In this document: positions 1 to 64,000 of the stretch, piece by piece | Numbering within the stretch: position 1 is the stretch's first letter | How the letters are laid out: every line of letters starts with the position of its first letter | From: Shigella phage ESH35 | Length of the DNA stretch: 64,000 nucleotides | Sequence record: ON528745 | Direction: 5' to 3' (one strand) | Translations under genes and position numbers: made by a program | The notes under the pieces: model-generated | The model's database searches: none | What the model saw: the letters and a program-made list of their open reading frames with translations, nothing else | What the model was told of the DNA's origin: nothing

Positions 1-2
1 AT

Positions 3-650
3 GGTCGACATATAACTAATAACATCAATGATTCGTATGTTGGTAGTGGAAATTATATAGAACGTGTAAAAGTGTCAAATGACCACATATTATCAAAAAC
101 GGTTTTAGAAGTTTTTGATAATTATGATAAAATGGTACAAGCTGAAATATTATATATCATGGCAGGTAAATTGAAATATGGAAAAAACTGTGTTAACCTG
201 TCATACGGGGGTGAAGGAGGAAAGGTTGCAGATGAAACTAGGATAAAATGCAAAAAGCATTCTATAAATTTATGGAAAAATCCTAATCATATACAGCATA
301 TGAAGAAAAAGATGAAAGAGGTCACATCCACGCCGGAAGCTAAATTAAACACTTCAATAAAAACTTCGCAACGATATAAGGACCCAGTTTTTGTTAGAAA
401 AGTTAGTAATATTATTAAAAAGAAACTAAACAATCCTGCAGTAAAAGAAAAGCATATTAATGGAATTAAAGCTGCAAAGCGTTCTCATTTAACTATATGG
501 CAGTATGAAGATGAATTATTCGAGCTTTGGAAAGAAACTAAATATGGATGGAGAAAATTTACAAAGGAAGCTATAAAACACGGATATCCAAATGAACCGT
601 ATCGTAGTATGGTATCAACTTTTCAGAAAAGACATTTAGAAGAATCCTAA
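3..650 (+). CDS. GIY-YIG-family homing endonuclease (Seg-like), 5' end outside window
   Basis: Frame of track ORF 72..650 stays open to the window edge; upstream residues ...NDSYVGSGNYIERVKVSNDH resemble the YIG-Arg-His half of the GIY-YIG motif (cf. I-TevI); basic C-terminal half looks like a DNA-binding domain. Confidence 0.5.
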   Translation, partial: GRHITNNINDSYVGSGNYIERVKVSNDHILSKTVLEVFDNYDKMVQAEILYIMAGKLKYGKNCVNLSYGGEGGKVADETRIKCKKHSINLWKNPNHIQHMKKKMKEVTSTPEAKLNTSIKTSQRYKDPVFVRKVSNIIKKKLNNPAVKEKHINGIKAAKRSHLTIWQYEDELFELWKETKYGWRKFTKEAIKHGYPNEPYRSMVSTFQKRHLEES

Positions 651-720
651 GACAAAAAGGCAGTTCAGAAATAGATTATATGGACTGCCATCAAAAAGAT
701 GACTAGAATTAAACTGGTAA

Positions 721-1035
721 ATGGAGGTAATGATGTTATACTCAAAGGCTCGTGAAATTTATGAAACTAAAATTAAAGAAGCAGTATTTCAGTTCGCAAC
801 GACAATGCGTTGGACAAATGATTGGGAGTATTCAAAAAATCATAAGAAGCCCTTGGTGACAAGAAAGGCTCATATGTTAGTGTTAATAGACCGTGAGCAG
901 ATTAAAGCCCGAGAAGCCCTCCAGAATCATAAAAAGGCTGCCTTTGAATGGTTTATGGATAACACTGCTCCTGAGACTAAGAAAGCAGTGAGCGCTTGGT
1001 TCAGTGGAAAAAATTGTGAAAGAAGTTTCTTTTAG
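721..1035 (+). CDS. hypothetical early protein
   Basis: 104-aa track ORF with GGAGG just upstream of in-frame ATGs at about 730/733; sits in nrdC-distal plastic region. Confidence 0.4.
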   Translation: MEVMMLYSKAREIYETKIKEAVFQFATTMRWTNDWEYSKNHKKPLVTRKAHMLVLIDREQIKAREALQNHKKAAFEWFMDNTAPETKKAVSAWFSGKNCERSFF

Positions 1036-1037
1036 TT

Positions 1038-1095
1038 GTTTACAAGACTGTTCCTCTGTGGTACTATACAACTATCAACTACGGAGGAACAGAAA
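1038..1095 (+). promoter_or_regulatory. early promoter/leader cassette copy A (PeSL-like)
   Basis: GTTTAC -35, TACTAT -10 after TGTGG, leader ACAACTATCAACTACGGAGGAACAGAAA; 9-bp arms CTGTTCCTC/GAGGAACAG flank the -10; coordinates +/-2. Confidence 0.6.
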
Positions 1096-1623
1096 ATGAA
1101 CGCTAAAGATATTTTCAACTTGGTAAATTACAACGATGGTAAATTTAAATCTGAAGCACAAAGCAAGTTCTTTAATGACATCTCAATCGGAGGTGAAATC
1201 ACTGTTGATGGAGGACAAATTTACAAATCCCGTTGGAATTGGATCGTTATTATCGATGAGATTGGTATTGTAGAAATTTACAAGAATACGAATAAAAATC
1301 GTACATTACACTGGTCTCGTGATACTAACGAACAGTACAAAAAGGATAAAGCATCTAAATTATCTCGTGTAACTCAAGAAGATATTGAGTTCATCAAGAA
1401 AGATATTTTGATGTATGATAACTTAATTGCTGAAGAGCAAGCTGTTATTGATAAATTTGACGAGATTAAAGCTTCTCGTGAAATTCCTGATTTTATGAAA
1501 GAATCAGTAAATGAACGATACACTCTCATTTCAGAGCGTATTGAAACTTACAAAAAGCAAAGAGCTGAACGCCAAAATACTCTTCGGAAGTTTGAAGAAC
1601 GGTTAAAGACGGTACTCGCATAA
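1096..1623 (+). CDS. hypothetical protein with helical/basic C-terminal tail
   Basis: Track ORF 1036..1623 begins inside the promoter cassette; start moved to internal ATG (index 21) preceded by GGAGGAACAGAAA. Confidence 0.55.
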   Translation: MNAKDIFNLVNYNDGKFKSEAQSKFFNDISIGGEITVDGGQIYKSRWNWIVIIDEIGIVEIYKNTNKNRTLHWSRDTNEQYKKDKASKLSRVTQEDIEFIKKDILMYDNLIAEEQAVIDKFDEIKASREIPDFMKESVNERYTLISERIETYKKQRAERQNTLRKFEERLKTVLA

Positions 1624-1678
1624 CCGCTTTATACCAAGGATGGTATAATGGTTCTAAGCCCTTTTAATTGAGATTATT

Positions 1679-2086
1679 ATGAAACAGTTGATAATTAAAA
1701 GATTGAATTTATTGATATGTTGTTTATGTGTAGTAGTTGCATATGGTTATTACGCAATTAATGATTATATGCATTATAAAGATTATGATGTTACTGTAGT
1801 TAATACCCTTACAGGAACTCAAGGAAAGGGGTCTAGTTTATCGTTTATTGCCGTATATGAACTCAAAGACGGTTATAGATTTAGCGAATATATTTCACCA
1901 GAGATGTATTCTTCAATAGAAAAAGGTGATAATATTACTGTAAGTTTACGTCCTTTCGACGTAAAACAGACATTGTTTGATAATATTGTTTGGTTCTTTG
2001 GAATGGTATTAGTTCAATCTGTATGCGGTGCTTATATAGTCTTTTCCATCATATTCTGCGTATTTAGTAAAATTGAAATTGAGTGA
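1679..2086 (+). CDS. small membrane protein (two hydrophobic segments)
   Basis: 135-aa ORF; N-terminal LLICCLCVVVAYGYYAI and C-terminal IVWFFGMVLVQSVCGAYIVFSIIFCVF hydrophobic stretches. Confidence 0.5.
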   Translation: MKQLIIKRLNLLICCLCVVVAYGYYAINDYMHYKDYDVTVVNTLTGTQGKGSSLSFIAVYELKDGYRFSEYISPEMYSSIEKGDNITVSLRPFDVKQTLFDNIVWFFGMVLVQSVCGAYIVFSIIFCVFSKIEIE

Positions 2087-2093
2087 GGAAAAT

Positions 2094-2981
2094 ATGTCAG
2101 TAGTAATTAATAATGTCAATGCAGTAATTAAATCTTTAGTTAATAAAAAATTGAATGAATGGACTGTACTTCGTCGTGGAGAGCCAGATAAATTTTTTCA
2201 TAGATTTAACCCAACTTTGGATTTGAATGTTATTGACAGAGATGTTCATGCTGAAATTTTAGATAAATTTAAAGTTGATATTGGGTTTGGATTAGATAAA
2301 CATTTACAGCGAACAAACGGGTCTGGAATGAGTTTATCTAATCGCATCATGAAAGCCCTTAATAAAATTGGAGCATTGTCTCGTATTAATGCAAGTGAAA
2401 TTCTTCGCAATTATAATAAAGGCTATGATCTTTACGGTCGACTAATGCCGAAATTATCATTTGACCAAATGATCGCAGATTTGTGGGAAAATCAACGACG
2501 ATTATTAGCATTAGGCGCTCGATTAGCTAAAGGTCTAGATAAACAAATGATTTTTAAGACCAATAATACAGAAGACCTTAAATGCTTTAAATTTAGCACT
2601 CGTGGAGATGATTATTACGTCAGAGCTCACTCTACAGATTATGCCAATATGGGTCATCATCTCTGTTTAGCTTTTGAAATTTTAAAAGAAGCCGGAACAT
2701 TAGAATATTCATCTGGTGCAAAATGTCCAATTGGTTCAAGTTGTATTTTAATTTATCGCCCGGATGAATCCAGTTCATCTAAATTACCTACAAAACCTGT
2801 ACCAGTTCGTAGTAACGAAAAACATTCTGAACAAATTGATTATTTTAATAAGCAAATTGAAGAGCTGAATATTTCTATTCAGCAATATGATGATGAAATT
2901 TTCAGACTATCTGGACTGAGTAGTAAAGCTAAATCTGAGCGTGAAAAGTTAATTAAAATTGTTGATTTACTTAAATCTTAA
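2094..2981 (+). CDS. hypothetical protein with C-terminal coiled coil (tandem family member 1)
   Basis: Track ORF 2073..2981 trimmed to ATG after GAGGAAAAT; about 295 aa; C-terminal heptad-like helix. Confidence 0.55.
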   Translation: MSVVINNVNAVIKSLVNKKLNEWTVLRRGEPDKFFHRFNPTLDLNVIDRDVHAEILDKFKVDIGFGLDKHLQRTNGSGMSLSNRIMKALNKIGALSRINASEILRNYNKGYDLYGRLMPKLSFDQMIADLWENQRRLLALGARLAKGLDKQMIFKTNNTEDLKCFKFSTRGDDYYVRAHSTDYANMGHHLCLAFEILKEAGTLEYSSGAKCPIGSSCILIYRPDESSSSKLPTKPVPVRSNEKHSEQIDYFNKQIEELNISIQQYDDEIFRLSGLSSKAKSEREKLIKIVDLLKS

Positions 2982-2989
2982 GGAACACT

Positions 2990-4015
2990 ATGAAAACTCG
3001 TTCTCAAATTGAAGATATGGTTCGTAATTGCAGCTATACTCGTGATGTTATGACATTTTTGTGCCAAAATAATTTAGACCCTGATAAAGTTAATCGTGAT
3101 ATTCACTTTAAATATATGAATAGCAGTGAATGGTTACGTCATTTTAGTAAAGCAGGGTATATTACGCAAATGACTGCTCGTGAACAGCTCACCGATTTCT
3201 GTAAAACTATTGATTATAAAAATCCTCTATTTGTTCAAGGTGTTGGTCAGAGTAAGGTCGATTTATCATCTGGATTTTTCAATCCAAATCATTATCGTAT
3301 TGAATGGAGATTTATTGCTCTATTCCGTAAACAATTAAAGCAAATTTTGTCGACGGCTAGTCGATTAAAAGGTTCTGACATTAACTTAAAGAATCTGAAA
3401 TTTGATGGTTATACTCTTCAGATGGAAGTAAGACCATTAAAAGAAAATAATAGAACTGCACGAATTAGCTTTAAACCTAGTACTAAAAATTCTCTTTCAA
3501 TTTGTGAATGTCTTAAATCACAGCTGACAGAAGCATTTAAGTATATGGATGTTGTTGCTGCTGTTCAATCTAAGATTTCGCAGCATTTCGAACGATTTAA
3601 ATTAGATACGACAACATATGAACTTGATATGATCGTTTCATTTAAATATGATTTTTTGAGAAAGGACGAAGTTACACAAGAGAAAAAGCAGGAAGTGCAA
3701 GATAACTTAAATTTAAATTTATCCAATTACTTATCAAACGATCCTAAATTTTGGATGTATAGTTCAGGTAATAAGGATGCATGGAAATTCAATAAAGTGA
3801 ATTTTCTTCCTATTGAAAATCCTAGTCTTAAACCTGTTGAAAAATGGCATGCAGATGCGATTGAGAAGTCTCTTAAGGCAGTAGATGATGAACTCGTTAA
3901 AGCGACCAATGAAGTGCTAGAAGCTGAAAAGGCGTTAGAACAAGCTCAGTCAAGGGTTCAAAATCTGACAAAGCAACGTTCTAAACTGAACAATGCACTA
4001 AATGCACTGAACTAG
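2990..4015 (+). CDS. hypothetical protein with C-terminal coiled coil (family member 2)
   Basis: 341-aa ORF starting MKTR..; ends in about 45-aa predicted coiled coil (EAEKALEQAQSRVQNLTKQRSKLNNALNALN). Confidence 0.6.
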   Translation: MKTRSQIEDMVRNCSYTRDVMTFLCQNNLDPDKVNRDIHFKYMNSSEWLRHFSKAGYITQMTAREQLTDFCKTIDYKNPLFVQGVGQSKVDLSSGFFNPNHYRIEWRFIALFRKQLKQILSTASRLKGSDINLKNLKFDGYTLQMEVRPLKENNRTARISFKPSTKNSLSICECLKSQLTEAFKYMDVVAAVQSKISQHFERFKLDTTTYELDMIVSFKYDFLRKDEVTQEKKQEVQDNLNLNLSNYLSNDPKFWMYSSGNKDAWKFNKVNFLPIENPSLKPVEKWHADAIEKSLKAVDDELVKATNEVLEAEKALEQAQSRVQNLTKQRSKLNNALNALN

Positions 4016-4044
4016 TTTACTTTGCCACAAGGATGTGGTATAAT
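4015..4044 (+). promoter_or_regulatory. early promoter (second repeated type)
   Basis: GTTTACTTTGCCACAAGGATGTGGTATAAT; near-identical copy at about 49027. Confidence 0.55.
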
Positions 4045-4072
4045 GTTCTTACTTTCTACTGAGGAGATTATT

Positions 4073-5074
4073 ATGACTCGTAACGAATATATCAAATCAT
4101 TCAATAGCGTTATTGATGATAAAGCTATACCGATGTTTGGACAAAATAGCGTTCTTTCTATTATCAATCAATGGCTCAATAGTGTTGATGCAGGTATTGT
4201 TTCTTCTGCTAAATTTATTCATGAAATTCGTAAAATTTCTAGCCGTGTAGATAAAGATAATATCAAGAAAACCTTTAAAGAGTCTCGTCTTCTTTCATAT
4301 TTGGTTAATCGGGATATTCTTGGTAATTTTGGGAAAGAAATTAAACGAACCAAAGATGTAGTAGGATATAATTGGTTCGGTGATGTTAATTCTTATCATC
4401 TTAATAATAAAGAAGACCCTGAGAATATTTTTACTCGTCGTTGGATTAGTAATTTCAGACTTTTCAAAGGACAAATTCTAAAATCAGCTTCTAAATTATG
4501 TTATGGCGATTATCGTCAAATTCATCCTTTGGCTTCTGATATGATTATCGTAAAAGAATATGAGCTTGATGAAAATAAAGTATCTATTTTTGTGAATTAT
4601 GGATTTTTTACACCAGAAACTAACCAAAAGAATATTAATAAATTTTTCTCAATTGCTAGCACTATAACTCGTCAATTAGAGACCGCATTACTTTGTATGG
4701 AAACAGTAGAAAATATTCATACTTATCCTTTTAAGAATATATGCGGTTGGGAAGGATATAAAATTATAATTAGCCTTCGTGAAGTGAAATGTGCGTACTC
4801 ACCGACTGATAAAGAAATTTACCAACAAAAATGTGAAGAAATTGTGAATACTCCTAAAGAAGAAACTACCCTTGAGGAACTAATGGAATGTCTTGACGAT
4901 TCACCTGAACCGGTAGAAATTCGTCCAGAAGTTATTGCACTAGAAAAAGCTTATAAAGAAGTTCTAGAAATTTCTAATAAAGCACAGAAAGAATATGAGC
5001 AGGCTAAAAGGATTTGGGAAGAATCTGTTAATCGCTTGGATCGTCTTGAACAAGCTTTACAGTTAATTAAGTAA
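4073..5074 (+). CDS. hypothetical protein with C-terminal coiled coil (family member 3)
   Basis: Track ORF 4022..5074 trimmed to ATG (index 18) after GAGGAGATTATT; early promoter GTTTAC..TATAAT upstream; C-terminal coiled coil. Confidence 0.6.
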   Translation: MTRNEYIKSFNSVIDDKAIPMFGQNSVLSIINQWLNSVDAGIVSSAKFIHEIRKISSRVDKDNIKKTFKESRLLSYLVNRDILGNFGKEIKRTKDVVGYNWFGDVNSYHLNNKEDPENIFTRRWISNFRLFKGQILKSASKLCYGDYRQIHPLASDMIIVKEYELDENKVSIFVNYGFFTPETNQKNINKFFSIASTITRQLETALLCMETVENIHTYPFKNICGWEGYKIIISLREVKCAYSPTDKEIYQQKCEEIVNTPKEETTLEELMECLDDSPEPVEIRPEVIALEKAYKEVLEISNKAQKEYEQAKRIWEESVNRLDRLEQALQLIK

Positions 5075-5126
5075 TTTAAAGCCAAGGATGGCTCGGAGTA
5101 TAAATCATTAACCAAGTGAGAAGAAC

Positions 5127-6056
5127 ATGAAAACTCGTAAACATTATATTGATTATTTTGATAGTCTTATTACTAAACACCGTAATTATCAGATCGGACA
5201 CAGAGCAGTAATCAATAATATTCTTCGTGATTTCCTTCAATATGTTGGCCAGGAAAATCATATCTGTAAAGATACTCAGAACGCTTATTCTTATTCGGTA
5301 GGCAATTTGCTTGAATGGTTTAAACGTTCTCGTATGTTATCTTCTACTGTAGCTCGTGATAACATTGAAAACTTTATGAAGCCGAGCTTCATTAAATCTG
5401 CGACATCTATAACCGATTTGGTTGAATTTACTATTGTTAACGATGTTAAAAAGACCCATTTGGCTGATTGGTTATCTACCATTCCTGAAACTAAATTTGC
5501 TGATAAATTTGCTTGTCAATTCAATGACCAAGTGAATATGCTTTTTAAGCATGCTCGCAAACTATTTACCGCGGGCGATGACCGTACAAATACAGTTCAT
5601 GTTAAGGACTGGGTTATTGCTGATGAAGTAACACACAAGCCAGGTGGTTCATCAGTATTAATTAATATCCAGGTTCCTTATTATTACTCACGTAATCTTG
5701 GCACCATGACAGCTAAAGAAATTAATAAGCACAACAAAACTATTCGTTCGTTGTCTTATAAACTCCGCATGGTGTTAAAAATTATGGACGTAGTGGAAAT
5801 GTATGACGAAACCGAAGATAATGGTTCAATGTTATACAGTTCACGCATTCTAATTAAACTGAAGAACCCTAATACATATAAGACAGTTGTAAAAGAGCCT
5901 AAAGTAGAAAAGGTTGATAATCTGAGTGAAGAACGTGAATATCTCAATGCCCGTTTGATTGAAGTTGAAGCCCAAATTACAGAACACACCAAATTGTTAA
6001 AAGCTCTTAATGCAAAAGCAAATGGTTTACGTAATGCTATTGAGGTATTGAAATGA
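5127..6056 (+). CDS. hypothetical protein with C-terminal coiled coil (family member 4)
   Basis: 309-aa ORF starting MKTRK..; C-terminal helix [42 protein letters not shown]. Confidence 0.6.
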   Translation: MKTRKHYIDYFDSLITKHRNYQIGHRAVINNILRDFLQYVGQENHICKDTQNAYSYSVGNLLEWFKRSRMLSSTVARDNIENFMKPSFIKSATSITDLVEFTIVNDVKKTHLADWLSTIPETKFADKFACQFNDQVNMLFKHARKLFTAGDDRTNTVHVKDWVIADEVTHKPGGSSVLINIQVPYYYSRNLGTMTAKEINKHNKTIRSLSYKLRMVLKIMDVVEMYDETEDNGSMLYSSRILIKLKNPNTYKTVVKEPKVEKVDNLSEEREYLNARLIEVEAQITEHTKLLKALNAKANGLRNAIEVLK

Positions 6057-6442
6057 AAAAGCGTTTATTAGAAGACATTGCAGCTTCAAGTAATTCCAGT
6101 TTAATTAAAATTATTATGGCTGGTGAGGAAGATGATATGGAAATGCGTGGAAAGATTCACGGCTGCGACGATTTAGATTTTAAACCTCCAGCATGGGATG
6201 CTATTATGGCTATGGTTGAACGACGTGAAAGAGCTTCTAAAAACGTTCCTAATTGCCCTGAATGCGGTACTGAACAAGTTCAATTGATTAACTGGCGTAA
6301 ACCAGAGCTTGAATATAAATGCCGTCAATGTAAACATAAATTCAGTAAGCATGCTCCGGAAATGGTTAAATTGCCTGACTCTACTGAGTTCTTTAAAGAA
6401 CTTGTGAGTGTTCAACCAATGCCTAATAATATTTTGGATTAA
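6053..6442 (+). CDS. zinc-ribbon protein
   Basis: 129 aa; CPECG...CRQCKHKF CxxC-x18-CxxC motif; start overlaps upstream stop (ATGA). Confidence 0.5.
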
Positions 6443-6444
6443 AA

Positions 6445-6687
6445 ATGACCAAGCGTAAAGAATATATGGAGGCTGCTGAAAAGGCAGTCCGTGAATTAGC
6501 AATAGCTTATTATAATGAACATGGTAAATTTCCTGATAGATACAGCGTGCTTAAATCTGCTTTAACTCGTTCATATAAAAATATGCTATCAGAAGTAAGT
6601 GATATTATATACAAACATAAAGAACAAACGGGCCAAAGTCTTGATTACGACGAGACTTTTAAACAAGTACTAGGAATTAAGGAATAA
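6445..6687 (+). CDS. hypothetical early protein
   Basis: 80-aa ORF tightly packed between neighbours. Confidence 0.45.
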
Positions 6688-6688
6688 T

Positions 6689-6952
6689 ATGTTTAAAGTA
6701 TATGGTTATGATAGCAACATTCATAAATGTGTGTATTGCGATAATGCAAAACGTCTTTTGACCGTGAAGAAACAGCCGTTTGAATTTATCAACATTATGC
6801 CGGAAAAAGGTGTTTTTGATGATGAGAAAATCGCTGAGCTTCTGACTAAACTAGGTCGTGATACTCAAATCGGCTTGACAATGCCCCAGGTATTTGCTCC
6901 TGATGGAAGTCATATTGGTGGATTTGACCAACTGCGAGAATATTTTAAATGA
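6689..6952 (+). CDS. nrdC: thioredoxin/glutaredoxin NrdC
   Basis: 87 aa, CVYC redox motif, sequence recognised as T4 thioredoxin. Confidence 0.85.
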   Translation: MFKVYGYDSNIHKCVYCDNAKRLLTVKKQPFEFINIMPEKGVFDDEKIAELLTKLGRDTQIGLTMPQVFAPDGSHIGGFDQLREYFK

Positions 6953-7164
6953 TGCTCGAAGGAACTGACTATATTCATGATTACCGCGGAAGCGCGGTAT
7001 ATGTAGGTGATGAAGTTGCAGTTTATTATGGGTATGGAACTTTGATGACAGCCAAGGTTATTCAAATTAAAAATAATCGTGCTAAACTTGAAGTTTATTA
7101 TTCTAATGGTGAAAAGTCTATTTCTAAGTGGAAATACGGCGATTGTATGGTCAAACTGGGGTAA
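6949..7164 (+). CDS. hypothetical protein (49.3 position)
   Basis: 71-aa ORF overlapping nrdC stop by 4 nt. Confidence 0.45.
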   Translation: MMLEGTDYIHDYRGSAVYVGDEVAVYYGYGTLMTAKVIQIKNNRAKLEVYYSNGEKSISKWKYGDCMVKLG

Positions 7165-7166
7165 AT

Positions 7167-7337
7167 ATGATTTACGATATTAATGTAGCAAGAGCTCCGT
7201 CAATGGTTACTATTCCTGCTGAAGAACTAGATCGTCTTCATAAAATTGAAGAACTTCTTTGGGAAATTGAATCTGATTTGCCATCAGGATTAGAATCCTG
7301 GATTGATTATGAAGAACTTAATAAATTGCGAAATTAA
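7167..7337 (+). CDS. hypothetical protein (49.2 position)
   Basis: Track ORF 7128..7337 trimmed to internal ATG (index 14). Confidence 0.4.
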   Translation: MIYDINVARAPSMVTIPAEELDRLHKIEELLWEIESDLPSGLESWIDYEELNKLRN

Positions 7338-7347
7338 TTGGTGAAAA

Positions 7348-7668
7348 ATGACTATTGAAAATAAATTAGATGTTGATGCAGTTCTGAGCGAAATCATTGA
7401 AGACCATGATGCATTTTCGGAAAACTATGATTTCGATTTTTCCGATTATCTTAAACCTATCGAAATAGAAGACTGGGTGCAAGATGGTAAATGCCAATAT
7501 CGTCAGTGTGTTTACTTTAGTCCAAAACATAATGTACATGTAGCGGTAAATGAATCTCGGTCAGGTTCTTATCATTCTGACTGGTATTATGCAGTTCCGA
7601 CTGTTGAACTAGTCGAGCCCCGTGAACGTGTAGTAACTCAGATAGTACGAGAATGGATTACGATATAA
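7348..7668 (+). CDS. hypothetical acidic protein (49.1 position)
   Basis: 106-aa ORF, acidic N-terminus. Confidence 0.5.
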   Translation: MTIENKLDVDAVLSEIIEDHDAFSENYDFDFSDYLKPIEIEDWVQDGKCQYRQCVYFSPKHNVHVAVNESRSGSYHSDWYYAVPTVELVEPRERVVTQIVREWITI

Positions 7669-7791
7669 AACCTTGGTGGGCGGCTAGATGGGAAACTGTA
7701 GAGCCAGAGCCGGAAGAACCGGTTTACACTGATGAAGAAACAGTATATAATGAACCAACGATAAATGACTTAATTGATATGGATATGGGAC

Positions 7792-8277
7792 ATGATTACA
7801 GTAGATAAGTGGTTTAGAATTAATCGTGCTGATACAGGGCTGTGTAATTACTGGCCGGAACTTAGTGCAGGTACTGTCTTTAAAGTTCGTGAACTTGCAA
7901 AAGAATGTGAAGATGATATAGAGCCTGATACTGGAATTATTGAAATTGAACTTTCCGACGGAAAGATTATTAATATCTATGATAAGCCAATTACGTATTG
8001 GTGCTTATGGAATACTGAATCCATTGAAAATGGCGAAATTGAAGAAGTTGTAGAGCGAACTAATCAAGTTGTTCAGAAGCCTAAAGCCGATTTTCAAGGT
8101 GAACGTATTTCATACGCATTAGCTAAATTAGCTGCACAAGAAAATAACGATGGCTATGAAGGAAATTTGATGCAAACTGCGGCAGAATATATTGAATGGC
8201 TTGAAACCCAAATTTCTTTTTCTGACCAAAAGATTCGGCAATATAAGCGATTGAATCAAATGTTTTACAATACTTGA
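7792..8277 (+). CDS. pin: possible Pin (protease inhibitor) homologue
   Basis: Track ORF 7774..8277 (TTG start) trimmed to ATG, giving 161 aa, the T4 Pin length; position immediately upstream of gene 49 matches T4 synteny; no sequence identity check possible. Confidence 0.45.
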   Translation: MITVDKWFRINRADTGLCNYWPELSAGTVFKVRELAKECEDDIEPDTGIIEIELSDGKIINIYDKPITYWCLWNTESIENGEIEEVVERTNQVVQKPKADFQGERISYALAKLAAQENNDGYEGNLMQTAAEYIEWLETQISFSDQKIRQYKRLNQMFYNT

Positions 8278-8319
8278 AAATAATAAATACCCTTATCTAT
8301 TTAAGGTAAGGGTTTTATT

Positions 8320-8793
8320 ATGTTATTGACTGGCAAATTATACAAAGAAGAAAAACAGAAATTTTATGATGCACAAAATGGTAAATGCTTAATTTGCCAA
8401 CGAGAACTAAATCCTGACGTTCAAGCTAATCACCTCGACCATGACCATGAATTAAATGGACCAAAAGCAGGAAAGGTACGTGGATTGCTTTGTAATCTCT
8501 GCAATGCCGCAGAAGGTCAAATGAAGCATAAATTTAATCGTTCTGGCTTAAAGGGACAAGGTGTTGATTATCTTGAATGGTTAGAAAATTTACTTACTTA
8601 TTTAAAATCCGATTACACCCAAAATAATATTCACCCTAACTTCGTTGGAGATAAATCAAAGGAATTTTCTCGTTTAGGAAAAGAGGAAATGATGGCCGAG
8701 ATGCTTCAAAGAGGATTTGAATATAATGAATCTGACACCAAAACACAATTAATAGCTTCATTCAAGAAGCAGCTTAGAAAGAGTTTAAAATGA
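8320..8793 (+). CDS. 49: endonuclease VII (Holliday junction resolvase)
   Basis: 157 aa; N-terminal zinc-binding CLICQ..HLDHDH..CNLCN; recognised as T4 gp49. Confidence 0.85.
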   Translation: MLLTGKLYKEEKQKFYDAQNGKCLICQRELNPDVQANHLDHDHELNGPKAGKVRGLLCNLCNAAEGQMKHKFNRSGLKGQGVDYLEWLENLLTYLKSDYTQNNIHPNFVGDKSKEFSRLGKEEMMAEMLQRGFEYNESDTKTQLIASFKKQLRKSLK

Positions 8794-10607
8794 CAATTGA
8801 AAAAGAAATTGAAGGATTGATTCATAAAACTAATAAAGACCTTTTGAACGAGAATGCTAATAAAGATTCTCGTGTTTTTCCAACTCAACGGGACCTTATG
8901 GCTGGTATTGTGTCTAAACACATTGCCAAAAATATGGTCCCGTCTTTTATTATGAAAGCGCATGAAAGCGGAATTATTCATTTCCATGATATTGATTATT
9001 CCCCTGCTCTTCCATTTACTAATTGTTGTTTAGTAGATTTAAAAGGAATGCTTGAAAACGGATTTAAGCTAGGTAATGCACAGATTGAAACTCCTAAATC
9101 AATTGGAGTTGCTACTGCAATTATGGCACAAATTACTGCGCAAGTTGCTTCTCACCAATACGGCGGAACGACTTTTGCGAATGTAGATAAAGTACTTTCT
9201 CCTTATGTTAAACGCACCTATGCAAAACATATTGAGGATGCAGAAAAATGGCAAATCGCTGATGCGTTAAATTATGCTCAATCTAAAACAGAAAAAGATG
9301 TATACGATGCATTCCAAGCTTATGAATATGAAGTAAATACTCTCTTTAGTTCAAACGGACAGACTCCTTTTGTAACAATTACATTTGGTACGGGAACTGA
9401 CTGGACTGAACGAATGATTCAGAAAGCAATTCTGAAAAATCGTATTAAAGGTCTCGGTCGTGATGGGATAACTCCTATTTTCCCTAAGCTTGTTATGTTC
9501 GTTGAAGAAGGTGTTAATCTTTATAAAGACGATCCGAACTATGATATTAAGCAGCTTGCTCTAGAGTGTGCAAGCAAAAGGATGTATCCTGATATTATTT
9601 CAGCTAAGAACAATAAAGCTATCACCGGCTCATCTATTCCTGTTTCTCCAATGGGTTGCCGCAGTTTCTTGAGTGCGTGGAAAGATTCAACCGGTAATGA
9701 AATTCTTGATGGACGTAATAATCTTGGTGTTGTAACACTGAATCTTCCTCGTATTGCGTTGGATTCTTATATTGGAACACAGTTCAATGAACAGAAATTT
9801 ACTGAATTGTTCAATGAGCGAATGGATTTATGTTTTGAAGCTTTGATGTGTAGAATTAGTTCCTTAAAAGGAGTTAAAGCGACTGTTGCTCCTATTCTTT
9901 ATCAAGAAGGTGCATTCGGGGTTCGTCTTAAACCTGATGACGACATAATTGAGTTATTTAAAAACGGTAGAAGTTCAGTGTCTTTAGGATACATTGGTAT
10001 TCATGAATTGAATATTCTTGTCGGTCGTGATATTGGACAAGAAATTTTAACTAAAATGAATGCTCGTCTTAAACAGTGGGCTGAAAGAACTGGGTTTGCT
10101 TTTAGTTTGTATTCGACTCCTGCTGAAAACCTTTGTTATCGCTTCTGTAAACTTGATACAGAAAAATATGGAAGTGTAAAAGATGTTACCGATAAAGGAT
10201 GGTACACTAACAGTTTCCATGTTTCAGTAGAAGAAAATATTACTCCGTTTGAAAAGATTTCTCGCGAAGCCCCATATCATTTCATTGCGACAGGTGGTCA
10301 CATTTCTTATGTTGAACTTCCTGATATGAAAAATAACCTAAAAGGTCTTGAGGCTGTCTGGGATTATGCTGCACAACATTTAGATTATTTTGGTGTTAAT
10401 ATGCCAGTAGATAAATGTTTTACATGTGGAAGTACCCATGAAATGACTCCTACTGAAAACGGATTTGTTTGTTCTATTTGTGGAGAAACTGATCCTAAAA
10501 AGATGAACACAATAAGAAGAACATGTGGTTATTTGGGAAATCCGAACGAACGCGGATTTAATCTCGGCAAAAATAAAGAAATCATGCATAGGGTTAAGCA
10601 CCAATGA
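8790..10607 (+). CDS. nrdD: anaerobic ribonucleotide reductase large subunit NrdD
   Basis: 605-aa continuous ORF; C-terminal Zn site CFTCGS..CSICG and glycyl-radical motif RRTCGYLG. Confidence 0.92.
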   Translation: MTIEKEIEGLIHKTNKDLLNENANKDSRVFPTQRDLMAGIVSKHIAKNMVPSFIMKAHESGIIHFHDIDYSPALPFTNCCLVDLKGMLENGFKLGNAQIETPKSIGVATAIMAQITAQVASHQYGGTTFANVDKVLSPYVKRTYAKHIEDAEKWQIADALNYAQSKTEKDVYDAFQAYEYEVNTLFSSNGQTPFVTITFGTGTDWTERMIQKAILKNRIKGLGRDGITPIFPKLVMFVEEGVNLYKDDPNYDIKQLALECASKRMYPDIISAKNNKAITGSSIPVSPMGCRSFLSAWKDSTGNEILDGRNNLGVVTLNLPRIALDSYIGTQFNEQKFTELFNERMDLCFEALMCRISSLKGVKATVAPILYQEGAFGVRLKPDDDIIELFKNGRSSVSLGYIGIHELNILVGRDIGQEILTKMNARLKQWAERTGFAFSLYSTPAENLCYRFCKLDTEKYGSVKDVTDKGWYTNSFHVSVEENITPFEKISREAPYHFIATGGHISYVELPDMKNNLKGLEAVWDYAAQHLDYFGVNMPVDKCFTCGSTHEMTPTENGFVCSICGETDPKKMNTIRRTCGYLGNPNERGFNLGKNKEIMHRVKHQ

Positions 10608-11074
10608 ATTATGATAGATTTTATCCTTGCGATTTTGTTAATGGTCCTGGCTGTAGGACCGTTCTTTTCGTTACAGGTTGTTTGCATAAATGTGAAGGGT
10701 GTTATAATAAATCAACATGGAATGCTAGAAATGGTGTTCCATTCACTGGTGAAACACTAGAACAATTAATTGAATGTTTGAATAATGATTATATAGAAGG
10801 ATTGACTATAACCGGAGGTGACCCTCTCTATCCTGATAACCGAGATGTTGTTCATTGCATTGTTCAAACAGTAAAAAATTTTTATCCCAATAAAAGCATT
10901 TGGTTGTGGACAGGATATAAATTTGAAGATATTAAACAACTAGAAATGCTTAAATATGTTGATGTTATTATTGATGGGAAGTATGAGAAAAATCTTCCGA
11001 CCAAAAAGCTGTGGCGAGGATCAGATAATCAGCGACTTTGGTCAAATACCGATGGGGTGTGGAAACATGATTAA
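10604..11074 (+). CDS. nrdG: anaerobic RNR activating protein NrdG (radical SAM)
   Basis: 156 aa; CLHKCEGC radical-SAM cysteine motif; start overlaps nrdD stop. Confidence 0.88.
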   Translation: MNYDRFYPCDFVNGPGCRTVLFVTGCLHKCEGCYNKSTWNARNGVPFTGETLEQLIECLNNDYIEGLTITGGDPLYPDNRDVVHCIVQTVKNFYPNKSIWLWTGYKFEDIKQLEMLKYVDVIIDGKYEKNLPTKKLWRGSDNQRLWSNTDGVWKHD

Positions 11075-11188
11075 ATTGAATTATATTATGGACACTATAA
11101 ATGATATGATTTTTCATTTTGGTCCAGAATTTTATTCGCAATATAGTTTAGTGCTTATCAATGCTTGGTTAATCAATTAAGGGTAAAT

Positions 11189-11401
11189 ATGTATAAATTT
11201 CGTAAAGGTTTAGCTGATTTTCTTACAACCGTAACATTCTTTTTGTTTATGGCAGTTGGAGCTATTTTCCTTATTCCTTTTATTGCTATATTTTTCGTGA
11301 TTAGTTTGATTTCTCCAGAAAAAGGACTATCTTCTAGTGAGTTCAATGAGCGTCTGGATAAAATTACTAATAAGCTGAATGCTGCTCTTAGTAAGGAATA
11401 G
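11189..11401 (+). CDS. small membrane protein
   Basis: Track ORF 11165..11401 trimmed to internal ATG; hydrophobic core TVTFFLFMAVGAIFLIPFIAIFFVISLI. Confidence 0.4.
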   Translation: MYKFRKGLADFLTTVTFFLFMAVGAIFLIPFIAIFFVISLISPEKGLSSSEFNERLDKITNKLNAALSKE

Positions 11402-11403
11402 TT

Positions 11404-11712
11404 GTGAAACAAAACAAGATTGAAGTCTATGGAATTCCAGATGAAGTAGGTCGTTGTCCTGGATGTCAATCAGTTACAAAACTTCTAAAGGAGCTCAATG
11501 CTCCTTTTACTTTCTATAAAGTTCTTACAAATAATGGTAAGATTGAGTATGATCGTCCACTGATTGTATCTCTTGCTAAACGCGCTGGATTCACATCTCT
11601 TAACATTCGTTATCCAGTCATTTTCATCAATGATTCTAGACAAAAGAACATTAAACACTTCAAAGAAACTCTCATTTCACTTGGATATGATAGAGATATC
11701 ATAGAAGACTAA
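11404..11712 (+). CDS. nrdH: glutaredoxin-like protein NrdH
   Basis: 102 aa, CPGC redox motif, GTG start; followed by terminator hairpin. Confidence 0.7.
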   Translation: MKQNKIEVYGIPDEVGRCPGCQSVTKLLKELNAPFTFYKVLTNNGKIEYDRPLIVSLAKRAGFTSLNIRYPVIFINDSRQKNIKHFKETLISLGYDRDIIED

Positions 11713-11715
11713 GAC

Positions 11716-11737
11716 GGGCCCTCTGGGCCTTTCTTTC
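11716..11737 (+). terminator. intrinsic terminator
   Basis: GGCCC-TCT-GGGCC hairpin followed by TTTCTTTCT after nrdH. Confidence 0.5.
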
Positions 11738-11809
11738 TCGCATTCTGTATATTACCATTCTAAGCTATCGTTCCCTTCTTATCGTTCCCTAAAATAATTT
11801 CACAAAGTT

Positions 11810-11839
11810 GTTTACAAGAAGTTCAAACTGTGGTATTAT
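11810..11839 (+). promoter_or_regulatory. early promoter
   Basis: AATTTCACAAAGTTGTTTACAAG...TGTGGTATTATT; coordinates approximate. Confidence 0.5.
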
Positions 11840-11869
11840 TAACATATGAATTGCCTTTGAGGATTTGAT

Positions 11870-12046
11870 ATGGTTGATAAAGAGATTAAAAAGGATCAGT
11901 ATTATCGTGTTAACGGACATATTGTTATTGTTACAGCAGTAGATGATCTAGATGTTCATTATACTGTACTTAAATGGAATAAACAGATGATTTGCGATCG
12001 TGCTGTATTTAGTTCAGTTGCTAAGGAAATTAAACTCCATGGGTAA
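11870..12046 (+). CDS. hypothetical small protein (58 aa)
   Basis: Not in track (<60 aa); read by eye after early promoter and GAGGA; stop overlaps next start (ATGGGTAA); coordinates approximate. Confidence 0.3.
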   Translation: MVDKEIKKDQYYRVNGHIVIVTAVDDLDVHYTVLKWNKQMICDRAVFSSVAKEIKLHG

Positions 12047-12332
12047 AACGTATCGTCGTAAAGATTTAAAAGTACGTGATTATGACTATTTCGGAAAGCG
12101 TAAAGCTCCTGATGGTGTAAGTCATAAAGATATGGTTGAAAACATTTTTCGCTCAGATAAATGGCGTAGAATGAAAGGCATTGATTCAGAAGTTAAAGAT
12201 GAGTTAAATCGTCAATTACGTGGTGAAGTAAGAAAGTTGAAAAAATCAGTTTACATTGACGATGATTTTGATTACAATACTTCTCAACGAGTTGCTAAGC
12301 GTAAATCAAACGAGTGCTATCGTTACAGCTGA
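12039..12332 (+). CDS. hypothetical basic protein
   Basis: Track ORF 12000..12332 (GTG) trimmed to ATG index 14; Lys/Arg-rich. Confidence 0.45.
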   Translation: MGKTYRRKDLKVRDYDYFGKRKAPDGVSHKDMVENIFRSDKWRRMKGIDSEVKDELNRQLRGEVRKLKKSVYIDDDFDYNTSQRVAKRKSNECYRYS

Positions 12333-12339
12333 GGAAAAT

Positions 12340-12471
12340 ATGAATATCAAACGCATGCTTTTTAAACAGGGATTATATACTTTAAATGTTGCTCCAAAAG
12401 GCGATACGACCAAGTGGTCAGTAAATGACTGGATTAAATTTATTGATGAAAATGGTAATTGGAAAATTTAA
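12340..12471 (+). CDS. hypothetical small protein
   Basis: Internal ATG of track ORF 12256..12471 preceded by GAGGAAAAT. Confidence 0.3.
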   Translation: MNIKRMLFKQGLYTLNVAPKGDTTKWSVNDWIKFIDENGNWKI

Positions 12472-12672
12472 ATGAATCCTGAATCTAAATTATCGCAACG
12501 AATTGCTGAAGCTCGTCGCCAGTTCTTTGAAAATATGATAGCCCAGGGTATTGATGACGAAGTTTTTCTGAACTGGTTTTGGAATCACAAATATTCAAAA
12601 TGCGCAGGAGCAATATTAATATCAGCCGCAATGATGTACGAAGGCTGGAAGGGTGCCAAACAGTTTAGCTAA
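12472..12672 (+). CDS. hypothetical protein
   Basis: 66-aa ORF followed directly by GGGCTTCGGCCC terminator. Confidence 0.45.
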   Translation: MNPESKLSQRIAEARRQFFENMIAQGIDDEVFLNWFWNHKYSKCAGAILISAAMMYEGWKGAKQFS

Positions 12673-12690
12673 GGGCTTCGGCCCTTTTTG
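12672..12690 (+). terminator. intrinsic terminator (UUCG tetraloop)
   Basis: GGGCTTCGGCCC + TTTTTG. Confidence 0.6.
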
Positions 12691-12724
12691 GATAATAAAA
12701 TTTTAACGCAATTGAGGATAATGT

Positions 12725-13051
12725 ATGACTATTCAAATTAAAAACGCCATCAATTCTTATGCATATGATAAAGTAGTTTCTCTGCTAGAAAAAGGCGATA
12801 TTGTAACTCCTCAAATTTTGGATAAATGGGAAAAAGAGCTTCATCAGACGATGAAACAGAATGATCAGAAGATTGGACGAAATACTGTCCGTGAATTGTT
12901 GGTTCAATATATCTTGTCAGAATTTGATGTTAAAGCTTTTGGTGTAGAATCTAAAGCTTATCAAAAACATGAAATTTCCGATAAAACTATTCGTCGTATG
13001 AAAAATCAACGCAAGAAAAAATTTGCTGACCTGAAAATTGCTAAGGTATGA
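12725..13051 (+). CDS. hypothetical protein
   Basis: 108-aa ORF with AGGA upstream. Confidence 0.5.
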   Translation: MTIQIKNAINSYAYDKVVSLLEKGDIVTPQILDKWEKELHQTMKQNDQKIGRNTVRELLVQYILSEFDVKAFGVESKAYQKHEISDKTIRRMKNQRKKKFADLKIAKV

Positions 13052-13269
13052 ATATGAACGAAGCTCTTATTAACGATTTACGTCTTGCCGGATATGAAGT
13101 AAATACAAATGGCATTGGTTTAACTCAAATTGAAGGAAATGGATTCATCCTTGAGTATGAATTTAGCCAATGGTGGTTATACGCTAATTATGGCGAATTG
13201 ATTGAATACGTTGACCAGTTTGATTCACTAGATGCAGCTCTCGAAGCGGCTAAGTTGATGAATGTATGA
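13048..13269 (+). CDS. hypothetical acidic protein
   Basis: 73-aa ORF, start overlaps upstream stop. Confidence 0.5.
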   Translation: MNMNEALINDLRLAGYEVNTNGIGLTQIEGNGFILEYEFSQWWLYANYGELIEYVDQFDSLDAALEAAKLMNV

Positions 13270-13535
13270 AATTTATTAATATTTCTATTACTATTGAAAA
13301 TTATGGCATTTTCTATGTTGACCAATACATGAAAATTTCATTTTTCCCAAATAAGACTGGTATTGGATATTGGGAAAGCCATGTTTCTGAATTAAATGAA
13401 AGTGAATATGTTAGTACACATGAAAAGTTTTTAGACTTTTTATATCATGCTGATCTAACTAGTCATTATATAGATATTCATGAATTTAAAAAGATGATGG
13501 AAAAAGTATTCCAAGCATACTGTTTACTTAGATAA
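13266..13535 (+). CDS. hypothetical protein
   Basis: 89-aa ORF, start overlaps upstream stop. Confidence 0.45.
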   Translation: MKFINISITIENYGIFYVDQYMKISFFPNKTGIGYWESHVSELNESEYVSTHEKFLDFLYHADLTSHYIDIHEFKKMMEKVFQAYCLLR

Positions 13536-13613
13536 CTGATATCCTCTATGCTTTAAGATAGATCTTCAAATATTATGATATAATAGATCTATGAATTGAG
13601 CTAAGAGGTGAAA

Positions 13614-14171
13614 ATGACAGAAACTAAGCCTAAATATAATTACGTAAACAATAAAGAGCTTTTACAAGCTATTATTGATTGGAAAACAGAATTAGCAAAT
13701 AATAAAGACCCAAATAAAGTAGTTCGTCAGAATGATACTATCGGATTAGCCATTATGCTTATTGCAGAAGGCTTATCTAAGCGTTTCAACTTTTCAGGAT
13801 ACACCCAGTCCTGGAAACAAGAAATGATTGCAGATGGTATAGAAGCTTCTATTAAGGGGCTTCATAATTTTGATGAAACGAAATATAAAAACCCACATGC
13901 ATATATAACTCAAGCTTGTTTTAATGCATTCGTCCAACGTATTAAAAAAGAACGTAAGGAAGTTGCAAAGAAATATAGTTACTTCGTTCACAATGTCTAT
14001 GACAGCCGTGACGACGATATGGTTGCGTTAGTAGATGAAACTTTTATTCAAGACATCTATGATAAAATGACGCATTACGAAGAATCAACCTATAGAACAC
14101 CGGGGGCTGAAAAGAAAAGTGTTGTAGACGATTCTCCTAGTTTGGATTTTTTATATGAGGCTAACGATTAA
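13614..14171 (+). CDS. 55: late-transcription sigma factor gp55
   Basis: Track ORF 13608..14171 trimmed to ATG; [23 protein letters not shown]... recognised as T4 gp55 (about 185 aa). Confidence 0.9.
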
Positions 14172-14373
14172 CCTCTCCGGATTCTTGGAAGAAATACCTG
14201 AAGTTGAAGCTATTCCCTATTTACTTAAAATGTATCTCAGGGAAGTTTTAGCTCTTGACATTGATATTGATCCAGAAAATCCGTATGATACCGCTTTTAA
14301 ATCTAATGGTGTAGAATTAAACTATCGGTATCATTTAACAGATGATGATTTTTATTTTATATTAGAGAAATAA
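14155..14373 (+). CDS. hypothetical protein
   Basis: 72-aa ORF overlapping gene 55 end. Confidence 0.4.
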
Positions 14374-14374
14374 T

Positions 14375-14692
14375 ATGACTGATAAACCCGAAATTAATGA
14401 TGAAGTGGAAAAGCTTATTTCTTCTATTGAAGAAAAGAACCGTCTTGAAGCAGAAAGAAAAGCAAATAAGTTATTGTCTAAAAACAAACGCGAACTGAAC
14501 CGTCTTTATAAGCACGCTCAGATTGCAGCTGAAAACAATAATTTCGCTCAATACGAATATGCTATCAAGAAAAGTCGGGATATTCTAAAACAGCCATATA
14601 ACGATGAACTCATTAGTATTCTTTGGAAGACTACTAGATCGCAGATTGAGGATATGATTGATGCTTACACACGTAAAATTCAAGCGTCTTAA
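14375..14692 (+). CDS. hypothetical helical protein
   Basis: 105-aa ORF, charged helical composition. Confidence 0.5.
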   Translation: MTDKPEINDEVEKLISSIEEKNRLEAERKANKLLSKNKRELNRLYKHAQIAAENNNFAQYEYAIKKSRDILKQPYNDELISILWKTTRSQIEDMIDAYTRKIQAS

Positions 14693-14864
14693 AATTAATG
14701 CAGGATTTACTGAATCTTTGAATGGTCATCTTTGCGTGAAAATTTCTGAAAAAGAATACCATGATAGTTCAATTAAAGAAGTTAATCCTCCTATTGTAAG
14801 AGCAGACCCTAATATGAAAGTGTGGGTTGATTCCTATCAAGTCAAAAAATGGTGGCAACTGTGA
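14658..14864 (+). CDS. hypothetical protein
   Basis: 68-aa track ORF (TTG/ATG start) overlapping upstream ORF by 35 nt. Confidence 0.35.
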   Translation: MMLTHVKFKRLKINAGFTESLNGHLCVKISEKEYHDSSIKEVNPPIVRADPNMKVWVDSYQVKKWWQL

Positions 14865-15040
14865 AAGATGAACACCCAGACTTCTGAAATAGATTATAAT
14901 AAAATTCGTTCCTCTAAAGAGGAAATGATGAGACGCTTTAAAGAGTCTCATGATAAAGCTAAAGCAGAAGGAACTATAAAATATAAGCGCATAAAATTTA
15001 AAAGTTCTAACGAGCCTCTGTATGGCGTATTATGTGGATA

Positions 15041-15066
15041 GGAGCTTCGGCTCCTATATTGCTTTA
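15041..15066 (+). terminator. intrinsic terminator (UUCG tetraloop)
   Basis: GGAGCTTCGGCTCC then T-rich tract, upstream of alpha-gt. Confidence 0.5.
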
Positions 15067-15107
15067 TAAATTTTTGGTAAAATAAACCAAAACAAAGAGG
15101 ATATTAA

Positions 15108-16310
15108 ATGAAAGTATGTATTTTTATGGTTCGAGGTCTTGAAGGTTGTGGTGTAACTAAATTTTCTCTTGAGCAACGTGATTGGTTTATTAAGAATGGT
15201 CATGAAGTAACTTTGGTTTATGCTAAAGATAAATCATTTACTCGTAATTGCGCGCATGATTATAAATCATTTTCAATTCCGGTTTTATTGGCAAAAGAAT
15301 ATGATAAAACACTTAAGCTGGTAAATGATTGTGATATTCTAATTATCAATTCAGTTCCTGCTACTTCGGTTGAAGAAGACACTATTAATAACTATAAAAA
15401 AATTATTGATAACATTAAACCTTCTGTTCGTGTTGTAGTTTATCAACATGACCATTCTTCTCTTTCTTTGCGCCGAAATTTGGGATTAGAAGAAACTGTT
15501 CGTCGAGCTGATGTTATTTTTAGCCATTCTGATAATGGTGATTTTAATAAAGTTCTGATGAAAGAATGGTATCCTGAAACAGTTTCTCTGTTTGATGATA
15601 TTGAAGAAGCACCGACAGTATATAACTTTCAGCCTCCTATGGATATTGCGAAGGTTCGGTCAACCTACTGGAAAGATGTTTCTGAAATTAACATGAATAT
15701 CAACCGTTGGATTGGTCGTACGACCACATGGAAAGGTTTTTATCAGATGTTTGATTTTCATGAAAAACATCTTAAACCTGCAGGACTAAGTACTATTATG
15801 GAAGGTCTGGAACGTTCTCCAGCGTTCATTCCTATTAAAGAAAAAGGAATTCCATACGAGTATTATCGTCTTCATCAAGTAGACCAAATTAAAATTGCTC
15901 CTAATTTGCCAACGCAAATTCTTGACCGTTATGTAAATAGCGAAATGCTTGAACGTATGAGTAAATCCGGATTTGGTTATCAGTTGAGTAAGTTGGATAA
16001 AAAATATCTACAGCGTTCTTTAGAATATACTCATCTCGAGCTTGGTGCATGTGGAACAATTCCGGTATTTTGGAAATCTACTGGCGAAAATTTAAAATTC
16101 CGTGTTGATAATACTCCTTTGACCTCGCATGATAGCGGTATCATTTGGTTTGATGAAAATGATATGGAATCAACATTTGAACGTATTAAAGAACTGTCAT
16201 CTGACCGAGCTCTTTATGACCGTGAGCGAGAAAAAGCATATGAATTTTTGTATCAGCATCAAGATTCAAGCTTCTGCTTTAAAGAACAGTTTGACATTAT
16301 TACAAAATAA
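15108..16310 (+). CDS. a-gt: DNA alpha-glucosyltransferase
   Basis: 400 aa; near-identical to remembered T4 alpha-gt N-terminus MRICIFMARGLEGCGVTKFSLEQRDWFIKNGHEV. Confidence 0.9.
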   Translation: MKVCIFMVRGLEGCGVTKFSLEQRDWFIKNGHEVTLVYAKDKSFTRNCAHDYKSFSIPVLLAKEYDKTLKLVNDCDILIINSVPATSVEEDTINNYKKIIDNIKPSVRVVVYQHDHSSLSLRRNLGLEETVRRADVIFSHSDNGDFNKVLMKEWYPETVSLFDDIEEAPTVYNFQPPMDIAKVRSTYWKDVSEINMNINRWIGRTTTWKGFYQMFDFHEKHLKPAGLSTIMEGLERSPAFIPIKEKGIPYEYYRLHQVDQIKIAPNLPTQILDRYVNSEMLERMSKSGFGYQLSKLDKKYLQRSLEYTHLELGACGTIPVFWKSTGENLKFRVDNTPLTSHDSGIIWFDENDMESTFERIKELSSDRALYDREREKAYEFLYQHQDSSFCFKEQFDIITK

Positions 16311-16335
16311 AGGGCTTCGGCCCTTTAGCTTTATA
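16311..16335 (+). terminator. intrinsic terminator (UUCG tetraloop)
   Basis: GGGCTTCGGCCC + TTTAGCTTTA after alpha-gt. Confidence 0.6.
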
Positions 16336-16349
16336 CGGAGTTTGATATA

Positions 16350-16490
16350 ATGATATTTCTTGGATATGTGATACTTTTTCTTGCATTTTATCTATTCACT
16401 AGAGCATGCTGGATTGGGTTCTTTAGCACTCCAGATGGATTTATTTCAATAATTTTATTTTGCATTTCAATGACGGTTCTTGATATATGA
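16350..16490 (+). CDS. small hydrophobic protein (47.1 position)
   Basis: Not in track; about 46-aa hydrophobic ORF ending in ATGA overlap with gene 47 start; coordinates approximate. Confidence 0.3.
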   Translation: MIFLGYVILFLAFYLFTRACWIGFFSTPDGFISIILFCISMTVLDI

Positions 16491-17506
16491 AAATTTTAAA
16501 TTTAGGTGATTGGCATTTAGGCGTTAAAGCCGATGATGAGTGGGTTCAATCCATTCAGTTAGATGGAATTAAACAAGCAATAGAATATTCTAAGAAAAAT
16601 GGAATTACTACCTGGATTCAATATGGTGATATTTTTGATGTGCGAAAAGCAATCACACATAAAACTATGGAGTTCGCTCGTGAAATAGTTCAAATGCTTG
16701 ATGATGCTGGTATTACCCTGCATACTGTTGTAGGAAACCATGATATGCACTTTAAAAATACTTTAACTCCAAATGCCTCTACTGAGCTTTTGGCTAAATA
16801 TCCTAATGTTAAAGTATATGATAAGCCTACTACAGTAGATTTTGACGGATGTTTAATTGATTTAATTCCTTGGATGTGTGAAGAAAATACTGGTGAAATT
16901 CTCGAGCACATAAAAACTTCTTCTGCTTCTTTTTGTGTTGGTCACTGGGAACTGAATGGATTTTATTTTTATAAAGGAATGAAATCTCACGGTCTTGAAC
17001 CTGATTTCCTTAAGACTTATAAAGAGGTGTGGTCTGGTCACTTCCATACTATTTCTGAGGCTGCAAACGTCAGATATATTGGGACACCATGGACACTAAC
17101 TGCAGGTGACGAGAATGACCCTCGTGGGTTCTGGATGTTTGATACAGAAACAGAACGAATGGAATTTATTCCAAACAACACTACCTGGCATCGTAGAATT
17201 CATTATCCATTTAAAGGAAAAATTGACTATAAAGATTTTACAAATCTATCAGTACGTGTTATAGTAACTGAAGTAGACAAAAATCTAACGAAGTTCGAAT
17301 CTGAACTAGAAAAAGTTGTGCATTCGTTACGAGTTGTGTCAAAGATTGATAACTCTGTCGAGTCAGATGACAGTGAAGAAGTTGAAGTTCAATCTCTTCA
17401 GACGTTGATGGAAGAATACATTAATGCAATTCCAGACATCACTGATTCTGACCGCGAAGCACTTATTCAATATGCAAATCAGTTATATGTAGAGGCAACG
17501 CAATGA
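16487..17506 (+). CDS. 47: recombination nuclease subunit gp47 (Mre11-like)
   Basis: 339 aa; phosphoesterase motifs DWHLG, GDIFD, GNHD, GHWE, GHFH. Confidence 0.9.
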   Translation: MKILNLGDWHLGVKADDEWVQSIQLDGIKQAIEYSKKNGITTWIQYGDIFDVRKAITHKTMEFAREIVQMLDDAGITLHTVVGNHDMHFKNTLTPNASTELLAKYPNVKVYDKPTTVDFDGCLIDLIPWMCEENTGEILEHIKTSSASFCVGHWELNGFYFYKGMKSHGLEPDFLKTYKEVWSGHFHTISEAANVRYIGTPWTLTAGDENDPRGFWMFDTETERMEFIPNNTTWHRRIHYPFKGKIDYKDFTNLSVRVIVTEVDKNLTKFESELEKVVHSLRVVSKIDNSVESDDSEEVEVQSLQTLMEEYINAIPDITDSDREALIQYANQLYVEATQ

Positions 17507-17766
17507 CTTTTGATGAATTTAAAAATGTTATGATGAGTCAGCATTTTGAATGCGAAGTAAAAGATGATATTGGTCATAAAGAAATTATTGAATATTGGTT
17601 TGAACCGTTAGAGGTTGAAGATAATTGTATTAAAAAGGTTACAGTCTGCACTGACTGGGCTGTATCTTTTAACTTCAACATTTTAGATAATGACACACCT
17701 AAATCATTACAAGATATGGCTGTATCTTGTATTAAGGATGCATACTGTGAAGTTTTCGACATTTGA
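17503..17766 (+). CDS. hypothetical protein (46.2 position)
   Basis: 87-aa ORF overlapping gene 47 stop. Confidence 0.45.
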   Translation: MTFDEFKNVMMSQHFECEVKDDIGHKEIIEYWFEPLEVEDNCIKKVTVCTDWAVSFNFNILDNDTPKSLQDMAVSCIKDAYCEVFDI

Positions 17767-17953
17767 CATTAATGATGAATTCATAGCAAACATTGATTAT
17801 ACCGAAGAAGATTCTAGATATGTTGGAATAATTTATATCACATCAAAAACAGCACAAGGCGTTGTTTGCATGGCTGAATTTGATGAATACTTTTTAGATT
17901 ATGATGATATGATAGAATGGTCTAAAAGATACATTAAAAGGAATCTTTTGTGA
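17738..17953 (+). CDS. hypothetical protein (46.1 position)
   Basis: Track ORF 17690..17953 trimmed to internal ATG to reduce overlap; start uncertain. Confidence 0.4.
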   Translation: MHTVKFSTFDINDEFIANIDYTEEDSRYVGIIYITSKTAQGVVCMAEFDEYFLDYDDMIEWSKRYIKRNLL

Positions 17954-19638
17954 AGAATTTTAAACTAAACCGAGTTAGGTATCAAAATATAATGTCAGTA
18001 GGTGGAAATCCTATTGACATTCAATTAGATAAGGTTCAAAAAACTCTTATTACTGGACGAAATGGCGGTGGTAAGTCTACTATGTTAGAAGCCATCACAT
18101 TTGGGCTTTTTGGCAAGCCATTTCGTGATGTAAAGAAAGGTCAATTAATAAACAGCACAAATAAGAAAGAACTTTTAGTTGAACTGTGGATGGAATATGA
18201 TGAGAAAAAGTACTATATCAAAAGAGGACAAAAACCAAACGTTTTCGAAATCACCGTTAACGGTACACGTCTTAATGAATCTGCCAGCAGTAAAGATTTC
18301 CAAGCAGAATTTGAACAGCTTATCGGAATGTCATATGCCAGTTTCAAGCAGATTGTTGTCCTTGGTACAGCAGGGTATACCCCTTTCATGGGTTTGTCGA
18401 CCCCTGCACGAAGAAAGCTTGTGGAAGACCTGCTTGAGGTAGGAACATTAGCTGAAATGGATAAGCTTAATAAAGCACTAATACGTGAATTAAATTCACA
18501 AAACCAAGTGCTTGATGTTAAAAAAGATAGTATTATCCAACAAATTAAAATATATAATGATAACGTTGAACGCCAGAAAAAATTAACTGGTGACAACCTT
18601 ACTCGTCTTCAAAATATGTATGATGATTTGGCAAAAGAAGCTAGAACGCTAAAATCAGAAATAGAAGAAGCTAATGAAAGATTAGTTAATATTGTTTTAG
18701 ACGAAGACCCGACTGATGCATTTAATAAAATCGGTCAAGAAGCAGTTTTAATTAAATCAAAAATTGACTCGTATAATAAAGTCATTAATATGTATCATGA
18801 AGGTGGATTATGTCCAACCTGCTTGTCACAATTAAGTTCCGGTGATAAAGTTGTTTCTAAAATTAAAGATAAAGTTTCTGAATGTACGCATTCGTTTGAA
18901 CAGCTTTCAACACATCGTGATAATTTAAAAGTTCTTGTTGATGAATACCGAGATAATATTAAAACCCAGCAGTCGTTGGCAAATGATATTCGCAATAAAA
19001 AGCAATCTCTAATCACGACGGTAGATAAAGCTAAAAAAGTTAAAGCAGCTATAGAAAAAGCATCTTCTGAGTTTATTGACCATGCTGATGAAATAGCATT
19101 GCTTCAAGAAGAACTTGATAAAATTGTTAAGACAAAAACTAATTTAGTAATGGAAAAATACCACCGAGGAATTTTGACTGATATGCTCAAAGATTCTGGT
19201 ATTAAAGGTGCTATTATTAAAAAGTACATTCCATTATTTAATAAGCAGATTAACCATTATCTTAAAATAATGGAAGCGGATTATGTGTTTACATTAGATG
19301 AAGAATTTAATGAGACAATTAAATCCCGTGGTCGTGAAGATTTTAGTTATGCTTCATTCAGTCAAGGTGAAAAAGCGCGAATTGATATTGCTCTTTTATT
19401 TACTTGGCGTGATATTGCTGAAAAAGTTTCAGGTGTTAAAATAAGTTGTTTATTTCTTGATGAAGTGTATGACGGTGCATTTGATGCTGAAGGCATTAAA
19501 AATGTAGCTAAAATTTTAGATGGTTTGAAGGATACCAACTTCTTCATAATTTCGCATAAAGACCATGATCCGCAGGATTATGGACAGCATATTAAAATGG
19601 AAAAAGTTGGTAGATTTAGTGTTGCCACTATTAATTAA
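17950..19638 (+). CDS. 46: recombination ATPase subunit gp46 (Rad50/SbcC-like)
   Basis: 562 aa; Walker A GRNGGGKST, central coiled coil with CPTC zinc hook, C-terminal signature/Walker B. Confidence 0.9.
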   Translation: MKNFKLNRVRYQNIMSVGGNPIDIQLDKVQKTLITGRNGGGKSTMLEAITFGLFGKPFRDVKKGQLINSTNKKELLVELWMEYDEKKYYIKRGQKPNVFEITVNGTRLNESASSKDFQAEFEQLIGMSYASFKQIVVLGTAGYTPFMGLSTPARRKLVEDLLEVGTLAEMDKLNKALIRELNSQNQVLDVKKDSIIQQIKIYNDNVERQKKLTGDNLTRLQNMYDDLAKEARTLKSEIEEANERLVNIVLDEDPTDAFNKIGQEAVLIKSKIDSYNKVINMYHEGGLCPTCLSQLSSGDKVVSKIKDKVSECTHSFEQLSTHRDNLKVLVDEYRDNIKTQQSLANDIRNKKQSLITTVDKAKKVKAAIEKASSEFIDHADEIALLQEELDKIVKTKTNLVMEKYHRGILTDMLKDSGIKGAIIKKYIPLFNKQINHYLKIMEADYVFTLDEEFNETIKSRGREDFSYASFSQGEKARIDIALLFTWRDIAEKVSGVKISCLFLDEVYDGAFDAEGIKNVAKILDGLKDTNFFIISHKDHDPQDYGQHIKMEKVGRFSVATIN

Positions 19639-20348
19639 TGTTTGTGCTTACAGTTATCATTATGCCACCTTGATAAATTTCCGAAAGTGGTAACTTTACC
19701 ACAATGGACGCAAGTACCAGTCTTTTCAGTTTTCTTGCGTCCATTTGGATTTTTCTTGCAGAAATTTCTATGCGCTGCGATAACGCATTTCTTGCCTATC
19801 ATTCCGCAGAATTCGCAGGATGTTTCTTCAAGAATGATTGCTTTAAGCCCGTTTGAGATATTATTTCTGTGTTCTTTAGACATCGGTGGTCTAACTTTAG
19901 GATTAGGGTGATTCGGGCAGTTATCAAAATGCCATCGATTCATATTCCCGCTTAATCCGGACTTACCGCAATGTGGACAAGTTAGTCTTGCTTTATTAGC
20001 TACTGCATCAGACATTTTCTTTCGTGTCTCCTGGGAGAATTCTTTATTCTTTTCTATTTCCCAGAGTTTACGACGAATCCAACCGAAAGTTTTATTGTTA
20101 CGTTTAGCGTATTTCGTGGAAACTGTCATCATGTTAGCAGCATAGACTAATTTTGGTTCAGAAGGATAAATTTTTACTAAAAGTTGATGAGCTACATAGT
20201 GCTCTTCCGGTGTTAAATCTACTAAGTTTGAAGCATCATCGCTGCCATTTAAACAGCGTGGTATAATGTGATGAGATTCAGTATAGCAATCAAGTTTTCG
20301 AGATTTAGCATTAGAGATTAACTTTTCATAAATTAGTTTATAATTCAT
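19635..20348 (-). CDS. freestanding HNH homing endonuclease with three C-terminal zinc-finger repeats
   Basis: 237 aa; HNH motif ESHHIIPRCLNGSDDASNLVDLTPEEHYVAH; three CxxCG..RWH..NC modules; opposite strand to all neighbours; TATAAATA late-promoter match about 34 nt upstream. Confidence 0.8.
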   Translation of the reverse strand: MNYKLIYEKLISNAKSRKLDCYTESHHIIPRCLNGSDDASNLVDLTPEEHYVAHQLLVKIYPSEPKLVYAANMMTVSTKYAKRNNKTFGWIRRKLWEIEKNKEFSQETRKKMSDAVANKARLTCPHCGKSGLSGNMNRWHFDNCPNHPNPKVRPPMSKEHRNNISNGLKAIILEETSCEFCGMIGKKCVIAAHRNFCKKNPNGRKKTEKTGTCVHCGKVTTFGNLSRWHNDNCKHKH

Positions 20349-20381
20349 AACATATCCTTTTGATACAGCGAGTGATAAACA

Positions 20382-20389
20382 TATTTATA
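20382..20389 (-). promoter_or_regulatory. late promoter (TATAAATA) for the HNH endonuclease gene
   Basis: + strand TATTTATA, i.e. TATAAATA on - strand, about 34 nt upstream of the HNH ATG. Confidence 0.55.
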
Positions 20390-20399
20390 CGGAGGAACT

Positions 20400-20591
20400 G
20401 TGGCAGAATATTCAACTGGACAGCATCTATTAACTTTTCCTGAAATAAAACGATATATTCTGAGAAATAATTTTTCTAATGAAGAGCATATAGTTACTGA
20501 ATCTATGCTTAGGAATGCATTTAAAGCAGAATATACAAAAATAATGTCCAATAGAAATGAAGCTTGGACTGTTACTGATTATTATGACTAA
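20400..20591 (+). CDS. hypothetical protein (45.2 position)
   Basis: 63-aa ORF with GTG start after GGAGGA. Confidence 0.5.
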   Translation: MAEYSTGQHLLTFPEIKRYILRNNFSNEEHIVTESMLRNAFKAEYTKIMSNRNEAWTVTDYYD

Positions 20592-20600
20592 AGGTGTATT

Positions 20601-20990
20601 ATGACTAAAATTACTGTGAATTATACTGTTGATGTAAAAGATATTCAGCCAAAACACGTGCGTTCTGAATCAAATCCACAAAACCAAAATAAAATTCGTC
20701 GAGCATGGGTTTTGTCTCTTTCTGATAACGCAATGGAAGTTATTCAGAACAAAATTAAATCTGCACCTGCTCGTCATGCGTATTATGAAGCTATCGATCG
20801 TGAAGTAAGTAATAAATGGATTGAACTAATGCGCAAACATACTACAGAATCCCTAAACGCCGGTGCTAAATTTATTATGACTTCATGCGGTGAACGTCTT
20901 GAAGATGAATATTGCGGCAATGCAGATGAACGTCTGATTGTTGCTGCTCAAATTGTTGCCGAAACAATCGCAGCTGATTTTAATCGTTAA
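20601..20990 (+). CDS. rpbA: RNA polymerase-binding protein RpbA
   Basis: 129 aa (T4 RpbA length) immediately upstream of gene 45, matching T4 synteny. Confidence 0.7.
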
Positions 20991-21045
20991 TTGCTTTATT
21001 AAATTAGTTATAAAATTAAATCTCATTTGAATTGAAGGAAATTAC

Positions 21046-21732
21046 ATGAAACTGTCTAAAGATACTACTGCTCTGCTTAAAAATTTCGCTACTATTAACT
21101 CTGGTATTATGCTTAAATCAGGTCAATTTATTATGACTCGTGCGGTTAATGGTACAACTTATGCGGAAGCAAATATTTCTGACGTTATTGATTTTGATGT
21201 AGCAATTTACGATTTGAACGGTTTTCTCGGTATTCTGTCTCTAGTTAATGATGATGCAGAAATTTCCCAGTCAGAAGATGGAAATATTAAAATTGCTGAT
21301 GCCCGCTCAACAATTTTTTGGCCAGCAGCCGATCCGAGTACAGTAGTTGCTCCTAATAAACCAATTCCATTCCCGGTAGCATCTGTTGTTACTGAAATTA
21401 AAGCTGAAGACCTTCAACAGCTGTTGCGTGTATCTCGTGGTCTGCAGATTGATACAATTGCTATCACGGTAAAAGAAGGTAAAATCGTAATTAACGGTTT
21501 TAATAAAGTAGAAGATTCTGCTCTTACCCGTGTTAAATATTCTTTGACTCTTGGTGATTATGATGGTGAAAATACATTTAATTTCATTATCAATATGGCA
21601 AATATGAAAATGCAACCAGGAAATTATAAACTTCTGCTCTGGGCAAAAGGTAAACAAGGCGCTGCTAAATTTGAAGGTGAACACGCGAATTATGTAGTAG
21701 CTCTTGAAGCTGATTCTACCCACGATTTTTAA
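21046..21732 (+). CDS. 45: sliding clamp gp45
   Basis: 228 aa; MKLSKDTTALLKNFATINSGIMLKSGQFIMTRAV recognised as T4 gp45. Confidence 0.95.
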   Translation: MKLSKDTTALLKNFATINSGIMLKSGQFIMTRAVNGTTYAEANISDVIDFDVAIYDLNGFLGILSLVNDDAEISQSEDGNIKIADARSTIFWPAADPSTVVAPNKPIPFPVASVVTEIKAEDLQQLLRVSRGLQIDTIAITVKEGKIVINGFNKVEDSALTRVKYSLTLGDYDGENTFNFIINMANMKMQPGNYKLLLWAKGKQGAAKFEGEHANYVVALEADSTHDF

Positions 21733-21734
21733 TA

Positions 21735-21755
21735 GAGGGCTTCGGCCCTTTATAA
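21735..21755 (+). terminator. intrinsic terminator (UUCG tetraloop)
   Basis: GGGCTTCGGCCC + TTTATAATTT after gene 45. Confidence 0.6.
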
Positions 21756-21783
21756 TTTACACTAAAACTTGAATGAGGAAATT

Positions 21784-22743
21784 ATGATTACCGTAAATGA
21801 AAAAGAACACATTCTTGAACAGAAATATCGTCCATCTACTATCGATGAATGTATTCTTCCCGCCTTTGATAAAGAAACCTTTAAATCTATTACAAGTAAA
21901 GGTAAGATTCCACATATTATTCTTCATTCTCCTTCTCCAGGAACAGGTAAAACAACTGTAGCAAAAGCATTGTGTCATGATGTAAATGCTGATATGATGT
22001 TTGTGAATGGGTCAGATTGTAAAATTGATTTCGTTCGTGGTCCTTTGACTAATTTTGCCAGCGCCGCTTCATTTGATGGTCGTCAAAAAGTAATCGTTAT
22101 TGATGAATTTGACCGTTCAGGGTTAGCAGAGTCTCAGCGACATCTTCGTTCCTTTATGGAAGCTTATAGTTCAAACTGCAGTATTATTATTACTGCTAAC
22201 AATATTGATGGTATTATTAAACCGCTTCAGTCACGCTGTCGAGTTATTACATTCGGTCAACCAACTGATGAAGATAAAATTGAAATGATGAAGCAGATGA
22301 TTCGTCGATTAACTGAAATCTGCAAGCATGAAGGAATTGCTATAGCTGATATGAAAGTTGTAGCAGCTTTGGTTAAAAAGAATTTTCCTGATTTTCGTAA
22401 AACTATTGGTGAGCTCGATAGTTATTCATCTAAAGGTGTTTTGGATGCTGGTATTTTATCACTGGTTACTAACGATCGTGGTGCTATTGATGATGTTCTT
22501 GAATCTCTCAAAAATAAAGATGTTAAACAGCTCAGAGCTTTAGCGCCAAAATATGCAGCTGATTATTCGTGGTTCGTAGGTAAACTTGCCGAAGAAATCT
22601 ATACACGCGTAACTCCACAAAGTATTATTCGTATGTATGAAATTGTTGGTGAAAATAACCAGTATCACGGAATTGCGGCTAATACTGAATTACATTTAGC
22701 ATATCTTTTCATTCAATTAGCATGCGAAATGCAGTGGAAGTGA
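21784..22743 (+). CDS. 44: clamp loader large subunit gp44 (AAA+)
   Basis: Track ORF trimmed to [11 protein letters not shown] (319 aa); Walker [11 protein letters not shown]; arginine finger SRC. Confidence 0.95.
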
Positions 22744-22744
22744 T

Positions 22745-23308
22745 ATGAGCTTATTTGAAGATGATATTCAATTAAACGAGCATCAAGTTGCTTGGTATTC
22801 AAAAGATTGGACAGCTGTCCAATCTGCTGCTGATTCTTTTAAGGAAAAAGCTGAAAATGAATTTTTTGAAATAATTGGAGCTATTAATAATAAAACTAAA
22901 TGCTCTATTGCTCAAAAAGATTATTCAAAATACATGGTTGAGAATGCATTATCACAATTTCCTGAATGCATGCCAGCTGTATATGCTATGAATTTAATTG
23001 GATCAGGTTTAAGCGATGAAGCCCATTTTAATTATCTGATGGCTGCTGTTCCTCGTGGTAAAAGATATGGTAAATGGGCAAAACTGGTCGAAGATTCTAC
23101 TGAAGTATTGATTATTAAGTTGCTTGCTAAGCGATATCAAGTTAATACAAATGATGCAATTAACTATAAATCAATTCTTACTAAAAATGGAAAACTTCCT
23201 TTAGTATTAAAAGAACTAAAAGGTTTAGTCACGGATGATTTTTTAAAAGAAGTGACTAAGAATGTAAAAGAACAGAAACAACTCAAAAAACTAGCATTGG
23301 AATGGTAA
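22745..23308 (+). CDS. 62: clamp loader small subunit gp62
   Basis: 187 aa; start coupled to gene 44 stop (TGATATG). Confidence 0.9.
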
Positions 23309-23309
23309 A

Positions 23310-23678
23310 ATGATTGAAATTACTCTTAAAAAACCTGAAGATTTTCTGAAAGTAAAAGAAACTTTGACTCGTATGGGAATTGCTAATAATAAAGATAAAG
23401 TTCTGTATCAGTCCTGCCACATTCTTCAGAAAAAAGGACTATACTATATCGTCCATTTTAAAGAAATGCTTCGTATGGATGGTCGTCAGGTTGAAATGAC
23501 AGAAGAAGATGAAGTTCGTCGTGATTCGATTGCGTGGCTGTTAGAAGATTGGGGATTGATTGAAATCGTTCCTGGTCAAAGAACTTTTATGAAAGATTTA
23601 ACCAATAACTTCCGAGTTATTTCTTTTAAACAAAAACATGAATGGAAACTTGTTCCTAAATATACGATTGGTAATTAA
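23310..23678 (+). CDS. regA: translational repressor RegA
   Basis: 122 aa; recognised T4 RegA sequence and position. Confidence 0.9.
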   Translation: MIEITLKKPEDFLKVKETLTRMGIANNKDKVLYQSCHILQKKGLYYIVHFKEMLRMDGRQVEMTEEDEVRRDSIAWLLEDWGLIEIVPGQRTFMKDLTNNFRVISFKQKHEWKLVPKYTIGN

Positions 23679-23679
23679 T

Positions 23680-23901
23680 ATGACTGCTATAATTCCGCAA
23701 GAATACATGGCGTCTCTTAAAGAAAAATATAATCTTTCTGCAACAGAAACACTTTTTGATTTACCAGAAAACCTCCAACTAAAATTTCAGGTAGAATTTC
23801 AAAAATTAGTTCACCCAGAACAAAAACACTTTACCGCAGTGGTTAAGTCAATTAATGCAGATGGATTAACAATTTTTCACCGACAACTGGTATTAATTTA
23901 A
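23680..23901 (+). CDS. hypothetical protein
   Basis: Track ORF 23638..23901 trimmed to ATG index 15; followed by GGGGCTTCGGCCCC terminator. Confidence 0.45.
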   Translation: MTAIIPQEYMASLKEKYNLSATETLFDLPENLQLKFQVEFQKLVHPEQKHFTAVVKSINADGLTIFHRQLVLI

Positions 23902-23904
23902 GCA

Positions 23905-23927
23905 AGGGGCTTCGGCCCCTTATTTGG
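23905..23927 (+). terminator. intrinsic terminator (UUCG tetraloop)
   Basis: GGGGCTTCGGCCCC + TTATTTGG before gene 43. Confidence 0.6.
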
Positions 23928-23942
23928 AGTATAATATATCAA

Positions 23943-23961
23943 GAGCCTAATAACTCGGGCT
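23943..23961 (+). promoter_or_regulatory. gene 43 translational operator hairpin
   Basis: GAGCCTAATAACTCGGGCT stem-loop about 20 nt upstream of the gene 43 ATG, matching the remembered T4 gp43 autoregulatory operator. Confidence 0.6.
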
Positions 23962-23979
23962 ATAAACTAAGGAATATCT

Positions 23980-26676
23980 ATGAAAGAATTTTATATCTCT
24001 ATCGAAACAGTCGGAAATAATATTGTTGAACGTTATATTGATGAAAATGGAAAGGAACGTACCCGTGAAGTAGAATATCTTCCGACTATGTTTAGGCATT
24101 GTAAGGAAGAGTCAAAATACAAAGACATTTATGGTAAAAATTGTGCTCCTCAAAAATTTCCATCAATGAAAGATGCACGAGACTGGATGAAACGAATGGA
24201 AGACATTGGTCTCGAAGCTCTCGGTATGAACGATTTTAAACTCGCTTATATCAGTGATACATATGGTTCAGAAATTGTTTATGACCGAAAATTTGTTCGT
24301 GTAGCTAACTGTGACATTGAGGTTACTGGTGATAAATTTCCTGACCCAATGAAAGCAGAATATGAAATTGATGCTATCACTCATTATGATTCAATTGACG
24401 ATCGTTTTTACGTCTTTGATTTGTTGAATTCAATGTACGGTTCAGTATCAAAATGGGATGCAAAGTTAGCTGCTAAGCTTGACTGTGAAGGTGGTGATGA
24501 AGTTCCTCAAGAAATTCTTGACCGAGTAATTTATATGCCATTTGATAATGAGCGTGATATGCTCATGGAATATATTAATCTCTGGGAACAGAAACGACCT
24601 GCTATTTTTACCGGTTGGAATATTGAGGGATTTGACGTTCCGTATATCATGAATCGTGTTAAAATGGTTCTCGGTGAACGTAGTATGAAACGCTTCTCTC
24701 CAATCGGTCGAGTAAAATCTAAACTAATTCAAAATATGTACGGTAGCAAAGAAATTTATTCTATTGATGGCGTATCTATTCTTGATTATTTAGATTTATA
24801 CAAGAAGTTCGCATTTACTAATTTGCCATCGTTCTCTTTGGAATCAGTTGCTCAACATGAAACCAAAAAAGGTAAATTGCCGTACGATGGTCCTATTAAT
24901 AAACTTCGTGAGACTAATCATCAACGATACATTAGTTATAACATCATTGACGTAGAATCAGTTCAAGCAATTGATAAAATTCGTGGGTTTATCGATCTAG
25001 TTTTAAGTATGTCTTATTACGCTAAAATGCCTTTTTCTGGTGTAATGAGTCCTATTAAAACTTGGGATGCTATTATTTTTAACTCACTGAAAGGTGAACA
25101 TAAGGTTATTCCTCAACAAGGTTCGCACGTTAAACAGAGTTTTCCAGGTGCATTTGTGTTTGAACCTAAACCGATTGCTCGTCGATACATTATGAGTTTT
25201 GACTTGACGTCTCTGTATCCTAGCATTATTCGTCAGGTTAACATTAGTCCTGAGACTATTCGTGGGCAGTTTAAAGTTCATCCAATTCATGAATATATCG
25301 CAGGAACAGCTCCTAAGCCAAGTGATGAATATTCTTGCTCTCCGAATGGATGGATGTATGATAAGCACCAAGAAGGTATCATTCCAAAGGAAATCGCTAA
25401 AGTATTTTTCCAGCGTAAAGATTGGAAAAAGAAAATGTTCGCGGAAGAAATGAATGCCGAAGCTATTAAAAAGATTATTATGAAAGGTGCAGGGTCTTGC
25501 TCAACTAAACCAGAAGTTGAACGATATGTTAAGTTCAATGATGATTTCTTAAACGAATTATCGAATTACACTGAATCTGTTCTTAATAGTCTGATTGAAG
25601 AATGTGAAAAAGCTGCTACACTCGCTAACACAAATCAGCTGAACCGTAAAATTCTTATTAACAGTCTTTATGGTGCTCTTGGTAATATTCATTTCCGCTA
25701 CTATGATTTGCGAAATGCTACTGCTATCACAATTTTCGGTCAAGTCGGTATTCAGTGGATTGCTCGTAAAATTAATGAGTATCTAAATAAAGTATGTGGA
25801 ACTAATGGTGAAGATTTCATCGCAGCAGGTGATACTGATTCGGTATATGTTTGTGTAGATAAAGTTATTGAAAAAGTAGGTCTTGACCGCTTTAAAGAAC
25901 AAAATGATTTAGTTGAATTCATGAATCAGTTCGGTAAGAAAAAGATGGAACCTATGATTGATGTTGCATATCGTGAGTTATGTGATTATATGAATAATCG
26001 CGAGCATCTGATGCATATGGACCGTGAAGCTATTTCTTGTCCTCCGCTTGGTTCAAAGGGTGTTGGTGGATTTTGGAAAGCGAAAAAACGTTATGCTCTG
26101 AACGTTTATGATATGGAAGATAAGCGATTTGCTGAACCACATCTAAAAATCATGGGTATGGAAACTCAGCAGAGTTCAACACCAAAAGCAGTACAAGAAG
26201 CTCTCGAAGAAAGTATTCGTCGTATTCTTCAAGAAGGTGAAGAGTCTGTCCAAGAATATTACAAGAACTTCGAGAAAGAATATCGTCAACTTGACTATAA
26301 AGTTATTGCTGAAGTAAAAACTGCGAACGATATAGCGAAATATGATGATAAAGGTTGGCCAGGATTTAAATGCCCGTTCCATATTCGTGGTGTGCTAACT
26401 TATCGTCGAGCTGTTAGCGGTTTAGGTGTAGCTCCAATTTTGGATGGAAATAAAGTAATGGTTCTTCCATTGCGTGAAGGAAATCCATTTGGTGACAAAT
26501 GCATTGCTTGGCCGTCGGGTACAGAACTTCCAAAAGAAATTCGTTCTGACGTACTGTCTTGGATTGACTACTCAACTTTGTTCCAAAAATCGTTTGTTAA
26601 ACCGCTTGCGGGCATGTGTGAATCGGCTGGTATGGACTATGAAGAAAAAGCTTCGTTAGACTTCCTGTTTGGCTGA
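23980..26676 (+). CDS. 43: DNA polymerase gp43 (family B, with 3'-5' exonuclease)
   Basis: 898 aa; Exo I DIE, polymerase motifs DxxSLYPS and YGDTDS; translational operator hairpin upstream. Confidence 0.97.
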   Translation: MKEFYISIETVGNNIVERYIDENGKERTREVEYLPTMFRHCKEESKYKDIYGKNCAPQKFPSMKDARDWMKRMEDIGLEALGMNDFKLAYISDTYGSEIVYDRKFVRVANCDIEVTGDKFPDPMKAEYEIDAITHYDSIDDRFYVFDLLNSMYGSVSKWDAKLAAKLDCEGGDEVPQEILDRVIYMPFDNERDMLMEYINLWEQKRPAIFTGWNIEGFDVPYIMNRVKMVLGERSMKRFSPIGRVKSKLIQNMYGSKEIYSIDGVSILDYLDLYKKFAFTNLPSFSLESVAQHETKKGKLPYDGPINKLRETNHQRYISYNIIDVESVQAIDKIRGFIDLVLSMSYYAKMPFSGVMSPIKTWDAIIFNSLKGEHKVIPQQGSHVKQSFPGAFVFEPKPIARRYIMSFDLTSLYPSIIRQVNISPETIRGQFKVHPIHEYIAGTAPKPSDEYSCSPNGWMYDKHQEGIIPKEIAKVFFQRKDWKKKMFAEEMNAEAIKKIIMKGAGSCSTKPEVERYVKFNDDFLNELSNYTESVLNSLIEECEKAATLANTNQLNRKILINSLYGALGNIHFRYYDLRNATAITIFGQVGIQWIARKINEYLNKVCGTNGEDFIAAGDTDSVYVCVDKVIEKVGLDRFKEQNDLVEFMNQFGKKKMEPMIDVAYRELCDYMNNREHLMHMDREAISCPPLGSKGVGGFWKAKKRYALNVYDMEDKRFAEPHLKIMGMETQQSSTPKAVQEALEESIRRILQEGEESVQEYYKNFEKEYRQLDYKVIAEVKTANDIAKYDDKGWPGFKCPFHIRGVLTYRRAVSGLGVAPILDGNKVMVLPLREGNPFGDKCIAWPSGTELPKEIRSDVLSWIDYSTLFQKSFVKPLAGMCESAGMDYEEKASLDFLFG

Positions 26677-26687
26677 TAGAATAAATC

Positions 26688-26711
26688 TAGGGACCTCCGG
26701 GTCCCTTTTTC
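26688..26711 (+). terminator. intrinsic terminator
   Basis: GGGACCTCCGGGTCCC + TTTTTC after gene 43. Confidence 0.65.
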
Positions 26712-26779
26712 ATACAAGTAATATAAATCTATACTTATGAAAAACAGATGATTCTGGACCTTTAGAATTCCCTAAAAAA

Positions 26780-26859
26780 TTTTCACAAAACTGTTTACAA
26801 GACTGTTCTTCTGTGGTACTATACAACTATCAACTACTGATACAGATTTGGAGAATAAA
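26780..26859 (+). promoter_or_regulatory. early promoter/leader cassette copy B
   Basis: TTTTCACAAAA UP-like, GTTTACAAGACTGTTCTTCTGTGGTACTATACAACTATCAACTACTGATACAGA leader. Confidence 0.6.
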
Positions 26860-27096
26860 ATGAAAATTGTTATGGGATGCTTAGCAGTTTGTTTAGTTGC
26901 ATTAGTAGCAGTTCCATTTGTTAGTGTTGAAAATGATACTCAACCTGTGATTAAATCTAGCACCGTTATTCACACTAATGGTAAAATATCAGTTAAAATT
27001 GATGATAATCTTCATATGAATACTAATGGAACGTTGGGTGTTCAATTAGGTAATACCTGTGTAAGCACTACTGGAGTAATTACTACTTGTATTTGA
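26860..27096 (+). CDS. small secreted protein (signal peptide)
   Basis: Track ORF 26848 (TTG) trimmed to ATG after GGAGAATAAA; N-terminal MKIVMGCLAVCLVALVAVPFVSV signal-like. Confidence 0.55.
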   Translation: MKIVMGCLAVCLVALVAVPFVSVENDTQPVIKSSTVIHTNGKISVKIDDNLHMNTNGTLGVQLGNTCVSTTGVITTCI

Positions 27097-27106
27097 GGAA
27101 ATTATT

Positions 27107-27487
27107 ATGAAAATCGCTATTTTGGTTATTGCATTAGGTCTTACTGGCTGTGTAGCTCAAGGACCGGTAGTAAATCAATCTGATGTAGGAAAAATTGTAA
27201 ACTGTTCAAGCAAATTTTATAATCCTAATGTTAAGTGTTATAAAGAAGCTCCAAAACAGACAGTAGAACAGATGCAGGCGAATTTTGACGAAGCTATTCG
27301 CCCAGATGAATCTGCTCAAGCATATCGTAATTCAGATGTAATTACACGCGAAGAAAAAATTGAAAACTACTGCGCCGAAATTTGGGCTAATTGGGCTAAT
27401 AATTACCAATGGCGTACTGGTAAAAATGCTCCGATGGAGTATGTAGTGAATTCTTATAATTCATGTGTAAAAAATTTGACTAAGTGA
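27107..27487 (+). CDS. putative lipoprotein
   Basis: 126 aa; N-terminal MKIAILVIALGLTGC lipobox (L-T-G-C). Confidence 0.6.
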   Translation: MKIAILVIALGLTGCVAQGPVVNQSDVGKIVNCSSKFYNPNVKCYKEAPKQTVEQMQANFDEAIRPDESAQAYRNSDVITREEKIENYCAEIWANWANNYQWRTGKNAPMEYVVNSYNSCVKNLTK

Positions 27488-27494
27488 GGAAAAC

Positions 27495-27746
27495 ATGGAA
27501 ACTTTAGTAGCAGGTTCAATTTTTATGGTTTTAGTTTCAGGTGTGTTGGCTATTATTATATACATGCTTCCATGGTTCATCGCCTTGATGCGTGGGTCAA
27601 AATCAACAGTAGGAATCTTTTTCACGTCTTTACTGTTTAACTGGTCAATTATTGGTTGGTTTATTACATTTATTTGGTCAATTGCGGGTGAAACTAAAAA
27701 GTCTGCACAACCAAATCAGGTAATTATCATCAGAGAGAAGGAATGA
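27495..27746 (+). CDS. imm: Imm-like two-helix membrane protein (superinfection immunity)
   Basis: 83 aa (T4 Imm length), two hydrophobic helices, position between 43 and 42. Confidence 0.55.
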   Translation: METLVAGSIFMVLVSGVLAIIIYMLPWFIALMRGSKSTVGIFFTSLLFNWSIIGWFITFIWSIAGETKKSAQPNQVIIIREKE

Positions 27747-27892
27747 AAAGCAAAATTATAGCAGTGTTGCTTTTAATCTTGATGATTATAATAAGTATAT
27801 ACTATAGTGTAACGGTTCCTCTTATGATTCCAACTATTATTTTAGGTTGGGGTTTATTACTGTTACAAGTTAAATATGAATGTATCAATTGA
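27743..27892 (+). CDS. small hydrophobic protein
   Basis: Not in track; about 49-aa ORF read by eye, ATGA overlap with upstream stop; coordinates approximate. Confidence 0.3.
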   Translation: MKSKIIAVLLLILMIIISIYYSVTVPLMIPTIILGWGLLLLQVKYECIN

Positions 27893-27899
27893 GGTTTAA

Positions 27900-28640
27900 A
27901 TGATTAGTGACTCTATGACAGTTGAAGAAATCCGTCTTCATTTGGGGCTTGCATTAAAAGAAAAAGATTTCGTAGTTGATAAAACTGGTGTTAAAACTAT
28001 TGAAATTATTGGCGCATCATTTGTAGCAGATGAACCGTTTATTTTTGGCGCTCTTAATGATGAATACATTCAGCGTGAACTTGAATGGTATAAATCTAAG
28101 AGCTTGTTTGTTAAAGATATTCCAGGTGAAACACCAAAGATTTGGCAGCAGGTAGCATCTTCTAAAGGCGAAATTAACTCGAATTATGGTTGGGCTATCT
28201 GGTCAGAAGATAACTATGCCCAGTATGATATGTGTTTAGCTGAACTTGGTCAAAATCCTGATTCTCGACGTGGTATCATGATTTATACTCGTCCATCCAT
28301 GCAATTTGACTACAATAAAGATGGTATGTCAGATTTCATGTGTACGAATACAGTACAGTACCTGATTCGTGATAAGAAAGTCAATGCAGTAGTAAGCATG
28401 CGTTCAAATGACGTGGTCTTCGGATTCCGTAATGATTATGCATGGCAAAAATACGTATTAGATAAATTAGTATCTGATTTGAATGCAGGTGATTCAACTC
28501 GTCAGTATAAAGCAGGTTCCATTATATGGAATGTCGGGAGCCTTCATGTGTATTCCCGTCATTTTTATTTGGTTGACCATTGGTGGAAAACTGGTGAAAC
28601 ACATATTGCGAAAAAAGATTATAACGGTGAGTGGAAATGA
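27900..28640 (+). CDS. 42: dCMP hydroxymethylase gp42
   Basis: 246 aa (T4 gp42 length), thymidylate-synthase-like, conserved position. Confidence 0.9.
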   Translation: MISDSMTVEEIRLHLGLALKEKDFVVDKTGVKTIEIIGASFVADEPFIFGALNDEYIQRELEWYKSKSLFVKDIPGETPKIWQQVASSKGEINSNYGWAIWSEDNYAQYDMCLAELGQNPDSRRGIMIYTRPSMQFDYNKDGMSDFMCTNTVQYLIRDKKVNAVVSMRSNDVVFGFRNDYAWQKYVLDKLVSDLNAGDSTRQYKAGSIIWNVGSLHVYSRHFYLVDHWWKTGETHIAKKDYNGEWK

Positions 28641-29479
28641 TTCAATTCGTAATTCCAAGCTATCAACGCGTAGGGGCAGTTTCTGCCCTTGATATGTTTC
28701 CATCTGATTATGAACCGCATATTGTAGTACGTGAACACGAAGAAAAAGCTTATTATGACGCTTACGGGTCTAGAGCTAAAATTATAACTATTCCTGATGA
28801 TGTTAACGGAATTGCTGGTACTCGTAAAGCAATTACTGATATGTATGCAGGTCAACGAATTTGGATGATTGATGATGATACTACTATTTGTATGAGTTCA
28901 ATGCGAAAGAAAGATGATCGTCGCTGTGTAGATAAAATTAATCAATTAACTCGTGAACAGTTCTATGAATTGATTCAATACGTTAAAGATGCCATGGATT
29001 GCGGTTATTATCATGGCCATGCTCGTCTACCTATTTTTAAAATTACTTCATCTTGGGGTAATTATCGTGAAAATTCATATGGATTCACGAATACTTGGTA
29101 TGACCTTGGAAAACTTACAACAGAACAAATTGGGTATGGAAAAATTGATTTATGCGAAGATATGTATGCATTTCTCAATTTAATTAATCAAGGTTATCCG
29201 CATTTGGCCTTGTTCAAATATCTGGTTGTATCTGGAAAAGCACAGGCTCCGGGCGGGTGCAGTTCAATTCGTAGTAATTCAAAACATAATAGAGCTCTTG
29301 AGCAAATCAATAGAGAGTTTCCAGAGCAAGCTCGTTGGAAAACTTCTAATATTGAAAAACGAAAATCGTTGGGTGAAGAAGACGAGCCATTAAAGGTTCT
29401 TCGCATGTGTGTTTCGCGCAAAGAAAAATCAGAAGCATTTCATAAGTTTAATGCTATTCATCCAATAGCAGTTGATTAA
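28631..29479 (+). CDS. GT-A-type glycosyltransferase (DxD motif) in the locus where T4 has beta-gt
   Basis: 282 aa; RIWMIDDDTT DxD motif; no similarity to remembered T4 beta-gt. Confidence 0.6.
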   Translation: MEMIQFVIPSYQRVGAVSALDMFPSDYEPHIVVREHEEKAYYDAYGSRAKIITIPDDVNGIAGTRKAITDMYAGQRIWMIDDDTTICMSSMRKKDDRRCVDKINQLTREQFYELIQYVKDAMDCGYYHGHARLPIFKITSSWGNYRENSYGFTNTWYDLGKLTTEQIGYGKIDLCEDMYAFLNLINQGYPHLALFKYLVVSGKAQAPGGCSSIRSNSKHNRALEQINREFPEQARWKTSNIEKRKSLGEEDEPLKVLRMCVSRKEKSEAFHKFNAIHPIAVD

Positions 29480-29556
29480 TGCCTAAATTTATTGTGTTAT
29501 AATTACTCTATCTTTAACCAGTGAGGAAAATATAATGATGCCTATGGAAAAAATGA

Positions 29557-30738
29557 ATGTCTATTGCAGATTTAAAATCCCGTTTGATTAAAGCTTCCAC
29601 TTCTAAAATGACTGCTGAACTGACTACATCTAAATTCTTTAATGAAAAGGATGTAATCCGTACAAAAATCCCAATGCTTAATATTGCTATTTCTGGTGCG
29701 ATTGATGGCGGCATGCAGTCTGGTTTAACTATTTTCGCAGGGCCTTCTAAACACTTTAAATCAAATATGTCTTTGACTATGGTTGCGGCATATTTGAACA
29801 AATATCCTGACGCGGTTTGTCTATTCTATGATAGTGAATTTGGTATTACTCCAGCTTATTTGCGATCTATGGGAGTTGACCCGGAACGAGTAATTCATAC
29901 GCCGATTCAGTCAGTTGAACAGCTGAAAATTGATATGGTGAACCAGCTTGAAGCTATTGAGCGTGGTGAAAAGGTTATTGTATTCATCGACTCAATTGGT
30001 AATATGGCTTCTAAGAAAGAAACGGAAGATGCCTTGAATGAAAAATCTGTGGCAGATATGACTCGTGCTAAATCACTGAAGTCATTATTCCGTATTGTTA
30101 CTCCTTATTTTAGTATTAAAAATATTCCATGTGTTGCAGTTAACCATACAATTGAAACAATTGAAATGTTTAGTAAAACCGTGATGACAGGTGGTACAGG
30201 CGTAATGTATTCGGCTGATACTGTATTCATTATCGGTAAGCGTCAGATTAAAGATGGTTCTGATCTTCAGGGGTATCAATTTGTTCTAAATGTAGAAAAA
30301 TCTCGTACCGTTAAAGAAAAAAGTAAATTCTTTATTGATGTTAAATTTGACGGTGGTATCGATCCTTATTCTGGATTGTTAGATATGGCTCTAGAATTAG
30401 GATTTGTAGTAAAACCTAAAAATGGCTGGTATGCTCGTGAATTTCTTGACGAAGAAACCGGCGAGATGATTCGCGAAGAAAAATCTTGGCGTGCAAAAGA
30501 TACTAACTGCACTACATTCTGGGGTCCTTTATTTAAGCATCAACCATTCCGAGATGCTATTAAACGTGCTTATCAGTTAGGTGCTATTGATAGTAATGAA
30601 ATTGTTGAAGCTGAAGTTGATGAATTGATTAACTCAAAGGTTGAAAAATTTAAATCTCCAGAAAGTAAAAGTAAATCAGCTGCTGATTTAGAAACTGACC
30701 TCGAGCAGTTAAGTGATATGGAAGAATTTAATGAATAA
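29557..30738 (+). CDS. uvsX: recombinase UvsX (RecA-like)
   Basis: 393 aa; MSIADLKSRLIKASTSK... recognised; Walker A GPSKHFKS. Confidence 0.95.
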   Translation: MSIADLKSRLIKASTSKMTAELTTSKFFNEKDVIRTKIPMLNIAISGAIDGGMQSGLTIFAGPSKHFKSNMSLTMVAAYLNKYPDAVCLFYDSEFGITPAYLRSMGVDPERVIHTPIQSVEQLKIDMVNQLEAIERGEKVIVFIDSIGNMASKKETEDALNEKSVADMTRAKSLKSLFRIVTPYFSIKNIPCVAVNHTIETIEMFSKTVMTGGTGVMYSADTVFIIGKRQIKDGSDLQGYQFVLNVEKSRTVKEKSKFFIDVKFDGGIDPYSGLLDMALELGFVVKPKNGWYAREFLDEETGEMIREEKSWRAKDTNCTTFWGPLFKHQPFRDAIKRAYQLGAIDSNEIVEAEVDELINSKVEKFKSPESKSKSAADLETDLEQLSDMEEFNE

Positions 30739-31075
30739 AGATGATTTAGATTTAGATCTAGAAATTATCGATGAATCCCCCTCTTCGGAGGGGGAAGAAG
30801 AAAGAAAAGAACGTCTTTTTAATGAATCTCTTAAGATAATTAAATCCGCTATGGAAAATGTTATCCAGGAGATTGTCATTAAACTAGAAGATGGTTCTAC
30901 ACATATAGTGTATGTAACTAAACTGGATTGGGTTGATGGAAAGGTTGTAATGGACTTTGCTGTTCTTGACCAAGAAAGAAAAGCTGAGTTAGCTCCTCAT
31001 GTAGAAAAATGTATTACAATGCAACTACAAGATGCATTTAATAAAAGGTCAAAGAAAAAGTTTAAATTCTTTTAA
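30731..31075 (+). CDS. 40: gp40 head-vertex assembly chaperone (by position)
   Basis: Track ORF 30713 (GTG) trimmed to ATG overlapping uvsX stop (ATGAATAA); acidic N-terminus. Confidence 0.6.
   Translation: MNKDDLDLDLEIIDESPSSEGEEERKERLFNESLKIIKSAMENVIQEIVIKLEDGSTHIVYVTKLDWVDGKVVMDFAVLDQERKAELAPHVEKCITMQLQDAFNKRSKKKFKFF
30777..30794 (+). other. stable hairpin inside the 5' end of gene 40
   Basis: CCCCCTC-TTCG-GAGGGGG (7-bp G/C stem, UUCG loop) encoding ..SPSSEGE..; no U-run after it. Confidence 0.4.
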
Positions 31076-31084
31076 GGAGTAAGT

Positions 31085-32512
31085 GTGGTAGAAATTATTC
31101 TTTCTCATCTTATATTTGATCAAGCTTATTTTTCAAAAGTTTGGCCATATATGGATTCAGAATATTTTGAAAGTGGTCCAGCTAAAAATACATTCAAATT
31201 AATTAAATCTCATGTTAATGAGTACCATAGCGTTCCATCTATTAATGCGTTAAATGTTGCATTAGAAAATAGTTCATTTACTGAAACAGAATATTCTGGT
31301 GTAAAAACACTTATTTCAAAACTGGCTGATTCTCCGGAAGACCACAGCTGGTTAGTAAAAGAAACAGAAAAATATGTTCAGCAAAGGGCGATGTTTAACG
31401 CCACATCTAAAATAATTGAAATTCAAACTAATGCTGAGCTTCCTCCGGAAAAACGAAATAAGAAAATGCCGGATGTTGGTGCTATTCCTGACATCATGCG
31501 CCAAGCATTATCAATTTCATTTGATAGTTACGTTGGTCATGATTGGATGGATGACTACGAAGCACGTTGGCTATCTTATATGAATAAAGCTCGTAAGGTT
31601 CCATTTAAACTCAGAATTCTAAACAAAATTACGAAAGGCGGAGCTGAAACTGGAACGCTGAACGTTTTAATGGCTGGCGTTAACGTTGGTAAGTCATTAG
31701 GATTGTGTTCATTGGCAGCAGATTATTTACAGCTCGGACATAATGTTCTTTACATTTCCATGGAAATGGCAGAAGAAGTCTGCGCTAAACGTATTGATGC
31801 TAATATGCTTGATGTTTCTCTTGATGACATTGATGATGGGCATATTTCTTACGCTGAGTATAAAGGAAAAATGGAAAAATGGCGTGAGAAATCTACTCTC
31901 GGTCGTTTAATCGTTAAACAGTATCCTACTGGTGGAGCAGATGCTAATACATTTCGATCGCTTTTAAACGAATTAAAGCTCAAGAAGAATTTTGTTCCAA
32001 CAATCATTATTGTCGACTATCTGGGTATTTGTAAATCTTGCCGCATTAGAGTTTACTCAGAAAATAGTTACACAACTGTTAAAGCCATTGCAGAGGAATT
32101 ACGTGCTCTTGCTGTTGAAACCGAAACTGTTCTTTGGACTGCAGCACAGGTTGGTAAACAAGCTTGGGATTCTTCTGATGTTAACATGAGCGATATTGCA
32201 GAATCTGCCGGTCTTCCAGCAACAGCTGATTTTATGCTTGCGGTCATTGAAACCGAGGAGTTAGCAGCTGCTGAACAACAACTTATTAAGCAAATCAAAT
32301 CACGATATGGTGATAAGAATAAATGGAATAAGTTTTTGATGGGTGTTCAAAAAGGAAATCAGAAATGGGTAGAAATTGAACAAGATTCTACTCCAACCGA
32401 AGTGAGTGAAGTAGCAGGTTCACAACAGATTCAGGCTGAACAGAATCGCTATCAAAGAAACGAATCAGCTCGAGCTCAGTTAGATGCTTTGGCAAATGAA
32501 TTAAAATTTTAG
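31085..32512 (+). CDS. 41: replicative DNA helicase gp41 (DnaB family)
   Basis: 475 aa; Walker A GVNVGKS; GTG start. Confidence 0.95.
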   Translation: MVEIILSHLIFDQAYFSKVWPYMDSEYFESGPAKNTFKLIKSHVNEYHSVPSINALNVALENSSFTETEYSGVKTLISKLADSPEDHSWLVKETEKYVQQRAMFNATSKIIEIQTNAELPPEKRNKKMPDVGAIPDIMRQALSISFDSYVGHDWMDDYEARWLSYMNKARKVPFKLRILNKITKGGAETGTLNVLMAGVNVGKSLGLCSLAADYLQLGHNVLYISMEMAEEVCAKRIDANMLDVSLDDIDDGHISYAEYKGKMEKWREKSTLGRLIVKQYPTGGADANTFRSLLNELKLKKNFVPTIIIVDYLGICKSCRIRVYSENSYTTVKAIAEELRALAVETETVLWTAAQVGKQAWDSSDVNMSDIAESAGLPATADFMLAVIETEELAAAEQQLIKQIKSRYGDKNKWNKFLMGVQKGNQKWVEIEQDSTPTEVSEVAGSQQIQAEQNRYQRNESARAQLDALANELKF

Positions 32513-32545
32513 TTTACAAGCTGACAAGACTATGGTATAGTAGTC
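32512..32545 (+). promoter_or_regulatory. early promoter upstream of dmd with 9-bp inverted repeat across the -10
   Basis: GTTTACAAGCTGA CAAGACTAT GGT ATAGTCTTG. Confidence 0.5.
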
Positions 32546-32570
32546 TTGTTGGTTAAATGAGGAGATTGTT

Positions 32571-32747
32571 ATGGAATTGGTAAAGGTAGTTTTTATGGGG
32601 TGGTTTAAGAATGAAAGCATGTTTACTAAAGAAATCACAATGATGAAAGATGACGTTCAATGGGCTACTACTCAATATGCTGAAGTTAATAAAGCATTAG
32701 TTGAAGCTTTCATTGATGACAAGAAAGTATGTGAAGTGGATTGCTGA
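32571..32747 (+). CDS. dmd: Dmd antitoxin (inhibitor of RnlA/LsoA)
   Basis: Not in track (58 aa); MELVKVVFMGWFKNESMFTKEITMMKDDVQWATTQYAEVNKALVEAFIDDKKVCEVDC recognised as T4 Dmd. Confidence 0.8.
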   Translation: MELVKVVFMGWFKNESMFTKEITMMKDDVQWATTQYAEVNKALVEAFIDDKKVCEVDC

Positions 32748-32754
32748 GGATAAT

Positions 32755-33012
32755 ATGCATATTGTTTTATTTAAACCTACTCCGTATAACGTCAGGAAAA
32801 ATACTCAATTCAAAGCACTTATTGCAGATACATGGGAATTGGTGTTAGATATTCCAGCAGAAGAAAGTCCTCCATTTGGTCGAGTGGAATTTATTAAGTT
32901 TGCTGTACGTCCTACGAAGAGGCAGATTCGTCAGTATAAAAGGTATTTTCGTAAAATCGTTAAGCTAGAGAAACAGTTTGTAACATGTGATTACGCAGAA
33001 GTTTTAAAATAG
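32755..33012 (+). CDS. gene 61.4-position protein (possible TifA-like ToxN inhibitor)
   Basis: Track ORF 32701 (TTG) trimmed to ATG after GAGGATAAT; 85 aa; assignment is by synteny and memory only. Confidence 0.5.
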   Translation: MHIVLFKPTPYNVRKNTQFKALIADTWELVLDIPAEESPPFGRVEFIKFAVRPTKRQIRQYKRYFRKIVKLEKQFVTCDYAEVLK

Positions 33013-33072
33013 CTGTTTACTTTTGTTGGAAATTGAGATACTATATAAACATAAACTACTGAGGAGATTATC

Positions 33073-33366
33073 ATGAAAAAATTTATTTTTGCTACAATTT
33101 TTACTTTGGCTTCTTGTGCTGCTCAGCCTGCTATGGCAGGTTATGATAAAGATTTGTGCGAATGGTCTATGACTGCTGATCAGACTGAGGTTGAAACTCA
33201 AATTGAAGCAGATATTATGAATATCGTTGAGCGCGATCGCCCTGAAATGAAAGCTGAAGTGCAAAAACAGCTTAAGTCTGGTGGTGTAATGCAGTATAAT
33301 TATGTTCTATATTGCGATAAAAACTTTAATAATAAAAATATCATCGCTGAAGTGGTAGGTGAATAA
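33073..33366 (+). CDS. sp: Spackle periplasmic protein
   Basis: 97 aa with signal peptide MKKFIFATIFTLASCAAQPAMA; T4 Sp length and position. Confidence 0.75.
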   Translation: MKKFIFATIFTLASCAAQPAMAGYDKDLCEWSMTADQTEVETQIEADIMNIVERDRPEMKAEVQKQLKSGGVMQYNYVLYCDKNFNNKNIIAEVVGE

Positions 33367-33992
33367 TGCTCTATCAAATGCACAAGTGCAAAGATACATA
33401 CAAATATAAAGGTGCCCAGTGTTATATCATTAATCGTGAAAACGCGGGTCCAGGTCATTCGCATCAATCACGGTTTGTATTCGTTAAAAACAATGAAATT
33501 ATAGCAGTTGCTAATTATATGCTTGTGACTAATGATGTTAATCCGGTGCCTTTTACATATTATAATCTAATGGACTTGGCGTACGATTATAATTGGTTTA
33601 ATCATGACACTTTGGCTCATATCGAAGGCGTAGGATTTGACATCTCTTATTCTAGTTACTCGTTGTGTCCTATGAGCAGAGCTCATAAAGAGCCTGAATA
33701 TTTTTCATTTCGTCGGCGTGTAGACTCTAAACGCAGTACAGAGTATGTCGGTGGAATCTTTGTTAAAGATAATCGAATTACTCGCATTATTTATCCTTTG
33801 GGCTGTGGTCAAAAAGATATTGATGTTGATTTAGACTTTACTGAAAACATCATTAATCATATTGCTTCTGTGTATTTTGATATTGATCACAAAATTGTAA
33901 TATGTGGATATGAATTACCATCAGAAAAACAGTCTAAAGTAGATGTTTCTATTGATGACCAAATTTTTAATGCTTTTATGAATAGAGGTTAA
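33366..33992 (+). CDS. gene 61.2-position protein (possible AdfA-like anti-DarT factor)
   Basis: 208 aa; syntenic with T4 61.2; function from memory, unverified. Confidence 0.5.
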   Translation: MLYQMHKCKDTYKYKGAQCYIINRENAGPGHSHQSRFVFVKNNEIIAVANYMLVTNDVNPVPFTYYNLMDLAYDYNWFNHDTLAHIEGVGFDISYSSYSLCPMSRAHKEPEYFSFRRRVDSKRSTEYVGGIFVKDNRITRIIYPLGCGQKDIDVDLDFTENIINHIASVYFDIDHKIVICGYELPSEKQSKVDVSIDDQIFNAFMNRG

Positions 33993-33993
33993 T

Positions 33994-34158
33994 ATGAAAA
34001 CATATAAAGAATTTATTAAAGAAGATATGGTAGCTGGAGATTCAGGTGGTAATCCTGAAAATATCTCTACTGGAACAACGTCAGGTGCTGTAGTAAATAA
34101 AGGTCCTGAACAGATTCCTAAAAAGAAAAAAGAGGAATCTAAAGAAAAAGAAGAGTAA
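33994..34158 (+). CDS. small Lys/Glu-rich protein (61.1 position)
   Basis: Not in track; about 54-aa ORF between 61.2 stop and gene 61 start. Confidence 0.35.
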   Translation: MKTYKEFIKEDMVAGDSGGNPENISTGTTSGAVVNKGPEQIPKKKKEESKEKEE

Positions 34159-34160
34159 AA

Positions 34161-35189
34161 ATGTCATTAATACCTTGGATTGATAATGAGTTTGCATACC
34201 GTGCATTGGCTCATTTACCTAAATTCGCACAAGTAAATAATAGTTCAACTTTTAAATTACGGTTTAGATGTCCCGTTTGTGGAGATTCAAAAACCGATCA
34301 AAATAAAGCCCGTGGATGGTATTATGGCGATAATAATGAAGGAAATATTCATTGTTATAACTGTAACTATCATGCACCAATTGGAATATATTTAAAGGAG
34401 TTTGAACCTGATTTATATCGTGAGTATATCTTTGAAATAAGAAAAGAAAAAGGTAAAAGTCGTCCAGTAGAAAAACCTAAAGAACTTCCTAAACAACCTG
34501 AGAAAAAAATAATTAAATCTCTTCCGTCATGTATTAGATTAGATAAACTGGCGGAAGACCATCCAATTATAAAATATGTAAAAGCTCGTTGTATTCCAAA
34601 GGATAAATGGAAATATCTTTGGTTTACAACCGAATGGCCTAAATTAGTTAATAGTATAGCGCCAGGAACATATAAAAAGGAAATACCTGAGCCTCGTCTT
34701 GTTATTCCAATTTATAATGCTAACGGAAAAGCCGAGTCTTTTCAAGGCCGTGCATTAAAGAAAGATGCTCCTCAAAAATATATCACCATAAAAGCTTATC
34801 CTGAAGCAACAAAAATCTATGGCGTTGAACGAGTTAAAGATGGTGATGTATATGTTCTAGAAGGACCTATAGATTCACTTTTTATTGAAAATGGTATAGC
34901 TATTACGGGTGGTCAATTAGACCTAGAAGTTGTTCCATTTAAAGATAGACGTGTGTGGGTTTTAGATAATGAACCTCGTCATCCTGACACTATTAAACGA
35001 ATGACTAAATTAGTTGATGCAGGAGAAAGGGTTATGTTTTGGGACAAATCTCCCTGGAAATCAAAAGATGTTAATGATATGATTAGAAAGGAAGGTGCAA
35101 CCCCTGAACAAATTATGGAATATATGAAAAATAATATTGCTCAGGGGTTGATGGCTAAAATGCGGTTATCTAAATATGCTAAGATTTAA
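34161..35189 (+). CDS. 61: DNA primase gp61
   Basis: 342 aa; zinc ribbon CPVCGDS...CYNCNYH, TOPRIM core; recognised T4 gp61. Confidence 0.95.
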   Translation: MSLIPWIDNEFAYRALAHLPKFAQVNNSSTFKLRFRCPVCGDSKTDQNKARGWYYGDNNEGNIHCYNCNYHAPIGIYLKEFEPDLYREYIFEIRKEKGKSRPVEKPKELPKQPEKKIIKSLPSCIRLDKLAEDHPIIKYVKARCIPKDKWKYLWFTTEWPKLVNSIAPGTYKKEIPEPRLVIPIYNANGKAESFQGRALKKDAPQKYITIKAYPEATKIYGVERVKDGDVYVLEGPIDSLFIENGIAITGGQLDLEVVPFKDRRVWVLDNEPRHPDTIKRMTKLVDAGERVMFWDKSPWKSKDVNDMIRKEGATPEQIMEYMKNNIAQGLMAKMRLSKYAKI

Positions 35190-35386
35190 ATTAACCCAAC
35201 TAAAGCGAATGCTAAATCTACAAATGTATCAAGAGTAACTACTGGAATATTAATACCATGTGCAATTGCAACAGGTGATAGAATAAAGTTCCAGAGTAAA
35301 ATTCCTACCATAGCAGAAATAGTAAAAGCTATACGTTTTTTATTACCTTTTATGGCATTAACAAGTGCCATTAATTTTTGTACCAT
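35186..35386 (-). CDS. antisense small membrane protein
   Basis: 66-aa ORF on opposite strand with GGAGGA 5 nt upstream of ATG; two hydrophobic segments; stop overlaps gene 61 stop. Confidence 0.4.
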   Translation of the reverse strand: MVQKLMALVNAIKGNKKRIAFTISAMVGILLWNFILSPVAIAHGINIPVVTLDTFVDLAFALVGLI

Positions 35387-35459
35387 ATGTCCTCCTTATT
35401 GCTTTATATATTTATTGTATAATTAATCTACTAACCCATGAATTGAAAGGAAAAATAAC

Positions 35460-35978
35460 ATGCCACATTTCAACGAATGTAGTCAACTGATCGAAGGCGC
35501 TGATAAAGCTCAAAATGAATATTGGGATATTCTCGGTGATGAAAAAGACCCGCTGCAGGTAATGCTTGACATGCAGAAATCTCTGCAGATTCGTTTAGCT
35601 AAAGATAAACCTGAATATAATCGTCATCCTGATGATTTGGCTACTGCCGGTGAAGTTGTTGATTGGCTACGTAATCAGAAAGATTATATTGACGATGAAT
35701 TCCGTGAACTTCTGACATCTCTTGGCGGTATGAGCAATGGCGAAAAAGATGCATCTGCTGTATGGAAGCCTTGGAAAGCTCAACATGGTGAACGCCGTGA
35801 AACTCTGATTACTGATTTGTCTCCACAAGACCAATTGGAAATTAAATTTGAAATGATTGATATTCTCCATTTCGTTCTGAACATGTTCCAAGGTCTTGGT
35901 CTTACAGCTGAAGAAATCTTTAAACTTTATTACCTGAAAAATGCTGAAAATTTCGCACGTCAAGACCGAGGTTATTAA
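35460..35978 (+). CDS. 56: dCTP pyrophosphatase gp56
   Basis: 172 aa; MPHFNEC..IEGADKAQNEYWDILGDEKDPLQVMLDMQ recognised as T4 gp56. Confidence 0.9.
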   Translation: MPHFNECSQLIEGADKAQNEYWDILGDEKDPLQVMLDMQKSLQIRLAKDKPEYNRHPDDLATAGEVVDWLRNQKDYIDDEFRELLTSLGGMSNGEKDASAVWKPWKAQHGERRETLITDLSPQDQLEIKFEMIDILHFVLNMFQGLGLTAEEIFKLYYLKNAENFARQDRGY

Positions 35979-36046
35979 CAGCTCGTCTTAAAAGCCGCGA
36001 GAATTTATTATAAATAATCATGTAATTTAAATAAAAGGAGAATTAC

Positions 36047-36304
36047 ATGGCTAGTACTCGCGGTTATGTTAATATCAAAACATTTGACCAAGCAGTTGAT
36101 GGTGGTACAATTCAGGGTAAAGAAATTTCTGTAGCTTTCCCTCTTTATTCTGATGTTCACAAAATTTCTGGTGCTCATTATCAGACATTCCCTTCTGAAA
36201 AAGCAGCATATTCTACAGTATATGAAGAAAATCAGCGTACTAAATGGATCACTGCTAATGAAGGTCTTTGGACTGTTACACCGACACCAGGTGTCGGTGG
36301 TTAA
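36047..36304 (+). CDS. soc: small outer capsid protein Soc
   Basis: 85 aa; MASTRGYVNIKTF..ISVAFPLYSDVHKISGAHYQTFPSEKAAYSTVYEENQRT recognised as T4 Soc. Confidence 0.9.
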   Translation: MASTRGYVNIKTFDQAVDGGTIQGKEISVAFPLYSDVHKISGAHYQTFPSEKAAYSTVYEENQRTKWITANEGLWTVTPTPGVGG

Positions 36305-36311
36305 ATAATTT

Positions 36312-36338
36312 AAGGAATCCTCCGGGATTCCTTTTTTC
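36312..36338 (+). terminator. intrinsic terminator
   Basis: GGAATCCTCCGGGATTCC + TTTTTTC after soc. Confidence 0.65.
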
Positions 36339-36402
36339 ATTTTATGGTTTACATGTCAAAATGAGTGTGGTATAATAAAAATATCTTATAGAGGAGAACA
36401 CT

Positions 36403-36615
36403 ATGTTAAATCGTTGGATTAAACCAAATGAAGACCTCCAGAAGGTTCTTGATAAAGCTATCGCTGATAAATGGGGTATGAAAAGCTGGGATTGTGATGT
36501 CGTCACGCATTCATTCATGATGCACGCAGATGGTTCAGTCGAGTTCAATGCTGAAATGCGATATACTGACTGGGGTGGATTTCAAAGAGTCGAATTTCAA
36601 AGAGGATTTTTGTGA
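36403..36615 (+). CDS. hypothetical protein
   Basis: 70-aa ORF after promoter GTTTAC..TATAAT and AGAGGAG. Confidence 0.45.
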   Translation: MLNRWIKPNEDLQKVLDKAIADKWGMKSWDCDVVTHSFMMHADGSVEFNAEMRYTDWGGFQRVEFQRGFL

Positions 36616-36956
36616 TGTTTATCTTTAATTGGTTTAAAAGTTTCTTTACGGATTTTTTCTCTACGACTCCTGGGGAAGGTGTAGTTCCTATTTCAAATGA
36701 CTACCTCCCTTTAACTGTAGTTGAATATGTTTATATGGGAGATGGAACAGTAGAAGCAGTTACTATGACTTATGAAGAAGCCCAAGAATATTATAAAAAT
36801 CCTTGGCGCTGGTCAACACCTACTACATCATCTAATACGCAGAATACACAGTCTAGTTCTGATTCATATGACACTAATGTTCCTGTTCATGTATGGACGG
36901 GCGATTCGTGTGGAAGTTCTTGCGATTCTAGTTGTTCATCTACATCATGCGATTGA
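36615..36956 (+). CDS. hypothetical protein with Cys/Ser-rich C-terminal tail
   Basis: 113 aa; tail ...[20 protein letters not shown]. Confidence 0.45.
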
Positions 36957-36964
36957 GGAAAAAT

Positions 36965-37450
36965 ATGGAAGCGATTTTGTTTGAAATGTATATTAGCAGT
37001 AATAGCATGTCGTTTGCTAAAGACGTTCCAATTACCGTAGCAGTAATGATTGATAAGGGTTATTGTGACCCAATGTATCTCGTAGAAAATTTTGTTTCAA
37101 TGCCAGTTCCAGAAGATGCTGAAATAAAACTTAAAAAGATTGGTATTATTGAAACTGTACCAAATATTCCGTTTAGAGCAATTGAAGCATTTACTAAATC
37201 TGAATACATTAATGTTAGCACAGAACATTATAATGATAAACCTTTATCTTTCTATTCGTATGATTCAGTATATAGTTGGAAAATAGATAAAGGAAATAAA
37301 TTTATAATTGTGAGTGAAGATGCTTTATCATACTTTATTTCTTCTGTATGGAATAGTTTACATCCAAATTTGCTAAAAATTCATGAATTTGATGATGCTC
37401 CTACTGTTGTTTTAGGTAAAACAAATGAAAGTTCTGAAGAAAATGTTTGA
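36965..37450 (+). CDS. mrh: possible Mrh (modulator of host rpoH)
   Basis: Track ORF trimmed to ATG after GAGGAAAAAT gives 161 aa, the T4 Mrh length; position downstream of soc fits. Confidence 0.5.
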
Positions 37451-37628
37451 ATGGTTCAATAGACCAAACTCAATGTACATTGATGATGGTTGGGTTGAAC
37501 AAGCAAATAAAGAAATGCAGAACGAGTCAGAAGAATGGATGAAATCAATGATTAGTGCTGAGAAAGAAAAGAAATTAGAACGCTCAGCGCTTAAATTGAT
37601 GAGAGACATCTATGGTGATAAATCATGA
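37443..37628 (+). CDS. hypothetical small protein
   Basis: Track ORF 37425..37628, internal ATG chosen (ATGTTTGA overlap with upstream stop). Confidence 0.35.
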
Positions 37629-37789
37629 CCAAAGATATGACGTTAGAAGAGGCTAAAGCTAAAGCAAATGAAGCCTTGGATTTGCTTCTTAAAATTGGCA
37701 GTAAAATGATGGAAGAAAATGAGAAGTATATCCAGGAAAATAAAATTCCTGACGGTCCATTAGTAGGCAAAAGGAAATCACATGATTGA
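37625..37789 (+). CDS. hypothetical small protein
   Basis: Not in track; about 54-aa ORF linked by ATGA overlaps at both ends; approximate. Confidence 0.3.
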
Positions 37790-38252
37790 AGTAGCAAAAT
37801 TATATTCAATAGAATTTATGTCCAAAGAAGGTAAATCAGTAAATACACTTGATAAAAAATGCTCATTGATTATTCCTTTAGCAGAAAATCCGGATTTTTT
37901 AATTAAAGATATAAAAGAAAGAAAATATCCAGAAAATGTTATTCTAATTATAAAGCATACTGAAGATATTTTGCAGAATACTGATTCACCGTTTTCTTCT
38001 TCTGAAGCTTTAACTATTAAAGGCTATAAAAGAGCTCATGAATATGGTCTTTTTGACCTGTTTGAAGATGATAAAGTTAAATTAGCGAGTCAGCCTTTTA
38101 AAAGTAAAACATTCATTATTGAAGATATTAAAGATATAAATGCATTTGTTAAGATGGTCTGGGCTCATTTTGATGTTGGACTACGCTGGAGAATGTCCGA
38201 AGAAGAAAGAAAGATTATTGAAGCTAATCGTCAATTTGGTTTTTATCGCTAG
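37782..38252 (+). CDS. hypothetical protein
   Basis: 156-aa ORF. Confidence 0.5.
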
Positions 38253-38260
38253 GAATTAAT

Positions 38261-38443
38261 ATGGATTTATTTGAGATGTTAGAAGATAATCATTCTACGA
38301 ATATCCAGAATGATTCTAGTGATTATAAGAAAGAGTACCGTATAGTATTACAGAATTATGGAATTGAAGCCCCAGATGCTCTTCTAGAAGAACTAGCTTC
38401 ATACCATCTTGACCCTCCGCCTTGGGCTCCCTGGGCAAAATAA
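38261..38443 (+). CDS. hypothetical acidic small protein
   Basis: 60-aa ORF. Confidence 0.4.
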   Translation: MDLFEMLEDNHSTNIQNDSSDYKKEYRIVLQNYGIEAPDALLEELASYHLDPPPWAPWAK

Positions 38444-38510
38444 TTCAAAAAGTTGTTTACTTTCCTTTCTAACGATGATATGATAGCTTCTGAAGTATAC
38501 GGAGGCTATC

Positions 38511-39134
38511 ATGATTATTAATCTTGCAGATGTTGAACAGTTATCTATAAAAGCTGAAAGCGTTGATTTTCAATATGATATGTATAAAAAGGTCTGTGAA
38601 AAATTTACTGACTTTGAACAGTCAATTCTTTGGCAATGTATGGAAGCCAAAAAGAATGAAGCTCTTCATAGGCAGTTGAATAAAATCATTAAAAAGCATT
38701 TAACTAAATCACCTTATCAGTTATATCGTGGTATATCAAAATCGACAAAAGAACTCATTAAAGATTTACAAGTTGGAGAAGTGTTTTCAACGAACAGGGT
38801 AGATTCATTTACTACTAGTTTGCACACAGCATGTGGTTTTTCTTATGTTGAGTATTTCACTGAAATAATATTTCGCTTAAAAACTGATAAAGCTTTTAAT
38901 TATTCTGACCATATCAGCGATATTATACTTTCTTCTCCTAATACTGAGTTTAAGTACACGTATGAAGATACTGGTGGGCTAGATTCAGAGCGTACTGATA
39001 ACTTAATGATGATTGTGCGTGAACAAGAATGGATGATTCCAATTGGAAAGTATAGAATAACTTCTATTTCAAAAGAAAAATTACACGATTCATTTGGAAC
39101 ATTTAAAGTGTATGATATTGAGGTAGTTGAATGA
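38511..39134 (+). CDS. modB: ADP-ribosyltransferase ModB
   Basis: 207 aa; R-S-E triad candidates (YRGIS, STS, EQEWMIP); paralogous to next ORF. Confidence 0.7.
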   Translation: MIINLADVEQLSIKAESVDFQYDMYKKVCEKFTDFEQSILWQCMEAKKNEALHRQLNKIIKKHLTKSPYQLYRGISKSTKELIKDLQVGEVFSTNRVDSFTTSLHTACGFSYVEYFTEIIFRLKTDKAFNYSDHISDIILSSPNTEFKYTYEDTGGLDSERTDNLMMIVREQEWMIPIGKYRITSISKEKLHDSFGTFKVYDIEVVE

Positions 39135-39733
39135 AATATTCAGCAATGCAATTAAAAGATTTTAAAATCAAATCAATGGATGCATCTGTGCGTGCTTCTA
39201 TTCGTGAAGAATTACTTTCCGAAGGATTTAATTTATCTGAAATTGAACTTTTAATTCATTGTATTACTAATAAACCAGACGATCATTCTTGGTTAAATGA
39301 AATAGTCAAATCTCGTTTGGTTCCAAACGATAAACCTCTTTGGAGAGGTGTTCCAGTTGAGACTAAACAGGTGTTAAATCAAGGAATTGATATTATTACA
39401 TTTGATAAAGTAGTATCAGCTTCATATGATAAAAATATAGCTCTACATTTTGCTTCTGGATTAGAATACAACACACAAGTTATTTTTGAATTCAAAGCTC
39501 CTATGGTGTTTAATTTCCAGGAGTATGCTATAAAAGCTTTACGTTGTAAAGAATATAGTCCGAGTTTTAAGTTTCCGGATAGCCATCGCTATCGTAATAT
39601 GGAATTAGTTTCAGATGAACAAGAAGTAATGATACCAGCTGGAAGTGTATTTAGAATTGCGGATAGATACGAGTATAAAAAGTATTCAACATACACTATC
39701 TATACTCTTGATTTTGAAGGATTTAATCTATAA
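39131..39733 (+). CDS. modA: ADP-ribosyltransferase ModA
   Basis: 200 aa; LWRGV, S-x-S, EQEVMIP motifs; start overlaps modB stop. Confidence 0.7.
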   Translation: MKYSAMQLKDFKIKSMDASVRASIREELLSEGFNLSEIELLIHCITNKPDDHSWLNEIVKSRLVPNDKPLWRGVPVETKQVLNQGIDIITFDKVVSASYDKNIALHFASGLEYNTQVIFEFKAPMVFNFQEYAIKALRCKEYSPSFKFPDSHRYRNMELVSDEQEVMIPAGSVFRIADRYEYKKYSTYTIYTLDFEGFNL

Positions 39734-39849
39734 TGGAAGGACTTAGATTCATTATACCATGAAAGTTTTAAAGCATTTTTCATAAAGTTGTTTACAAGCC
39801 AAGGTAAAAATGTTATAGTATAAGTAGTTAACCCGTCCGTGAGAAAAAT

Positions 39850-40596
39850 ATGAAACTGTCTAAAAATCAAATTCGTAAAATTACACGTCGTCTAGAGCAC
39901 ACTCAGGCATCTGCTAAAAGACGTTCTAAAGATTTTAACTTAGACTTCAATTACATTAAGAACATTTTAGATCAGAAAGTTTGCGCTTACTCAGGAGAAC
40001 CTTTTGATAATCGTATTGAAGGAGAGAAATTATCATTAGAACGTTTTGATAATAACGTTGGATACATTAAAGGGAATGTTATTGCAGTAAAGAAAAAGTA
40101 CAATACATTTCGTTCTGATTATACTTTAGAAGAGTTGATTGAAAAACGGGATTTATTTGCTTTGCGAATTGGTCGTTCATCTGCGAAAAAAGTTCATAAA
40201 CTAAATTTAGATGAAAAGAAATGGGCTAAAATCAAAAAGACTTATAATCAAATTAAAGCTATACAGAAAAAACGTGAAAATCGAATTGAACACATTTCTC
40301 AGCTTTCTAAATCAAAACAGACCTCTGACATTAAGCTAAGGATTATAGCACTTAAAGCTCGTATTGATGGTTCTCGCATAGCAGAAGGCGCTGAAGTTGT
40401 TAAACTGAACGTTCTTCTTAAAGGCTCGGATTGGAAAATTGTGAAAAAGTTGTCAGAAGCAGAAATGCAATATGATATGTGTGATAAAATTATTCAAGGT
40501 GTAGAGCGGTATCAAAACTTGTCTTTTATTGATAAACTTAAACTGAAAAGAGGATACCCGCTAAATTGTTCAATTTTTAAACTTATCCGAGGATAA
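39850..40596 (+). CDS. srd: Srd-like protein
   Basis: 248 aa, basic; length and position match T4 Srd; early promoter upstream. Confidence 0.55.
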   Translation: MKLSKNQIRKITRRLEHTQASAKRRSKDFNLDFNYIKNILDQKVCAYSGEPFDNRIEGEKLSLERFDNNVGYIKGNVIAVKKKYNTFRSDYTLEELIEKRDLFALRIGRSSAKKVHKLNLDEKKWAKIKKTYNQIKAIQKKRENRIEHISQLSKSKQTSDIKLRIIALKARIDGSRIAEGAEVVKLNVLLKGSDWKIVKKLSEAEMQYDMCDKIIQGVERYQNLSFIDKLKLKRGYPLNCSIFKLIRG

Positions 40597-40597
40597 T

Positions 40598-40909
40598 ATG
40601 GTTTATGTATATGCGATAGTTTACCGAGACAAAGACGGATTTACGGCGCCAGTTCCACTTGATGAACATCGTCCTGCTGTGTTTTTTGAAAGAGAGATTG
40701 CTGATAGAGTTTTTACTACTCTCAAAGACCAATATAAACTAGCTTTAGGTATGGGAATTCCAAGACTAGTTGAGACTCCACGCAAGTTTTGGTTTAATAA
40801 AATAGAAGTTAAACATGTTAAGCCTGATGTAGATACACAAAGATTATATCAACGAATTCTAGATACTGGGCGTATTGTTAGTATTCCAATTGCAGGGACT
40901 TTCCGATGA
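40598..40909 (+). CDS. hypothetical protein (dda.1 position)
   Basis: 103-aa ORF overlapping dda start. Confidence 0.45.
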   Translation: MVYVYAIVYRDKDGFTAPVPLDEHRPAVFFEREIADRVFTTLKDQYKLALGMGIPRLVETPRKFWFNKIEVKHVKPDVDTQRLYQRILDTGRIVSIPIAGTFR

Positions 40910-42225
40910 CATTTGATGATTTGACAGAAGGCCAGAAAAACGCCTTTAACATCGTTATGAGGGCTATTAAAGAAAAGAAACATCATGTAACTATTAATGG
41001 ACCTGCTGGTACTGGTAAGACTACTCTTACTAAGTTCATCATTGAAGCTTTAATATCAACAGGCGAAACTGGTATCATTTTGGCAGCTCCTACACATGCA
41101 GCTAAAAAGATTCTTTCAAAACTGTCGGGGAAAGAAGCGAGTACTATTCACAGCATTCTTAAAATTAACCCGGTAACATATGAAGAAAATGTTCTTTTTG
41201 AACAGAAGGAAGTACCAGATTTAGCTAAATGCAGGGTATTAATCTGCGATGAAGTGTCAATGTATGATAGAAAGCTATTTAAAATTCTGCTTTCAACTAT
41301 TCCACCTTGGTGTACTATAATTGGAATAGGGGATAATAAGCAAATTAGACCTGTTGATCCAGGAGAAAATACTGCTTATATCAGTCCATTCTTTACACAC
41401 AAAGATTTTTATCAGTGTGAACTTACTGAAGTTAAACGCAGTAATGCTCCTATTATTGATGTAGCTACTGATGTTCGTAACGGTAAGTGGATTTATGATA
41501 AAGTTGTTGACGGGCATGGAGTACGTGGATTTACTGGTGATACCGCTTTACGCGATTTTATGGTAAATTATTTTTCAATCGTCAAATCGCTAGATGATTT
41601 GTTTGAAAATCGCGTAATGGCATTTACGAATAAATCTGTTGACAAGTTAAACAATATTATTCGCAAAAAGATTTTTGAAACTGATAAAGATTTTATTGTC
41701 GGTGAAATTATTGTAATGCAAGAACCGTTAATTAAAACATATAAAATTGATGGAAAGCCTGTATCAGAAATTATTTTTAATAACGGACAATTAGTTCGTA
41801 TTATAGAAGCAGAGTATACATCGACGTTTGTTAAAGCTCGTGGTGTTCCTGGAGAATATCTAATTCGTCATTGGGATTTAACAGTAGAAACTTACGGTGA
41901 TGATGAATATTATCGTGAAAAGATTAAAATAATTTCATCTGATGAAGAGTTATATAAGTTTAACCTATTTTTAGGTAAAACGGCAGAAACTTATAAAAAT
42001 TGGAACAAAGGCGGAAAAGCTCCGTGGAGTGATTTTTGGGATGCTAAATCACAGTTCAGTAAAGTGAAAGCACTTCCTGCATCAACATTCCATAAAGCTC
42101 AGGGTATGTCTGTAGACCGTGCTTTCATTTATACGCCTTGTATTCATTATGCAGATGCTGAATTAGCTCAACAACTTCTTTATGTTGGTGTTACCCGTGG
42201 TCGTTATGACGTATTTTATGTGTGA
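40906..42225 (+). CDS. dda: Dda DNA helicase (SF1)
   Basis: 439 aa; Walker A GPAGTGKTT, Walker B LICDEVSM. Confidence 0.92.
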   Translation: MTFDDLTEGQKNAFNIVMRAIKEKKHHVTINGPAGTGKTTLTKFIIEALISTGETGIILAAPTHAAKKILSKLSGKEASTIHSILKINPVTYEENVLFEQKEVPDLAKCRVLICDEVSMYDRKLFKILLSTIPPWCTIIGIGDNKQIRPVDPGENTAYISPFFTHKDFYQCELTEVKRSNAPIIDVATDVRNGKWIYDKVVDGHGVRGFTGDTALRDFMVNYFSIVKSLDDLFENRVMAFTNKSVDKLNNIIRKKIFETDKDFIVGEIIVMQEPLIKTYKIDGKPVSEIIFNNGQLVRIIEAEYTSTFVKARGVPGEYLIRHWDLTVETYGDDEYYREKIKIISSDEELYKFNLFLGKTAETYKNWNKGGKAPWSDFWDAKSQFSKVKALPASTFHKAQGMSVDRAFIYTPCIHYADAELAQQLLYVGVTRGRYDVFYV

Positions 42226-42231
42226 GGATAT

Positions 42232-42492
42232 ATGATTAACATCAATTCAAAATATTTAAATCGTCTAATAGATGGTATAAGGAAGCATACTAATAAGCAA
42301 GATAATCTCGATGTTATGGTAACAGGAGCTGAGCTCCTTCATAAGCTTTATCTTATAAGTGATACTATATTAGCAATTAAACGAATTGAAAAACAATCAT
42401 ATCACAGTAATACAGATACGGTAATTACACTAGATGAAAGTGTCTGTAAATTACTAATTAAATTTGAGGAAGCTATTCGTGGAAATAACTAA
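42232..42492 (+). CDS. hypothetical protein (paralog triplet 1)
   Basis: 86-aa ORF. Confidence 0.45.
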   Translation: MININSKYLNRLIDGIRKHTNKQDNLDVMVTGAELLHKLYLISDTILAIKRIEKQSYHSNTDTVITLDESVCKLLIKFEEAIRGNN

Positions 42493-42724
42493 AGACCAGT
42501 TTTATCTGCTTCAAGATAAAGTGAGCGAAATTTATGAAATAGCTTATAGTAAAAATCGTAGAAATGTAAAAATTGAATCTGGCAAGTTAATGCTTCAATT
42601 AGAAGAAATTGAACGAGATTTAATTGCGTTAGAATTCTTTTGTGGTGAAGTGAAAACTGTTACAATCAGTGATTATGTTTTAGGCGAAATTAGCCATCTT
42701 TATAAGGCGATTATTAATGATTGA
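42464..42724 (+). CDS. hypothetical protein (paralog triplet 2)
   Basis: 86-aa ORF; C-terminal ..DYVLGEISHLYKAI. Confidence 0.45.
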   Translation: MRKLFVEITKDQFYLLQDKVSEIYEIAYSKNRRNVKIESGKLMLQLEEIERDLIALEFFCGEVKTVTISDYVLGEISHLYKAIIND

Positions 42725-42959
42725 ATTAAGTTGGTATCAGTTTAAATCTCTTATGGCAAATGTTAAAGCTGTCATTGAAGAAAATCCAGGACCTGAAAAT
42801 GTAACTATTCGTGAAAAAGCTTCAAAGATAGTATACAGTCTTGAAGAGATGCAAAAAGATATTGAATCTATGGCAAAATTTATTGATGAGCCCATTAATA
42901 AAGTTTATATCCAAGATTATACTGTAGGTCAAATTCGCGATTTAGCGAGGAAAGTTTAA
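42717..42959 (+). CDS. hypothetical protein (paralog triplet 3)
   Basis: 80-aa ORF; C-terminal ..DYTVGQIRDLARKV similar to previous ORF. Confidence 0.45.
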   Translation: MIELSWYQFKSLMANVKAVIEENPGPENVTIREKASKIVYSLEEMQKDIESMAKFIDEPINKVYIQDYTVGQIRDLARKV

Positions 42960-43642
42960 TGTTTGATTTTATTATAGATTTTGAAACGATGGGAAGCGGT
43001 GAAAAAGCAGCTGTTATTGATTTGGCTGTAATTGCTTTTGACCCTAACCCGGAAGTTGTTGAAACATTCGATGAACTAGTTTCACGTGGCATTAAAATTA
43101 AATTTGACTTAAAAAGTCAAAAAGGACATCGTCTTTTTACTAAAAGCACTATCGAATGGTGGAAGAATCAATCTCCTGAAGCTAGAAAAAATATTGCACC
43201 ATCAGATGAAGATGTAAGCACTATCGATGGTATTGCAAAATTCAATGATTACATCAATGCACATAACATCGATCCTTGGAAATCTCAAGGTTGGTGCCGT
43301 GGAATGTCGTTTGATTTTCCAATTTTAGTCGATCTCATTCGCGATATTCAACGTCTTAACGGCGTTTCCGAGAATGAGCTTGATACATTTAAGTTAGAAC
43401 CGTGTAAATTCTGGAATCAACGCGACATTCGTACTAGAATTGAAGCACTTCTCCTTGTTCGTGATATGACCACTTGTCCTCTTCCAAAGGGAACTTTAGA
43501 TGGATTCGTTGCACATGATTCTATTCATGACTGTGCGAAAGACATCCTGATGATGAAGTATGCTTTGCGATACGCTATGGGTCTTGAAGATGCTCCGTCA
43601 GAGGAAGAGTGCGATCCTCTGTCTCTTCCAACAAAACGATAA
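42959..43642 (+). CDS. dexA: exonuclease A DexA (DEDDh 3'-5' exonuclease)
   Basis: 227 aa; N-terminal DFETMG motif; length and position match T4 DexA. Confidence 0.8.
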   Translation: MFDFIIDFETMGSGEKAAVIDLAVIAFDPNPEVVETFDELVSRGIKIKFDLKSQKGHRLFTKSTIEWWKNQSPEARKNIAPSDEDVSTIDGIAKFNDYINAHNIDPWKSQGWCRGMSFDFPILVDLIRDIQRLNGVSENELDTFKLEPCKFWNQRDIRTRIEALLLVRDMTTCPLPKGTLDGFVAHDSIHDCAKDILMMKYALRYAMGLEDAPSEEECDPLSLPTKR

Positions 43643-43705
43643 AAAGTTGTTTACTTCCTCGGTTAGTTGTGGTATTATAACACCATAGCTACTGAGGATA
43701 ATAAA

Positions 43706-44218
43706 ATGAAAATTTATCGTGTTGAATCATCGTTTAGCGCATTAAATGATGATAGTGGTATAATGAAAATTAGGCAAGAGTTATGTGTTCAATCAACTCC
43801 TTATCGTGGATTTGATTCTATGAAAACTCGAACTTGGCTAAAATTTTGCGGTATTAATTCATCGTCATTTCATCATCATAGCGATAATTATGAAAGCCAT
43901 GAAAGTATTCCTATTCCACACGATGATAAGTTATTAGTTGAAAATGCTAATGATGCTATTAAAACTAAATGGAATAAAGATTATTCACGAATTGAAAATT
44001 ATATTCCATTGTGGTTTATTGCATTATATCATTTTGCTTTCGCTAGTGAATATGATATAATGAGATGGTTTACTCGAGAAGAGCGTGAAGACTTAAAAGA
44101 TCGTGGAATGTACATTGCGATTTATGAAGTGCCAGATGATCAAGTTATCATTGGTGGGCATCAAGTAATGTTTCGCAAATCGCATGCCGAATTAAAAGGC
44201 TTTATTACCTTAGATTAA
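43706..44218 (+). CDS. hypothetical protein (motB-region)
   Basis: Track ORF 43667 trimmed to ATG after GAGGATAATAAA; 170 aa. Confidence 0.5.
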   Translation: MKIYRVESSFSALNDDSGIMKIRQELCVQSTPYRGFDSMKTRTWLKFCGINSSSFHHHSDNYESHESIPIPHDDKLLVENANDAIKTKWNKDYSRIENYIPLWFIALYHFAFASEYDIMRWFTREEREDLKDRGMYIAIYEVPDDQVIIGGHQVMFRKSHAELKGFITLD

Positions 44219-44227
44219 AGGAAAATT

Positions 44228-44728
44228 ATGATTAAAATTAATACTACGTATCAAATGAAAAAACCATCTGAAATTGATTTCCAGACAATGTCGAATACGA
44301 CTGATAGCAAGTTTTGGGAACTTCTTGGTACAACTGGCGGATATCCTTTTACTGTTATTAGTGTTAATAGCGGAATTCTCATTGGTACAGTGTACATGGA
44401 AATTAGAAACTATTATGGAAGGGTATCATCATTCATCATCTATGAAGAAGATTTCAATTTATTGACAGAAATTGAAAAAGAAGAACAAGAAAAATCCCAT
44501 ATTGATATGGATTTAGTTTCTATGTATGTAACACCAGTTGAAAAAATTGAAGACCCGACTGATTTGTTGTGTAAGGCAGTTTATATTCGTCGTCCATTCG
44601 CGAATCCGATTGGCGGTTGGGTAACTGATCAGTGGATTGAAGATGGTGTTGAACTTCTGAACGTAGTTCATGCTGGAGAGTACTCTGTAGTTCCTCGCAG
44701 CGCAGTGATTAATGTTCGTGTAAGCTAG
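44228..44728 (+). CDS. hypothetical protein (paralog pair A)
   Basis: 166 aa; C-terminal motif VTDQWIEDGVELLNVVHAGEYSVVP. Confidence 0.5.
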   Translation: MIKINTTYQMKKPSEIDFQTMSNTTDSKFWELLGTTGGYPFTVISVNSGILIGTVYMEIRNYYGRVSSFIIYEEDFNLLTEIEKEEQEKSHIDMDLVSMYVTPVEKIEDPTDLLCKAVYIRRPFANPIGGWVTDQWIEDGVELLNVVHAGEYSVVPRSAVINVRVS

Positions 44729-44801
44729 TTTACAAACTCTTGGGATCAGAGTATAATGGTCCTGCGGAGTATAAAATCTTTTTAACAAGTGAGAGATAAT
44801 T

Positions 44802-45293
44802 ATGAATATTAATATCGGTGAAATTGCTCGTGTATCTGATAAATCCCGTTCTAAAGCAGCAGGAAAATTGGTTGAAGTCGTAAGCATTCAGCTTAAACAT
44901 GGTGTTAAAGATGAAGATTCTGAAGTAAAAGTGCGTATCATTCCTAAAGATGGAATGTCTAAACCTCAGTTTGGTTATGTTCGATGGAAATTTCTTGAGC
45001 CTGCGTTTTTGAAAGCTGTTCCCGCTAAAGGAATTGAAACGATTGATACTTCGCATGTAGGTGTAGACTTTAAGTGGAAACTTGGTCAAGCTATCAAGTT
45101 CGTTGCTCCTTATGAGTTTGAATTTACTGAAGGTGAGGAAGGTGTTGTTAACCGTACTCGCGCTATGTGTGCATACATTACTGATCAATGGGTAGAAGAT
45201 GGCGTTAAGTTATACAACGCGGTATTTTTAGGAACATACAAAGTCATTCCTGAAAGTTGGATTAAACACTACAGCAAAGCTCGCTATGCATAA
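44802..45293 (+). CDS. hypothetical protein (paralog pair B; MotB-sized)
   Basis: 163 aa; C-terminal motif ITDQWVEDGVKLYNAVFLGTYKVIP shared with previous ORF. Confidence 0.5.
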   Translation: MNINIGEIARVSDKSRSKAAGKLVEVVSIQLKHGVKDEDSEVKVRIIPKDGMSKPQFGYVRWKFLEPAFLKAVPAKGIETIDTSHVGVDFKWKLGQAIKFVAPYEFEFTEGEEGVVNRTRAMCAYITDQWVEDGVKLYNAVFLGTYKVIPESWIKHYSKARYA

Positions 45294-45310
45294 AGTTTAA
45301 TTTTTTTTTC

Positions 45311-45391
45311 ATAAAACTATATACATCAGTAGTTGATTATGGTACTATATCAATATCAACTACTGATACAGAAAACAACTTGGAGAATAAA
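45311..45391 (+). promoter_or_regulatory. promoter/leader cassette copy C (degenerate -35, 11-bp inverted repeat)
   Basis: CAGTAGTTGAT...TATGGTACTATATCAAT...ATCAACTACTGATACAGA; same downstream leader as copy B. Confidence 0.5.
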
Positions 45392-45661
45392 ATGGAAAAC
45401 TTAATTATCATCGAGCAATCTTTCAACGATTATGGTATGGCTTACGGTTATCGTGCGATAATGGAAGATTCTCGTGGATGTGTTATCGATATTGCTGAAT
45501 GTAAAGATTTACTGCAGCTTTTGAAGATTGTTCGCAAAAATTGGGATTGTGAAAACATTAAAGCTCGTGTTGTTACAGAAGAAGAAACTGTTTTTCATGA
45601 TGTAAAATTCGCTAAAGGTGCTGCTACTCTTCTGAAACGTATCGCTCCACTGTTCAATTAA
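45392..45661 (+). CDS. hypothetical protein
   Basis: Track ORF 45380 (TTG) trimmed to ATG after GGAGAATAAA, same leader as ORF 26860. Confidence 0.5.
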   Translation: MENLIIIEQSFNDYGMAYGYRAIMEDSRGCVIDIAECKDLLQLLKIVRKNWDCENIKARVVTEEETVFHDVKFAKGAATLLKRIAPLFN

Positions 45662-45674
45662 TGAGGAAATTGTA

Positions 45675-45890
45675 ATGAAACGTAAAATTGTTCAGAATTG
45701 CACTAATGACGAATTTGAAGATGTATTATTTGATCCAGATTTGGTAGTGGTTCAAAAGGAACATACCGTTAAGTTTACTCACTTGACTTCGGTTTATGTG
45801 TATGAAAAGGTTGGTGATAAACAACCAATTTACGGTGTATTTCGTGAAATTACTGAAGATGGCACAACTTACTGGAAGGAAATTTATTAA
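45675..45890 (+). CDS. hypothetical protein
   Basis: 71-aa ORF. Confidence 0.45.
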
Positions 45891-46315
45891 TGGCTATTAA
45901 ATTTGAAGTTAATAAATGGTATCAATTTAAAAATAAACAAGCTCAAGAAGATTTTATCAAGGACCATACTGAAAACGGAATTTATGCACGACGTCTTGGT
46001 ATGGAACCTTTTAGAGTTACAGATATTGACTATCTTGGTCGTCCTACTAAAATTATGTCATTTACTGGCACAATTGGATATGCAACACATGGTGATATCC
46101 TTGACGAAAACTTTATCTGGCTCTCTACTAACGAAGCCGAGTTCTTTGATGAAGTGGAAAATCCATATCAGGCAGCTGAAGAGCAAGAGCAGGAAGAGAA
46201 AGAGCAAGAACAAATAGAAGATTTCACAGAATTTCCTGTCATGAAAGTTACTATTGAAAATAATGAACAGGCATGGTCCTTGTATCAAATGCTGAAAGCA
46301 CACTTTAAGGAATAA
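45890..46315 (+). CDS. hypothetical protein with strongly acidic C-terminal tail
   Basis: 141 aa; tail ..[28 protein letters not shown]. Confidence 0.5.
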
Positions 46316-46317
46316 TT

Positions 46318-46494
46318 ATGCCAACGTATGATTATAAATGCCAATCCGAAGATTGCGGGCATGAATATGAAAAAATTAAAAAGATTTCTGAACGAGAAAA
46401 TGATGTTTGCCCTAAATGTCATCGTTTGTCTACTCGTCGGCCTTCTGCTCCTAAGCATGTGAATGGCGGTTTTTACGATTTACTTAAAGGGTGA
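46318..46494 (+). CDS. small zinc-ribbon protein
   Basis: Not in track; about 58 aa; YDYKCQSEDCGH..CPKCH CxxC..CxxC. Confidence 0.35.
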   Translation: MPTYDYKCQSEDCGHEYEKIKKISERENDVCPKCHRLSTRRPSAPKHVNGGFYDLLKG

Positions 46495-46496
46495 TT

Positions 46497-46871
46497 ATGT
46501 TTAAAATCGGTAAGAAATATCGTGTTCGCGAAGGTGAAGAAAAGAAATATCTACTTTCTGCTAGTAATAGGAATGGTTCTATTAATGCCGTAATATCTAC
46601 AAGCGAATTTATCGTTGAAGATATGAAAGGTCATAATGTTACAATGATTAGTACAGCAACTAGCAGAAATGCTGGAAAAATTCTTCACAGTCTGCGGAGT
46701 GAAGTTCTAATTTATGATGAAGAATTTGACTTCTTCGAAGAAGTTCCTGAAGATTTTGATTTTGAATGCACTATCACTATGAAATCTGGTGACCCTCTTT
46801 CTTTTACAGTTAAAGATGAAAGAAGCCGTTTGAGAATTATTAGTCTCCTTCAAGCCATTAAATTTAAGTGA
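46497..46871 (+). CDS. hypothetical protein
   Basis: Track ORF 46491 (GTG) trimmed to ATG. Confidence 0.45.
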   Translation: MFKIGKKYRVREGEEKKYLLSASNRNGSINAVISTSEFIVEDMKGHNVTMISTATSRNAGKILHSLRSEVLIYDEEFDFFEEVPEDFDFECTITMKSGDPLSFTVKDERSRLRIISLLQAIKFK

Positions 46872-47137
46872 AAATTATGAAATATATTAATCGTTCTATC
46901 GCGGCATTAGTATTAGCAGTGTCTTTAGCAGGATGTACTGATGCTGATAATGCAACCAAAGTTTTATCTTCAAGTGGTTTTACTAATATTGAAATCACTG
47001 GATATAATTGGTTTGGTTGTTCTGAAAATGATTTCCAACATACTGGATTTCGTGCTATTGGACCTACTGGGCAGAAAGTAGAAGGAACAGTATGTTCTGG
47101 GCTGTTCTTTAAGGATTCAACTATTCGTTTTAAATAA
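46868..47137 (+). CDS. putative lipoprotein
   Basis: 89 aa; signal plus lipobox ..LAVSLAGC; followed by terminator. Confidence 0.5.
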   Translation: MKIMKYINRSIAALVLAVSLAGCTDADNATKVLSSSGFTNIEITGYNWFGCSENDFQHTGFRAIGPTGQKVEGTVCSGLFFKDSTIRFK

Positions 47138-47160
47138 AAGGCCTTCGGGCCTTTAGCTTT
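47138..47160 (+). terminator. intrinsic terminator (UUCG tetraloop)
   Basis: AGGCCTTCGGGCCT + TTAGCTTTA before gene 39. Confidence 0.55.
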
Positions 47161-47206
47161 ATGATTGCCGGAGTATAATATTCCCGAAACCAAACGAGGA
47201 TAAGTG

Positions 47207-49024
47207 ATGATTAAGAATGAAATTAAAATTCTGAGCGATATTGAACATATCAAAAAGCGTAGCGGCATGTATATTGGCTCTTCTGCTAATGAAATGCATG
47301 AGCGCTTTCTGTTTGGTAAATGGGAAAGTGTTCAGTATGTACCTGGTCTTGTTAAGCTTATTGATGAAATTATCGATAACTCAGTAGATGAAGGTATTCG
47401 TACTAAGTTTAAATTCGCGAATAAAATTAATGTTACCATTAAAGATAATCAGGTAACAGTTGAAGATAACGGTCGCGGTATTCCACAAGCGATGGTTAAA
47501 ACACCTACTGGTGAAGAAATTCCTGGTCCTGTTGCTGCCTGGACTATTCCAAAAGCAGGTGGTAACTTCGGTGATGATAAAGAACGCGTCACCGGTGGTA
47601 TGAATGGTGTTGGTTCTAGTTTGACAAACATTTTTTCTGTGATGTTTGTCGGTGAAACTGGCGATGGTCAAAATAATATTGTAGTTCGTTGTTCAAATGG
47701 TATGGAAAATAAATCCTGGGAAACTATTCCTGGAAAATGGAAAGGAACTCGTGTTACTTTCATTCCTGATTTTATGTCATTTGAAACTAATGAGCTGTCT
47801 CAGGTTTATCTTGACATTACACTGGACCGTCTCCAGACACTTGCTGTCGTTTATCCTGATATTCAATTTACTTTTAATGGTAAAAAGGTTCAGGGCAATT
47901 TTAAGAAATATGCACGACAGTATGATGAACATGCTATTGTTCAAGAACAAGAAAATTGTTCTATTGCGGTTGGTCGTTCACCGGATGGTTTTCGTCAATT
48001 AACTTACGTGAATAACATTCATACTAAGAATGGTGGCCATCACATTGACTGTGTTATGGATGATATTTGCGAAGACCTTATTCCACAAATCAAACGTAAA
48101 TTCAAAATTGATGTAACTAAAGCACGCGTTAAAGAATGTTTGACTATCGTTATGTTTGTTCGTGATATGAAAAACATGCGATTTGATTCTCAAACTAAAG
48201 AGCGTTTGACTTCTCCATTTGGCGAAATTCGTAGTCATATTCAACTTGATGCTAAAAAGATTTCACGCGCTATTCTAAATAATGAAGCAATTCTGATGCC
48301 GATTATTGAAGCTGCGTTGGCTCGTAAATTGGCGGCAGAAAAAGCAGCAGAAACTAAAGCAGCTAAAAAGGCTTCTAAAGCTAAGGTTCATAAACATATC
48401 AAAGCGAATCTTTGTGGTAAAGATGCTGACACTACTCTTTTCTTGACTGAGGGTGATTCTGCTATCGGATATCTTATTGATGTTCGTGATAAAGAACTTC
48501 ATGGTGGTTATCCATTGCGTGGTAAAGTTCTTAACAGCTGGGGTATGTCATATGCTGATATGCTTAAAAACAAAGAACTATTTGATATTTGCGCAATCAC
48601 TGGATTAGTTCTTGGTGAAAAAGCTGAAAACTTGAATTATCATAATATTGCTATTATGACCGATGCTGACCATGATGGTCTAGGAAGCATTTATCCTTCT
48701 CTGCTCGGGTTTTTTAGTAATTGGCCAGAATTGTTTGAGCAAGGACGAATTCGCTTTGTCAAAACTCCTGTAATCATCGCTCAGGTCGGTAAAAAACAAG
48801 AATGGTTTTATACAATCGCTGAATATGAGAGTGCCAAAGATGCTCTACCTAAACATAGCATCCGTTATATTAAAGGACTTGGCTCTTTGGAAAAATCTGA
48901 ATATCGTGAGATGATTCAAAATCCAGCATATGATGTTGTTAAACTTCCTGAGAACTGGAAAGAGCTTTTTGAAATGCTCATGGGAGATAATGCTGACCTT
49001 CGCAAAGAATGGATGAGCCAGTAG
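47207..49024 (+). CDS. 39: DNA topoisomerase II large subunit, fused gp39+gp60 type (GHKL ATPase + TOPRIM)
   Basis: About 605-aa single ORF (track 47204 GTG, ATG at 47207); MIKNEIKILSDIEHIKKRSGMYIGS.. recognised; longer than split T4 gp39. Confidence 0.92.
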   Translation: MIKNEIKILSDIEHIKKRSGMYIGSSANEMHERFLFGKWESVQYVPGLVKLIDEIIDNSVDEGIRTKFKFANKINVTIKDNQVTVEDNGRGIPQAMVKTPTGEEIPGPVAAWTIPKAGGNFGDDKERVTGGMNGVGSSLTNIFSVMFVGETGDGQNNIVVRCSNGMENKSWETIPGKWKGTRVTFIPDFMSFETNELSQVYLDITLDRLQTLAVVYPDIQFTFNGKKVQGNFKKYARQYDEHAIVQEQENCSIAVGRSPDGFRQLTYVNNIHTKNGGHHIDCVMDDICEDLIPQIKRKFKIDVTKARVKECLTIVMFVRDMKNMRFDSQTKERLTSPFGEIRSHIQLDAKKISRAILNNEAILMPIIEAALARKLAAEKAAETKAAKKASKAKVHKHIKANLCGKDADTTLFLTEGDSAIGYLIDVRDKELHGGYPLRGKVLNSWGMSYADMLKNKELFDICAITGLVLGEKAENLNYHNIAIMTDADHDGLGSIYPSLLGFFSNWPELFEQGRIRFVKTPVIIAQVGKKQEWFYTIAEYESAKDALPKHSIRYIKGLGSLEKSEYREMIQNPAYDVVKLPENWKELFEMLMGDNADLRKEWMSQ

Positions 49025-49026
49025 TT

Positions 49027-49056
49027 TACTTTACCACAAGGATGTGGTATAATTAA
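49027..49056 (+). promoter_or_regulatory. early promoter upstream of rIIA.1/rIIA
   Basis: GTTTACTTTACCACAAGGATGTGGTATAAT, one mismatch from the 4015 copy. Confidence 0.55.
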
Positions 49057-49078
49057 TTGGGCAAATGAGGATATTGGA

Positions 49079-49282
49079 ATGAAATCATATAAAGTAAATT
49101 TAGAACTTTTTGATAAAGCAGTTCATCGAGAATATAGAATCATTCAACGCTTTTTCGATATGGGAGAAGCCGAAGAATTTAAAAACCGCTTTAAAGATAT
49201 TAGAGATAAAATTCAATCCGACACTGCAACTAAAGATGAACTACTAGAAGTTGCTGAAGTTATTAAGCGTAATATGAATTAA
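49079..49282 (+). CDS. hypothetical protein (rIIA.1 position)
   Basis: 67-aa ORF after early promoter GTTTAC..TATAAT. Confidence 0.5.
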
Positions 49283-49292
49283 TGAGGAAATT

Positions 49293-51470
49293 ATGATTAT
49301 CACCACTGAAAAAGAAACAATTCTTGGTAATGGTTCTAAATCAAAAGCATTTAGCATCACAGCATCTCCTAAAGTATTTAAAATTCTGTCATCTGATTTG
49401 TATACAAACAAAATTCGCGCAGTTGTTCGTGAATTGATTACCAACATGATTGATGCCCATGCTCTCAATGGAAATCCTGAAAAATTTATCATTCAAGTTC
49501 CTGGACGTTTAGATCCACGATTTGTTTGTCGAGATTTTGGTCCGGGTATGAGTGATTTTGATATTCAGGGTGATGATAATTCTCCTGGGTTATATAATTC
49601 ATACTTCAGTTCATCTAAGGCTGAATCTAACGATTTCATTGGCGGATTTGGTTTAGGTTCTAAATCTCCGTTTAGTTATACTGATACGTTTAGTATTACT
49701 TCGTATCATAAAGGTGAAATTCGTGGTTATGTAGCTTACATGGATGGTGATGGTCCACAAATTAAACCTACATTCGTGAAAGAAATGGGTCCAGATGATA
49801 AAACTGGTATTGAAATCGTAGTTCCAGTTGAAGAAAAAGACTTTAGAAACTTTGCTTATGAAGTTTCTTATATCATGCGACCGTTCAAAGATTTGGCTAT
49901 TATTAATGGTCTTGACCGCGAAATTGATTATTTTCCGGATTTTGATGACTATTACGGTGTAAATCCAGAAAGATACTGGCCTGATCGTGGTGGATTATAT
50001 GCTATCTATGGTGGTATTGTTTATCCTATCGATGGTGTTATTAGAGACCGTAACTGGCTAAGCATTCGCAATGAAGTGAATTACATTAAATTTCCAATGG
50101 GTTCACTTGATATTGCTCCATCTCGCGAGGCTCTTTCACTGGATGATCGTACTCGTAAAAATATTATTGAACGAGTTAAAGAACTCAGTGAGAAAGCATT
50201 TAATGAAGATGTAAAACGATTTAAAGAATCTACATCTCCCCGTCACACATATCGTGAATTGATGAAGATGGGGTATTCTGCTCGAGATTATATGATTAGT
50301 AATTCAGTCAAATTCACGACTAAAAATCTGTCATATAAAAAGATGCAGAGCATGTTTGAACCTGACAGTAAGTTATGTAATGCAGGCGTGGTGTATGAAG
50401 TAAATCTTGACCCTCGACTGAAACGCATTAAGCAAAGTCATGAAACATCAGCCGTTGCGTCAAGTTATCGTCTGTTTGGTATTAATACAACAAAAATTAA
50501 TATCGTTATTGATAATATTAAAAATCGTGTTAATATTGTCCGTGGATTAGCACATGCGCTAGATGATAGTGAATTTAATAACACTTTAAATATTCATCAC
50601 AATGAGCGTCTTCTGTTTATTAATCCGGAAGTAGAATCGCAGATTGATTTACTACCTGATATTATGGCAATGTTTGAAAGTGATGAAGTTAACATTCATT
50701 ATTTGTCAGAAATTGAAGCTTTAGTTAAAAGCTATATTCCAAAGGTAGTTAAAAGTAAAGCTCCTCGTCCTAAAGCTGCTACAGCATTTAAGTTTGAAAT
50801 TAAAGATGGGCGTTGGGAAAAAGAGGAATTATTTACACTTACGTCAGAAGCAGATGAAATTACTGGTTATGTAGCGTATATGCATCGTTCTGATATTTTC
50901 TCTATGGATGGTACTACATCACTTTGTCATCCATCTATGAATATTTTGATTCGTATGGCTAATCTTATTGGCATTAATGAATTTTATGTTATTCGTCCGC
51001 TTTTACAGAAAAAGGTAAAAGAACTCGGTCAGTGCCAATGTATTTTTGAAGCTTTGCGTGATTTATATGTAGATGCTTTTGATGATGTAGATTATGATAA
51101 GTATGTAGGTTATTCAAGTTCAGCTCAACGATATATTGATAAAATTATCAAGTATCCTGAACTAGATTTTATGATGAAGTACTTCAGTACAGATGAAGTT
51201 TCTGAAGAATATACACGACTTGGTAATATGGTTAGTTCATTACGCGGTGTGTATTTCAATGGTGGAAAAGATACCATCGGTCATGATATCTGGACAGTAA
51301 CTAATCTCTTTGATGAATTATCACGTAATGCTTCAAAAAATAGTGATAAAATGGTTGCTGAGTTTACCAAGAAATTCCGTATTGTTTCCGACTTCATCGG
51401 ATATCGCAACTCTTTAAGTGATGATGAAGTTTCCCAAATCGCTAAAACTATGAAGGCCCTTGCGGCCTAA
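49293..51470 (+). CDS. rIIA: RIIA protein
   Basis: 725 aa, exact T4 RIIA length, adjacent to 312-aa RIIB. Confidence 0.9.
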
Positions 51471-51481
51471 TAAGGAAAATT

Positions 51482-52420
51482 ATGTACAATATTAAATGCC
51501 TGACCAAAAACGAACAAGCTGAAATTGTTAAGCTGTATTCAAGTGGTAATTACACCCAACAGGAATTGGCTGATTGGCAAGGTGTATCGGTTGACACAAT
51601 TCGTCGTGTTTTGAAAAATGCTGAAGAAGCTAAACGCTCTAAAGTTACTATTAGCGGTGATATTACAATTAAAGTTAATAGCGATGCAGTTATTGCTCCA
51701 GTTGCTAAATCTGACATTATTTGGAATGCATCTAAAAAATTCATTTCAATTACTGTTGACGGTGTAACTTATAACGCAACTCCTAATACTCATTCAAACT
51801 TCCAGGAAATTCTTAATCTGCTTGTAGCAGATAAGTTGGAAGAAGCGGCACAAAAAATTAATGTTCGTCGCGCTGTTGAAAAATATATTTCCGGCGATGT
51901 TCGAATTGAAGGCGGAAGCTTGTTCTATCAAAATATCGAATTACGGTCTGGTTTAGTTGATCGTATTCTCGATTCGATGGAAAAAGGTGAAAACTTTGAA
52001 TTTTATTTTCCGTTCTTGGAAAATCTGCTGGAAAACCCAAGCCAGAAAGCGGTATCTCGACTCTTTGATTTCTTGGTAGCAAACGATATTGAAATTACAG
52101 AAGATGGTTACTTCTATGCTTGGAAAGTAGTTCGTGACAACTACTTTGACTGTCACTCAAACACCTTTGATAACAGTCCTGGTAAAGTAGTTAAAATGCC
52201 GCGTACTCGTGTGAATGACGATGATACACAAACTTGTTCTCGTGGTCTGCATGTGTGTTCTAAATCTTATATTCGTCACTTTGGCAGTTCAACCAGCCGA
52301 GTTGTAAAAGTTAAAGTACATCCACGTGATGTAGTATCAATTCCGATTGATTACAACGATGCTAAAATGCGTACCTGCCAATACGAAGTAGTTGAAGACG
52401 TTACTGAACAATTTAAATAA
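51482..52420 (+). CDS. rIIB: RIIB protein
   Basis: 312 aa, exact T4 RIIB length; followed by terminator. Confidence 0.9.
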   Translation: MYNIKCLTKNEQAEIVKLYSSGNYTQQELADWQGVSVDTIRRVLKNAEEAKRSKVTISGDITIKVNSDAVIAPVAKSDIIWNASKKFISITVDGVTYNATPNTHSNFQEILNLLVADKLEEAAQKINVRRAVEKYISGDVRIEGGSLFYQNIELRSGLVDRILDSMEKGENFEFYFPFLENLLENPSQKAVSRLFDFLVANDIEITEDGYFYAWKVVRDNYFDCHSNTFDNSPGKVVKMPRTRVNDDDTQTCSRGLHVCSKSYIRHFGSSTSRVVKVKVHPRDVVSIPIDYNDAKMRTCQYEVVEDVTEQFK

Positions 52421-52440
52421 GGGCTTCGGCCCTTATCATA
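52418..52440 (+). terminator. intrinsic terminator (UUCG tetraloop)
   Basis: AAGGGCTTCGGCCCTT after rIIB. Confidence 0.55.
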
Positions 52441-52452
52441 TTAAGGAAAATT

Positions 52453-52647
52453 ATGTTAGGTTATCAAGCACGAGTAAAAGAAGAATACGATCAATTAATG
52501 CTCAAAATTAATGCACTGAGCAAATTTTTAGAAAGCGCAAAGTTTCTAACAGTTAACGCAGTTGAGCAAGAACTGCTACTTTCGCAGTTCATCTCAATGA
52601 AATCTTATGCTGAGTGTCTAGAGAAAAGAATCGCACAATTCAAATAA
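52453..52647 (+). CDS. hypothetical helical protein bracketed by two terminators
   Basis: 64-aa ORF; AAGGGCTTCGGCCCTT hairpins immediately before and after. Confidence 0.45.
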   Translation: MLGYQARVKEEYDQLMLKINALSKFLESAKFLTVNAVEQELLLSQFISMKSYAECLEKRIAQFK

Positions 52648-52649
52648 AA

Positions 52650-52674
52650 TAAGGGCTTCGGCCCTTTTGTTTTA
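52650..52674 (+). terminator. intrinsic terminator (UUCG tetraloop), duplicate of 52418 copy
   Basis: AAGGGCTTCGGCCCTTTTGTTTT. Confidence 0.6.
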
Positions 52675-52710
52675 AGAGAAATTATGATTCCGACATAAAG
52701 GAAAGTTTAA

Positions 52711-53268
52711 ATGCAGAAAACGAATCCGGGTTTACAGAGACTATTTCAGATTCCGACATTTACCCTATCGAACAGTGACTTGACTAGTGAAATGAAGGTC
52801 AAAATTGCTGATACAGCAAGATACTCTTTAAAACAAAACCCGAACCAGGATAAAGCAGAAGTTATCGAAAGATGCCGTATCGCTGTGTACGCAGAGTTTT
52901 TTGTGGCAGATTGGCTAAGCGGATATGTCAATAAAGGCCAAGAAAATGTCGATGATCCGTACACGTATGCATGGGATGTTTTAGCGCATCCAAAATATTG
53001 CGGGCTTCGTGTAGAAGTCAAAACACATCAAACTGACTCGCGTTGGATTTCGGTAACAACGGGATGCAGCGGAGAGTATCCATATGGTTCTGGAATAAAT
53101 TTAGGGCCCATTCTAAATCATCAAGTCGCTGACTGTATAATTATATTCAACACTAAAGAAATTCATCCAGGTGTCATCCAGTACACTCCGAAGTTCATCG
53201 GTGACAGAGAAGACCTTCGTAAGGTTGTAAGAAAAAGCAACTACAACGGATGGTATCTTTCCATTTAA
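52711..53268 (+). CDS. denB: probable endonuclease IV DenB
   Basis: 185 aa (T4 DenB length) in the position after rIIB. Confidence 0.6.
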   Translation: MQKTNPGLQRLFQIPTFTLSNSDLTSEMKVKIADTARYSLKQNPNQDKAEVIERCRIAVYAEFFVADWLSGYVNKGQENVDDPYTYAWDVLAHPKYCGLRVEVKTHQTDSRWISVTTGCSGEYPYGSGINLGPILNHQVADCIIIFNTKEIHPGVIQYTPKFIGDREDLRKVVRKSNYNGWYLSI

Positions 53269-53269
53269 A

Positions 53270-53344
53270 AATTTTTTCACAAAACGGTTTACATACCACA
53301 AGGACCGTGGTACTATTACCCTATCAACTACGGAGGAGCGGAAA
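53270..53344 (+). promoter_or_regulatory. early promoter/leader cassette copy D
   Basis: TTTTCACAAAACGGTTTAC...CGTGGTACTATTACCCTATCAACTACGGAGGAGCGGAAA. Confidence 0.6.
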
Positions 53345-53608
53345 ATGAAATTTAAATTTTATTACGCTAAACATAAAATAACTGATGAGTTTGTGTCAGT
53401 TGAATATTCTAGCGATGATGAAGGCATGATTTATACTCGCTTAGGATTATCGCATTGGGAGTCTGATCAGCCTTATTTTTCAACTCCCGAAGAAATTACA
53501 CGCTTAGTTAATGGTCATATGAATGACCACTGGAATGTAATTCTTTCAGATAGTCTTAAAGCGGCTATTAATAGTAATGAAATGAAAATCGCTGAGATTG
53601 AGCTATGA
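53345..53608 (+). CDS. hypothetical protein
   Basis: 87-aa ORF driven by promoter-cassette copy D. Confidence 0.45.
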   Translation: MKFKFYYAKHKITDEFVSVEYSSDDEGMIYTRLGLSHWESDQPYFSTPEEITRLVNGHMNDHWNVILSDSLKAAINSNEMKIAEIEL

Positions 53609-54263
53609 GTTCATTATGGTGGTGTTTCGTTTGGTTAATTAGTATTCCATTAATTTGTTTAACATTTACTTTTGTGATGAGGTTATTATGAAAATTTTGA
53701 ATTCTGTACTTATTGCTTGTGCGTGGTGGGTTGCACAGGTTTCAGCAGTGGTGATTGGTATTCACATTTATTACGAATATTTTTAAAAAGTTGTTTACAA
53801 GACTGTTCTTCCGTGGTACTATTACCCTATCAACTACGGAGGAACAGAAAATGAAAAAGATTGTTAAAGCTATATGGAATGTAGTTATAATACTAATAGT
53901 TTTGAGTATATTCCCAATCGTTTTAATGATTGATGTATTAAACGTTTACTTTGGATTTATGTGAGGAAAATATGAATATTGCAAAATTATTAGGAGTTAT
54001 TTCATTTATTTGTTGGATAGTAGCATGTGTTTTAACTATCTGTATTGATGCTAGCAGTGTGTTTTCACAAGCTTTAGCCCAGGGTATGTGTGCATATTTA
54101 ACATTTGTGTTGTTATCTACTAATGATTAAGAAAATCTTGGGCTATTCACTAGCCCTTGCTACTTTATTGGTAGCACTATATTATGGAGTAATGTTCGGA
54201 TTAATTCAAGTCGTGCTTTTCATTTCTGATGTTATTATGGCACTACATTCACTAGTATGGTAA
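53604..54263 (+). other. cluster of at least five short hydrophobic ORFs (28-52 aa), ndd/ac/stp-equivalent region
   Basis: Read by eye: MSSLWWCFVWLISIPLICL.., MKILNSVLIACAWWVAQV.., MKKIVKAIWNVVIILIVLSIFPIVLMI.. (track 53755..53964 trimmed), MNIAKLLGVISFICWIVACVL.., MIKKILGYSLALATLLVALYYGVMFGL..; individual coordinates approximate. Confidence 0.35.
53787..53850 (+). promoter_or_regulatory. early promoter/leader cassette copy E
   Basis: GTTTACAAGACTGTTCTTCCGTGGTACTATTACCCTATCAACTACGGAGGAACAGAAA. Confidence 0.6.
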
Positions 54264-54267
54264 ATTT

Positions 54268-55596
54268 ATGCAACTGAATAATCGCGATTTAAAAAGTATC
54301 ATTGATAATGAAGCACTGGCTTATGCTATGTACACGGTTGAAAATCGTGCTATCCCAAATATGATTGACGGATTTAAGCCAGTTCAACGATTTGTTATTG
54401 CTCGAGCTCTTGATTTGGCACGAGGAAATAAAGATAAGTTTCACAAACTCGCTTCTATCGCAGGTGGTGTAGCGGACCTTGGATATCATCATGGCGAAAA
54501 CTCTGCACAAGACGCAGGTGCTTTGATGGCTAACACTTGGAATAATAACTTTCCTCTGTTAGATGGTCAAGGAAACTTCGGTTCTCGTACCGTTCAAAAA
54601 GCAGCGGCAAGTCGTTATATTTTTGCTCGTGTAAGTAAAAATTTCTATAACGTATATAAAGATACTGAGTATGCTCCGGTACATCAAGATAAAGAACACA
54701 TTCCGCCTGCTTTCTATTTGCCTATTATTCCTACTGTTCTTCTTAATGGCGTTTCCGGTATTGCAACTGGTTATGCAACTTACATTCTTCCTCATAGTGT
54801 TTCTTCTGTCAAGAAAGCTGTACTGCAAGCTCTTCAAGGAAAGAAAGTAACTAAACCGAAGGTAGAATTCCCAGAATTTCGTGGTGAAGTTGTTGAAATT
54901 GATGGGCAGTATGAAATTCGTGGAACATATAAGTTTACTTCACGAACTCAAATGCATATCACTGAGATTCCATATAAGTATGATCGTGAAACTTATGTGA
55001 GTAAAATCTTAGACCCACTTGAAGATAAAGGCTTCATTACATGGGATGATGCTTGCGGTGAGCACGGTTTTGGATTCAAAGTTAAATTCCGCAAAGAATA
55101 TTCTTTGAGCGATAATGAAGAAGAACGCCATGCAAAAATTATGAAAGACTTCGGGTTGATTGAGCGTCGTTCTCAGAATATTACGGTTATTAATGAGAAA
55201 GGAAAACTACAAGTTTACGATAACGTAGTTGATTTAATTAAAGATTTCGTTGAAGTTCGTAAAACTTATGTCCAAAAACGAATTGATAACAAAATTAAAG
55301 AAACTGAGTCAGCTTTTCGTTTAGCCTTTGCCAAGGCACATTTCATTAAGAAAGTAATTTCAGGTGAAATTATTGTACAGGGTAAAACTCGTAAAGAACT
55401 GACCGAAGAACTTTCGAAAATCGATATGTATTCTTCTTATGTTGATAAATTAGTTGGAATGAATATTTTTCATATGACTTCCGACGAAGCAAAGAAACTT
55501 GCTGAAGAAGCTAAAGCTAAAAAAGAAGAAAACGAATATTGGAAAACTACTGATGTAGTTACTGAATACACCAAAGATTTAGAGGAAATCAAATGA
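54268..55596 (+). CDS. 52: DNA topoisomerase II medium subunit gp52 (GyrA-like)
   Basis: 442 aa; IPNMIDGFKPVQRFVIARAL.. recognised as T4 gp52. Confidence 0.93.
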   Translation: MQLNNRDLKSIIDNEALAYAMYTVENRAIPNMIDGFKPVQRFVIARALDLARGNKDKFHKLASIAGGVADLGYHHGENSAQDAGALMANTWNNNFPLLDGQGNFGSRTVQKAAASRYIFARVSKNFYNVYKDTEYAPVHQDKEHIPPAFYLPIIPTVLLNGVSGIATGYATYILPHSVSSVKKAVLQALQGKKVTKPKVEFPEFRGEVVEIDGQYEIRGTYKFTSRTQMHITEIPYKYDRETYVSKILDPLEDKGFITWDDACGEHGFGFKVKFRKEYSLSDNEEERHAKIMKDFGLIERRSQNITVINEKGKLQVYDNVVDLIKDFVEVRKTYVQKRIDNKIKETESAFRLAFAKAHFIKKVISGEIIVQGKTRKELTEELSKIDMYSSYVDKLVGMNIFHMTSDEAKKLAEEAKAKKEENEYWKTTDVVTEYTKDLEEIK

Positions 55597-55742
55597 GTCC
55601 ATTCATTGGTATTACAAGCGCTGCATTAGTATCTGGTAGCATTTTACTGGCGGGTTTAGGCGTTGTTCCAGCCGTAGCAGGAGGTCTTCTTGCGTTCGGA
55701 ATTCAACGTGTTATCATGACAGTTATCACAGTCATGCAGTAA
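55593..55742 (+). CDS. small membrane protein (52.1 position)
   Basis: Not in track; about 49-aa Gly/Ala-rich hydrophobic ORF with ATGA overlap at gene 52 stop. Confidence 0.3.
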   Translation: MSPFIGITSAALVSGSILLAGLGVVPAVAGGLLAFGIQRVIMTVITVMQ

Positions 55743-55745
55743 TTT

Positions 55746-55776
55746 TAGGGAGAGCCGAGGCTCTCCCTTTTTTATT
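55746..55776 (+). terminator. intrinsic terminator
   Basis: GGGAGAGCCGAGGCTCTCCC + TTTTTTATTTT after gene 52.1. Confidence 0.7.
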
Positions 55777-55779
55777 TTA

Positions 55780-55869
55780 AAATTTTTTTCACAAAACGGT
55801 TTACAACCAAAGCATACTGTGGTACTATACAACTATCAACTACTGATACAGAATTACGGAGATTAGAAA
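55780..55869 (+). promoter_or_regulatory. early promoter/leader cassette copy F (upstream of motA)
   Basis: TTTTCACAAAACGGTTTAC...CTGTGGTACTATACAACTATCAACTACTGATACAGA. Confidence 0.6.
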
Positions 55870-56505
55870 ATGTCTAAAGTAACTTACATCATCAAAGCTT
55901 CTAACGATGTTCTGAATGAAAAAACTGCTGCGATTTTAATTACTATTGCTAAGAAAGATTTCATTACAGCTGCAGAAGTTCGTGAGGTGCATCCAGATTT
56001 AGGTAACGCAGTAGTTAATAGTAATATTGGGGTATTGATTAAAAAAGGCCTGGTGGAGAAATCTGGTGATGGATTAATCATTACAGGTGAAGCTCAGGAT
56101 ATTATTTCAAACGCAGCAACTTTATACGCGCAGGAAAATGCTCCGGAACTGCTGAAAAAACGAGCAACTCGTAAAGCTCGTGAGATTACTTCTGATATGG
56201 AAGAAGATAAAGACCTCATGTTAAAACTTTTAGATGAAAATGGATTTGTTCTTAAAAAGGTCGAAACTTATCGCAGTAACTATCTCGCTATTTTAGAAAA
56301 ACGCACTCACGGAATTCGTAATTTTGAAATTAACAATAATGGAAATATGCGAATTTTTGGATACAAAATGATGGAACATCATATTCAGAAATTTACTGAT
56401 ATCGGAATGTCATGTAAAATCGCTAAAAACGGTAATGTGTATCTTGACATTAAACGTTCAGCAGAAAACATTGAAGCTGTAATCACTGTAGCATCTGAAC
56501 TGTGA
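55870..56505 (+). CDS. motA: middle-transcription activator MotA
   Basis: 211 aa (T4 MotA length); sequence recognised. Confidence 0.85.
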   Translation: MSKVTYIIKASNDVLNEKTAAILITIAKKDFITAAEVREVHPDLGNAVVNSNIGVLIKKGLVEKSGDGLIITGEAQDIISNAATLYAQENAPELLKKRATRKAREITSDMEEDKDLMLKLLDENGFVLKKVETYRSNYLAILEKRTHGIRNFEINNNGNMRIFGYKMMEHHIQKFTDIGMSCKIAKNGNVYLDIKRSAENIEAVITVASEL

Positions 56506-56515
56506 GGAATAAATA

Positions 56516-56845
56516 ATGAACAAGTTAGAAATTATCAATGAACTTCGTCGTTGTGCAGAACCTACTCAAGAGGGTTGGGATATCTGGTACCATGGAGCTT
56601 ATCTTGGAAGTATCGTAAAGATTAAGACTGGTAAATATTTAATCATCCGTGGCGGTTCTGAAGCCTCTATGGGAATTCGCAAGAACTTTATGGCAGCGAT
56701 CAGTACTTTTGTTCAAGCGGCTTATGAAATTTACCTTGCTGATTATAAAGAATTCCAGGAATCTCAACCAGTTATTCGCTCAATTGGTGTTAACAAAGCT
56801 CAACAGAAAACTTTGTGGCAGCGTATTAAAGGATGGTTTAAATGA
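56516..56845 (+). CDS. hypothetical protein
   Basis: 109-aa ORF. Confidence 0.5.
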
Positions 56846-57303
56846 ACCCATTTATTAATCGTTTAAAAATGTTGAATGTTCCTTTATCTCGTGAGACTCC
56901 AGAAAGTCTTGTTGAAAAATTTAAAGCGCATGGTTATAAATGCACAGAAGAAGATATTCTGAAAGAAGTTCCTGAAATCTGTTGGCAGTCTGCATATTGG
57001 GACGAAAATCAAAAATATCAACGACGAATTGTTTGCGCAGCCAACCGTTTTAAATTAAAAGATGGACGAACTCTTATTATTCCAGGTGCTCGTCATTATT
57101 CTAAAGATATGGCAGAAGTTTTAGATGTAGTTAAACCTCAATTAGTTACTCAGCAAGTTTGTGATGATGACCAAGGGTTTATTGACCAATATAGTAATTA
57201 TTGGACACGTGAAGAAGCAATGATTATTGCAACTTACGCCGGACAAGTACGTATTGAACGCGGTGGTAGTGAAAAAGAACTTTACTCTGAGGACCTTTAC
57301 TAA
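56842..57303 (+). CDS. hypothetical protein
   Basis: 153-aa ORF, start overlaps upstream stop. Confidence 0.5.
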
Positions 57304-57599
57304 TGAATATTAAAAAGTTTCAAATTGATGGAATTATGAATCAAATCCAGGCATTGGAATATGCCAATAAAATGATGTCAACTAATTGGGGAATTTATGC
57401 CAATGAACCGGTATTTAAGTTCTGTAATATGGAATTCACCAAAAAGCTCGTAGGAAAAGATTATGTATGTCCATTTAGTTCTCCAATAAATGGAATGCTA
57501 AAACCTGCTTTACGCGATCTTTATATTGCGATGAACGAAGAAATGATAAAAGAATTAAAACGTCAACTGAAGGTGATTCAATTTGGCCAGGGAAATTAA
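57303..57599 (+). CDS. hypothetical protein
   Basis: 98-aa ORF. Confidence 0.45.
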   Translation: MNIKKFQIDGIMNQIQALEYANKMMSTNWGIYANEPVFKFCNMEFTKKLVGKDYVCPFSSPINGMLKPALRDLYIAMNEEMIKELKRQLKVIQFGQGN

Positions 57600-57801
57600 T
57601 TCAAAATCTGACTATTTTAATTCTCTCAATGATAAAGATAAAAATCTAATACGGCATTTTATCGTTGAGATGGGATATACTGATACACGTGATTTAAGAG
57701 AACATATATTTGAATGTGGTGTAGCTAAAAAGTTTTCATTCACATGCAAATGTTTAAGAGAGGTAATTCAGCACTATGAACAATTTAGTCGCAAAACATA
57801 A
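57583..57801 (+). CDS. hypothetical protein
   Basis: 72-aa track ORF; start uncertain. Confidence 0.35.
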   Translation: MAREINSKSDYFNSLNDKDKNLIRHFIVEMGYTDTRDLREHIFECGVAKKFSFTCKCLREVIQHYEQFSRKT

Positions 57802-57884
57802 TTTTAATAAAGCTTCTGTTCATAAGGATAAGAAGAAAGCGTTTAAAGAATCTAATCGCAAACAGAAACATAAGGGGAAGGTCT

Positions 57885-58163
57885 ATGATTATTGATTCTC
57901 AATCCGTGGTTCAATACACAATCAAAATTGATATTCTAGAAAAGCTATATAAGTTTCTACCAAATCTATACCATTCAATTGTCAATGAATTAGTTGAAGA
58001 ACTACATCTTGAGAATAACGATTTCTTAATTGGAACTTATAAAGACCTCTCAAAAGTAGGATATTTTTACGTAATTCCAGCTCCAGGAAAAAGTATTGAT
58101 GATGTATTAAAAACTATAATGATTTATGTCCATGATTACGAAATTGAAGATTATTTCGAATGA
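57885..58163 (+). CDS. arn: possible Arn (anti-restriction, McrBC inhibitor)
   Basis: 92 aa acidic protein (T4 Arn length) near asiA; assignment by size and synteny only. Confidence 0.4.
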   Translation: MIIDSQSVVQYTIKIDILEKLYKFLPNLYHSIVNELVEELHLENNDFLIGTYKDLSKVGYFYVIPAPGKSIDDVLKTIMIYVHDYEIEDYFE

Positions 58164-58312
58164 GTCATAATCTTGAAATGGTAATCGAGCATAATGCAGC
58201 TCAGGAACGCGAGTCGTTCAAGGAATTCGTAGAAAAAATTTTTGAAGAAAATAACACAGACCAGTTTACAAATCAAGCGTCTGATGATATTATAACAAAG
58301 TCAACTAATTGA
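58160..58312 (+). CDS. hypothetical acidic small protein
   Basis: Not in track; about 50-aa ORF with ATGA overlap. Confidence 0.3.
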   Translation: MSHNLEMVIEHNAAQERESFKEFVEKIFEENNTDQFTNQASDDIITKSTN

Positions 58313-58324
58313 GTGGTATAGTTA

Positions 58325-58597
58325 ATGAATAAAAATATTGATACAGTTCGTGAAATTATTACTGTTGCGTCTATTTTGATTAAATTTTCCAGAGAAGATA
58401 TTGTTGAGAATCGTGCTAATTTTATTGCATTTCTGAATGAGATTGGAGTAACGCATGAAGGTAGAAAATTAAATCAGAATTCATTCCGTAAAATTGTTTC
58501 TGAATTAACCCAAGAAGATAAGAAAACCCTCATCGACGAATTCAACGAGGGTTTTGAGGGTGTATATCGATATCTAGAGATGTATACAAACAAATAA
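58325..58597 (+). CDS. asiA: anti-sigma-70 factor AsiA
   Basis: 90 aa; MNKNIDTVREIITVASILIKFSREDIVENRANFIAFLNEIG.. recognised as T4 AsiA. Confidence 0.9.
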   Translation: MNKNIDTVREIITVASILIKFSREDIVENRANFIAFLNEIGVTHEGRKLNQNSFRKIVSELTQEDKKTLIDEFNEGFEGVYRYLEMYTNK

Positions 58598-59254
58598 TTA
58601 TTTAGCCCTTCCTAATATTCTGGCCGCCTGAGAACATATTGATTCAAGGCGGTCATTACTTATATGATCATTTCTATACCAGTACATGGTTATTGTTCCA
58701 GCATAGATGTTATCCAAATTAAAATATGGACAACTGTACATGTAGTTTATTTCGGGAGTAGGCTTTTTAGTTGGTAAAAAAGCAAATTTTGAGTTGGAAT
58801 AATAATGACGTCCATTTAAATGAACTGTATATTCATCCATAGTTTTATCAACAGGATATCCTCCAAGTGATTTTTCACTTATTGTTGAAGGTAATTTTCC
58901 TTCATATGCTATAACATCAACAAAATAGTTTAAGTTTTTAGGGCGGAAAGAATACACCGCACTAAAGTCTGCCTCAGATGATATGTGAACTATCTGGAGT
59001 TGTTCCAGGGCGACAGATTCAAAGCGTGCATTTCTTTCCTTTTCAATAATTTCACTGTATGTTTCATACTTTGATTGCTTATAGTACTCAAAGAAACTAT
59101 CTCCCCTATACCAAACAATCGCCATCATAAATAAAAGAATTACGACAGCTACCCGGGAAGCAAGAACTTTCCCGGTAGCGTTATCTTTGAACAAGCGATC
59201 TAGAACACCAAATAGAATATCAGAGGGCGAAAATGATATTCTAGGTGCTGCCAT
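58598..59254 (-). CDS. t: holin T
   Basis: 218 aa (T4 T length); N-terminal TM segment VAVVILLFMMAIVWY; AGGAGG upstream. Confidence 0.9.
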   Translation of the reverse strand: MAAPRISFSPSDILFGVLDRLFKDNATGKVLASRVAVVILLFMMAIVWYRGDSFFEYYKQSKYETYSEIIEKERNARFESVALEQLQIVHISSEADFSAVYSFRPKNLNYFVDVIAYEGKLPSTISEKSLGGYPVDKTMDEYTVHLNGRHYYSNSKFAFLPTKKPTPEINYMYSCPYFNLDNIYAGTITMYWYRNDHISNDRLESICSQAARILGRAK

Positions 59255-59284
59255 AGACCCTCCTTTTAAGGATATTTATTCAAA

Positions 59285-60073
59285 TTATACTCTTGGACCA
59301 TATATTGCTCCAACGTTTTGCCATGTCGGTGTAGACCCTATGACGGCATAACCAGCAGCTCCGCCATCGTATTCAGATCCTTGACCACGAATATTACATC
59401 TACCTCCTGCGGAGCCAACTTCGCCACCGCCACCGCCGCTATAGATACCGTTCACAGACCCTGCGCCAGGCGCAGAAATAGTACCAGCAGTTGCTCCTGA
59501 TTGCATATCAATAGATCCGCCCGGTGCGCCAAACGGACGCCCGCCGCCGCCGCCAAAAGTCAATCTCATTTGTGAAAAAGGAGAATAATATCCGCCGCCG
59601 CCACCGCCGCCACCTCCAGCAATAGCTCCGCCATTATTAATTCTTAGTCTCCCACCAATATCGTTTTGAATACAATGACCTCCAGCTGAGCCAGGACTAT
59701 TGCTACCGCCATTACCGCCACGTCCATACATCGTTACGCCGTGTATATTCAACTGAACATATTCATTCGGTGTATCTCCATACATGAAGAATAAAGGAAC
59801 ATCTTTAGAATATGATACTAAATCTCCAGTGATATTAAACACTATAGGTGCACTACCTGCCTCAAAACATCTATCTCGGAACCATTGACCATTGAAGTTA
59901 TGGTCTGCTCCAAGTGTGTGAATTACTTCAACAGATCGACCTATCATATTACTCATCCAAAACGGAATTCCCATTCTCAATCTCTGTGCGGCACCACCCA
60001 TCCAAGGATCTCCAGTCTGTACCCTTGCAGACCATCCTACCCACGGTCCTGTTACTGCCATATAAACCTCCAA
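59285..60073 (-). CDS. 38: T2-type tail-fibre adhesin gp38 with glycine-rich motifs
   Basis: 262 aa; several poly-Gly islands ([39 protein letters not shown]). Confidence 0.8.
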
Positions 60074-60088
60074 GGGGCCGAAGCCCCT
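60073..60088 (-). other. stem-loop in the gene 37-38 intergenic region
   Basis: GGGGCTTCGGCCCC (on - strand) between gp37 stop and the GGAGG RBS of gp38; no U-run on the late strand. Confidence 0.4.
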
Positions 60089-60092
60089 CTTA

Positions 60093-63000
60093 TTATTTTA
60101 ACAATGATTTAACTAATGCTTTAAGTTCTTCAATTTCTGATTTAAGTTCCGCAATTTCTGCAGTATGCTCATTGATTGCAGCTGTATTTAAACCAATTAC
60201 ACCGTTATAGTTCAAACGAAGTAAAGCTTCGCCATCAGGGTCACCTTCAACTAATTCAGGCAAAATAGCTTGAACTTCTTGAGCTATCAAACCGGCGTTT
60301 GGTTCCCATTTCTGATTACCTTCTTCATCTAGGCCTCGCTTCTGCATATAAGTGTAACCATTAATTTTTGAAAGCTTCTCAGAAGCATTTTCAAATTTAA
60401 CGAGGTCTTTTTTAACACGAATATCAGAACGGACATAAACATCACGGACAAACGTTGAATAACTATCATTTGCCTGAACGAGATGCCCATGAGAAACGAT
60501 AGCTCTTCCAACTTCTGTCCAAAAAGCACCGGTTGAATCCCAAAGCCCAGGATGAGATTGATAGCCTGCTCCCCAGTTTGCAATATGTATACCATTGGCA
60601 ACCATATTGATTCGGCCGTCACCGCCATGAACTAACCCAGTGTCATTATCACCAATAACAACGCATGCGCCTGTCCATACAGGGTCACCTCCACCAGCTG
60701 ATAATCTTACTCCAGCTTTAACCATGTCAGGAACGTACATGTTTCCATTATGGTGGAATTCGAAGATAGCTTGCGGATCGCTAGCATTTTCCTGATTACC
60801 TACACGGATAATACCTTGTGCCCAGTTATTAGTAATGCGTCGCATACCGAAATCAACACCAGATACGTACCCTTCATTAGTAATAACAGATTTTCCTTTA
60901 ATAATAGGATAATAGCAGTCATTGCCGACACTACCAAAATCCACAAATATAGGAGCTTCTTGATGCCATTGGTTTCCCCAGTCACCAGCTTGATGCGCAG
61001 TCCATTGAGTCCCATTTATATGGAGACGATCGCAGTTAAAGTTAAATGTTGCAGCACCTTGTGGAATCAGCGCGATTTCACCAATAGAGTTAATTTGCAC
61101 AGCCCCATTGGTTTTATAGTTGTAGAATGATACGGTATTATCAGCGCCGCCTTTACCAATATACCATTGATTTTCTCCACCGCCAGTAGAAAGAAGGTAG
61201 CTTGCATCAGTCGCTGAAGGCGCAGCTAAGTTAATAGCATCAGAATCTCTTCTAATAATCAACTTGCCGGTCATCGTGTCGCCTTCTTTCGAAACACGAG
61301 TCGCAATAGCATCGCGAATATTAGTTACGTCGCCAGCTGAAGTAAACGTTTTCCAGATATCAGACCAGATATTACCATTGCGAGCAATAGTAGCTTCACC
61401 GCCGCCAACAGAAACGTTATCTGGGAAGTTAACAGTACCGTCTTGATTAAAACGAGACGTATGGCCTTGTGAACCATCTTCTTTCAGATGATGAATAACG
61501 AATGTACCCGAATTAATTTCAGTACCTAAAGACCAAACGGATTTACCGTTTAGAAACTTCTGTTTAACAATAGGATAATATTTGCTTACAGCATCGTCAT
61601 CGATTTCCTGGAAAACAGGAGCTGCTTGAGCATATTGAATATCATAACCACCAGCGCCTGCACCATGGCCAACAAATTTAATATAGCCGTTCGCAGTGAT
61701 CGTATTGTATTTTGATTGTAAATCTGGAATAGTAACTTTACCAGTATCTAAAGCCATACTAAACGGGCGAAGTGGACCGATATCGCCATCTTTGCCTTCG
61801 CCATAAGCAGTTGGAATAATATGAAGACTTTCTTCTGAACGTCTAAAAATGGCTCCATAATCTGCGTTCCAAATACGAAGAGCATTCACTGCTCCAGATG
61901 AAATTTCACCTGTTGTGTGAACTCCTCTATCTCCAGCAGTAACACCAGATGATTCAAATGAACCATTAACGTTCATTTCTACTTCACCTGTTGTAAGTCT
62001 TTGAATATAGCTCATCCAACTAGTTGCATCAGAAATTTCCATGACATTTTTACGATTACCTACGCTAGGATTAGTAAACGTGTTACCCCACACGGAAATT
62101 GTCATATTATCAACTGAACTACTACCAGTTGTGTTACCTCTAAACAACAGAGTAGATGCATTGTTGCGGCCGTCAATATTAACCGAACCACCAATAACAT
62201 TAATATCACCTGGAGTAACTAACAAACCGCCTTGAGTATTAATGTTTGTAGTACCCTTACCGCGGAAATAATGATGATAGTTACCGCCTTGGTAATATCC
62301 TAAAAGAGTTTGACCGTCACCATACGCGTTATTATCATGGTAAGTAACAACAGTGGCCAAAGCATAGTTTTCTGTCGGTGGCGTTGTCATAAGAAGCCCA
62401 TCTGGAGAATAAGCCATAACCATTTTTCTAAGGCTTTGCGTTTCTCCTGGGCCATAGATGAAAGTTTTTGTTCCGTTGTTTACTGTATAGAAATATCCAT
62501 CTTGATGCCATTTTAACCCAGTGTCATTATCACCAAGAGCAATTGAGGCAGTCCCTAATTCAGAATATCCTTTTGGACCGCCTGGGGTACCTATAGAAAT
62601 AGAATGACCCGCTTTCAACCCACCGGACCACGTAAACGACCAAAGATAGGCATCTAACCCGTCACCGGCGTACCAGGTTATCCCGTCGTTATCTTTAACT
62701 TCATGGAATATACCAGATCCTACGGCATTTCGCATAACACGGAGGTGGTTAATAGCCGTTTCGCTTTCTGCCAATGGAGTGTTATTTGCTAATGAATAGA
62801 TATCATAATCGCCTGTCTTCTTCCCATTTGTAATAACTTTATCGGTCAGAATTTGTGGAGACGAAATAGATTTCCATGCTGATACTTCAGGTGAAGTAAA
62901 TAGGCCACTGCCTGAAAATGCATAAGTGCTTTCGCTACCAGCGGCGTAGTCTTGAACCCTGATATTAAGTACTTGTGTAGTTAAACCATCATTAGCCGGG

Positions 63001-63407
63001 GCATAAATGATTCCACGTTCGCGACTATTGCCATCGAAAAAACGAACATGCGCTGTACCTGAACTTTTTGTAATAAGTTCTCCGCCTTCAGTCATAATCT
63101 GCCCGGCGGCAATAATATCACGAGTTACTCGAGCAATACCAGTTAAATTAAAATTACCTGTCTGAGTGAATGTGCCATTTAAAGTATAATCGCCAGTTTG
63201 GTTATAATTGCCTGTATGAATAACATTCCCGTCAATATTACCGCCTTTAGCAAAACCCAGATCAATAATATTTCCTTGGTCATCTTTAGTAAAAAGTACA
63301 CGGTCTTTTAAGTTTATAGCCAATTCACCTTCGGCTAATACTGAAGCGGCAGGACGTGCTCCTGCAGTTTTGCTTCTTTTAAATTGTATTTGTTTTAAAG
63401 TAGCCAT
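60093..63407 (-). CDS. 37: long tail fibre distal subunit gp37
   Basis: 1104-aa ORF rich in G/T/N/S repeats immediately upstream of gp38 on the late strand. Confidence 0.85.
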
Positions 63408-63415
63408 AAGTCCTC

Positions 63416-64000
63416 TTAATAATAGCCGAAATCTTGAACAGAATCCTTAATAACAATTTGGTCAAATCGTGGAACATGTGAGGGTTGAGATGCAGGATTC
63501 TGTGAAAAAAGGTTTGGCGCAGTTAAATTTCCTGTCATAGTGTCTCCAGAGCGTAATACCCTAGAGTTTGCGTTTGCTGTAACAATATTTATTGCTCCAT
63601 CAACATAATCTTTCCGCGTAAGGTCATAATTATTTACTGGTGATAACGAAGTTACACGGATTTGTGATGCTTCAATTACGCCCTTTGAGCTAATATCTCC
63701 ATTTCGTGTGTTAATTACTACAGTTCTACCTGCTGTTCCTTGTGATGATTTAAAACCAATACCATACCACGAAACAATATCCATATTTGTAGTATCATAC
63801 GTGGCACTATCACCAGGACCAGCAAAAATACCATTATCGCCTGACCCTGCGCCAGGAACAGTCATTCCTTTATTAAAAATTACTTTATTTAAATAAGTAC
63901 CACCATTAGCTTTAGAAACGAAATCGTTATCTGCAGCTTGTGGTTTATTATATTCTGAATATATTTTAAATGATTTATAGAGTACATCGTCACCGGCTGG
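63416..64000 (-). CDS. 36: tail fibre protein gp36, 5' end outside window
   Basis: Track ORF 63416..63865; I read the frame as open past the track ATG to the window edge. Confidence 0.65.
   Translation of the reverse strand, partial: PAGDDVLYKSFKIYSEYNKPQAADNDFVSKANGGTYLNKVIFNKGMTVPGAGSGDNGIFAGPGDSATYDTTNMDIVSWYGIGFKSSQGTAGRTVVINTRNGDISSKGVIEASQIRVTSLSPVNNYDLTRKDYVDGAINIVTANANSRVLRSGDTMTGNLTAPNLFSQNPASQPSHVPRFDQIVIKDSVQDFGYY

Follow-up and report, generated by a model that had tools for sequence, protein, structure and literature searches.

Six recurrent early-promoter and leader cassettes in a T4-like phage genome, probably recombination-linked small-gene modules of the PeSL class

How does one short sequence, carrying both a promoter and a ribosome-binding site, come to stand almost unchanged in front of six genes of a single phage? 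The window considered here, by which we mean the whole stretch of 64,000 nucleotides that was analyzed, belongs to a T4-like phage and holds six near-identical units of about 85 bases each, all on the early-transcribed strand and immediately 5′ of an ORF (Table 1). A first-pass annotation had reported six copies, and every one could be read directly at the position given for it. Our preferred answer, to which we assign a probability of roughly 0.78 from the sequence comparisons below, is that the six are paralogues, cassettes of the PeSL class that join a T4-type early promoter to a leader and function as recombination-linked small-gene modules. The phenomenon as such is already known; T4 early promoters and the linker role of PeSLs were described from 1994 to 2014 (Arbiol 2010; Comeau 2014). 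One point possibly goes beyond this literature: a repeat between promoter spacer and leader that is predicted to hide the ribosome-binding site in read-through RNA only.

By its sequence, the window is from a Tequatrovirus. The region around cassette 2 matches Escherichia phage AR1, along with several hundred other Tequatrovirus genomes, at 98% identity, and the genes run in the order nrdC region, 43, 42, uvsX, 41, dda, motB, 39, rIIA/B, denB, motA and beyond, with the + strand as the early transcription strand. Alignment with T4 leaves about 20 gaps. The segments found in T4 and missing from the window are for the most part homing endonucleases and dam. Eight of the gaps are single small ORFs, and three of these eight begin at cassettes 2, 3, and 4. 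Matches to Rfam families were absent throughout the window.

Table 1. Positions of the six cassettes, the genes behind them, and associated repeats and terminators in the window (+1 sites are inferred)
Feature	Position	Strand	Description
Cassette 1	1021..1098	+	Between nrdC.9 and nrdC.8; spacer S1, discriminator ACAAC, leader type A; -35 GTTTAC 1038-1043; -10 TACTAT 1062-1067; inferred +1 1074; SD GGAGG 1083-1087; ATG 1096
15-bp inverted repeat, cassette 1	1048..1092	+	5′ arm 1048-1062, promoter spacer plus TGG; 3′ arm 1078-1092, leader including SD
nrdC.8	1096..1623	+	175 aa, phrog_2274; behind cassette 1
Intrinsic terminator after gene 43	26689..26711	+	87 nt upstream of the cassette 2 -35
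Cassette 2	26763..26862	+	Spacer S1, discriminator ACAAC, leader type B; -35 26793-26798; -10 26817-26822; inferred +1 26829; GGAGAATAAAA 26850-26860; ATG 26860
78-aa ORF	26860..27096	+	AR1 ar1_049, phrog_4189; between cassette 2 and imm.1
Cassette 3	45296..45394	+	Between motB and cef; discriminator ATCAA, long leader of type B; -35 TATACA 45320-45325; -10 45343-45348; inferred +1 45355; GGAGAATAAAA 45382-45392; ATG 45392
Perfect 13-bp inverted repeat, cassette 3	45325..45367	+	ATCAGTAGTTGAT 45325-45337 and ATCAACTACTGAT 45355-45367, flanking the -10
89-aa ORF	45392..45661	+	AR1 ar1_010, RB51ncORF009c, phrog_3720; behind cassette 3
Cassette 4	53264..53347	+	After denB; spacer S2 with internal CCAC/GTGG hairpin, discriminator TACCC, leader type A; -35 53287-53292; -10 53311-53316; inferred +1 53323; SD 53332-53336; ATG 53345
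87-aa ORF	53345..53608	+	PST ORF268 (99% aa identity), phrog_2390; behind cassette 4
Cassette 5	53776..53853	+	In front of ndd.4; spacer S1, discriminator TACCC, leader type A; -35 53793-53798; -10 53817-53822; inferred +1 53829; SD 53838-53842; ATG 53851
15-bp inverted repeat, cassette 5	53803..53847	+	Arms 53803-53817 and 53833-53847; SD in the 3′ arm
ndd.4	53851..53964	+	37-aa predicted membrane peptide, phrog_3098
Strong intrinsic terminator	55747..55775	+	Stem of 9 bp, 6 of them GC, followed by a T run; 31 nt upstream of the cassette 6 -35
Cassette 6	55776..55872	+	In front of motA; spacer S3, discriminator ACAAC, leader type B; -35 55799-55804; -10 55823-55828; inferred +1 55835; GGAGATTAGAA 55858-55868; ATG 55870
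motA	55870..56505	+	Activator of middle transcription

The units are recognized by a 24-base core, TGGTACTAT-N5-TATCAACTAC (that is, TGGTACTATNNNNNTATCAACTAC), which has exactly six matches in the window, all on the + strand and without mismatch, at 1059, 26814, 45340, 53308, 53814, and 55820; allowing up to two mismatches yielded no further match there. The pattern has 19 specified bases, and its expectation in shuffled sequence is 0.00. A repeat search of the window grouped the six copies as families D1-D3, of 58-78 nt. Aligned together, they give 111 columns at a mean column identity of 73%, with three invariant blocks: TGGTACTAT, the 10-mer TATCAACTAC, and AAAATG at the start codon.

Each copy has the parts of an early promoter: an A/T tract, a -35 element that reads GTTTAC in five of six, a 17-bp spacer, and a TGn-extended -10, TACTAT. 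The full arrangement is TTTACA-N17-TACTAT in five copies and TATACA-N17-TACTAT in copy 3, the -35 of which (TATACA) is degenerate; TGG precedes the -10 in all. The spacing originally proposed, GTTTAC-N17-TGGTACTAT, has to be corrected: it has no match, since the gap is 15, and 17 holds between the hexamers TTTACA and TACTAT. Upstream of the -35, the A/T tract is of the TTTTCACAAAA type in copies 2, 3, 4, and 6, and is TTTTTAAAAAG or TTTCTTTTAG in copies 5 and 1. A variable discriminator of 5 nt separates the -10 from TATCAACTAC, and the 3′ end of every cassette consists of a Shine-Dalgarno (SD) sequence and start codon, with GGAG(G) 8-10 nt 5′ of ATG in 6/6 copies. These predicted promoters fit both the T4 early consensus (GTTTAC at -36..-31, A-rich at -40..-44, T-12 A-11 T-7) and the PST/T4 PeSL consensus TTTACW-N17-TAYWAT. 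When the start site is placed by the published T4 numbering (-10 at -12..-7, GTTTAC at -36..-31), it falls on the A of TATCAACTAC; all six mRNAs would thus begin AUCAACUAC, with leaders of probably 22-37 nt only.

To what extent are the six more than ordinary early promoters? A promoter scan found 17 good early-type promoters on the + strand of the window. All 17 have the upstream half TTTCA-AAA-gtTGTTTAC in common, and many have a loose CTAC(T)GAGGAG leader ending about 28 nt past the -10. The combination of TACTAT with TATCAACTAC occurs only in the six; the other 11 differ in the -10 hexamer or the leader. The claim of a conserved leader beyond the generic early promoter is borne out, the combination of this -10, the TATCAACTAC block, and two fixed SD modules being absent from those 11. 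The promoter at 33015 is a distant relative of the six cassettes.

The leaders end in two ways, as had been described. Type A, in copies 1, 4, and 5, ends GGAGGA(A/G)C(A/G)GAAA-ATG, and type B, in copies 2, 3, and 6, ends TGATACAGA..GGAGA..-ATG. Both resemble targets of RegB, which cuts within GGAG Shine-Dalgarno sequences and so inactivates early mRNAs. The optimum for RegB/S1 in T4 is the single-stranded 11-mer GGAGAAUAAAA, with the consensus GGAGRAYARAA, and among T4 transcripts, that of motA is cut well and that of nrdC.8 moderately (Durand et al. 2006, PMC1702504). In leaders 2 and 3 the site reads GGAGAATAAAA, an exact match to this optimum; leader 6 (GGAGATTAGAA / GGAGAUUAGAA) has one deviation from the 11-mer, and type A leaders (GGAGGAACAGA) have three deviations from the consensus. 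For the conserved 3′ module, the best reading is a ribosome-binding site with a second, predicted role as a RegB switch-off site. At its 5′ end, the type B leader has a 4-bp hairpin, AUCA/UGAU, too weak to support any conclusion.

The genes behind the cassettes had been described as five small ORFs of unknown function plus motA. That one copy drives motA and that no function is known for any of the other five both stand. The product of nrdC.8, at 175 aa, is not small, and "unknown" needs qualifying, as four of the five bear the name of a gene or ORF of T4, PST, or AR1 and a PHROG family exists for all five. No Pfam domain was found in any cargo ORF; the N terminus of the 78-aa ORF is signal peptide-like.

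Comparison with relatives shows gene content varying at three of the six loci (2, 3, and 4), with breakpoints inside the cassette or at its edge. Identical content everywhere, the alternative outcome of this comparison, was not seen. Locus 2 exists in three states. The 78-aa ORF is present in 316/518 records; in T4, T6, PST, and RB3 it is missing and the same cassette directly fronts imm.1, with the deletion junction on the repeat ATGAAAAT; and T2, RB27, RB51, RB68, and UFV13 have an unrelated 83-aa ORF (phrog_18567) behind a type A leader. In phages with this 83-aa ORF, homology to the window stops right after TATCAACTAC and restarts at the imm.1 ribosome-binding site. At locus 3, T4, PST, and RB14 have a 200-bp internal deletion of the 89-aa ORF that leaves an 11-codon remnant, a T4-type deletion present in about half of the sampled records, and in phages of the RB51 type the cassette's 5′ edge is the exact point at which homology sets in. 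Four states are seen at locus 4: the cassette with the last 8 codons of the 87-aa ORF (T4 and RB18), a type B leader with that ORF (Kha5h), the ORF with a discriminator and type A leader like those of neighboring cassette 5 (the window), and ORF269 ahead of ORF268 (PST).

The suggestion that the cargo was recently shuffled accordingly holds for copies 2, 3, and 4 and fails for the nrdC.8, ndd.4, and motA copies, which are collinear in relatives: locus 1 in about 500 Tequatrovirus records, and loci 5 and 6 in T4, Kha5h, RB18, and PST. In RB69-like phages, the block of cassette plus nrdC.8 is the only part that can be aligned. The sole indel near locus 5 is the window phage's own 1.1-kb ndd deletion, which lies on a different repeat, a 16-bp identical ribosome-binding region (GTGAGGAAAATATGAA), and involves no cassette. 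Cassettes adjoin an indel relative to T4 in 3/6 cases, versus 0/11 for the other early promoters (hypergeometric p = 0.029); against a gene-boundary null, the enrichment is modest (p of about 0.01 when small-ORF indels are counted and of about 0.1 when all are). No indel relative to the close relative AR1 lies at a cassette.

Exchange is also visible within the cassettes, where spacer, discriminator, and leader types combine differently between loci and, at one locus, between phages. The S1 spacer goes with leader A in copies 1 and 5 and with leader B in copy 2. In the window, TACCC and leader A precede the 87-aa ORF, where Kha5h, T4, and RB18 have ACAAC and leader B; in contig L038, it is ACAAC that stands in the ndd.4 cassette; a different ORF follows leader A at the 43|imm.1 locus of UFV13; and in T4, the leader at imm.1 and the one after denB hardly differ up to and including the fourth codon. 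A seventh copy lies outside the window, before e.8 in related genomes; over 85 nt it has 92% identity with copy 2, its flanks are unrelated, and the homology spans 26763-26846 of the window. The contigs with this copy (L039, L015, and L020), in which the cassette and 14 nt upstream match copy 2, were considered as further 43|imm.1 alleles and rejected, their ORF being T4 e.8 (tblastn) and their match to the window being confined to the cassette. By sequence, the e.8 cassette is a seventh paralogue and not an allele of locus 2.

The cargo ORFs themselves were not found at a second site among the Tequatrovirus loci compared, where each keeps its own locus. Outside the genus, the Dhakavirus IME08 has a 55%-identical homologue of the 83-aa cargo between rI.-1 and mobD.3, preceded by a terminator and by a cassette of the same type (GTTTAC-N14-TGATACTAT-AGACC-TATCAACTAATGAGGAG). 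Therefore, a unit of cassette plus ORF occurs at two different loci in two genera.

Taken together, these comparisons suggest how the cassettes may work. Straight after infection, unmodified host sigma-70 RNA polymerase would start at the A of TATCAACTAC. A few minutes later, the phage RegB/S1 nuclease would cut GGAG in the SD, so that expression would be limited to the immediate-early period. The units could be insulated from upstream transcription by an intrinsic terminator (copies 2 and 6) or by an inverted repeat between spacer and leader (copies 1, 3, and 5; weak in copy 4), with the hairpin of the latter able to form only in read-through RNA. Given 60-100 bp of near identity, the copies may be substrates of phage homologous recombination, with segments exchanged between copies. 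The first gene behind a copy is often deleted, replaced, or added, and we propose that the whole unit of cassette plus small ORF behaves like a moron-type expression module.

Would strong promoters alone suffice? On that account, the units are alike because of selection on RNA polymerase and ribosome contacts and have no role in recombination; indels would be microhomology deletions, and allelic replacement would reflect crossovers in flanking genes. Cargo keeping its own locus within the genus and the stability of three loci in the relatives examined both agree with this. So do the deletion junctions, which lie on short start-codon repeats. Microhomology of 8-16 nt at translation starts can explain three indels (ATGAAAAT at loci 2 and 4, an imperfect ATGGAAAA/ATGTAAAA at locus 3), and the ndd deletion used its 16-bp identical translation-initiation region; two cassettes are unneeded for any of these. 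We nonetheless regard the account as unlikely, for it leaves much unexplained. Identity runs through positions without a known contact constraint, and the S1 spacer is common to three loci, one of which lacks the complementary leader. Discriminator and leader modules have been reassorted between orthologous loci, and in UFV13 and T4 the homology ends within the cassette, immediately past TATCAACTAC. IME08 has the same unit of cargo and cassette at another locus, and in RB49/phi1, recombination between PeSLs was demonstrated experimentally (Arbiol et al. 2010, PMC2839356). We give practically no credence to two further ideas, that the units are middle promoters dependent on MotA or that they are a repeat due to chance or low complexity. 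A -10-like element is all that is shared with middle promoters; the MotA box (TGCTT near -30) is absent from the cassettes and the -35 is GTTTAC, and six exact copies of the core, where 0.00 are expected, speak against chance. Both ideas were rejected.

If the units are recombination-linked PeSL-class cassettes, what of the stem-loops? Five of the six copies have one within or next to the promoter, as a repeat (copies 1, 3, and 5) or as an upstream terminator (copies 2 and 6). That several copies have inverted repeats bracketing the -10 was rightly noted, and in three these are significant (z -4.4 in copy 1, -5.0 in copy 3, and -3.3 in copy 5), with the -10 within the hairpin loop. Such repeats were not significant in copies 2 or 4; the stems of copy 4 are all weak, at 4-7 bp (z -0.4), and the sole strong structure of copy 6 is its upstream terminator, the counterpart of which is annotated as a terminator in Kha5h. 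In copies 1 and 5, the 15-bp repeat pairs the spacer sequence CTGTTC(C/T)TC(T/C)GTGGT with the leader sequence ACTACGGAGGAACAG, giving a duplex of -26.0 kcal/mol in copy 1 and -25.5 kcal/mol in copy 5. In copy 3, the 3′ arm excludes the SD.

Pairing of this kind extends beyond the cassettes. Across the 17 early promoters of the window, the spacer pairs better with its own leader than with other leaders (permutation p = 0.0015), and 7/17 have strong spacer-leader pairing, with a different sequence in each; apart from copies 1, 3, and 5, pairing is best at 43649 (the motB.2 promoter) and at 32512. A spacer-leader repeat is lacking in about 60% of early promoters. In JS98-type phages, a perfect 11-bp pair, ATCTCCTGTAG/CTACAGGAGAT, surrounds the same core; there and in other T4-like contigs, the pairing is built from independent sequences. 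Among T4-like contigs of IMG/VR, with cassettes sorted by separate spacer and leader classes, 7/36 observed class combinations pair at -12 kcal/mol or below, compared with 39/589 unobserved combinations (p = 0.0006). Single-linkage clustering of these cassettes was dropped because it collapsed to 1-8 clusters, spacers and leaders being reassorted.

Thermodynamic prediction links these repeats to the ribosome-binding site. The predicted unpaired SD fraction is 0.40 in the own transcript of copy 1 and 0.75 in that of copy 5, versus 0.00 in read-through RNA for both; with motB.2 (43649) and the promoter at 38455 included, the range is 0.39-0.86 for own transcripts and again 0.00 for read-through. 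These four have the geometry of a gate, with the SD predicted to be paired in upstream-initiated RNA and the 5′ arm upstream of the start site. That geometry is missing in copies 2, 4, and 6, and in copy 3 the arm leaves the SD uncovered. We tentatively consider, as a possibility raised by these predictions but at clearly less than even odds, that in a large minority of T4-type early promoters the non-contacted spacer between -35 and -10 is complementary to the promoter's own leader, and often to its SD, forming a translational gate set by the origin of the transcript. The first gene would then be translated only from its own immediate-early transcript and be silent on longer early and middle read-through RNAs. 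Such a gate, if real, would explain why spacer and leader modules travel together and why the repeat is absent from cassettes with an upstream terminator. An inverted repeat and an upstream terminator never occurred together among the early promoters (0/17), a result that is not significant (p = 0.088).

The repeats might instead act on DNA, as a cruciform or hairpin target of recombination or endonuclease VII or as a by-product of template switching, or they might be attenuators or processing sites of upstream transcripts, with no action on downstream translation. This, too, seems possible though doubtful. PeSL stem-loops have been read as terminators or attenuators and as possible recombination targets, with termination measured in RB49 (Arbiol 2010, PMC2839356), and the SD-free 3′ arm of copy 3 fits such roles. 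The evidence from strand asymmetry for action as RNA is also weak: an unbiased count of wobble positions gave 11 G.T versus 4 A.C, which at p = 0.06 and with redundant data is suggestive only. An asymmetry between sense and antisense folding (mean -5.2 kcal/mol, p = 0.003) was discounted as biased because the cases had been picked by sense-strand energy. Against these roles, the hairpins of copies 1, 3, and 5 are not followed by a T run and so are not canonical intrinsic terminators; in copies 1 and 5 and in motB.2 the 3′ arm covers the SD, which in these and at 38455 is predicted to be fully paired in read-through RNA only; and all wobble positions of copies 1 and 5 are G.U on the sense strand.

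Several uses follow from reading the units as recombination-linked PeSL-class cassettes. The six cassettes and the e.8 copy should serve as reliable markers of immediate-early transcription units, and they mark places where small genes are gained, lost, or swapped between related phages. By sequence, they may also flag the variable small ORFs most likely to have host-takeover or antidefense functions, namely, the 78-, 89-, and 87-aa ORFs and the T2-type 83-aa alternative. The gate, should it prove true, would mean a further level of control in T4 early expression and would give a functional reason for the "SL" part of T-even PeSLs.

It remains to set the cassettes beside known systems. T4 early promoters have a UP-like A tract, GTTTAC at -36..-31, TGn, a -10, and extra conserved positions, and are read by unmodified host polymerase (Hinton 2010, PMC2988021; Nolan 2006, PMC1524935). 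The window cassettes carry the same elements but differ from the class as a whole in forming a tight subfamily of six, with a -10 (TACTAT) that is not TATAAT-like, an invariant TATCAACTAC, and two fixed SD modules. They share with the RegB/S1 sites of T4 early mRNAs a GGAG inside the SD followed by an A-rich tract; type A (GGAGGAACAGA) is off consensus, and cleavage is known from T4, whereas the sites here are predictions from sequence.

For gating, the parallel is with T4 e, soc, 49, and I-TevI, in which the SD is sequestered in a helix only in longer RNA initiated upstream, while transcripts from a promoter inside the hairpin lack the 5′ arm and are translated (Uzan & Miller 2010, PMC3014915). 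The cassette SD is likewise predicted to be hidden in upstream-initiated RNA alone. In the known cases, late promoters go with the silencing of early read-through, whereas here the internal promoter is early, so that an early-promoter gate would mirror the classical late-promoter gating of these genes. A full-text literature search on T4 early promoters with inverted repeats, read-through, and the SD found no paper devoted to this subject.

The closest relatives are the PeSLs themselves, and the match proposed at the outset is upheld by the presence of the published parts: A/T tract, TTTACW-N17-TAYWAT, SD plus ATG, and, in five of the six copies, a stem-loop or terminator. In RB49 and phi1, PeSLs are cassettes of about 100 bp that combine promoter, stem-loop, and SD and stand between small ORFs; their stem-loops may overlap the -35 and -10 boxes or fall between the two, crossovers are located between the -10 and ATG, and they act as linkers for modular shuffling, with mini-circles shown (Arbiol et al. 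2010, PMC2839356). The window cassettes have the same composite make-up. The RB49 PeSLs differ in having near-perfect TTGACA/TATAAT boxes and stems of G runs and C runs, with no sequence kinship to the window cassettes, and the mini-circles are RB49/phi1 data. At T-even internal-protein loci, repeats of T4 early promoters with weak AT-rich stem-loops flank highly variable small genes (Repoila et al. 1994, as summarized in Arbiol 2010, PMC2839356). These, as described in that summary, are similarly early-promoter based and lie beside variable small genes, though at other loci, outside the window. Nearest of all are the PeSLs of PST and T4, which have an A/T tract, TTTACW-N17-TAYWAT, and SD plus ATG at the 3′ end and are linked to small-ORF indels (Comeau, Arbiol & Krisch 2014, PMC4122927). 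They come from the same genus and have the same architecture as the window cassettes, and cassette 4 with its 87-aa ORF (PST ORF268) lies at the locus of the example in its figure 6A. That paper places the T-even stem-loops just upstream of the promoter; here, only copies 2 and 6 have them there, as terminators, whereas the repeats of copies 1, 3, and 5 bracket the -10 and reach the leader.

A segment of about 1.1 kb, comprising ndd.3/2a, ndd.2, ndd.1 and the nucleoid disruption gene ndd, as well as stp in those relatives that carry it, is missing from ESH35. Identical 16-bp copies of a translation-initiation region, GTGAGGAAAATATGAA, bound the deletion on both sides, and the end of ndd.4 is now joined to ac. 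Even the best match to ESH35 across this junction, among 912 matching phage records, falls in two pieces, and thus none of these records appears to have the same deletion.

Relative to T4, the junctions of the small-ORF indels at cassettes #2 (before imm.1), #3 (motB/cef) and #4 (after denB), that is, loci 2 to 4, fall on repeats of 8 nt located at start codons or close to them. BLAST comparison of the window with T4 gave an overlap of -8 for the indels of loci 2 and 3 as well as for another indel (44479/44538).

Other differences from T4 were also seen. The dam methyltransferase gene is missing, as it is in the close relative AR1, and none of the T4 homing endonucleases I-TevII, mobC, mobB, segF, segA and mobA is present in the window. 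A 783-bp insert in the gene 46/45.2 interval contains an HNH-type homing-endonuclease-like ORF of 237 amino acids, which T4 and AR1 do not have at this place. A second insert, of 215 bp, in the regA/gene 43 interval, is likewise missing in T4 and AR1; it carries a 73-amino-acid ORF (MTAIIPQEYMASLKEKYN...), with a GC-rich UUCG-type hairpin 3′ of the ORF, immediately before the translational operator region of gene 43. Upstream of nrdC.9 lies an ORF of 192 amino acids for which T4 has no counterpart at the corresponding position; T6 and RB33 carry it too, annotated there as a site-specific intron-like DNA endonuclease.

Coordinates and properties of the features discussed (window positions unless another sequence is named)
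Feature	Position	Details
ndd deletion junction	53961-53976	
Segment missing from ESH35	Kha5h (L003) 2088-3191	comparison with Kha5h
Locus 2 junction repeat	26860-26867 / 27107-27114	ATGAAAAT
Locus 3 junction repeat	45392-45399 / 45600-45607	imperfect pair, ATGGAAAA/ATGTAAAA
Locus 4 junction repeat	53345 region	ATGAAAAT
dam, missing	35397-35438	T4 16846-17625
HNH-type ORF	19635-20348	- strand
73-aa ORF	23680-23901	+ strand
Hairpin 3′ of 73-aa ORF	23906-23922	
192-aa ORF	72-650	+ strand
e.8 cassette	L039 1238-1345	also L015, L020 (all IMG/VR Tequatrovirus contigs); T4 about 70.6 kb
motB.2 promoter	43649-43708	18 bp pairing including Shine-Dalgarno (SD), -25 kcal/mol
Promoter 32512	32512-32573	perfect 9-bp repeat around -10
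motB promoter	44728-44810	spacer or -10 complementary to own leader
Promoter 38455	38455-38510	predicted SD unpaired fraction: own transcript 0.86, read-through RNA 0.00
UUCG-tetraloop hairpin family	12661-12701, 16304-16334, 21729-21759, 47132-47162, 52409-52449, 52641-52681	

One more copy of the cassette, the seventh, stands outside the window, in front of gene e.8; its identity to cassette #2 is 92% over an 85-nt stretch that takes in 14 nt on the 5′ side of the A/T tract. Among the early promoters other than the six cassettes, there were four more cases in which spacer or -10 sequence is complementary to the promoter's own leader.

An Rfam scan of both strands of the whole 64 kb returned no family at the gathering score. 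A repeat search brought out an intergenic family of hairpins with a UUCG tetraloop, GGGCTTCGGCCC, which are likely terminators. As cited in a later paper, Mosig (1998) tied GGGC/GCCC motifs to T4 deletions; the UUCG-tetraloop hairpins of ESH35 are reminiscent of these motifs.

Follow-up and report, generated by a model that had tools for sequence, protein, structure and literature searches.

The window analysed here, a 64,000-nt stretch of Shigella phage ESH35 (ON528745), comes from a T-even (Tequatrovirus) genome and carries the gene order 43 / ORF1 / imm.1 / imm / 49-aa ORF / 42. The features of this locus are the following.

26689..26706, + strand: Rho-independent terminator hairpin of gene 43 (AGGGACC-TCCG-GGTCCCT, then a T run; terminator scan)
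26794..26822, + strand: T4-type early promoter (TTTACA, 17 nt, TACTAT, with an upstream TG; promoter scan)
26860..27096, + strand: ORF1, a variable accessory gene of 78 aa plus stop codon (phrog_4189)
26860..26867, + strand: left copy of the 8-bp direct repeat ATGAAAAT, at the start of ORF1, one boundary of a 247-bp segment missing in T4
27107..27114, + strand: right copy of ATGAAAAT, at the start of imm.1, the other boundary of the T4 deletion
27107..27487, + strand: imm.1 (ORF2), 126 aa (Pfam DUF5481; phrog_1754)
27495..27746, + strand: imm, 83 aa, inner-membrane superinfection-immunity protein (Pfam PF14373; phrog_1039)
27743..27892, + strand: gene for a 49-aa hydrophobic peptide (phrog_3610), overlapping the imm stop codon (ATGA)

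The hairpin behind gene 43 (RNA fold -13.9 kcal/mol, z -2.56) is annotated as a terminator in homologous records. The promoter that follows, whose counterpart in phage fPS-90 is annotated as a "predicted early promoter", fits the PST/T4 PeSL consensus TTTACW-N17-TAYWAT (PMC4122927) and belongs to repeat families D1-D3, with 6-8 copies in the window (further copies at 1034, 11793, 33011, 45296, 53283, 53789 and 55795). No terminator-like site was found by the terminator scan on the + strand from 26706 to 28671, and the promoter is predicted to drive ORF1, imm.1, imm, the 49-aa ORF and 42, a single early unit that would supply four small envelope proteins (ORF1, Imm.1, Imm and the 49-aa peptide) ahead of gene 42. 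The arrangement resembles the promoter-early stem-loop (PeSL) cassettes of T4-type phages (Arbiol et al. 2010, PMC2839356; Comeau et al. 2014, PMC4122927), which are associated with the shuffling of adaptive ORFs (Comeau et al., PMC4122927). Like these, the element 5′ of ORF1 combines a stem-loop (the gene-43 hairpin) with an early promoter of the TTTACA-N17-TAYWAT type, followed by a Shine-Dalgarno sequence and an ATG; it recurs in the genome and adjoins an ORF that varies among close relatives. It differs from them in that ~85 nt separate its stem-loop from the -35 element downstream, and in that this stem-loop also serves as the terminator of gene 43.

ORF2 is virtually certain to be the already catalogued T4 gene imm.1. 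Its product is identical to T4 Imm.1 (NP_049661) at 123 of 125 residues (98%; two residues differ), matches Pfam PF17578 (DUF5481; 237.6 bits, cut-off 27, E 1.7e-71) and phrog_1754 (E 3e-44), and is encoded in the same place between 43 and imm, the T4 annotation being 43 / imm.1 / imm / 42. The RefSeq product name given to T4 imm.1, "iduronate sulfatase", is supported by neither Pfam nor NCBIfam. Seven nucleotides downstream, on the same strand, lies imm, whose product matches Imm_superinfect (PF14373; 58.2 bits, cut-off 27.9, E 7.7e-16), a family that neither ORF1 nor ORF2 matched. Imm has two hydrophobic segments and is essentially without a periplasmic domain; its dN was 0 among 8 genomes. 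The 49-aa ORF adds a third small membrane gene, also conserved, to the imm module: it lies directly 3′ of imm in 13 IMG/VR loci, its homologue adjoins imm in Gaprivervirus SP18, and it is present, unannotated, in the T4 RefSeq record.

The N-terminus of ORF2, MKIAILVIALGLTGC, fits the PROSITE PS51257-type lipobox pattern, with the lipobox LTGC ending at Cys15; T4 Imm.1 has LAGC at the same position. Residues 1-14 form a predicted lipoprotein signal peptide; Cys15 is followed by Val at +2 and then by a flexible tether, the conserved motif FYNPNVKCY and, at the C-terminus, a helical hairpin with invariant Cys89 and Cys120. In an alignment of 11 family members, only K2, L12, G14, C15, Y38, C89 and C120 were invariant or near-invariant, and the lipobox columns were the best conserved. 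One metagenomic member has replaced the lipobox by a Sec-type signal (AHA|SD), which suggests that a periplasmic location is the constant feature of the family. By sequence rules, Imm.1 would be made as a prolipoprotein, lipidated at Cys15 and cut by signal peptidase II. Since residue +2 is V, G, S, Q or A throughout the family members seen and never Asp, delivery by the Lol system to the inner leaflet of the outer membrane would be expected next, leaving the protein suspended in the periplasm on a tether of ~15-20 residues, with its helical domain stapled by a Cys89-Cys120 disulfide. Imm.1 is thus probably an outer-membrane lipoprotein. Its AF2 model is of moderate quality, with a confident C-terminal hairpin (pLDDT ~85-89) carrying one Cys on each helix. 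The family is narrow: an exhaustive search of 1.84 billion representatives yielded only 6 relatives, a word-indexed protein search returned near-identical clusters only, and deep alignments for structure prediction are therefore impossible. A small Imm.1 profile aligned weakly (hhalign, 18%) with S16 gp27, the homology of which was established through phrog_1754 (5e-46). Sequence-profile searches of the PDB with ORF1 and Imm.1 gave no matches, and neither protein had a significant fold match.

For ORF1, the mechanical ORF list begins at TTG 26848; annotated homologues use the ATG, which has GGAG 6 nt upstream. The product matches phrog_4189 (E 4e-30), a group of hypothetical proteins without annotation, and is 81-96% identical to Tequatrovirus proteins (e.g., AR1_049 and that of wV7) and ~62% identical to more distant homologues, the dhabil_182-like proteins of Dhakavirus. 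Its N-terminus, MK-IVMGCLAVCLVALVAVPFVSV, contains a hydrophobic segment of 21 residues (aa 3-23; maximum Kyte-Doolittle 19-residue mean 2.85), which would serve as signal or anchor; beyond a linker lies a predicted small beta domain (aa 34-78), which contains Cys67 and Cys77. The AF2 model is of moderate quality. The C-terminal motif NLHxN(T/P)NG(T/S)LGVQxGNTC is nearly invariant, and some members of phrog_4189 have 7-residue duplications within the hydrophobic segment (7-14 extra hydrophobic residues). One member with such a duplication is auto-named "Lipoprotein" in UniRef, whereas the ESH35 copy has no acceptable lipobox: VMGC lies too near the start, LAVC has Val at -1, and Cys 7 and 11 are not conserved in the Dhakavirus copies. 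A signal-anchor-release (SAR-type) protein was likewise rejected, the segment being too hydrophobic. As for signal peptidase I, an n-region and an h-region are present and VSV|E has a poor -1 residue (V/I); a candidate site, ALVA|VPF (ALxA|VPF), was spotted by eye in the conserved stretch LVALxAVPF. The segment may equally well be a permanent N-in/C-out anchor or be cleaved by signal peptidase I.

Export of both Imm.1 and ORF1 to the periplasm is highly likely on these sequence features, and in this respect an earlier note on the locus was borne out. It had placed two ORFs with export signals directly upstream of an Imm-like gene and behind a repeated cassette, all of which agrees with the 21-residue segment of ORF1, the lipobox of ORF2, the Imm_superinfect protein at 27495-27746 and the hairpin and early promoter with their 6-8 repeat-family copies. 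The sizes had been given as 79 and 126 aa; the second is right, and the first counts the stop codon of a 78-aa protein.

The two genes differ markedly in how they evolve. Strong purifying selection acts on imm.1 (dN/dS = 0.035), which is at least 95% identical in ~500 Tequatrovirus records, whereas dN is ~17 times higher in ORF1 (0.070 vs 0.004). Row 43_C of the dN/dS table was disregarded owing to a frame problem. One could suppose that ORF1 is a non-functional, chance or decaying frame between the promoter and imm.1, since it is dispensable (T4 and T2 lack it), has truncated or N-terminally rearranged versions in some records and has a dN/dS above that of its neighbours. This is, however, extremely improbable: the dN/dS values are 0.38 (within the genus) and 0.19 (against the Dhakavirus copy, at a dS of ~1.3), the Shine-Dalgarno sequence stands at the correct distance, 296 of the 325 phage records that carry ORF1 retain the complete frame, and the C-terminal motif hardly varies. 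By these measures, ORF1 is a real gene under purifying selection.

Alignment of the ESH35 window with T4 and AR1 located the boundaries of the segment missing in T4 at the two ATGAAAAT copies. T4 imm.1 has inherited the leader and start codon of ORF1, whereas in ESH35 ORF1 stands ahead of imm.1, which uses its own GAGG Shine-Dalgarno. Because T4 keeps the ORF1 leader fused to imm.1, parsimony over these sequences shows that the absence of ORF1 from T4 is a loss, caused by a 247-bp deletion between the repeats. The contrast between T4 and ESH35 is therefore a deletion between 8-bp repeats and not a PeSL-to-PeSL exchange, and it corresponds to the route via "small randomly homologous sequences" that Comeau et al. 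(PMC4122927) also mention. In T2, an unrelated ORF occupies the slot and the Shine-Dalgarno of imm.1 is the same. Dhakavirus has its ORF1 homologue at a different locus, without imm.1, and the TGGAGAATAAAATGAAA leader has travelled with it. A further ~150 Tequatrovirus records, by subtraction of counts, have neither ORF1 nor the T2-type ORF. Comparison of these genomes shows ORF1 to be a mobile accessory gene in its own right, and the slot that it fills behind the early promoter to be variable.

These results alter the earlier account, in which the two ORFs were a pair inserted between the polymerase gene and imm and not known to have T4 equivalents there. ORF1 is indeed absent from T4; the lipoprotein, in contrast, is a conserved gene that T4 has (NP_049661), as do the ~500 records noted above. 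The direction of change was also mistaken, since the fused leader marks a loss in T4, and the two genes do not form a pair, ORF1 being absent in T4, replaced in T2 and found elsewhere without imm.1 in Dhakavirus. The locus is ordinary when viewed as an insertion, and the claim of one between 43 and imm does not stand. Both genes are already known: imm.1 has a name in T4, and ORF1 has been catalogued, as a hypothetical gene, in T-even genomes by the hundred.

The functional proposal attached to that account was a newly inserted module for receptor masking or superinfection exclusion, acting like Llp of T5 or the lambdoid Cor. T5 Llp and phi80/N15 Cor are phage outer-membrane lipoproteins that block re-infection, and both target FhuA. 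Imm.1 resembles them in size and in predicted location, as a small lipoprotein of the infecting phage on the periplasmic face of the outer membrane, and, like ORF1, it is an exported early protein encoded next to imm. Llp and Cor act specifically on the receptor of their own phage. Imm.1, in contrast, is almost invariant (97.6-98% identical in T2 and T4) across T-even phages that differ in the outer-membrane receptor they use, T2, T4 and their relatives among them; receptor masking by Imm.1, as the earlier note had suggested, is unlikely for this reason. Moreover, imm.1 is no insertion, the two ORFs are unlinked, and searches of Pfam, PHROGs, NCBIfam and PADLOC detected neither homology to Llp or Cor nor a match to any annotated exclusion family. 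We consider an inserted module of this kind improbable; for Imm.1, action in the manner of Llp is conceivable in outline by analogy, and membership of the Llp/Cor group is not supported.

The linkage of imm.1 to imm is conserved. The phrog_1754 lipoprotein adjoins imm in seven Tevenvirinae genera, even after relocation or a swap of gene order: it lies upstream of imm in Gelderlandvirus, Moonvirus and the Klebsiella T4-likes and downstream in Dhakavirus and Gaprivervirus, and in Mosigvirus imm.1 / imm / sp form a contiguous block that has moved to the 41-61 region. Among IMG/VR loci gathered by a search with Imm as query, all 26 T4-like loci had an Imm.1 family member on the same strand, -25 to 146 nt from imm (17 upstream, 9 downstream). 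In 54 non-T4-like phage contigs with Imm homologues, no Imm.1 was found nearby, and just one had any adjacent lipoprotein. The one exception found among T4-like phages is Karamvirus vB_VIPECLOM01, in which an Imm.1-family lipoprotein lies between 43 and 42 and no Imm was detectable in 50 kb spanning both candidate loci. At least 18 Enterobacter phage records likewise have the lipoprotein without a match detectable with T4 Imm. An Imm.1-type lipoprotein can therefore exist without Imm.

The last observation bears on whether Imm.1 has an envelope function independent of Imm, with its position beside imm reflecting shared early timing and membrane targeting only. Examples would be Spackle-like protection of the peptidoglycan or outer membrane against lysis from without, tuning of lysis inhibition, or the countering of a host periplasmic defence. 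Karamvirus, which keeps the lipoprotein in the 43-42 slot, agrees with this, and the Mosigvirus pair directly beside sp points to a general clustering of envelope-directed early genes. Lu and Henning reportedly found in 1989 that plasmid-borne imm alone causes exclusion; Imm.1 would on that account not be strictly required. The adjacency has nevertheless survived relocation (Mosigvirus), inversion of order (Dhakavirus and Gaprivervirus) and sampling across all 26 T4-like IMG/VR loci, and it exceeds what co-timing predicts in genomes with many early units. An Imm-independent function thus seems rather doubtful to us. A superinfection-exclusion role for Imm.1 gains support from the conserved linkage to imm, and action of Imm.1 in Imm-type immunity is a tentative proposal that we take seriously.

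Our searches of the literature found no functional study of Imm.1 or ORF1. The one paper found to mention Imm.1 lists it as a T4-group marker and assumes an exclusion role "to be proven" (PMC5885020), and both proteins were absent from the supplementary files examined of the accessory-gene screen of Silas et al. Spackle is a periplasmic inhibitor of gp5 lysozyme (PMC7677548); like it and T4 Imm, Imm.1 is an early, small, envelope-targeted protein, encoded in Mosigvirus in one block with both and, from the promoter and terminator scans, predicted to be co-transcribed with imm in ESH35. An analogy with spanins (Rz/Rz1) was rejected, as the likeness goes no further than the adjacency of genes for an outer-membrane lipoprotein and an inner-membrane protein: Imm.1 has a predicted helical structure and is not proline-rich, and the 83-aa Imm, with its two hydrophobic segments, has no long coiled-coil periplasmic domain.

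The ORF1 product would be a small beta domain facing the periplasm, which its N-terminal hydrophobic segment either anchors or releases. Most likely it serves a lineage-specific envelope function that the phage can dispense with, e.g., exclusion of competitors or adaptation to the host. Any more specific role is at best unlikely. This includes a host-range or counter-defence gene, as in the hyperplastic regions of T4-type phages, that would act on the host envelope in the primary infection and not on competing phages. Its presence/absence polymorphism, high nonsynonymous rate, mobility between loci with its own leader and position directly behind a PeSL-type cassette, linked to the shuffling of adaptive ORFs (PMC4122927), would suit such a gene, yet it has no homology or fold match to known counter-defence proteins and is not among the accessory genes in the Silas et al. 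files that were examined.

Taken as a whole, the explanation that we favor, with a probability of about 0.5, is that Imm.1 is an outer-membrane-tethered, periplasmic partner of the Imm module and ORF1 an independent, mobile envelope accessory gene. To judge by the conserved linkage, Imm.1 would work with Imm, and probably also with the 49-aa peptide, as the periplasmic or outer-membrane arm of the T4-type superinfection-immunity module, which blocks the DNA of a second T-even phage from crossing the envelope. It might engage the incoming tail tip or tube, or it might position or stabilize Imm at injection sites. Its target would be expected to be conserved, i.e., the phage injection machinery or Imm itself, and not a strain-specific receptor. 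In a more elaborate version, which we regard as unlikely as it stands, Imm.1, Imm and the 47-49-aa peptide would together make up a conserved device of three parts that spans the envelope and is confined to T4-like phages, with ORF1 as an exchangeable specificity or exclusion factor plugged into the operon.

The gene imm was identified in 1989. If the three-part device were real, Imm.1, tethered to the outer membrane, would supply the periplasmic part long missing from an account of how the tiny inner-membrane protein Imm stops DNA ejection half-way. The useful part of the present analysis is the comparative result, a lipoprotein family under very strong purifying selection that stays beside imm in T4-like phages, Karamvirus being the one exception found, whatever the gene order or genomic location, and the ORF1 slot adds a clean, small example of the gain and loss of accessory genes behind T-even early-promoter cassettes. 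Together, Imm.1 and the 49-aa membrane peptide are concrete candidates for explaining how Imm works, a modestly useful lead.

The two ORFs for exported proteins that an earlier note had placed directly upstream of an Imm-like gene are present as described, except that the first encodes 78 residues, not 79. The gene directly downstream is indeed an imm homolog. The region is of T-even type and is organized as follows:

23980–26676, gene 43 (DNA polymerase), upstream of the hairpin, the promoter and the small ORFs
26689–26706, G+C-rich hairpin with a T run (-13.9 kcal/mol)
26794–26822, T4-type early promoter (TTTACA, 17 nt, TACTAT)
26860–27096 (+), ORF1, 78 aa, own Shine-Dalgarno
27107–27487 (+), ORF2 (imm.1), 126 aa, own Shine-Dalgarno
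27495–27746, imm, 83 aa, Pfam Imm_superinfect (E 7.7e-16), own Shine-Dalgarno
27743–27892 (+), very hydrophobic 49-aa ORF (phrog_3610), overlapping the imm stop codon (ATGA), own Shine-Dalgarno
27900–28640, gene 42, following the four tightly packed small ORFs

Because a window scan found no + strand terminator-like site from 26706 to 28671, ORF1, imm.1, imm, the 49-aa ORF and gene 42 were assigned to one early unit. Promoter-early stem-loop (PeSL) cassettes and a PST/T4 promoter consensus have been described for T4-type phages (PMC4122927), and the element around the ORF1 start fits this description, consensus included; repeat-family copies of its promoter lie at 1034, 11793, 33011, 45296, 53283, 53789 and 55795 of the window. 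A sigma-70-like 10/12 match inside imm.1 (27195–27223, +; TTGTAA, 17 nt, TATAAT) is probably due to chance, because matches of this kind are no more numerous in the region than the shuffled expectation. The annotation of phage SA21RB places a middle promoter for gene 42 within the 49-aa ORF. The end of gene 42 is overlapped by a T2/T6-type beta-glucosyl-HMC-alpha-glucosyltransferase gene (28631–29479, +) where T4 carries beta-gt, and the segA homing endonuclease located before uvsX in T4 is missing from this phage. Elsewhere in the window, a 46-nt translation-initiation region is repeated at 83% identity (21772–21817 and 49281–49326), at the start of clamp-loader gene 44 and at another gene, and the terminator hairpin AAGGGCTTCGGCCCTT occurs in three copies (12661, 52409 and 52641).

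ORF2 is almost certainly Imm.1, given its identity to the T4 protein at 123 of 125 residues and its scores against Pfam DUF5481 (237.6 bits; cut-off 27) and phrog_1754 (E 3e-44). The supposed lack of a T4 equivalent between 43 and imm was thus an error for ORF2: the T4 RefSeq record annotates the order 43/imm.1/imm/42, and the note itself had named such a T4 gene as evidence against its proposal. The RefSeq product name of T4 imm.1, "iduronate sulfatase" (NC_000866; 4637–5014 of the retrieved T4 locus), was rejected, as Pfam returned only DUF5481 and NCBIfam no family; other phage records have taken over this name. Of the 656 phage records with a tblastn match to Imm.1, the 501 from Tequatrovirus reach ≥95% identity and the 155 from Mosigvirus about 33%. 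The family is narrow: HMMER, run exhaustively against 1.84 billion representative proteins, recovered six relatives. One metagenomic relative (P0004) has a replacement of the lipobox cysteine (LAGF) and, instead, a Sec cleavage site of canonical form (AHA↓SD), and is apparently a soluble form of the protein residing in the periplasm; it had no close match among the isolated phages of the collection searched (best, 47% identity).

ORF1 (phrog_4189) has matches in 325 phage records; identity is ≥80% in 318 of them and 60–80% in the other 7. T4 lacks exactly 247 bp, from the ORF1 ATG to the imm.1 ATG, with ATGAAAAT at both ends. In T2-type phages the leader differs and the slot is filled by an unrelated 83-aa ORF (RB51ORF048, phrog_18567; 31 records at ≥95% identity), but the imm.1 ribosome-binding site GAGGAAATTATTATG is shared with the window. 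T4 has the ORF1 leader TGATACGGATTTGGAGAATGAAATG joined directly to the imm.1 reading frame, and the Dhakavirus ORF1 homolog, which lies close to nudE, e and denV and well away from imm, carries the same TGGAGAATAAAATGAAA leader. On these grounds, the most parsimonious reading is that the T4 lineage deleted ORF1 between the two 8-bp repeats, rather than that the phage studied here gained an insertion.

Nei-Gojobori estimates across eight Tequatrovirus genomes, with a faulty row for gene 43 left out, gave the following values.

Substitution rates at the locus (gene, dN, dN/dS)
ORF1, 0.070, 0.38
imm.1, 0.004, 0.035
imm, 0, 0
49-aa ORF, 0.021, 0.66 (very few changes)
42 (N-terminal part), 0.023, 0.10

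Imm.1 is under tight constraint. Against the Dhakavirus copy, ORF1 has a dN/dS of 0.19 (dS about 1.3), and its C-terminal motif NLHxN(T/P)NG(T/S)LGVQxGNTC is almost unchanged. ORF1 is therefore functional, although it evolves fast and can be dispensed with, and it is an independent, mobile accessory gene that may serve competitor exclusion or host adaptation, between which sequence cannot tell.

Both proteins are very probably exported. The ORF2 N-terminus, MKIAILVIALGLTGC, bears out the reported lipobox by a PROSITE-type rule, with Cys15 as the predicted lipidated residue and Val at +2; no Imm.1-family member examined has Asp at +2. Imm.1 is therefore likely, though with less assurance, an outer-membrane lipoprotein sorted by Lol and hanging into the periplasm. 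Its mature part holds four further cysteines (33, 44, 89 and 120). The AF2 model (mean pLDDT 64.5) has a disordered N-terminal tether and a confident C-terminal helical hairpin (81–104 and 110–125; pLDDT about 85–89), on which the two family-invariant cysteines sit. ORF1 begins with MK, a 21-residue hydrophobic stretch (aa 3–23) and acidic residues. A lipoprotein assignment was rejected, as neither VMGC at residues 4–7 nor LAVC, with Val at -1, is an acceptable lipobox; Dhakavirus copies have Val and Ser in place of cysteines 7 and 11. The segment could be cleaved at a candidate site (ALVA↓VPF) or kept as an N-in/C-out anchor, and in both cases the C-terminal 55 residues, Cys67 and Cys77 among them, should lie on the periplasmic side. 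In its AF2 model (mean pLDDT 66.8), a linker joins an N-terminal helix to a beta domain of six strands (aa 34–78; pLDDT about 80). Some ORF1 variants (P0012, P0017 and P0019) carry one or two tandem 7-residue duplications (LAVCLVA/ACLVALA) that lengthen the segment from 21 to about 28–35 residues; in one, this creates the motif LAAC, and UniRef gives that variant the automatic name "Lipoprotein". Neither protein gave a significant match in PDB sequence-profile searches, NCBIfam or PADLOC.

The linkage of Imm.1 to imm, the most informative finding, extends across genera. In Mosigvirus (SSE1), a contiguous imm.1/imm/sp block is relocated between genes 41/dmd and 61. A lipoprotein lies directly upstream of imm in Gelderlandvirus (S16, LAGC; phrog_1754 E 5e-46), Klebsiella T4-like phages (LTGC; 2e-15) and Moonvirus (CPT_Moon48, LTGC; placed in the family only via 50% identity to S16 gp27). 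It lies downstream in Dhakavirus (IME08, LSGC; 4.5e-52) and in Gaprivervirus (SP18, LSGC; 4.7e-47), there after a 47-aa homolog of the 49-aa ORF. This ORF is also present in T4 (4228–4377, -, of the retrieved locus; 47/49 identical) but unannotated in NC_000866. An independent IMG/VR set comprised 80 Imm-encoding loci, 26 T4-like (all contigs of ≥84 kb together with two fragments) and 54 from smaller, non-T4-like contigs. All 26 T4-like contigs encode an Imm.1-family ORF on the same strand, -25 to 146 nt from imm (upstream in 17, downstream in 9), and 13 have the small peptide directly after imm, whereas none of the 54 has an Imm.1 relative within 2.5 kb. The pairing is thus specific to T4-like phages and persists through both relocation and inversion of order. 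A lipobox ORF adjoins imm in 1 of the 54 loci (1/221 neighboring ORFs versus 4/2683 in the background). This ORF, on contig 3300049904_000059 (2015–2440), begins MKKTFIAIAVAGLLAGC and lies 28 nt upstream of the imm homolog; the same pairing may have arisen separately here.

The association has exceptions. Karamvirus vB_VIPECLOM01, an Enterobacter phage, encodes a phrog_1754 lipoprotein (LAGC; 24780–25220) between 43 and 42, and within the first 50 kb of its genome, which include the 43–42 and 41–61 regions, the Imm HMM detected no homolog; the slot upstream of the lipoprotein holds a cytoplasmic-looking 74-aa protein. By host name, 27 Enterobacter phage records have the lipoprotein and at most 9 have Imm, which suggests a minimum of 18 that encode the lipoprotein but no detectable Imm. 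Lu and Henning reportedly found in 1989 that T4 is excluded by cloned imm on its own. In view of these cases, Imm.1 is neither sufficient evidence of Imm function nor strictly required for it. An Imm-independent envelope role, in lysis-from-without protection, lysis control or counter-defence, is the main rival of the model favored below and somewhat less probable than it. The earlier note considered receptor masking plausible; for Imm.1, masking in the manner of Llp or Cor is unlikely, because the protein is 97.6–98% identical in T2 and T4 despite their different receptors. We tentatively favor, at a probability of roughly 0.4, a model in which Imm.1 would work with Imm, and probably the 49-aa peptide, to block DNA entry of superinfecting T-even phages.

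Both genes were already catalogued, imm.1 as a T4 gene named and annotated for decades and ORF1 as a hypothetical-protein family in PHROG, with members in hundreds of genomes; for neither did the literature searched yield a published function. Framed as an "insertion", the finding is ordinary and in part wrong. The conserved module of lipoprotein, Imm and peptide gives a modest but concrete lead for a question of long standing.

Follow-up and report, generated by a model that had tools for sequence, protein, structure and literature searches.

Which glycosyltransferase does Shigella phage ESH35 encode between gene 42 and uvsX, where T4 encodes its beta-glucosyltransferase (b-gt), and which sugars would this enzyme place on the phage DNA? 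The question matters since a T-even phage is open to attack by different host defences according to the sugars on its hydroxymethylcytosine (hmC). Bare hmC is the target of McrBC and alpha-glucosyl-hmC that of Brig1, GmrSD/BrxU act on both glucosylated and gentiobiosylated hmC, and BapA cannot strip gentiobiose. We analysed the locus within a window of 64,000 nucleotides from sequence record ON528745. The first-pass annotation of this window had described a 282-residue protein with a GT-A DxD motif and no resemblance to T4 b-gt, and had suggested that it might give the phage the gentiobiosyl pattern of T2 and T6.

The position of the gene between gene 42 and uvsX was confirmed by the list of open reading frames together with matches to PHROG 160 and PHROG 97. 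Gene 42 (27900-28640, plus strand) encodes a dCMP hydroxymethylase of 246 residues, which supplies the precursor of hmC and shares 99.2% identity with its T2 counterpart. The downstream neighbour, uvsX (29557-30738, plus strand; 393 residues), is separated from the glycosyltransferase gene by a 77-nt spacer (29480-29556), and segA is absent. In the six-frame list, the reading frame covers 28631-29479 on the plus strand and counts 282 residues from a GTG at 28631, in agreement with the length first given. This GTG is a mechanical start, lying two codons before an ATG at 28637 that overlaps the stop codon of gene 42 as ATGA and has a GGTGA Shine-Dalgarno-like stretch upstream (the DNA around the start and the gene 42 stop reads GGTGAGTGGAAATGATTCAA). 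A coding sequence of 843 nt, starting from the matching ATG and encoding 280 residues, is annotated in T2, RB32, NR1, BGP, QOTSP, and TB37. On the basis of the ATGA overlap and of these annotations, we dropped the GTG and took 28637-29479 (plus strand; 280 residues plus stop) as the gene, so that the product is more likely to have 280 residues than 282. The reading frame is not a chance one, because 684 phage records encode a protein that covers at least 80% of it.

Within the spacer upstream of uvsX, TGTTATAAT is found at 29495-29503 with TGCCTAAA just before it; by eye, this element resembles a T4-type middle or early promoter and is a candidate promoter for uvsX. A scan of 27400-29700 for promoters and terminators gave counts that were not above those of shuffled controls, and the sole terminator-like hairpin was inside coding sequence.

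Searches against the T2/T6 enzyme and glycosyltransferase families, as the first-pass annotation had proposed, gave a consistent assignment. The protein matches PHROG 842, “beta-glucosyl-HMC-alpha-glucosyltransferase”, with an E-value of 2.7e-89 over profile positions 3-269 of 270, and Pfam PF20691 (TET-associated glycosyltransferase, TAGT) with 39.5 bits over positions 2-205 of 205, which is above the curated cut-off of 27.5 bits for this family. It differs at 7 of 280 residues from the T2 enzyme, whose sequence was obtained by translating three T2 records that proved identical (L003, 3238-4080; L008, 3283-4125, minus strand; L009, 3295-4137, minus strand), and at 9 of 280 residues from the T6 reading frame. 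The enzymes of other Tequatroviruses are equally close, with 5 differences from TB37, 6 each from NR1 and QOTSP, and 10 from BGP; the enzymes of RB32, NR1, QOTSP, and TB37 are distinguished from that of ESH35 by point substitutions only. Over 24 kb, the nearest genomes are RB32 and RB33 (97.1% identity to the window), and at the equivalent position RB32 carries ORF041c, annotated as “similar to T2, T6 b-gluc-a-gluc transferases”. The order of gene 42, the glycosyltransferase gene and uvsX is common to the window, T2, T6, RB32, NR1, QOTSP, TB37, and BGP.

The gene is also widespread. When the protein was compared by tblastn with 50,697 phage records, 688 records matched, of which 471, nearly all from Tequatrovirus, shared at least 95% identity, while about 200 further records at 60–80% identity came from T4-like phages of Klebsiella, Enterobacter, and Citrobacter. 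These results indicate that the gene very probably encodes the T2/T6-type beta-glucosyl-HMC-alpha-glucosyltransferase (ba-GT, also ggt or TAGT; PF20691), which carries out the second-glucose step of the gentiobiosyl-hmC pathway. The likeness to the T2 and T6 enzymes extends to the length of 280 residues, of which 271-273 are identical, to the ATGA overlap with gene 42, to the place between gene 42 and uvsX and the alpha-gt partner, to the DDD, ED, and GGCxxxR motifs, and to the predicted GT-A fold. The substitutions that set the ESH35 protein apart from T2 and T6 are conservative or fall at variable sites.

In T4, the equivalent interval contains the 351-residue b-gt followed by the GIY-YIG homing endonuclease gene segA, neither of which is present in the window. 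We considered whether the ESH35 gene could be a diverged enzyme of the T4 type (GT-B fold, CAZy family GT63), for which only its position in the b-gt slot speaks. BLASTP detected no similarity between the two proteins (best E = 3.2), as the first-pass annotation had expected; T4 b-gt belongs to PHROG 7922, whereas the ESH35 protein matches PHROG 842 only; and the two-Rossmann-domain GT-B fold is absent from the structural model, for which every top Foldseek match is a single-domain GT-A/GT2 enzyme or nucleotidyltransferase. Homology to T4 b-gt is thus rejected by sequence comparison, PHROG assignment, and Foldseek alike, and we regard a T4-type enzyme at this locus as practically out of the question. 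The two proteins share their map position, the UDP-glucose donor, hmC-containing phage DNA as the substrate, and the formation of a beta linkage. In contrast to the ba-GT type, T4 b-gt acts on bare hmC rather than on alpha-glucosyl-hmC, has 351 instead of 280 residues, and adopts the GT-B fold, while the model of the ESH35 enzyme is GT-A-like.

A gene unlike that of T4 is therefore really present at this locus, as had been remarked, but it is not unusual: it represents the usual arrangement in Tequatrovirus, to which T4 with its b-gt is the exception (PMC13216743). The combination of alpha-GT and TAGT is the common pairing, and the alpha plus beta pair of T4 is the rarity (PMC13216743). The surprise expressed in the first-pass annotation arose only because T4 served as the reference.

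We retrieved 342 relatives (clusters) at E <= 0.001 when 1.84 billion representatives were searched exhaustively with HMMER; a word-indexed protein search found 12 clusters only, and the wider family was seen by the exhaustive search. To describe conservation, we used a MAFFT alignment of the ESH35 protein with 145 near-full-length homologues (146 sequences) taken from both protein searches. The RIWMIDDDTT motif, which had been recognised from the letters alone, is present on re-examination and is encoded at 28856-28885. Its core, the DDD of residues 79-81 (28871-28879, plus strand), is near-invariant, with D79 conserved in 99%, D80 in 100%, and D81 in 95% of the 146 sequences, and all three are invariant in alignment A2. 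In the model, DDD follows directly on the strand of residues 74-78, and in GT-A enzymes the DxD metal site is canonically found right after a strand. By analogy with these enzymes, DDD is expected to bind UDP-glucose at its diphosphate, together with a divalent metal.

Three further motifs are conserved. Near the N-terminus, IPSYQR (residues 6-11; 28652-28669, plus strand) ends in an invariant arginine, R11, which is found in 142 of the 142 non-gap sequences, and I6 and P7 are conserved in 92% and 88% of the 146-sequence alignment; judged from GT-A enzymes, this motif probably opens the half that binds the nucleotide sugar, as its first strand and loop. The E174-D175 pair (29156-29161, plus strand; D175 100%, E174 84% of 146 sequences) is a candidate for the catalytic base of an inverting GT2-like enzyme, a putative role suggested by GT2 enzymes. 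The GGCSSIR motif (residues 206-212; 29252-29272, plus strand) is a conserved signature of the family, with G206 at 99%, G207 at 100%, C208 at 83%, and R212 at 97% in the 146 sequences, and R63 is conserved in 94% of the same alignment.

From an alignment of 11 sequences, AlphaFold2 produced a model with a mean pLDDT of 79.5 and a pTM of 0.81, in which residues 131-149 are of low confidence and disordered. The best Foldseek matches in the PDB were the GT-A/GT2 enzymes WrtF, AvpGT, RmlT, K4CP (K4 chondroitin polymerase), TarP, and TarS, with a probability of 1.00 and E-values down to 5e-6, but with modest TM-scores of about 0.4–0.5. When solved structures were searched by sequence, only chance matches (E > 0.5) were obtained, and no TAGT relative was found among them. 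The model thus supports the assignment of a GT-A fold and a GT2-like inverting enzyme, in line with the DxD motif first noted. Like the GT2-family GT-A enzymes TarP, TarS, K4CP, RmlT, and WrtF, the predicted structure shows a DxD metal site that follows strand four, with an acidic base (putatively E174-D175) further along the polypeptide; unlike the ESH35 enzyme, to which they show 11–16% sequence identity, they use teichoic acids or polysaccharides and not DNA as acceptors. A GT-A fold for the T6 TAGT was earlier reported from AlphaFold3 (PMC13216743).

The partners that such an enzyme requires are encoded in the same window. The alpha-glucosyltransferase gene, alpha-gt (15108-16310, plus strand; 400 residues; PHROG 2888, E = 2.6e-222), whose product makes the ba-GT acceptor, is intact, as the first-pass annotation had held: its product aligns over residues 1-400 with T4 alpha-GT (PDB 1XV5) at E = 2.2e-257. 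Gene 56, for the dCTPase/dUTPase, lies at 35460-35978 on the plus strand (PHROG 173, E = 1.5e-46), and the syntenic gene of RB32 is annotated as 56. In T-even phages, hmC enters the DNA at replication, after which alpha-GT adds an alpha-glucose, and in T2 and T6 gentiobiosyl-hmC arises when the second enzyme attaches another glucose through a beta-1,6 bond (reviewed in PMC6024577; PMC13216743).

From the functions known in T4, gp42 of ESH35 would make hydroxymethyl-dCMP and gp56 would remove dCTP, keeping unmodified C out. After replication, alpha-GT would put an alpha-linked glucose on hmC in the DNA. The ba-GT would then bind UDP-alpha-glucose through a metal putatively held by D79-D80-D81, and would transfer this donor's glucose, with inversion, to the 6-OH of the glucose already attached, yielding beta-1,6-glucosyl-alpha-glucosyl (gentiobiosyl) hmC. 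This chemistry agrees with a GT2-like inverting mechanism, since an alpha-configured donor, UDP-alpha-glucose, leads to a beta product. Since alpha-gt is intact and gp56 is present, alpha-glucosyl-hmC should be made and then extended to gentiobiosyl-hmC.

In T6, both the linkage and the need for the gene have been demonstrated by experiment. When ba-gt (g-gt) is deleted from T6, only alpha-glucosyl-hmC remains, sensitivity to the Brig1 glycosylase goes up, and the BapA glucosidase can act (PMC11078745; bioRxiv 10.64898/2026.02.25.707755). By analogy with these deletions and with near-identical phages, the ESH35 enzyme should join glucose by a beta-1,6 linkage to alpha-glucosyl-hmC in the phage DNA. 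A different sugar or acceptor, for example hmC directly, or arabinose as in Mosigvirus, so that no gentiobiose would be made, could be imagined because TAGT homologues occur in phages without alpha- and beta-GT (PMC13216743), and because the family is diverse, as its 342 clusters attest, with a fold that does not give specificity. The ESH35 protein is, however, 97–98% identical to the genetically characterised enzymes of T2 and T6 and is found at the equivalent locus with an intact alpha-gt alongside, and phages whose enzymes differ from it by 5-6 residues show gentiobiose and no other sugar (PMC13390438), which makes a change of sugar or acceptor highly improbable. The gentiobiosyl pattern that had been put forward as a possibility is accordingly supported by family, identity, fold, and motif.

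How much gentiobiose ESH35 would carry is a separate question. The classical gentiobiosyl values are 5% for T2 and 72% for T6; bare hmC amounts to about 25% in each of them (PMC6024577; bioRxiv 10.64898/2026.02.25.707755). Among the Durham Collection Tequatroviruses analysed by HPLC/MS, in which the ba-GT locus is as in the window, NR1, QOTSP, TB37, and four others had about one-third 5-hmdC, a trace of the alpha-glucosyl form, and about two-thirds gentiobiosyl, while BGP, EL, and Geo had 5-hmdC, alpha-glucosyl, and gentiobiosyl forms in the proportion of one, two, and two parts; the beta-glucosyl form was detected in none of these phages (PMC13390438). The quantitative ratio is not one to be read with confidence from sequence, because near-identical enzymes give 5% in T2, about 40% in BGP, EL, and Geo, and about 70% in T6 and NR1. 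In ESH35, the reading frame of ba-GT is intact and every family-invariant residue is kept, Arg11 included. Because the enzyme is closest to the NR1/QOTSP/TB37 type, keeps the invariant residues, and has its private substitutions at variable columns, the DNA of ESH35 is expected to be T6/NR1-like, with most of the glucosylated hmC in the gentiobiosyl form, about one quarter to one third remaining bare hmC, and beta-glucosyl-hmC absent.

The T2 enzyme shows how far activity may depart from overall similarity. It is only 2-3 residues away from those of NR1 and TB37, whose DNA is rich in gentiobiose, yet T2 reaches only its 5%; for the same reason, the ESH35 enzyme could be as weak as that of T2 and leave a DNA with mainly alpha-glucosyl-hmC and a few percent gentiobiosyl-hmC, the more so as it has private substitutions, of which R85C is near DDD. 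We consider such a weak enzyme unlikely, since the sole substitution of T2 at an invariant position is R11H, whereas ESH35 keeps R11, the private substitutions of ESH35 are all in variable columns, and 7 of the 10 Durham Tequatroviruses were T6-like and none T2-like (PMC13390438). The T6/NR1-like pattern therefore remains the expected one for ESH35.

Residue 11 of the T2 enzyme deserves attention on its own. T2 has histidine at this position, where arginine is found in ESH35 (codon 28667-28669), in T6, and in all 142 aligned homologues, and no other family-invariant position is substituted in any of the seven T-even enzymes that were compared. The N-terminal 55 residues of the T2 enzyme, with His11, recur unchanged in only 8 of 686 matching phage records, namely seven T2 records and SV76, whose genome is T2-sized. 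R11H is thus a candidate that may explain, from sequence comparison, the low gentiobiosylation of T2 relative to T6 (5% versus 72%); in the literature that we consulted on T-even glucosylation, we found no mention of R11H as its cause.

A second peculiarity concerns the T6 record MH550421, in which codon 10 of ba-GT is an amber codon (TAG; L001, 2534-2536) where the window has CAA, and the coding sequence is annotated from the internal Met20 with 261 residues. The amber codon is odd in that the gentiobiosyl phenotype is defined by T6; it could be a mutation of the stock or a sequencing error. At residue 11, the ESH35 enzyme thus agrees with T6 (Arg) and departs from T2 (His), and its gene is free of the MH550421 amber.

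Four substitutions are private to ESH35 in the comparison with T2, T6, NR1, QOTSP, TB37, and BGP: T23S (28703-28705), R85C (28889-28891), R92K (28910-28912), and E117K (28985-28987). Each of them affects a column that varies in the family alignment, and R85C lies four residues beyond DDD. These changes, R85C above all, might shift activity or processivity, so that alpha-glucosyl and gentiobiosyl hmC would occur in an intermediate or some other uncommon proportion, with a distinct sensitivity to defences of the Brig1, BapA/Brig3, and GmrSD types. We hold this to be quite improbable and give it less weight, because the family varies at all four sites and the ESH35 enzyme is in other respects that of T6-like phages.

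In ESH35, alpha-GT is accompanied by ba-GT instead of by the beta-GT of T4, a combination that predicts sensitivity to defence and is useful for annotation and for the choice of phages. The effect on modification-dependent defence that the first-pass annotation anticipated is real, but it has been studied experimentally before (PMC11078745; bioRxiv 10.64898/2026.02.25.707755; PMC13390438). The gene, its product, the fold class, its prevalence, and the consequences for defence are all published, so that the assignment is correct but ordinary and adds no new biology.

Several smaller features were seen elsewhere in the window. Two small conserved reading frames, at 26848-27096 and 27743-27892 (both plus strand), flank imm and imm.1. 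The second encodes 49 residues and corresponds to gene 42.1 of RB32 (PHROG 3610), for which the T4 and T6 records examined carry no annotation; the first encodes 82 residues and matches PHROG 4189. Both products look like putative small membrane proteins. Between gene 46 and gene 45.2, a reading frame on the minus strand (19635-20348) encodes a homing endonuclease-like protein of 237 residues (PHROG 655, E = 1.8e-68); it corresponds to ORF054w of RB32, annotated as “similar to mobB”, which is located at the same place in that phage.

Follow-up and report, generated by a model that had tools for sequence, protein, structure and literature searches.

The closest described counterpart of the locus analysed here is a region of phage T4 that Srikant et al. 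(2022, eLife) named a possible "anti-TA island" (PMC9391042). In that region, dmd and tifA form a two-gene operon, and another promoter follows tifA (PMC9391042). Inhibition of ToxN has been assayed for the TifA homologs of T4, T2, and T6 (PMC9391042), and both this inhibition and RNA binding require a Pro-Thr helix cap and a basic cluster formed by K55, R56, and R59 (PMC10853763). Spackle, the product of sp, acts in the periplasm, where it inhibits gp5, the tail lysozyme, of phages that superinfect the cell (PMC7677548, PMC7650644), and the residues by which it contacts gp5 have been listed (PMC7677548). In AdfA, a His at the position equivalent to residue 164 of the RB69 protein characterizes the DarT1-neutralising allele. 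Deletion of adfA in T4 had no phenotype on DarTG1, even in the absence of adfN, and the authors suggested that T4 AdfA neutralises another DarT homolog (PMC11257639).

The DNA upstream of dmd has a second point of comparison, the promoter-early stem-loops (PeSLs), cassettes in which T4-type phages combine a promoter with a terminator (Arbiol et al. 2010, PMC2839356; Comeau et al. 2014, PMC4122927). [quoted passage not shown] The stems of PST/T4 PeSLs were described just upstream of the promoter, whereas those of RB49/phi1 overlap the -10.

The T4 gene string in phage ESH35

We analysed a stretch of 64,000 nucleotides from Shigella phage ESH35 (record ON528745), hereafter called the window. Positions 32571-33992 contain four ORFs, all on the + strand, between helicase gene 41 and primase gene 61 (Table 1). 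Their order and coordinates agree with the T4 string 41/dmd/61.4/sp/61.2/61.1/61. The likeness to the T4 island (PMC9391042) extends to the genes themselves, their orientation, and their flanks, with proteins 96-98% identical. The spacer between tifA and sp is near-identical in the two phages, and a single base distinguishes their promoters and inverted repeats upstream of dmd. None of the changes between ESH35 and T4 affects a documented functional residue, except possibly in Dmd. Very probably, then, the region from gene 41 to gene 61 is the T4 gene string in a Tequatrovirus, to whose dmd, tifA, sp, and adfA we attribute functions by homology to the T4 proteins.

Table 1. Features of the dmd-adfA region of phage ESH35, in window positions. 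Functions are those predicted by homology.
Feature	Position	Strand	Description
Helicase gene 41	31085-32512	+	Upstream flank of the cluster
Candidate PeSL-type early promoter/stem-loop cassette	32499-32570	+	AT-rich stretch, -35, -10, inverted repeat, SD, before dmd
dmd (gene 61.5)	32571-32747	+	58 aa; antitoxin against RnlA/LsoA by homology; Pfam PF17587, T4 98%, PDB 5hy3_B
tifA (gene 61.4)	32755-33012	+	85 aa; RNA-binding ToxN inhibitor by homology; Pfam DUF7279 (PF23945), T4 98%
tifA-sp intergenic region, promoter-like	33013-33072	+	60 bp; promoter downstream of tifA mentioned in PMC9391042
sp (gene 61.3, Spackle)	33073-33366	+	97 aa, 22-aa signal peptide; Pfam PF25676, T4 98%, PDB 6x6o
adfA (gene 61.2)	33366-33992	+	208 aa; anti-DarT factor A by homology; Pfam PF23813, T4 96%
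Gene 61.1	33994-34158	+	54 aa, Lys/Glu-rich tail; same gene string; T4 gp61.1 96%
gp61 primase	34161-35189		Downstream flank

The initial annotation had named the four genes dmd, 61.4, sp, and 61.2. These identities are confirmed at the sequence level by the 96-98% identity to the T4 proteins and by the Pfam families. The same annotation had suggested that 61.4 encodes the ToxN inhibitor TifA and 61.2 the anti-DarT protein AdfA, and here the literature (PMC9391042, PMC10853763, PMC11257639) and the curated Pfam AdfA family agree with it. The ORF at 32755 aligns with gp61.4 at 98% identity and the ORF at 33366 with gp61.2 at 96%; both are thus similar to the expected T4 proteins, and the published functions map to these genes and not to others. 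A search of NCBIfam with the five proteins of the cluster matched no model. The product of gene 61.1, a gene beyond the range initially annotated, matched phrog_1823 (7e-34), a family of unknown function, and had no match in Pfam.

The cluster had also been proposed to hold four anti-defence functions. This stands for three of them, dmd, tifA, and adfA, but Spackle is a superinfection exclusion protein (PMC7677548, PMC7650644) that does not counter a host defence, so the cluster consists of three anti-TA genes and one exclusion gene. The expectation that the locus would hold lineage-specific variants proved right, yet such variants were already published for position 41 of TifA and position 164 of AdfA. 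Indeed, nothing in the cluster itself, the functions of its genes, these two allele determinants, or the concept of an anti-TA island is new to the literature. The main use of the locus is its correct annotation, with little significance beyond it. In most deposited relatives, tifA and adfA are labelled "hypothetical protein", and some relatives have erroneous labels ("DNA polymerase", "DNA primase/helicase", or "major capsid protein", for example); proper naming of the two genes would be useful there. The sole new item at the locus is a private allele of Dmd, of uncertain consequence.

TifA, Spackle, and AdfA

The mechanically called ORF of tifA begins at a TTG at 32701, whereas the ATG equivalent to that of T4 is at 32755, 8 nt past the dmd stop. 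TifA matches DUF7279 with 72 bits (cut-off 24.5; E 3.7e-20) and differs from T4 gp61.4 by C61Y and I83V. Alignment with the T4, T2, T6, and RB69 proteins shows no variation at P53, T54, K55, R56, and R59. By analogy with the tested homologs of T4, T2, and T6, ESH35 TifA would inhibit ToxN: its basic C-terminal helix, with the Pro-Thr cap and K55/R56/R59, would bind RNA, and the ToxN RNase would be held inactive in the resulting ribonucleoprotein. Residue 41 is a Phe, which is the T4-type, weaker allele and predicts a T4-like, weaker inhibition. In RB69, by contrast, TifA shares 57% identity, is without the C-terminal extension, and carries H41, the residue of the stronger inhibitor. The exact ESH35 allele of TifA is widespread (101 contigs, e.g., RB68).

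Spackle matches its Pfam family with 150 bits (E 2.1e-44) and the solved structure 6x6o at 3e-61. It differs from the T4 protein by A11T and K53E, and it conserves the cysteines C29 and C81 as well as the gp5-contact residues S32-A35, Q37, and N76. Its expression would start at a second promoter region, ahead of sp. The protein would be exported to the periplasm and there inhibit the gp5 lysozyme in the tails of phages arriving later, and so cause superinfection exclusion.

AdfA is matched over its full length by its curated family (residues 1-208 on profile positions 1-211; 448 bits, E 4.6e-135). It differs from the T4 protein by eight substitutions and is 70% identical to that of RB69. Its H165 aligns with R164 of RB69 (IINHIAS here, NINRIAS in RB69), the latter being the non-neutralising residue. 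ESH35 AdfA therefore belongs by alignment to the His class reported to neutralise DarT1 (PMC11257639), and would bind a DarT ADP-ribosyltransferase toxin. A search for solved structures of AdfA found none. The two halves of the protein share VK[DN]N and xxHIxxVxFDI motifs, which raised the possibility of an internal duplication, yet BLASTP gave an E-value of 0.037 over 19 residues and hhalign of the small half-profiles a probability of 12% over 16 columns; the duplication is unsupported.

The anti-DarT role given to 61.2 in the initial annotation is thus upheld as far as the family assignment and the His allele go, but not by the deletion experiment in T4. Because that deletion gave no phenotype, we can only infer the activity for ESH35. 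AdfA might be ineffective against the studied DarT1 and act on another DarT homolog or in another role, which would leave two demonstrably active anti-TA genes in the cluster. We consider this a serious contender, albeit not the reading we favour. It accords with the T4 result, obtained even in a phage lacking adfN, and with the other target proposed by the authors (PMC11257639). It also accords with the fact that ESH35 AdfA is 96% identical to the T4 protein and only 70% identical to the RB69 protein, the one in which R164H conferred binding. Nevertheless, the His at the determinant position, of the class reported to neutralise DarT1, and the full-length match to the family argue against it.

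A private allele of Dmd

Dmd would bind and block the HEPN RNases RnlA and LsoA. The ESH35 protein matches PF17587 over model positions 1-58 of 60 (146.5 bits, cut-off 27; E 2.8e-43) and the solved structure 5hy3_B at 6e-35, and it agrees with T4 Dmd at 57 of 58 aligned positions. It differs from the latter by K45E and by a stop at codon 59 (R59stop, CGA>TGA at 32745), by which the two C-terminal residues are lost. With 58 aa, it is outside the norm of 60-63 aa for full-length proteins of this kind. Both K45 and the terminal Arg-Gly that it lacks are kept in six other lineages: T4, T2, T6, ECO07P5, phage 132, and even RB69, whose Dmd is 55% identical.

Among approximately 15 billion proteins, this 58-aa sequence occurs exactly once, in Shigella phage ESH35. 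The change to a stop at codon 59 is absent from IMG/VR, and K45E occurs in one other viral contig only, in a second, independent, full-length allele of Dmd. Together, K45E and the codon-59 stop are the only lineage-specific feature of the cluster.

Judging from the change of two positions that are otherwise conserved in all the other lineages examined, ESH35 Dmd may not behave like T4 Dmd. One could go further and suppose that it is weakened, inactivated, or re-targeted, instead of being a working antitoxin of the T4 type. The nature of the changes would suit such a protein: K45E reverses a charge within the invariant NALVKAF segment, the stop deletes a conserved C-terminal Arg-Gly, and the resulting sequence is as rare as described above. 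We nonetheless think this unlikely, given the near-complete identity to T4 Dmd and the strong match to nearly the whole Pfam model, and K45E is evidently tolerated in nature because it is present in a second, independent, full-length allele. A text search of the literature for contact roles of K45 or R59 of Dmd found none. If Dmd were weakened, this could have originated by relaxed selection on Shigella/E. coli hosts without rnlAB/lsoAB or by adaptation to a variant toxin.

It is quite doubtful that this singleton allele is a natural variant of the phage antitoxin with changed specificity or lost function. If it were, it would mark either an adaptation to a divergent RnlA/LsoA-type toxin of Shigella or the decay of dmd where the defence is absent, and K45 and the Arg-Gly tail would be identified as toxin-recognition determinants of Dmd. 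The working T4-type antitoxin remains our preferred reading of the gene.

Promoters and the stem-loop upstream of dmd

The promoter of dmd, TTTACA-17-TATAGT (32513-32541; -35 at 32513-32518 and -10 at 32536-32541), agrees at 11 of 12 positions with the PST/T4 consensus TTTACW-N17-TAYWAT, its -10 being one position off TAYWAT. It is an exact match to GTTTAC-N18-TATANT, a pattern found at 14 sites of the window (2.7 expected), nearly always on the + strand. This early, sigma70-type promoter would drive a bicistronic dmd-tifA message immediately after infection. The -10 is bracketed by a perfect 9-bp inverted repeat with arms at 32524-32532 (ACAAGACTA) and 32541-32549 (TAGTCTTGT) and a loop of 8 nt. 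At the RNA level, the stem extends to 15 bp (32519-32533/32540-32554), including 4 G-U pairs, with the -10 in and around the loop and a folding energy of -19.8 to -21.2 kcal/mol (z -3.9 to -5.0).

The initial annotation had put the whole cluster behind one promoter with this repeat. The repeat and the promoter are real, but dmd and tifA form an operon of their own in T4, with a further promoter downstream (PMC9391042). At the corresponding place in ESH35, the tifA-sp spacer contains a GTTTAC at 33015-33020 and the SD sequence GAGGAG at 33061-33066, and its 60 bp are almost invariant in T4, T2, T6, Ge15, and ECO07P5. No strong stem-loop was found in this spacer (fold z +1.1), and its promoter-like site did not reach the cut-off of the consensus scan.

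The element upstream of dmd fits the PeSL class. It shares with these cassettes a stop codon in an AT-rich stretch upstream (here AATTAAAATTTTAG, with the stop of gene 41), the TTTACA box, the 17-bp spacer, a stem-loop over the -10, and a 3' end made of an SD sequence (GAGGAG, 32559-32564) and the ATG (32571). It is also located like them, in a variable region of accessory genes with indels adjoining it in relatives. By analogy with the PeSLs, the repeat would act as the stem-loop of a composite element: in RNA reading through from uvsX-40-41, the hairpin of about 15 bp would attenuate or end the upstream transcripts, and the same DNA would restart transcription for dmd-tifA. An intrinsic terminator at the repeat is not supported: the terminator scan made no call there, and no U-run follows the stem-loop. 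A scan of 32000-34600 with Rfam at E<=1 found no RNA family. Another repeat of the window, at 17708 (TACAAGATA), was considered as a relative of the dmd repeat and is unrelated, lying within coding sequence.

The stem-loop is conserved in T4, T2, T6, and a lineage of approximately 85% identity. Of the six substitutions in or beside the stem, five preserve pairing of the RNA type; a disrupting A-C is present once, in T6, and no compensatory double changes were found among the relatives compared. In the approximately 85% lineage, identity is high from the 3' end of gene 41 across the spacer and falls only inside dmd, so that conservation alone cannot prove selection on the stem; that of the spacer could reflect a recombination boundary inside dmd.

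A lone repeat of this kind is not rare, since the window has 13 perfect 9-bp repeats and first-order Markov simulations yield 5.3 ± 3.1. This figure, the lack of a U-run, terminator call, and fully compensatory changes, and the operator-like position over the -10 and the start site would all be compatible with a chance palindrome or with a DNA operator for a dimeric regulator. Yet either is improbable: the substitutions favour strand-specific pairing tolerant of G-U, which argues for RNA over DNA symmetry, the stem reaches 15 bp only when such pairs are allowed, and the layout recurs, with stems at the same place in other promoters of the window (43649, 44728, 4015, and 49024), and fits that of experimentally tested PeSLs. 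In phage 132, moreover, an inserted ORF has a promoter whose -10 is bracketed by a 10-bp repeat of different sequence.

As inferred from the work on RB49/phi1, PeSL cassettes could further serve as recombination points that shuffle accessory genes. The content of the island varies by insertions or replacements in Ge15, T2, ECO07P5, phage 132, RB69, and L006. RB69 has homologous genes in the same relative order (dmd-tifA-imm.1-imm-sp-adfA); additional ORFs separate 41 from dmd, imm.1 and imm separate tifA from sp, and two more ORFs follow adfA. The insertion in phage 132 brings its own promoter and repeat.

Gene content and published functions of the island

Five closely packed ORFs lie between the genes of a gp41-type helicase and a gp61-type primase, the whole string being on the + strand. 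The initial annotation had named four of them dmd, 61.4, sp and 61.2, rightly, since their products are 96-98% identical to the T4 proteins and match Pfam families; alignment of the ORFs at 32755 and 33366 with T4 gp61.4 and gp61.2 gave 98% and 96% identity. For tifA (61.4) we took the T4-equivalent ATG at 32755 as the start; the mechanical ORF opens at a TTG further upstream. PHROGs assignments are consistent with Pfam for the island proteins, and none of the five has an NCBIfam model. The 61.1 product, just beyond the range first annotated, had no match in Pfam; it has a Lys/Glu-rich tail and a second PHROG match, to the C-terminal third of phrog_2086 (156 aa; 2.6e-16). Dmd (5hy3, 5i8j) and Spackle (6x6o, 7cn6) have solved structures, and the look-up found none for TifA and AdfA. 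The region matched 539 phage records by megablast (top identity 98.5%), nearly all Tequatrovirus, i.e. T4-like phages of Escherichia, Shigella, Yersinia and Salmonella. In the T4 reference record the genes stand in the identical order 41, dmd, 61.4, sp, 61.2, 61.1, 61, and the window shows the plain T4 arrangement.

Coordinates of features in the window and of short AdfA paralogs in relatives
Feature	Location	Strand	Details
Early promoter, stem in spacer	4015-4044
gp41-type replicative helicase	31085-32512	+	475 aa; left flank of island
Perfect 9-bp inverted repeat	32524-32532 / 32541-32549		8-nt loop
dmd	32571-32747	+	58 aa; 98% identity with T4 Dmd; Pfam Dmd 2.8e-43
61.4/tifA	32755-33012	+	85 aa; 98% identity with T4 gp61.4; Pfam DUF7279 3.7e-20
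sp (Spackle)	33073-33366	+	97 aa; 98% identity with T4; Pfam T4_Spackle 2.1e-44
61.2/adfA	33366-33992	+	208 aa; 96% identity with T4 gp61.2; Pfam "Anti-DarT factor A" 4.6e-135, end to end
61.1	33994-34158	+	54 aa; 96% identity with T4 gp61.1
gp61-type primase	34161-35189	+	342 aa; right flank of island
Early promoter, stem bracketing -10	43649-43700		z = -6.0
Early promoter, stem bracketing -10	44728-44765
Early promoter, stem in spacer	49024-49053
Short AdfA paralog, Ge15	L001:3095-3451
Short AdfA paralog, IMG/VR contig	L006:5432-5791
Short AdfA paralog, ECO07P5	L009:4059-4415
Short AdfA paralog, T2	L011:4082-4408		annotated 61.2

The literature already covers the cluster, the functions of its genes, the allele determinants, the promoter/stem-loop class and the concept of an "island"; the private Dmd allele is the one new item of the locus. 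Srikant et al. (2022) renamed 61.4 tifA, its protein being an inhibitor of ToxN, described dmd and tifA as a two-gene locus with an early promoter upstream of dmd, gave 61.2 as adfA with reference to LeRoux et al. (2022), and raised neighbouring genes as anti-toxin candidates (PMC9391042). The identification of 61.4 as TifA and of 61.2 as AdfA was thus accurate (PMC9391042, PMC11257639). The core of the initial annotation is correct, and three details were overstated: Spackle, the single promoter and AdfA activity. Among the "four anti-defence functions" that it counted, dmd, tifA and adfA stand as anti-toxin genes, but Spackle does not counter host defence: this protein acts in the periplasm, to which it is exported, as an inhibitor of the gp5 tail-spike lysozyme domain of superinfecting phages (PMC7677548, PMC7650644). 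Nor do the four genes depend on one promoter, as had been proposed: Srikant et al. mention another downstream of tifA (PMC9391042), and the spacer of 60 bp between tifA and sp hardly varies among T4, T2, T6, Ge15 and ECO07P5.

Alleles of the island proteins

Dmd differs from that of T4 by two changes, K45E (AAA>GAA) and CGA>TGA at codon 59, which loses Arg-Gly. Exact-sequence look-up found this 58-aa form in a single record, Shigella phage ESH35. K45 and the terminal RG are both kept in T2, T6, ECO07P5, phage 132 and RB69, even where overall identity falls to 55-67%. The two changes may alter the inhibition of RnlA/LsoA. A search of IMG/VR found no recurrence of the codon-59 stop; K45E was seen again in one full-length metagenomic allele. 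Since the early stop falls on the tifA Shine-Dalgarno sequence, 7 nt upstream of the ATG, the coupling of dmd to tifA is probably unaffected.

The AdfA allele was likewise found only in the ESH35 record, and those of TifA, Spackle and 61.1 are widespread. At position 164 of AdfA (RB69 numbering), His permits neutralisation of DarT1 whereas Arg does not, according to the DarTG1 paper of the LeRoux lab (PMC11257639); AdfA activity in T4-type phages is inferred rather than demonstrated. In the window the corresponding residue is His (H165). In the IMG/VR contig IMGVR_UViG_3300010279_000005 (AdfA at L006:4789-5430), this determinant is Asn (NNINNIAS), a third allele class alongside His and Arg; the protein joins an RB69-like N-terminus to a T4-like remainder. 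To bind RNA and inhibit ToxN, TifA depends on the P53-T54 helix cap together with K55/R56/R59, and its position 41 sets potency, F (as in T4) being weaker and S or H stronger (Guegler et al., PMC10853763). Alignment with homologs showed F41 in the window, where the PT cap and the basic residues are also preserved. Spackle, aligned with T4, retains the signal peptide, the two cysteines and the gp5-contact residues listed in PMC7677548.

The dmd promoter and its inverted repeat

The promoter with a perfect 9-bp inverted repeat that had been reported upstream of dmd is present: it reads TTTACA-17-TATAGT with an upstream TG, and the arms flank the -10 hexamer. It matches exactly the pattern GTTTAC-N18-TATANT, of which the window has 14 instances, nearly all on the + strand, against 2.7 expected. 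Repeats of 9 bp are not rare (13 in the window, 5.3 +/- 3.1 simulated). The RNA stem reaches 15 bp with four G-U pairs (-19.8 kcal/mol, z = -3.9; z = -5.0 when folded in a slightly different frame), and the region matched no Rfam family. The repeat is also found in T4, T2, T6, Ge15, five IMG/VR contigs and a lineage about 85% identical. Of six substitutions within the stem or next to it, five retain or improve RNA-type pairing, and T6 has one A-C disruption; double compensatory changes were absent from the relatives compared, which leaves covariation no more than suggestive. The stem-loop might attenuate read-through from gene 41; as a terminator scan made no call at the stem and no U-run lies 3' of it, this role is proposed rather than shown.

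Judged by its layout, the promoter with its repeat falls into a known class, the promoter-early stem-loop (PeSL) cassettes of T4-type phages. These cluster in variable regions beside indels, have the consensus TTTACW-N17-TAYWAT in the PST/T4 pair, and showed promoter and terminator activity in RB49 examples (PMC2839356, PMC4122927). We place it there because -10 or spacer stems also occur at four other early promoters of the window and at one in Escherichia phage 132. The latter phage has an extra 83-aa ORF between tifA and sp (L010, about 3690-3996) with its own early promoter, which opens with GTTTACAAGCTGA, a head common to the dmd promoter, and in which a different 10-bp inverted repeat, AGCTGATAGA / TCTATCAGCT, brackets TATAGT. 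The arrangement resembles the insertion of a cassette mediated by a PeSL. TifA of phage 132 is shorter (80 aa), with a different C-terminus. The 4015 and 49024 promoters, 45 kb from each other, are 30-mers of near-identical sequence and thus possible recombination substrates.

Plasticity among relatives

In related phages the island is plastic. Several relatives carry a short paralog of the C-terminal half of AdfA (108-119 aa; BLASTP 9e-9; last 14 residues identical), which may be an alternative anti-DarT module. In Ge15 and one IMG/VR contig it is additional to adfA and placed after it (118-119 aa); in T2 and ECO07P5 the short form alone stands in place of adfA. The window lacks it at 33992/33994. 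Ge15 has a 49-bp direct repeat at the ends of both adfA and the paralog, and differs from the window by a 358-bp indel equal to the spacing of these repeats; the adfA end in the window carries the paralog-type base (R207).

In RB69, unlike the window, imm, imm.1 and several further ORFs are interspersed among the island genes. The superinfection-immunity genes imm and imm.1 lie between tifA and sp (L003:4012-4690), so that the superinfection-exclusion functions of imm and sp are adjacent in RB69, whereas imm lies elsewhere in T4 and in the window. The 61.1 product is also longer in RB69 (92 aa versus 54 aa). The differences in Ge15, T2, ECO07P5, phage 132 and RB69 support the suggestion that the locus holds lineage-specific variants. 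This has been published before, and the arrangement in the window is the plain T4 one. In the public annotations of relatives, tifA and adfA homologs are mostly "hypothetical", and some names are plainly wrong: 'DNA polymerase' (Shigella phage KNP5), 'DNA primase/helicase' (T6) and 'putative major capsid protein' (pSe_SNUABM_01).
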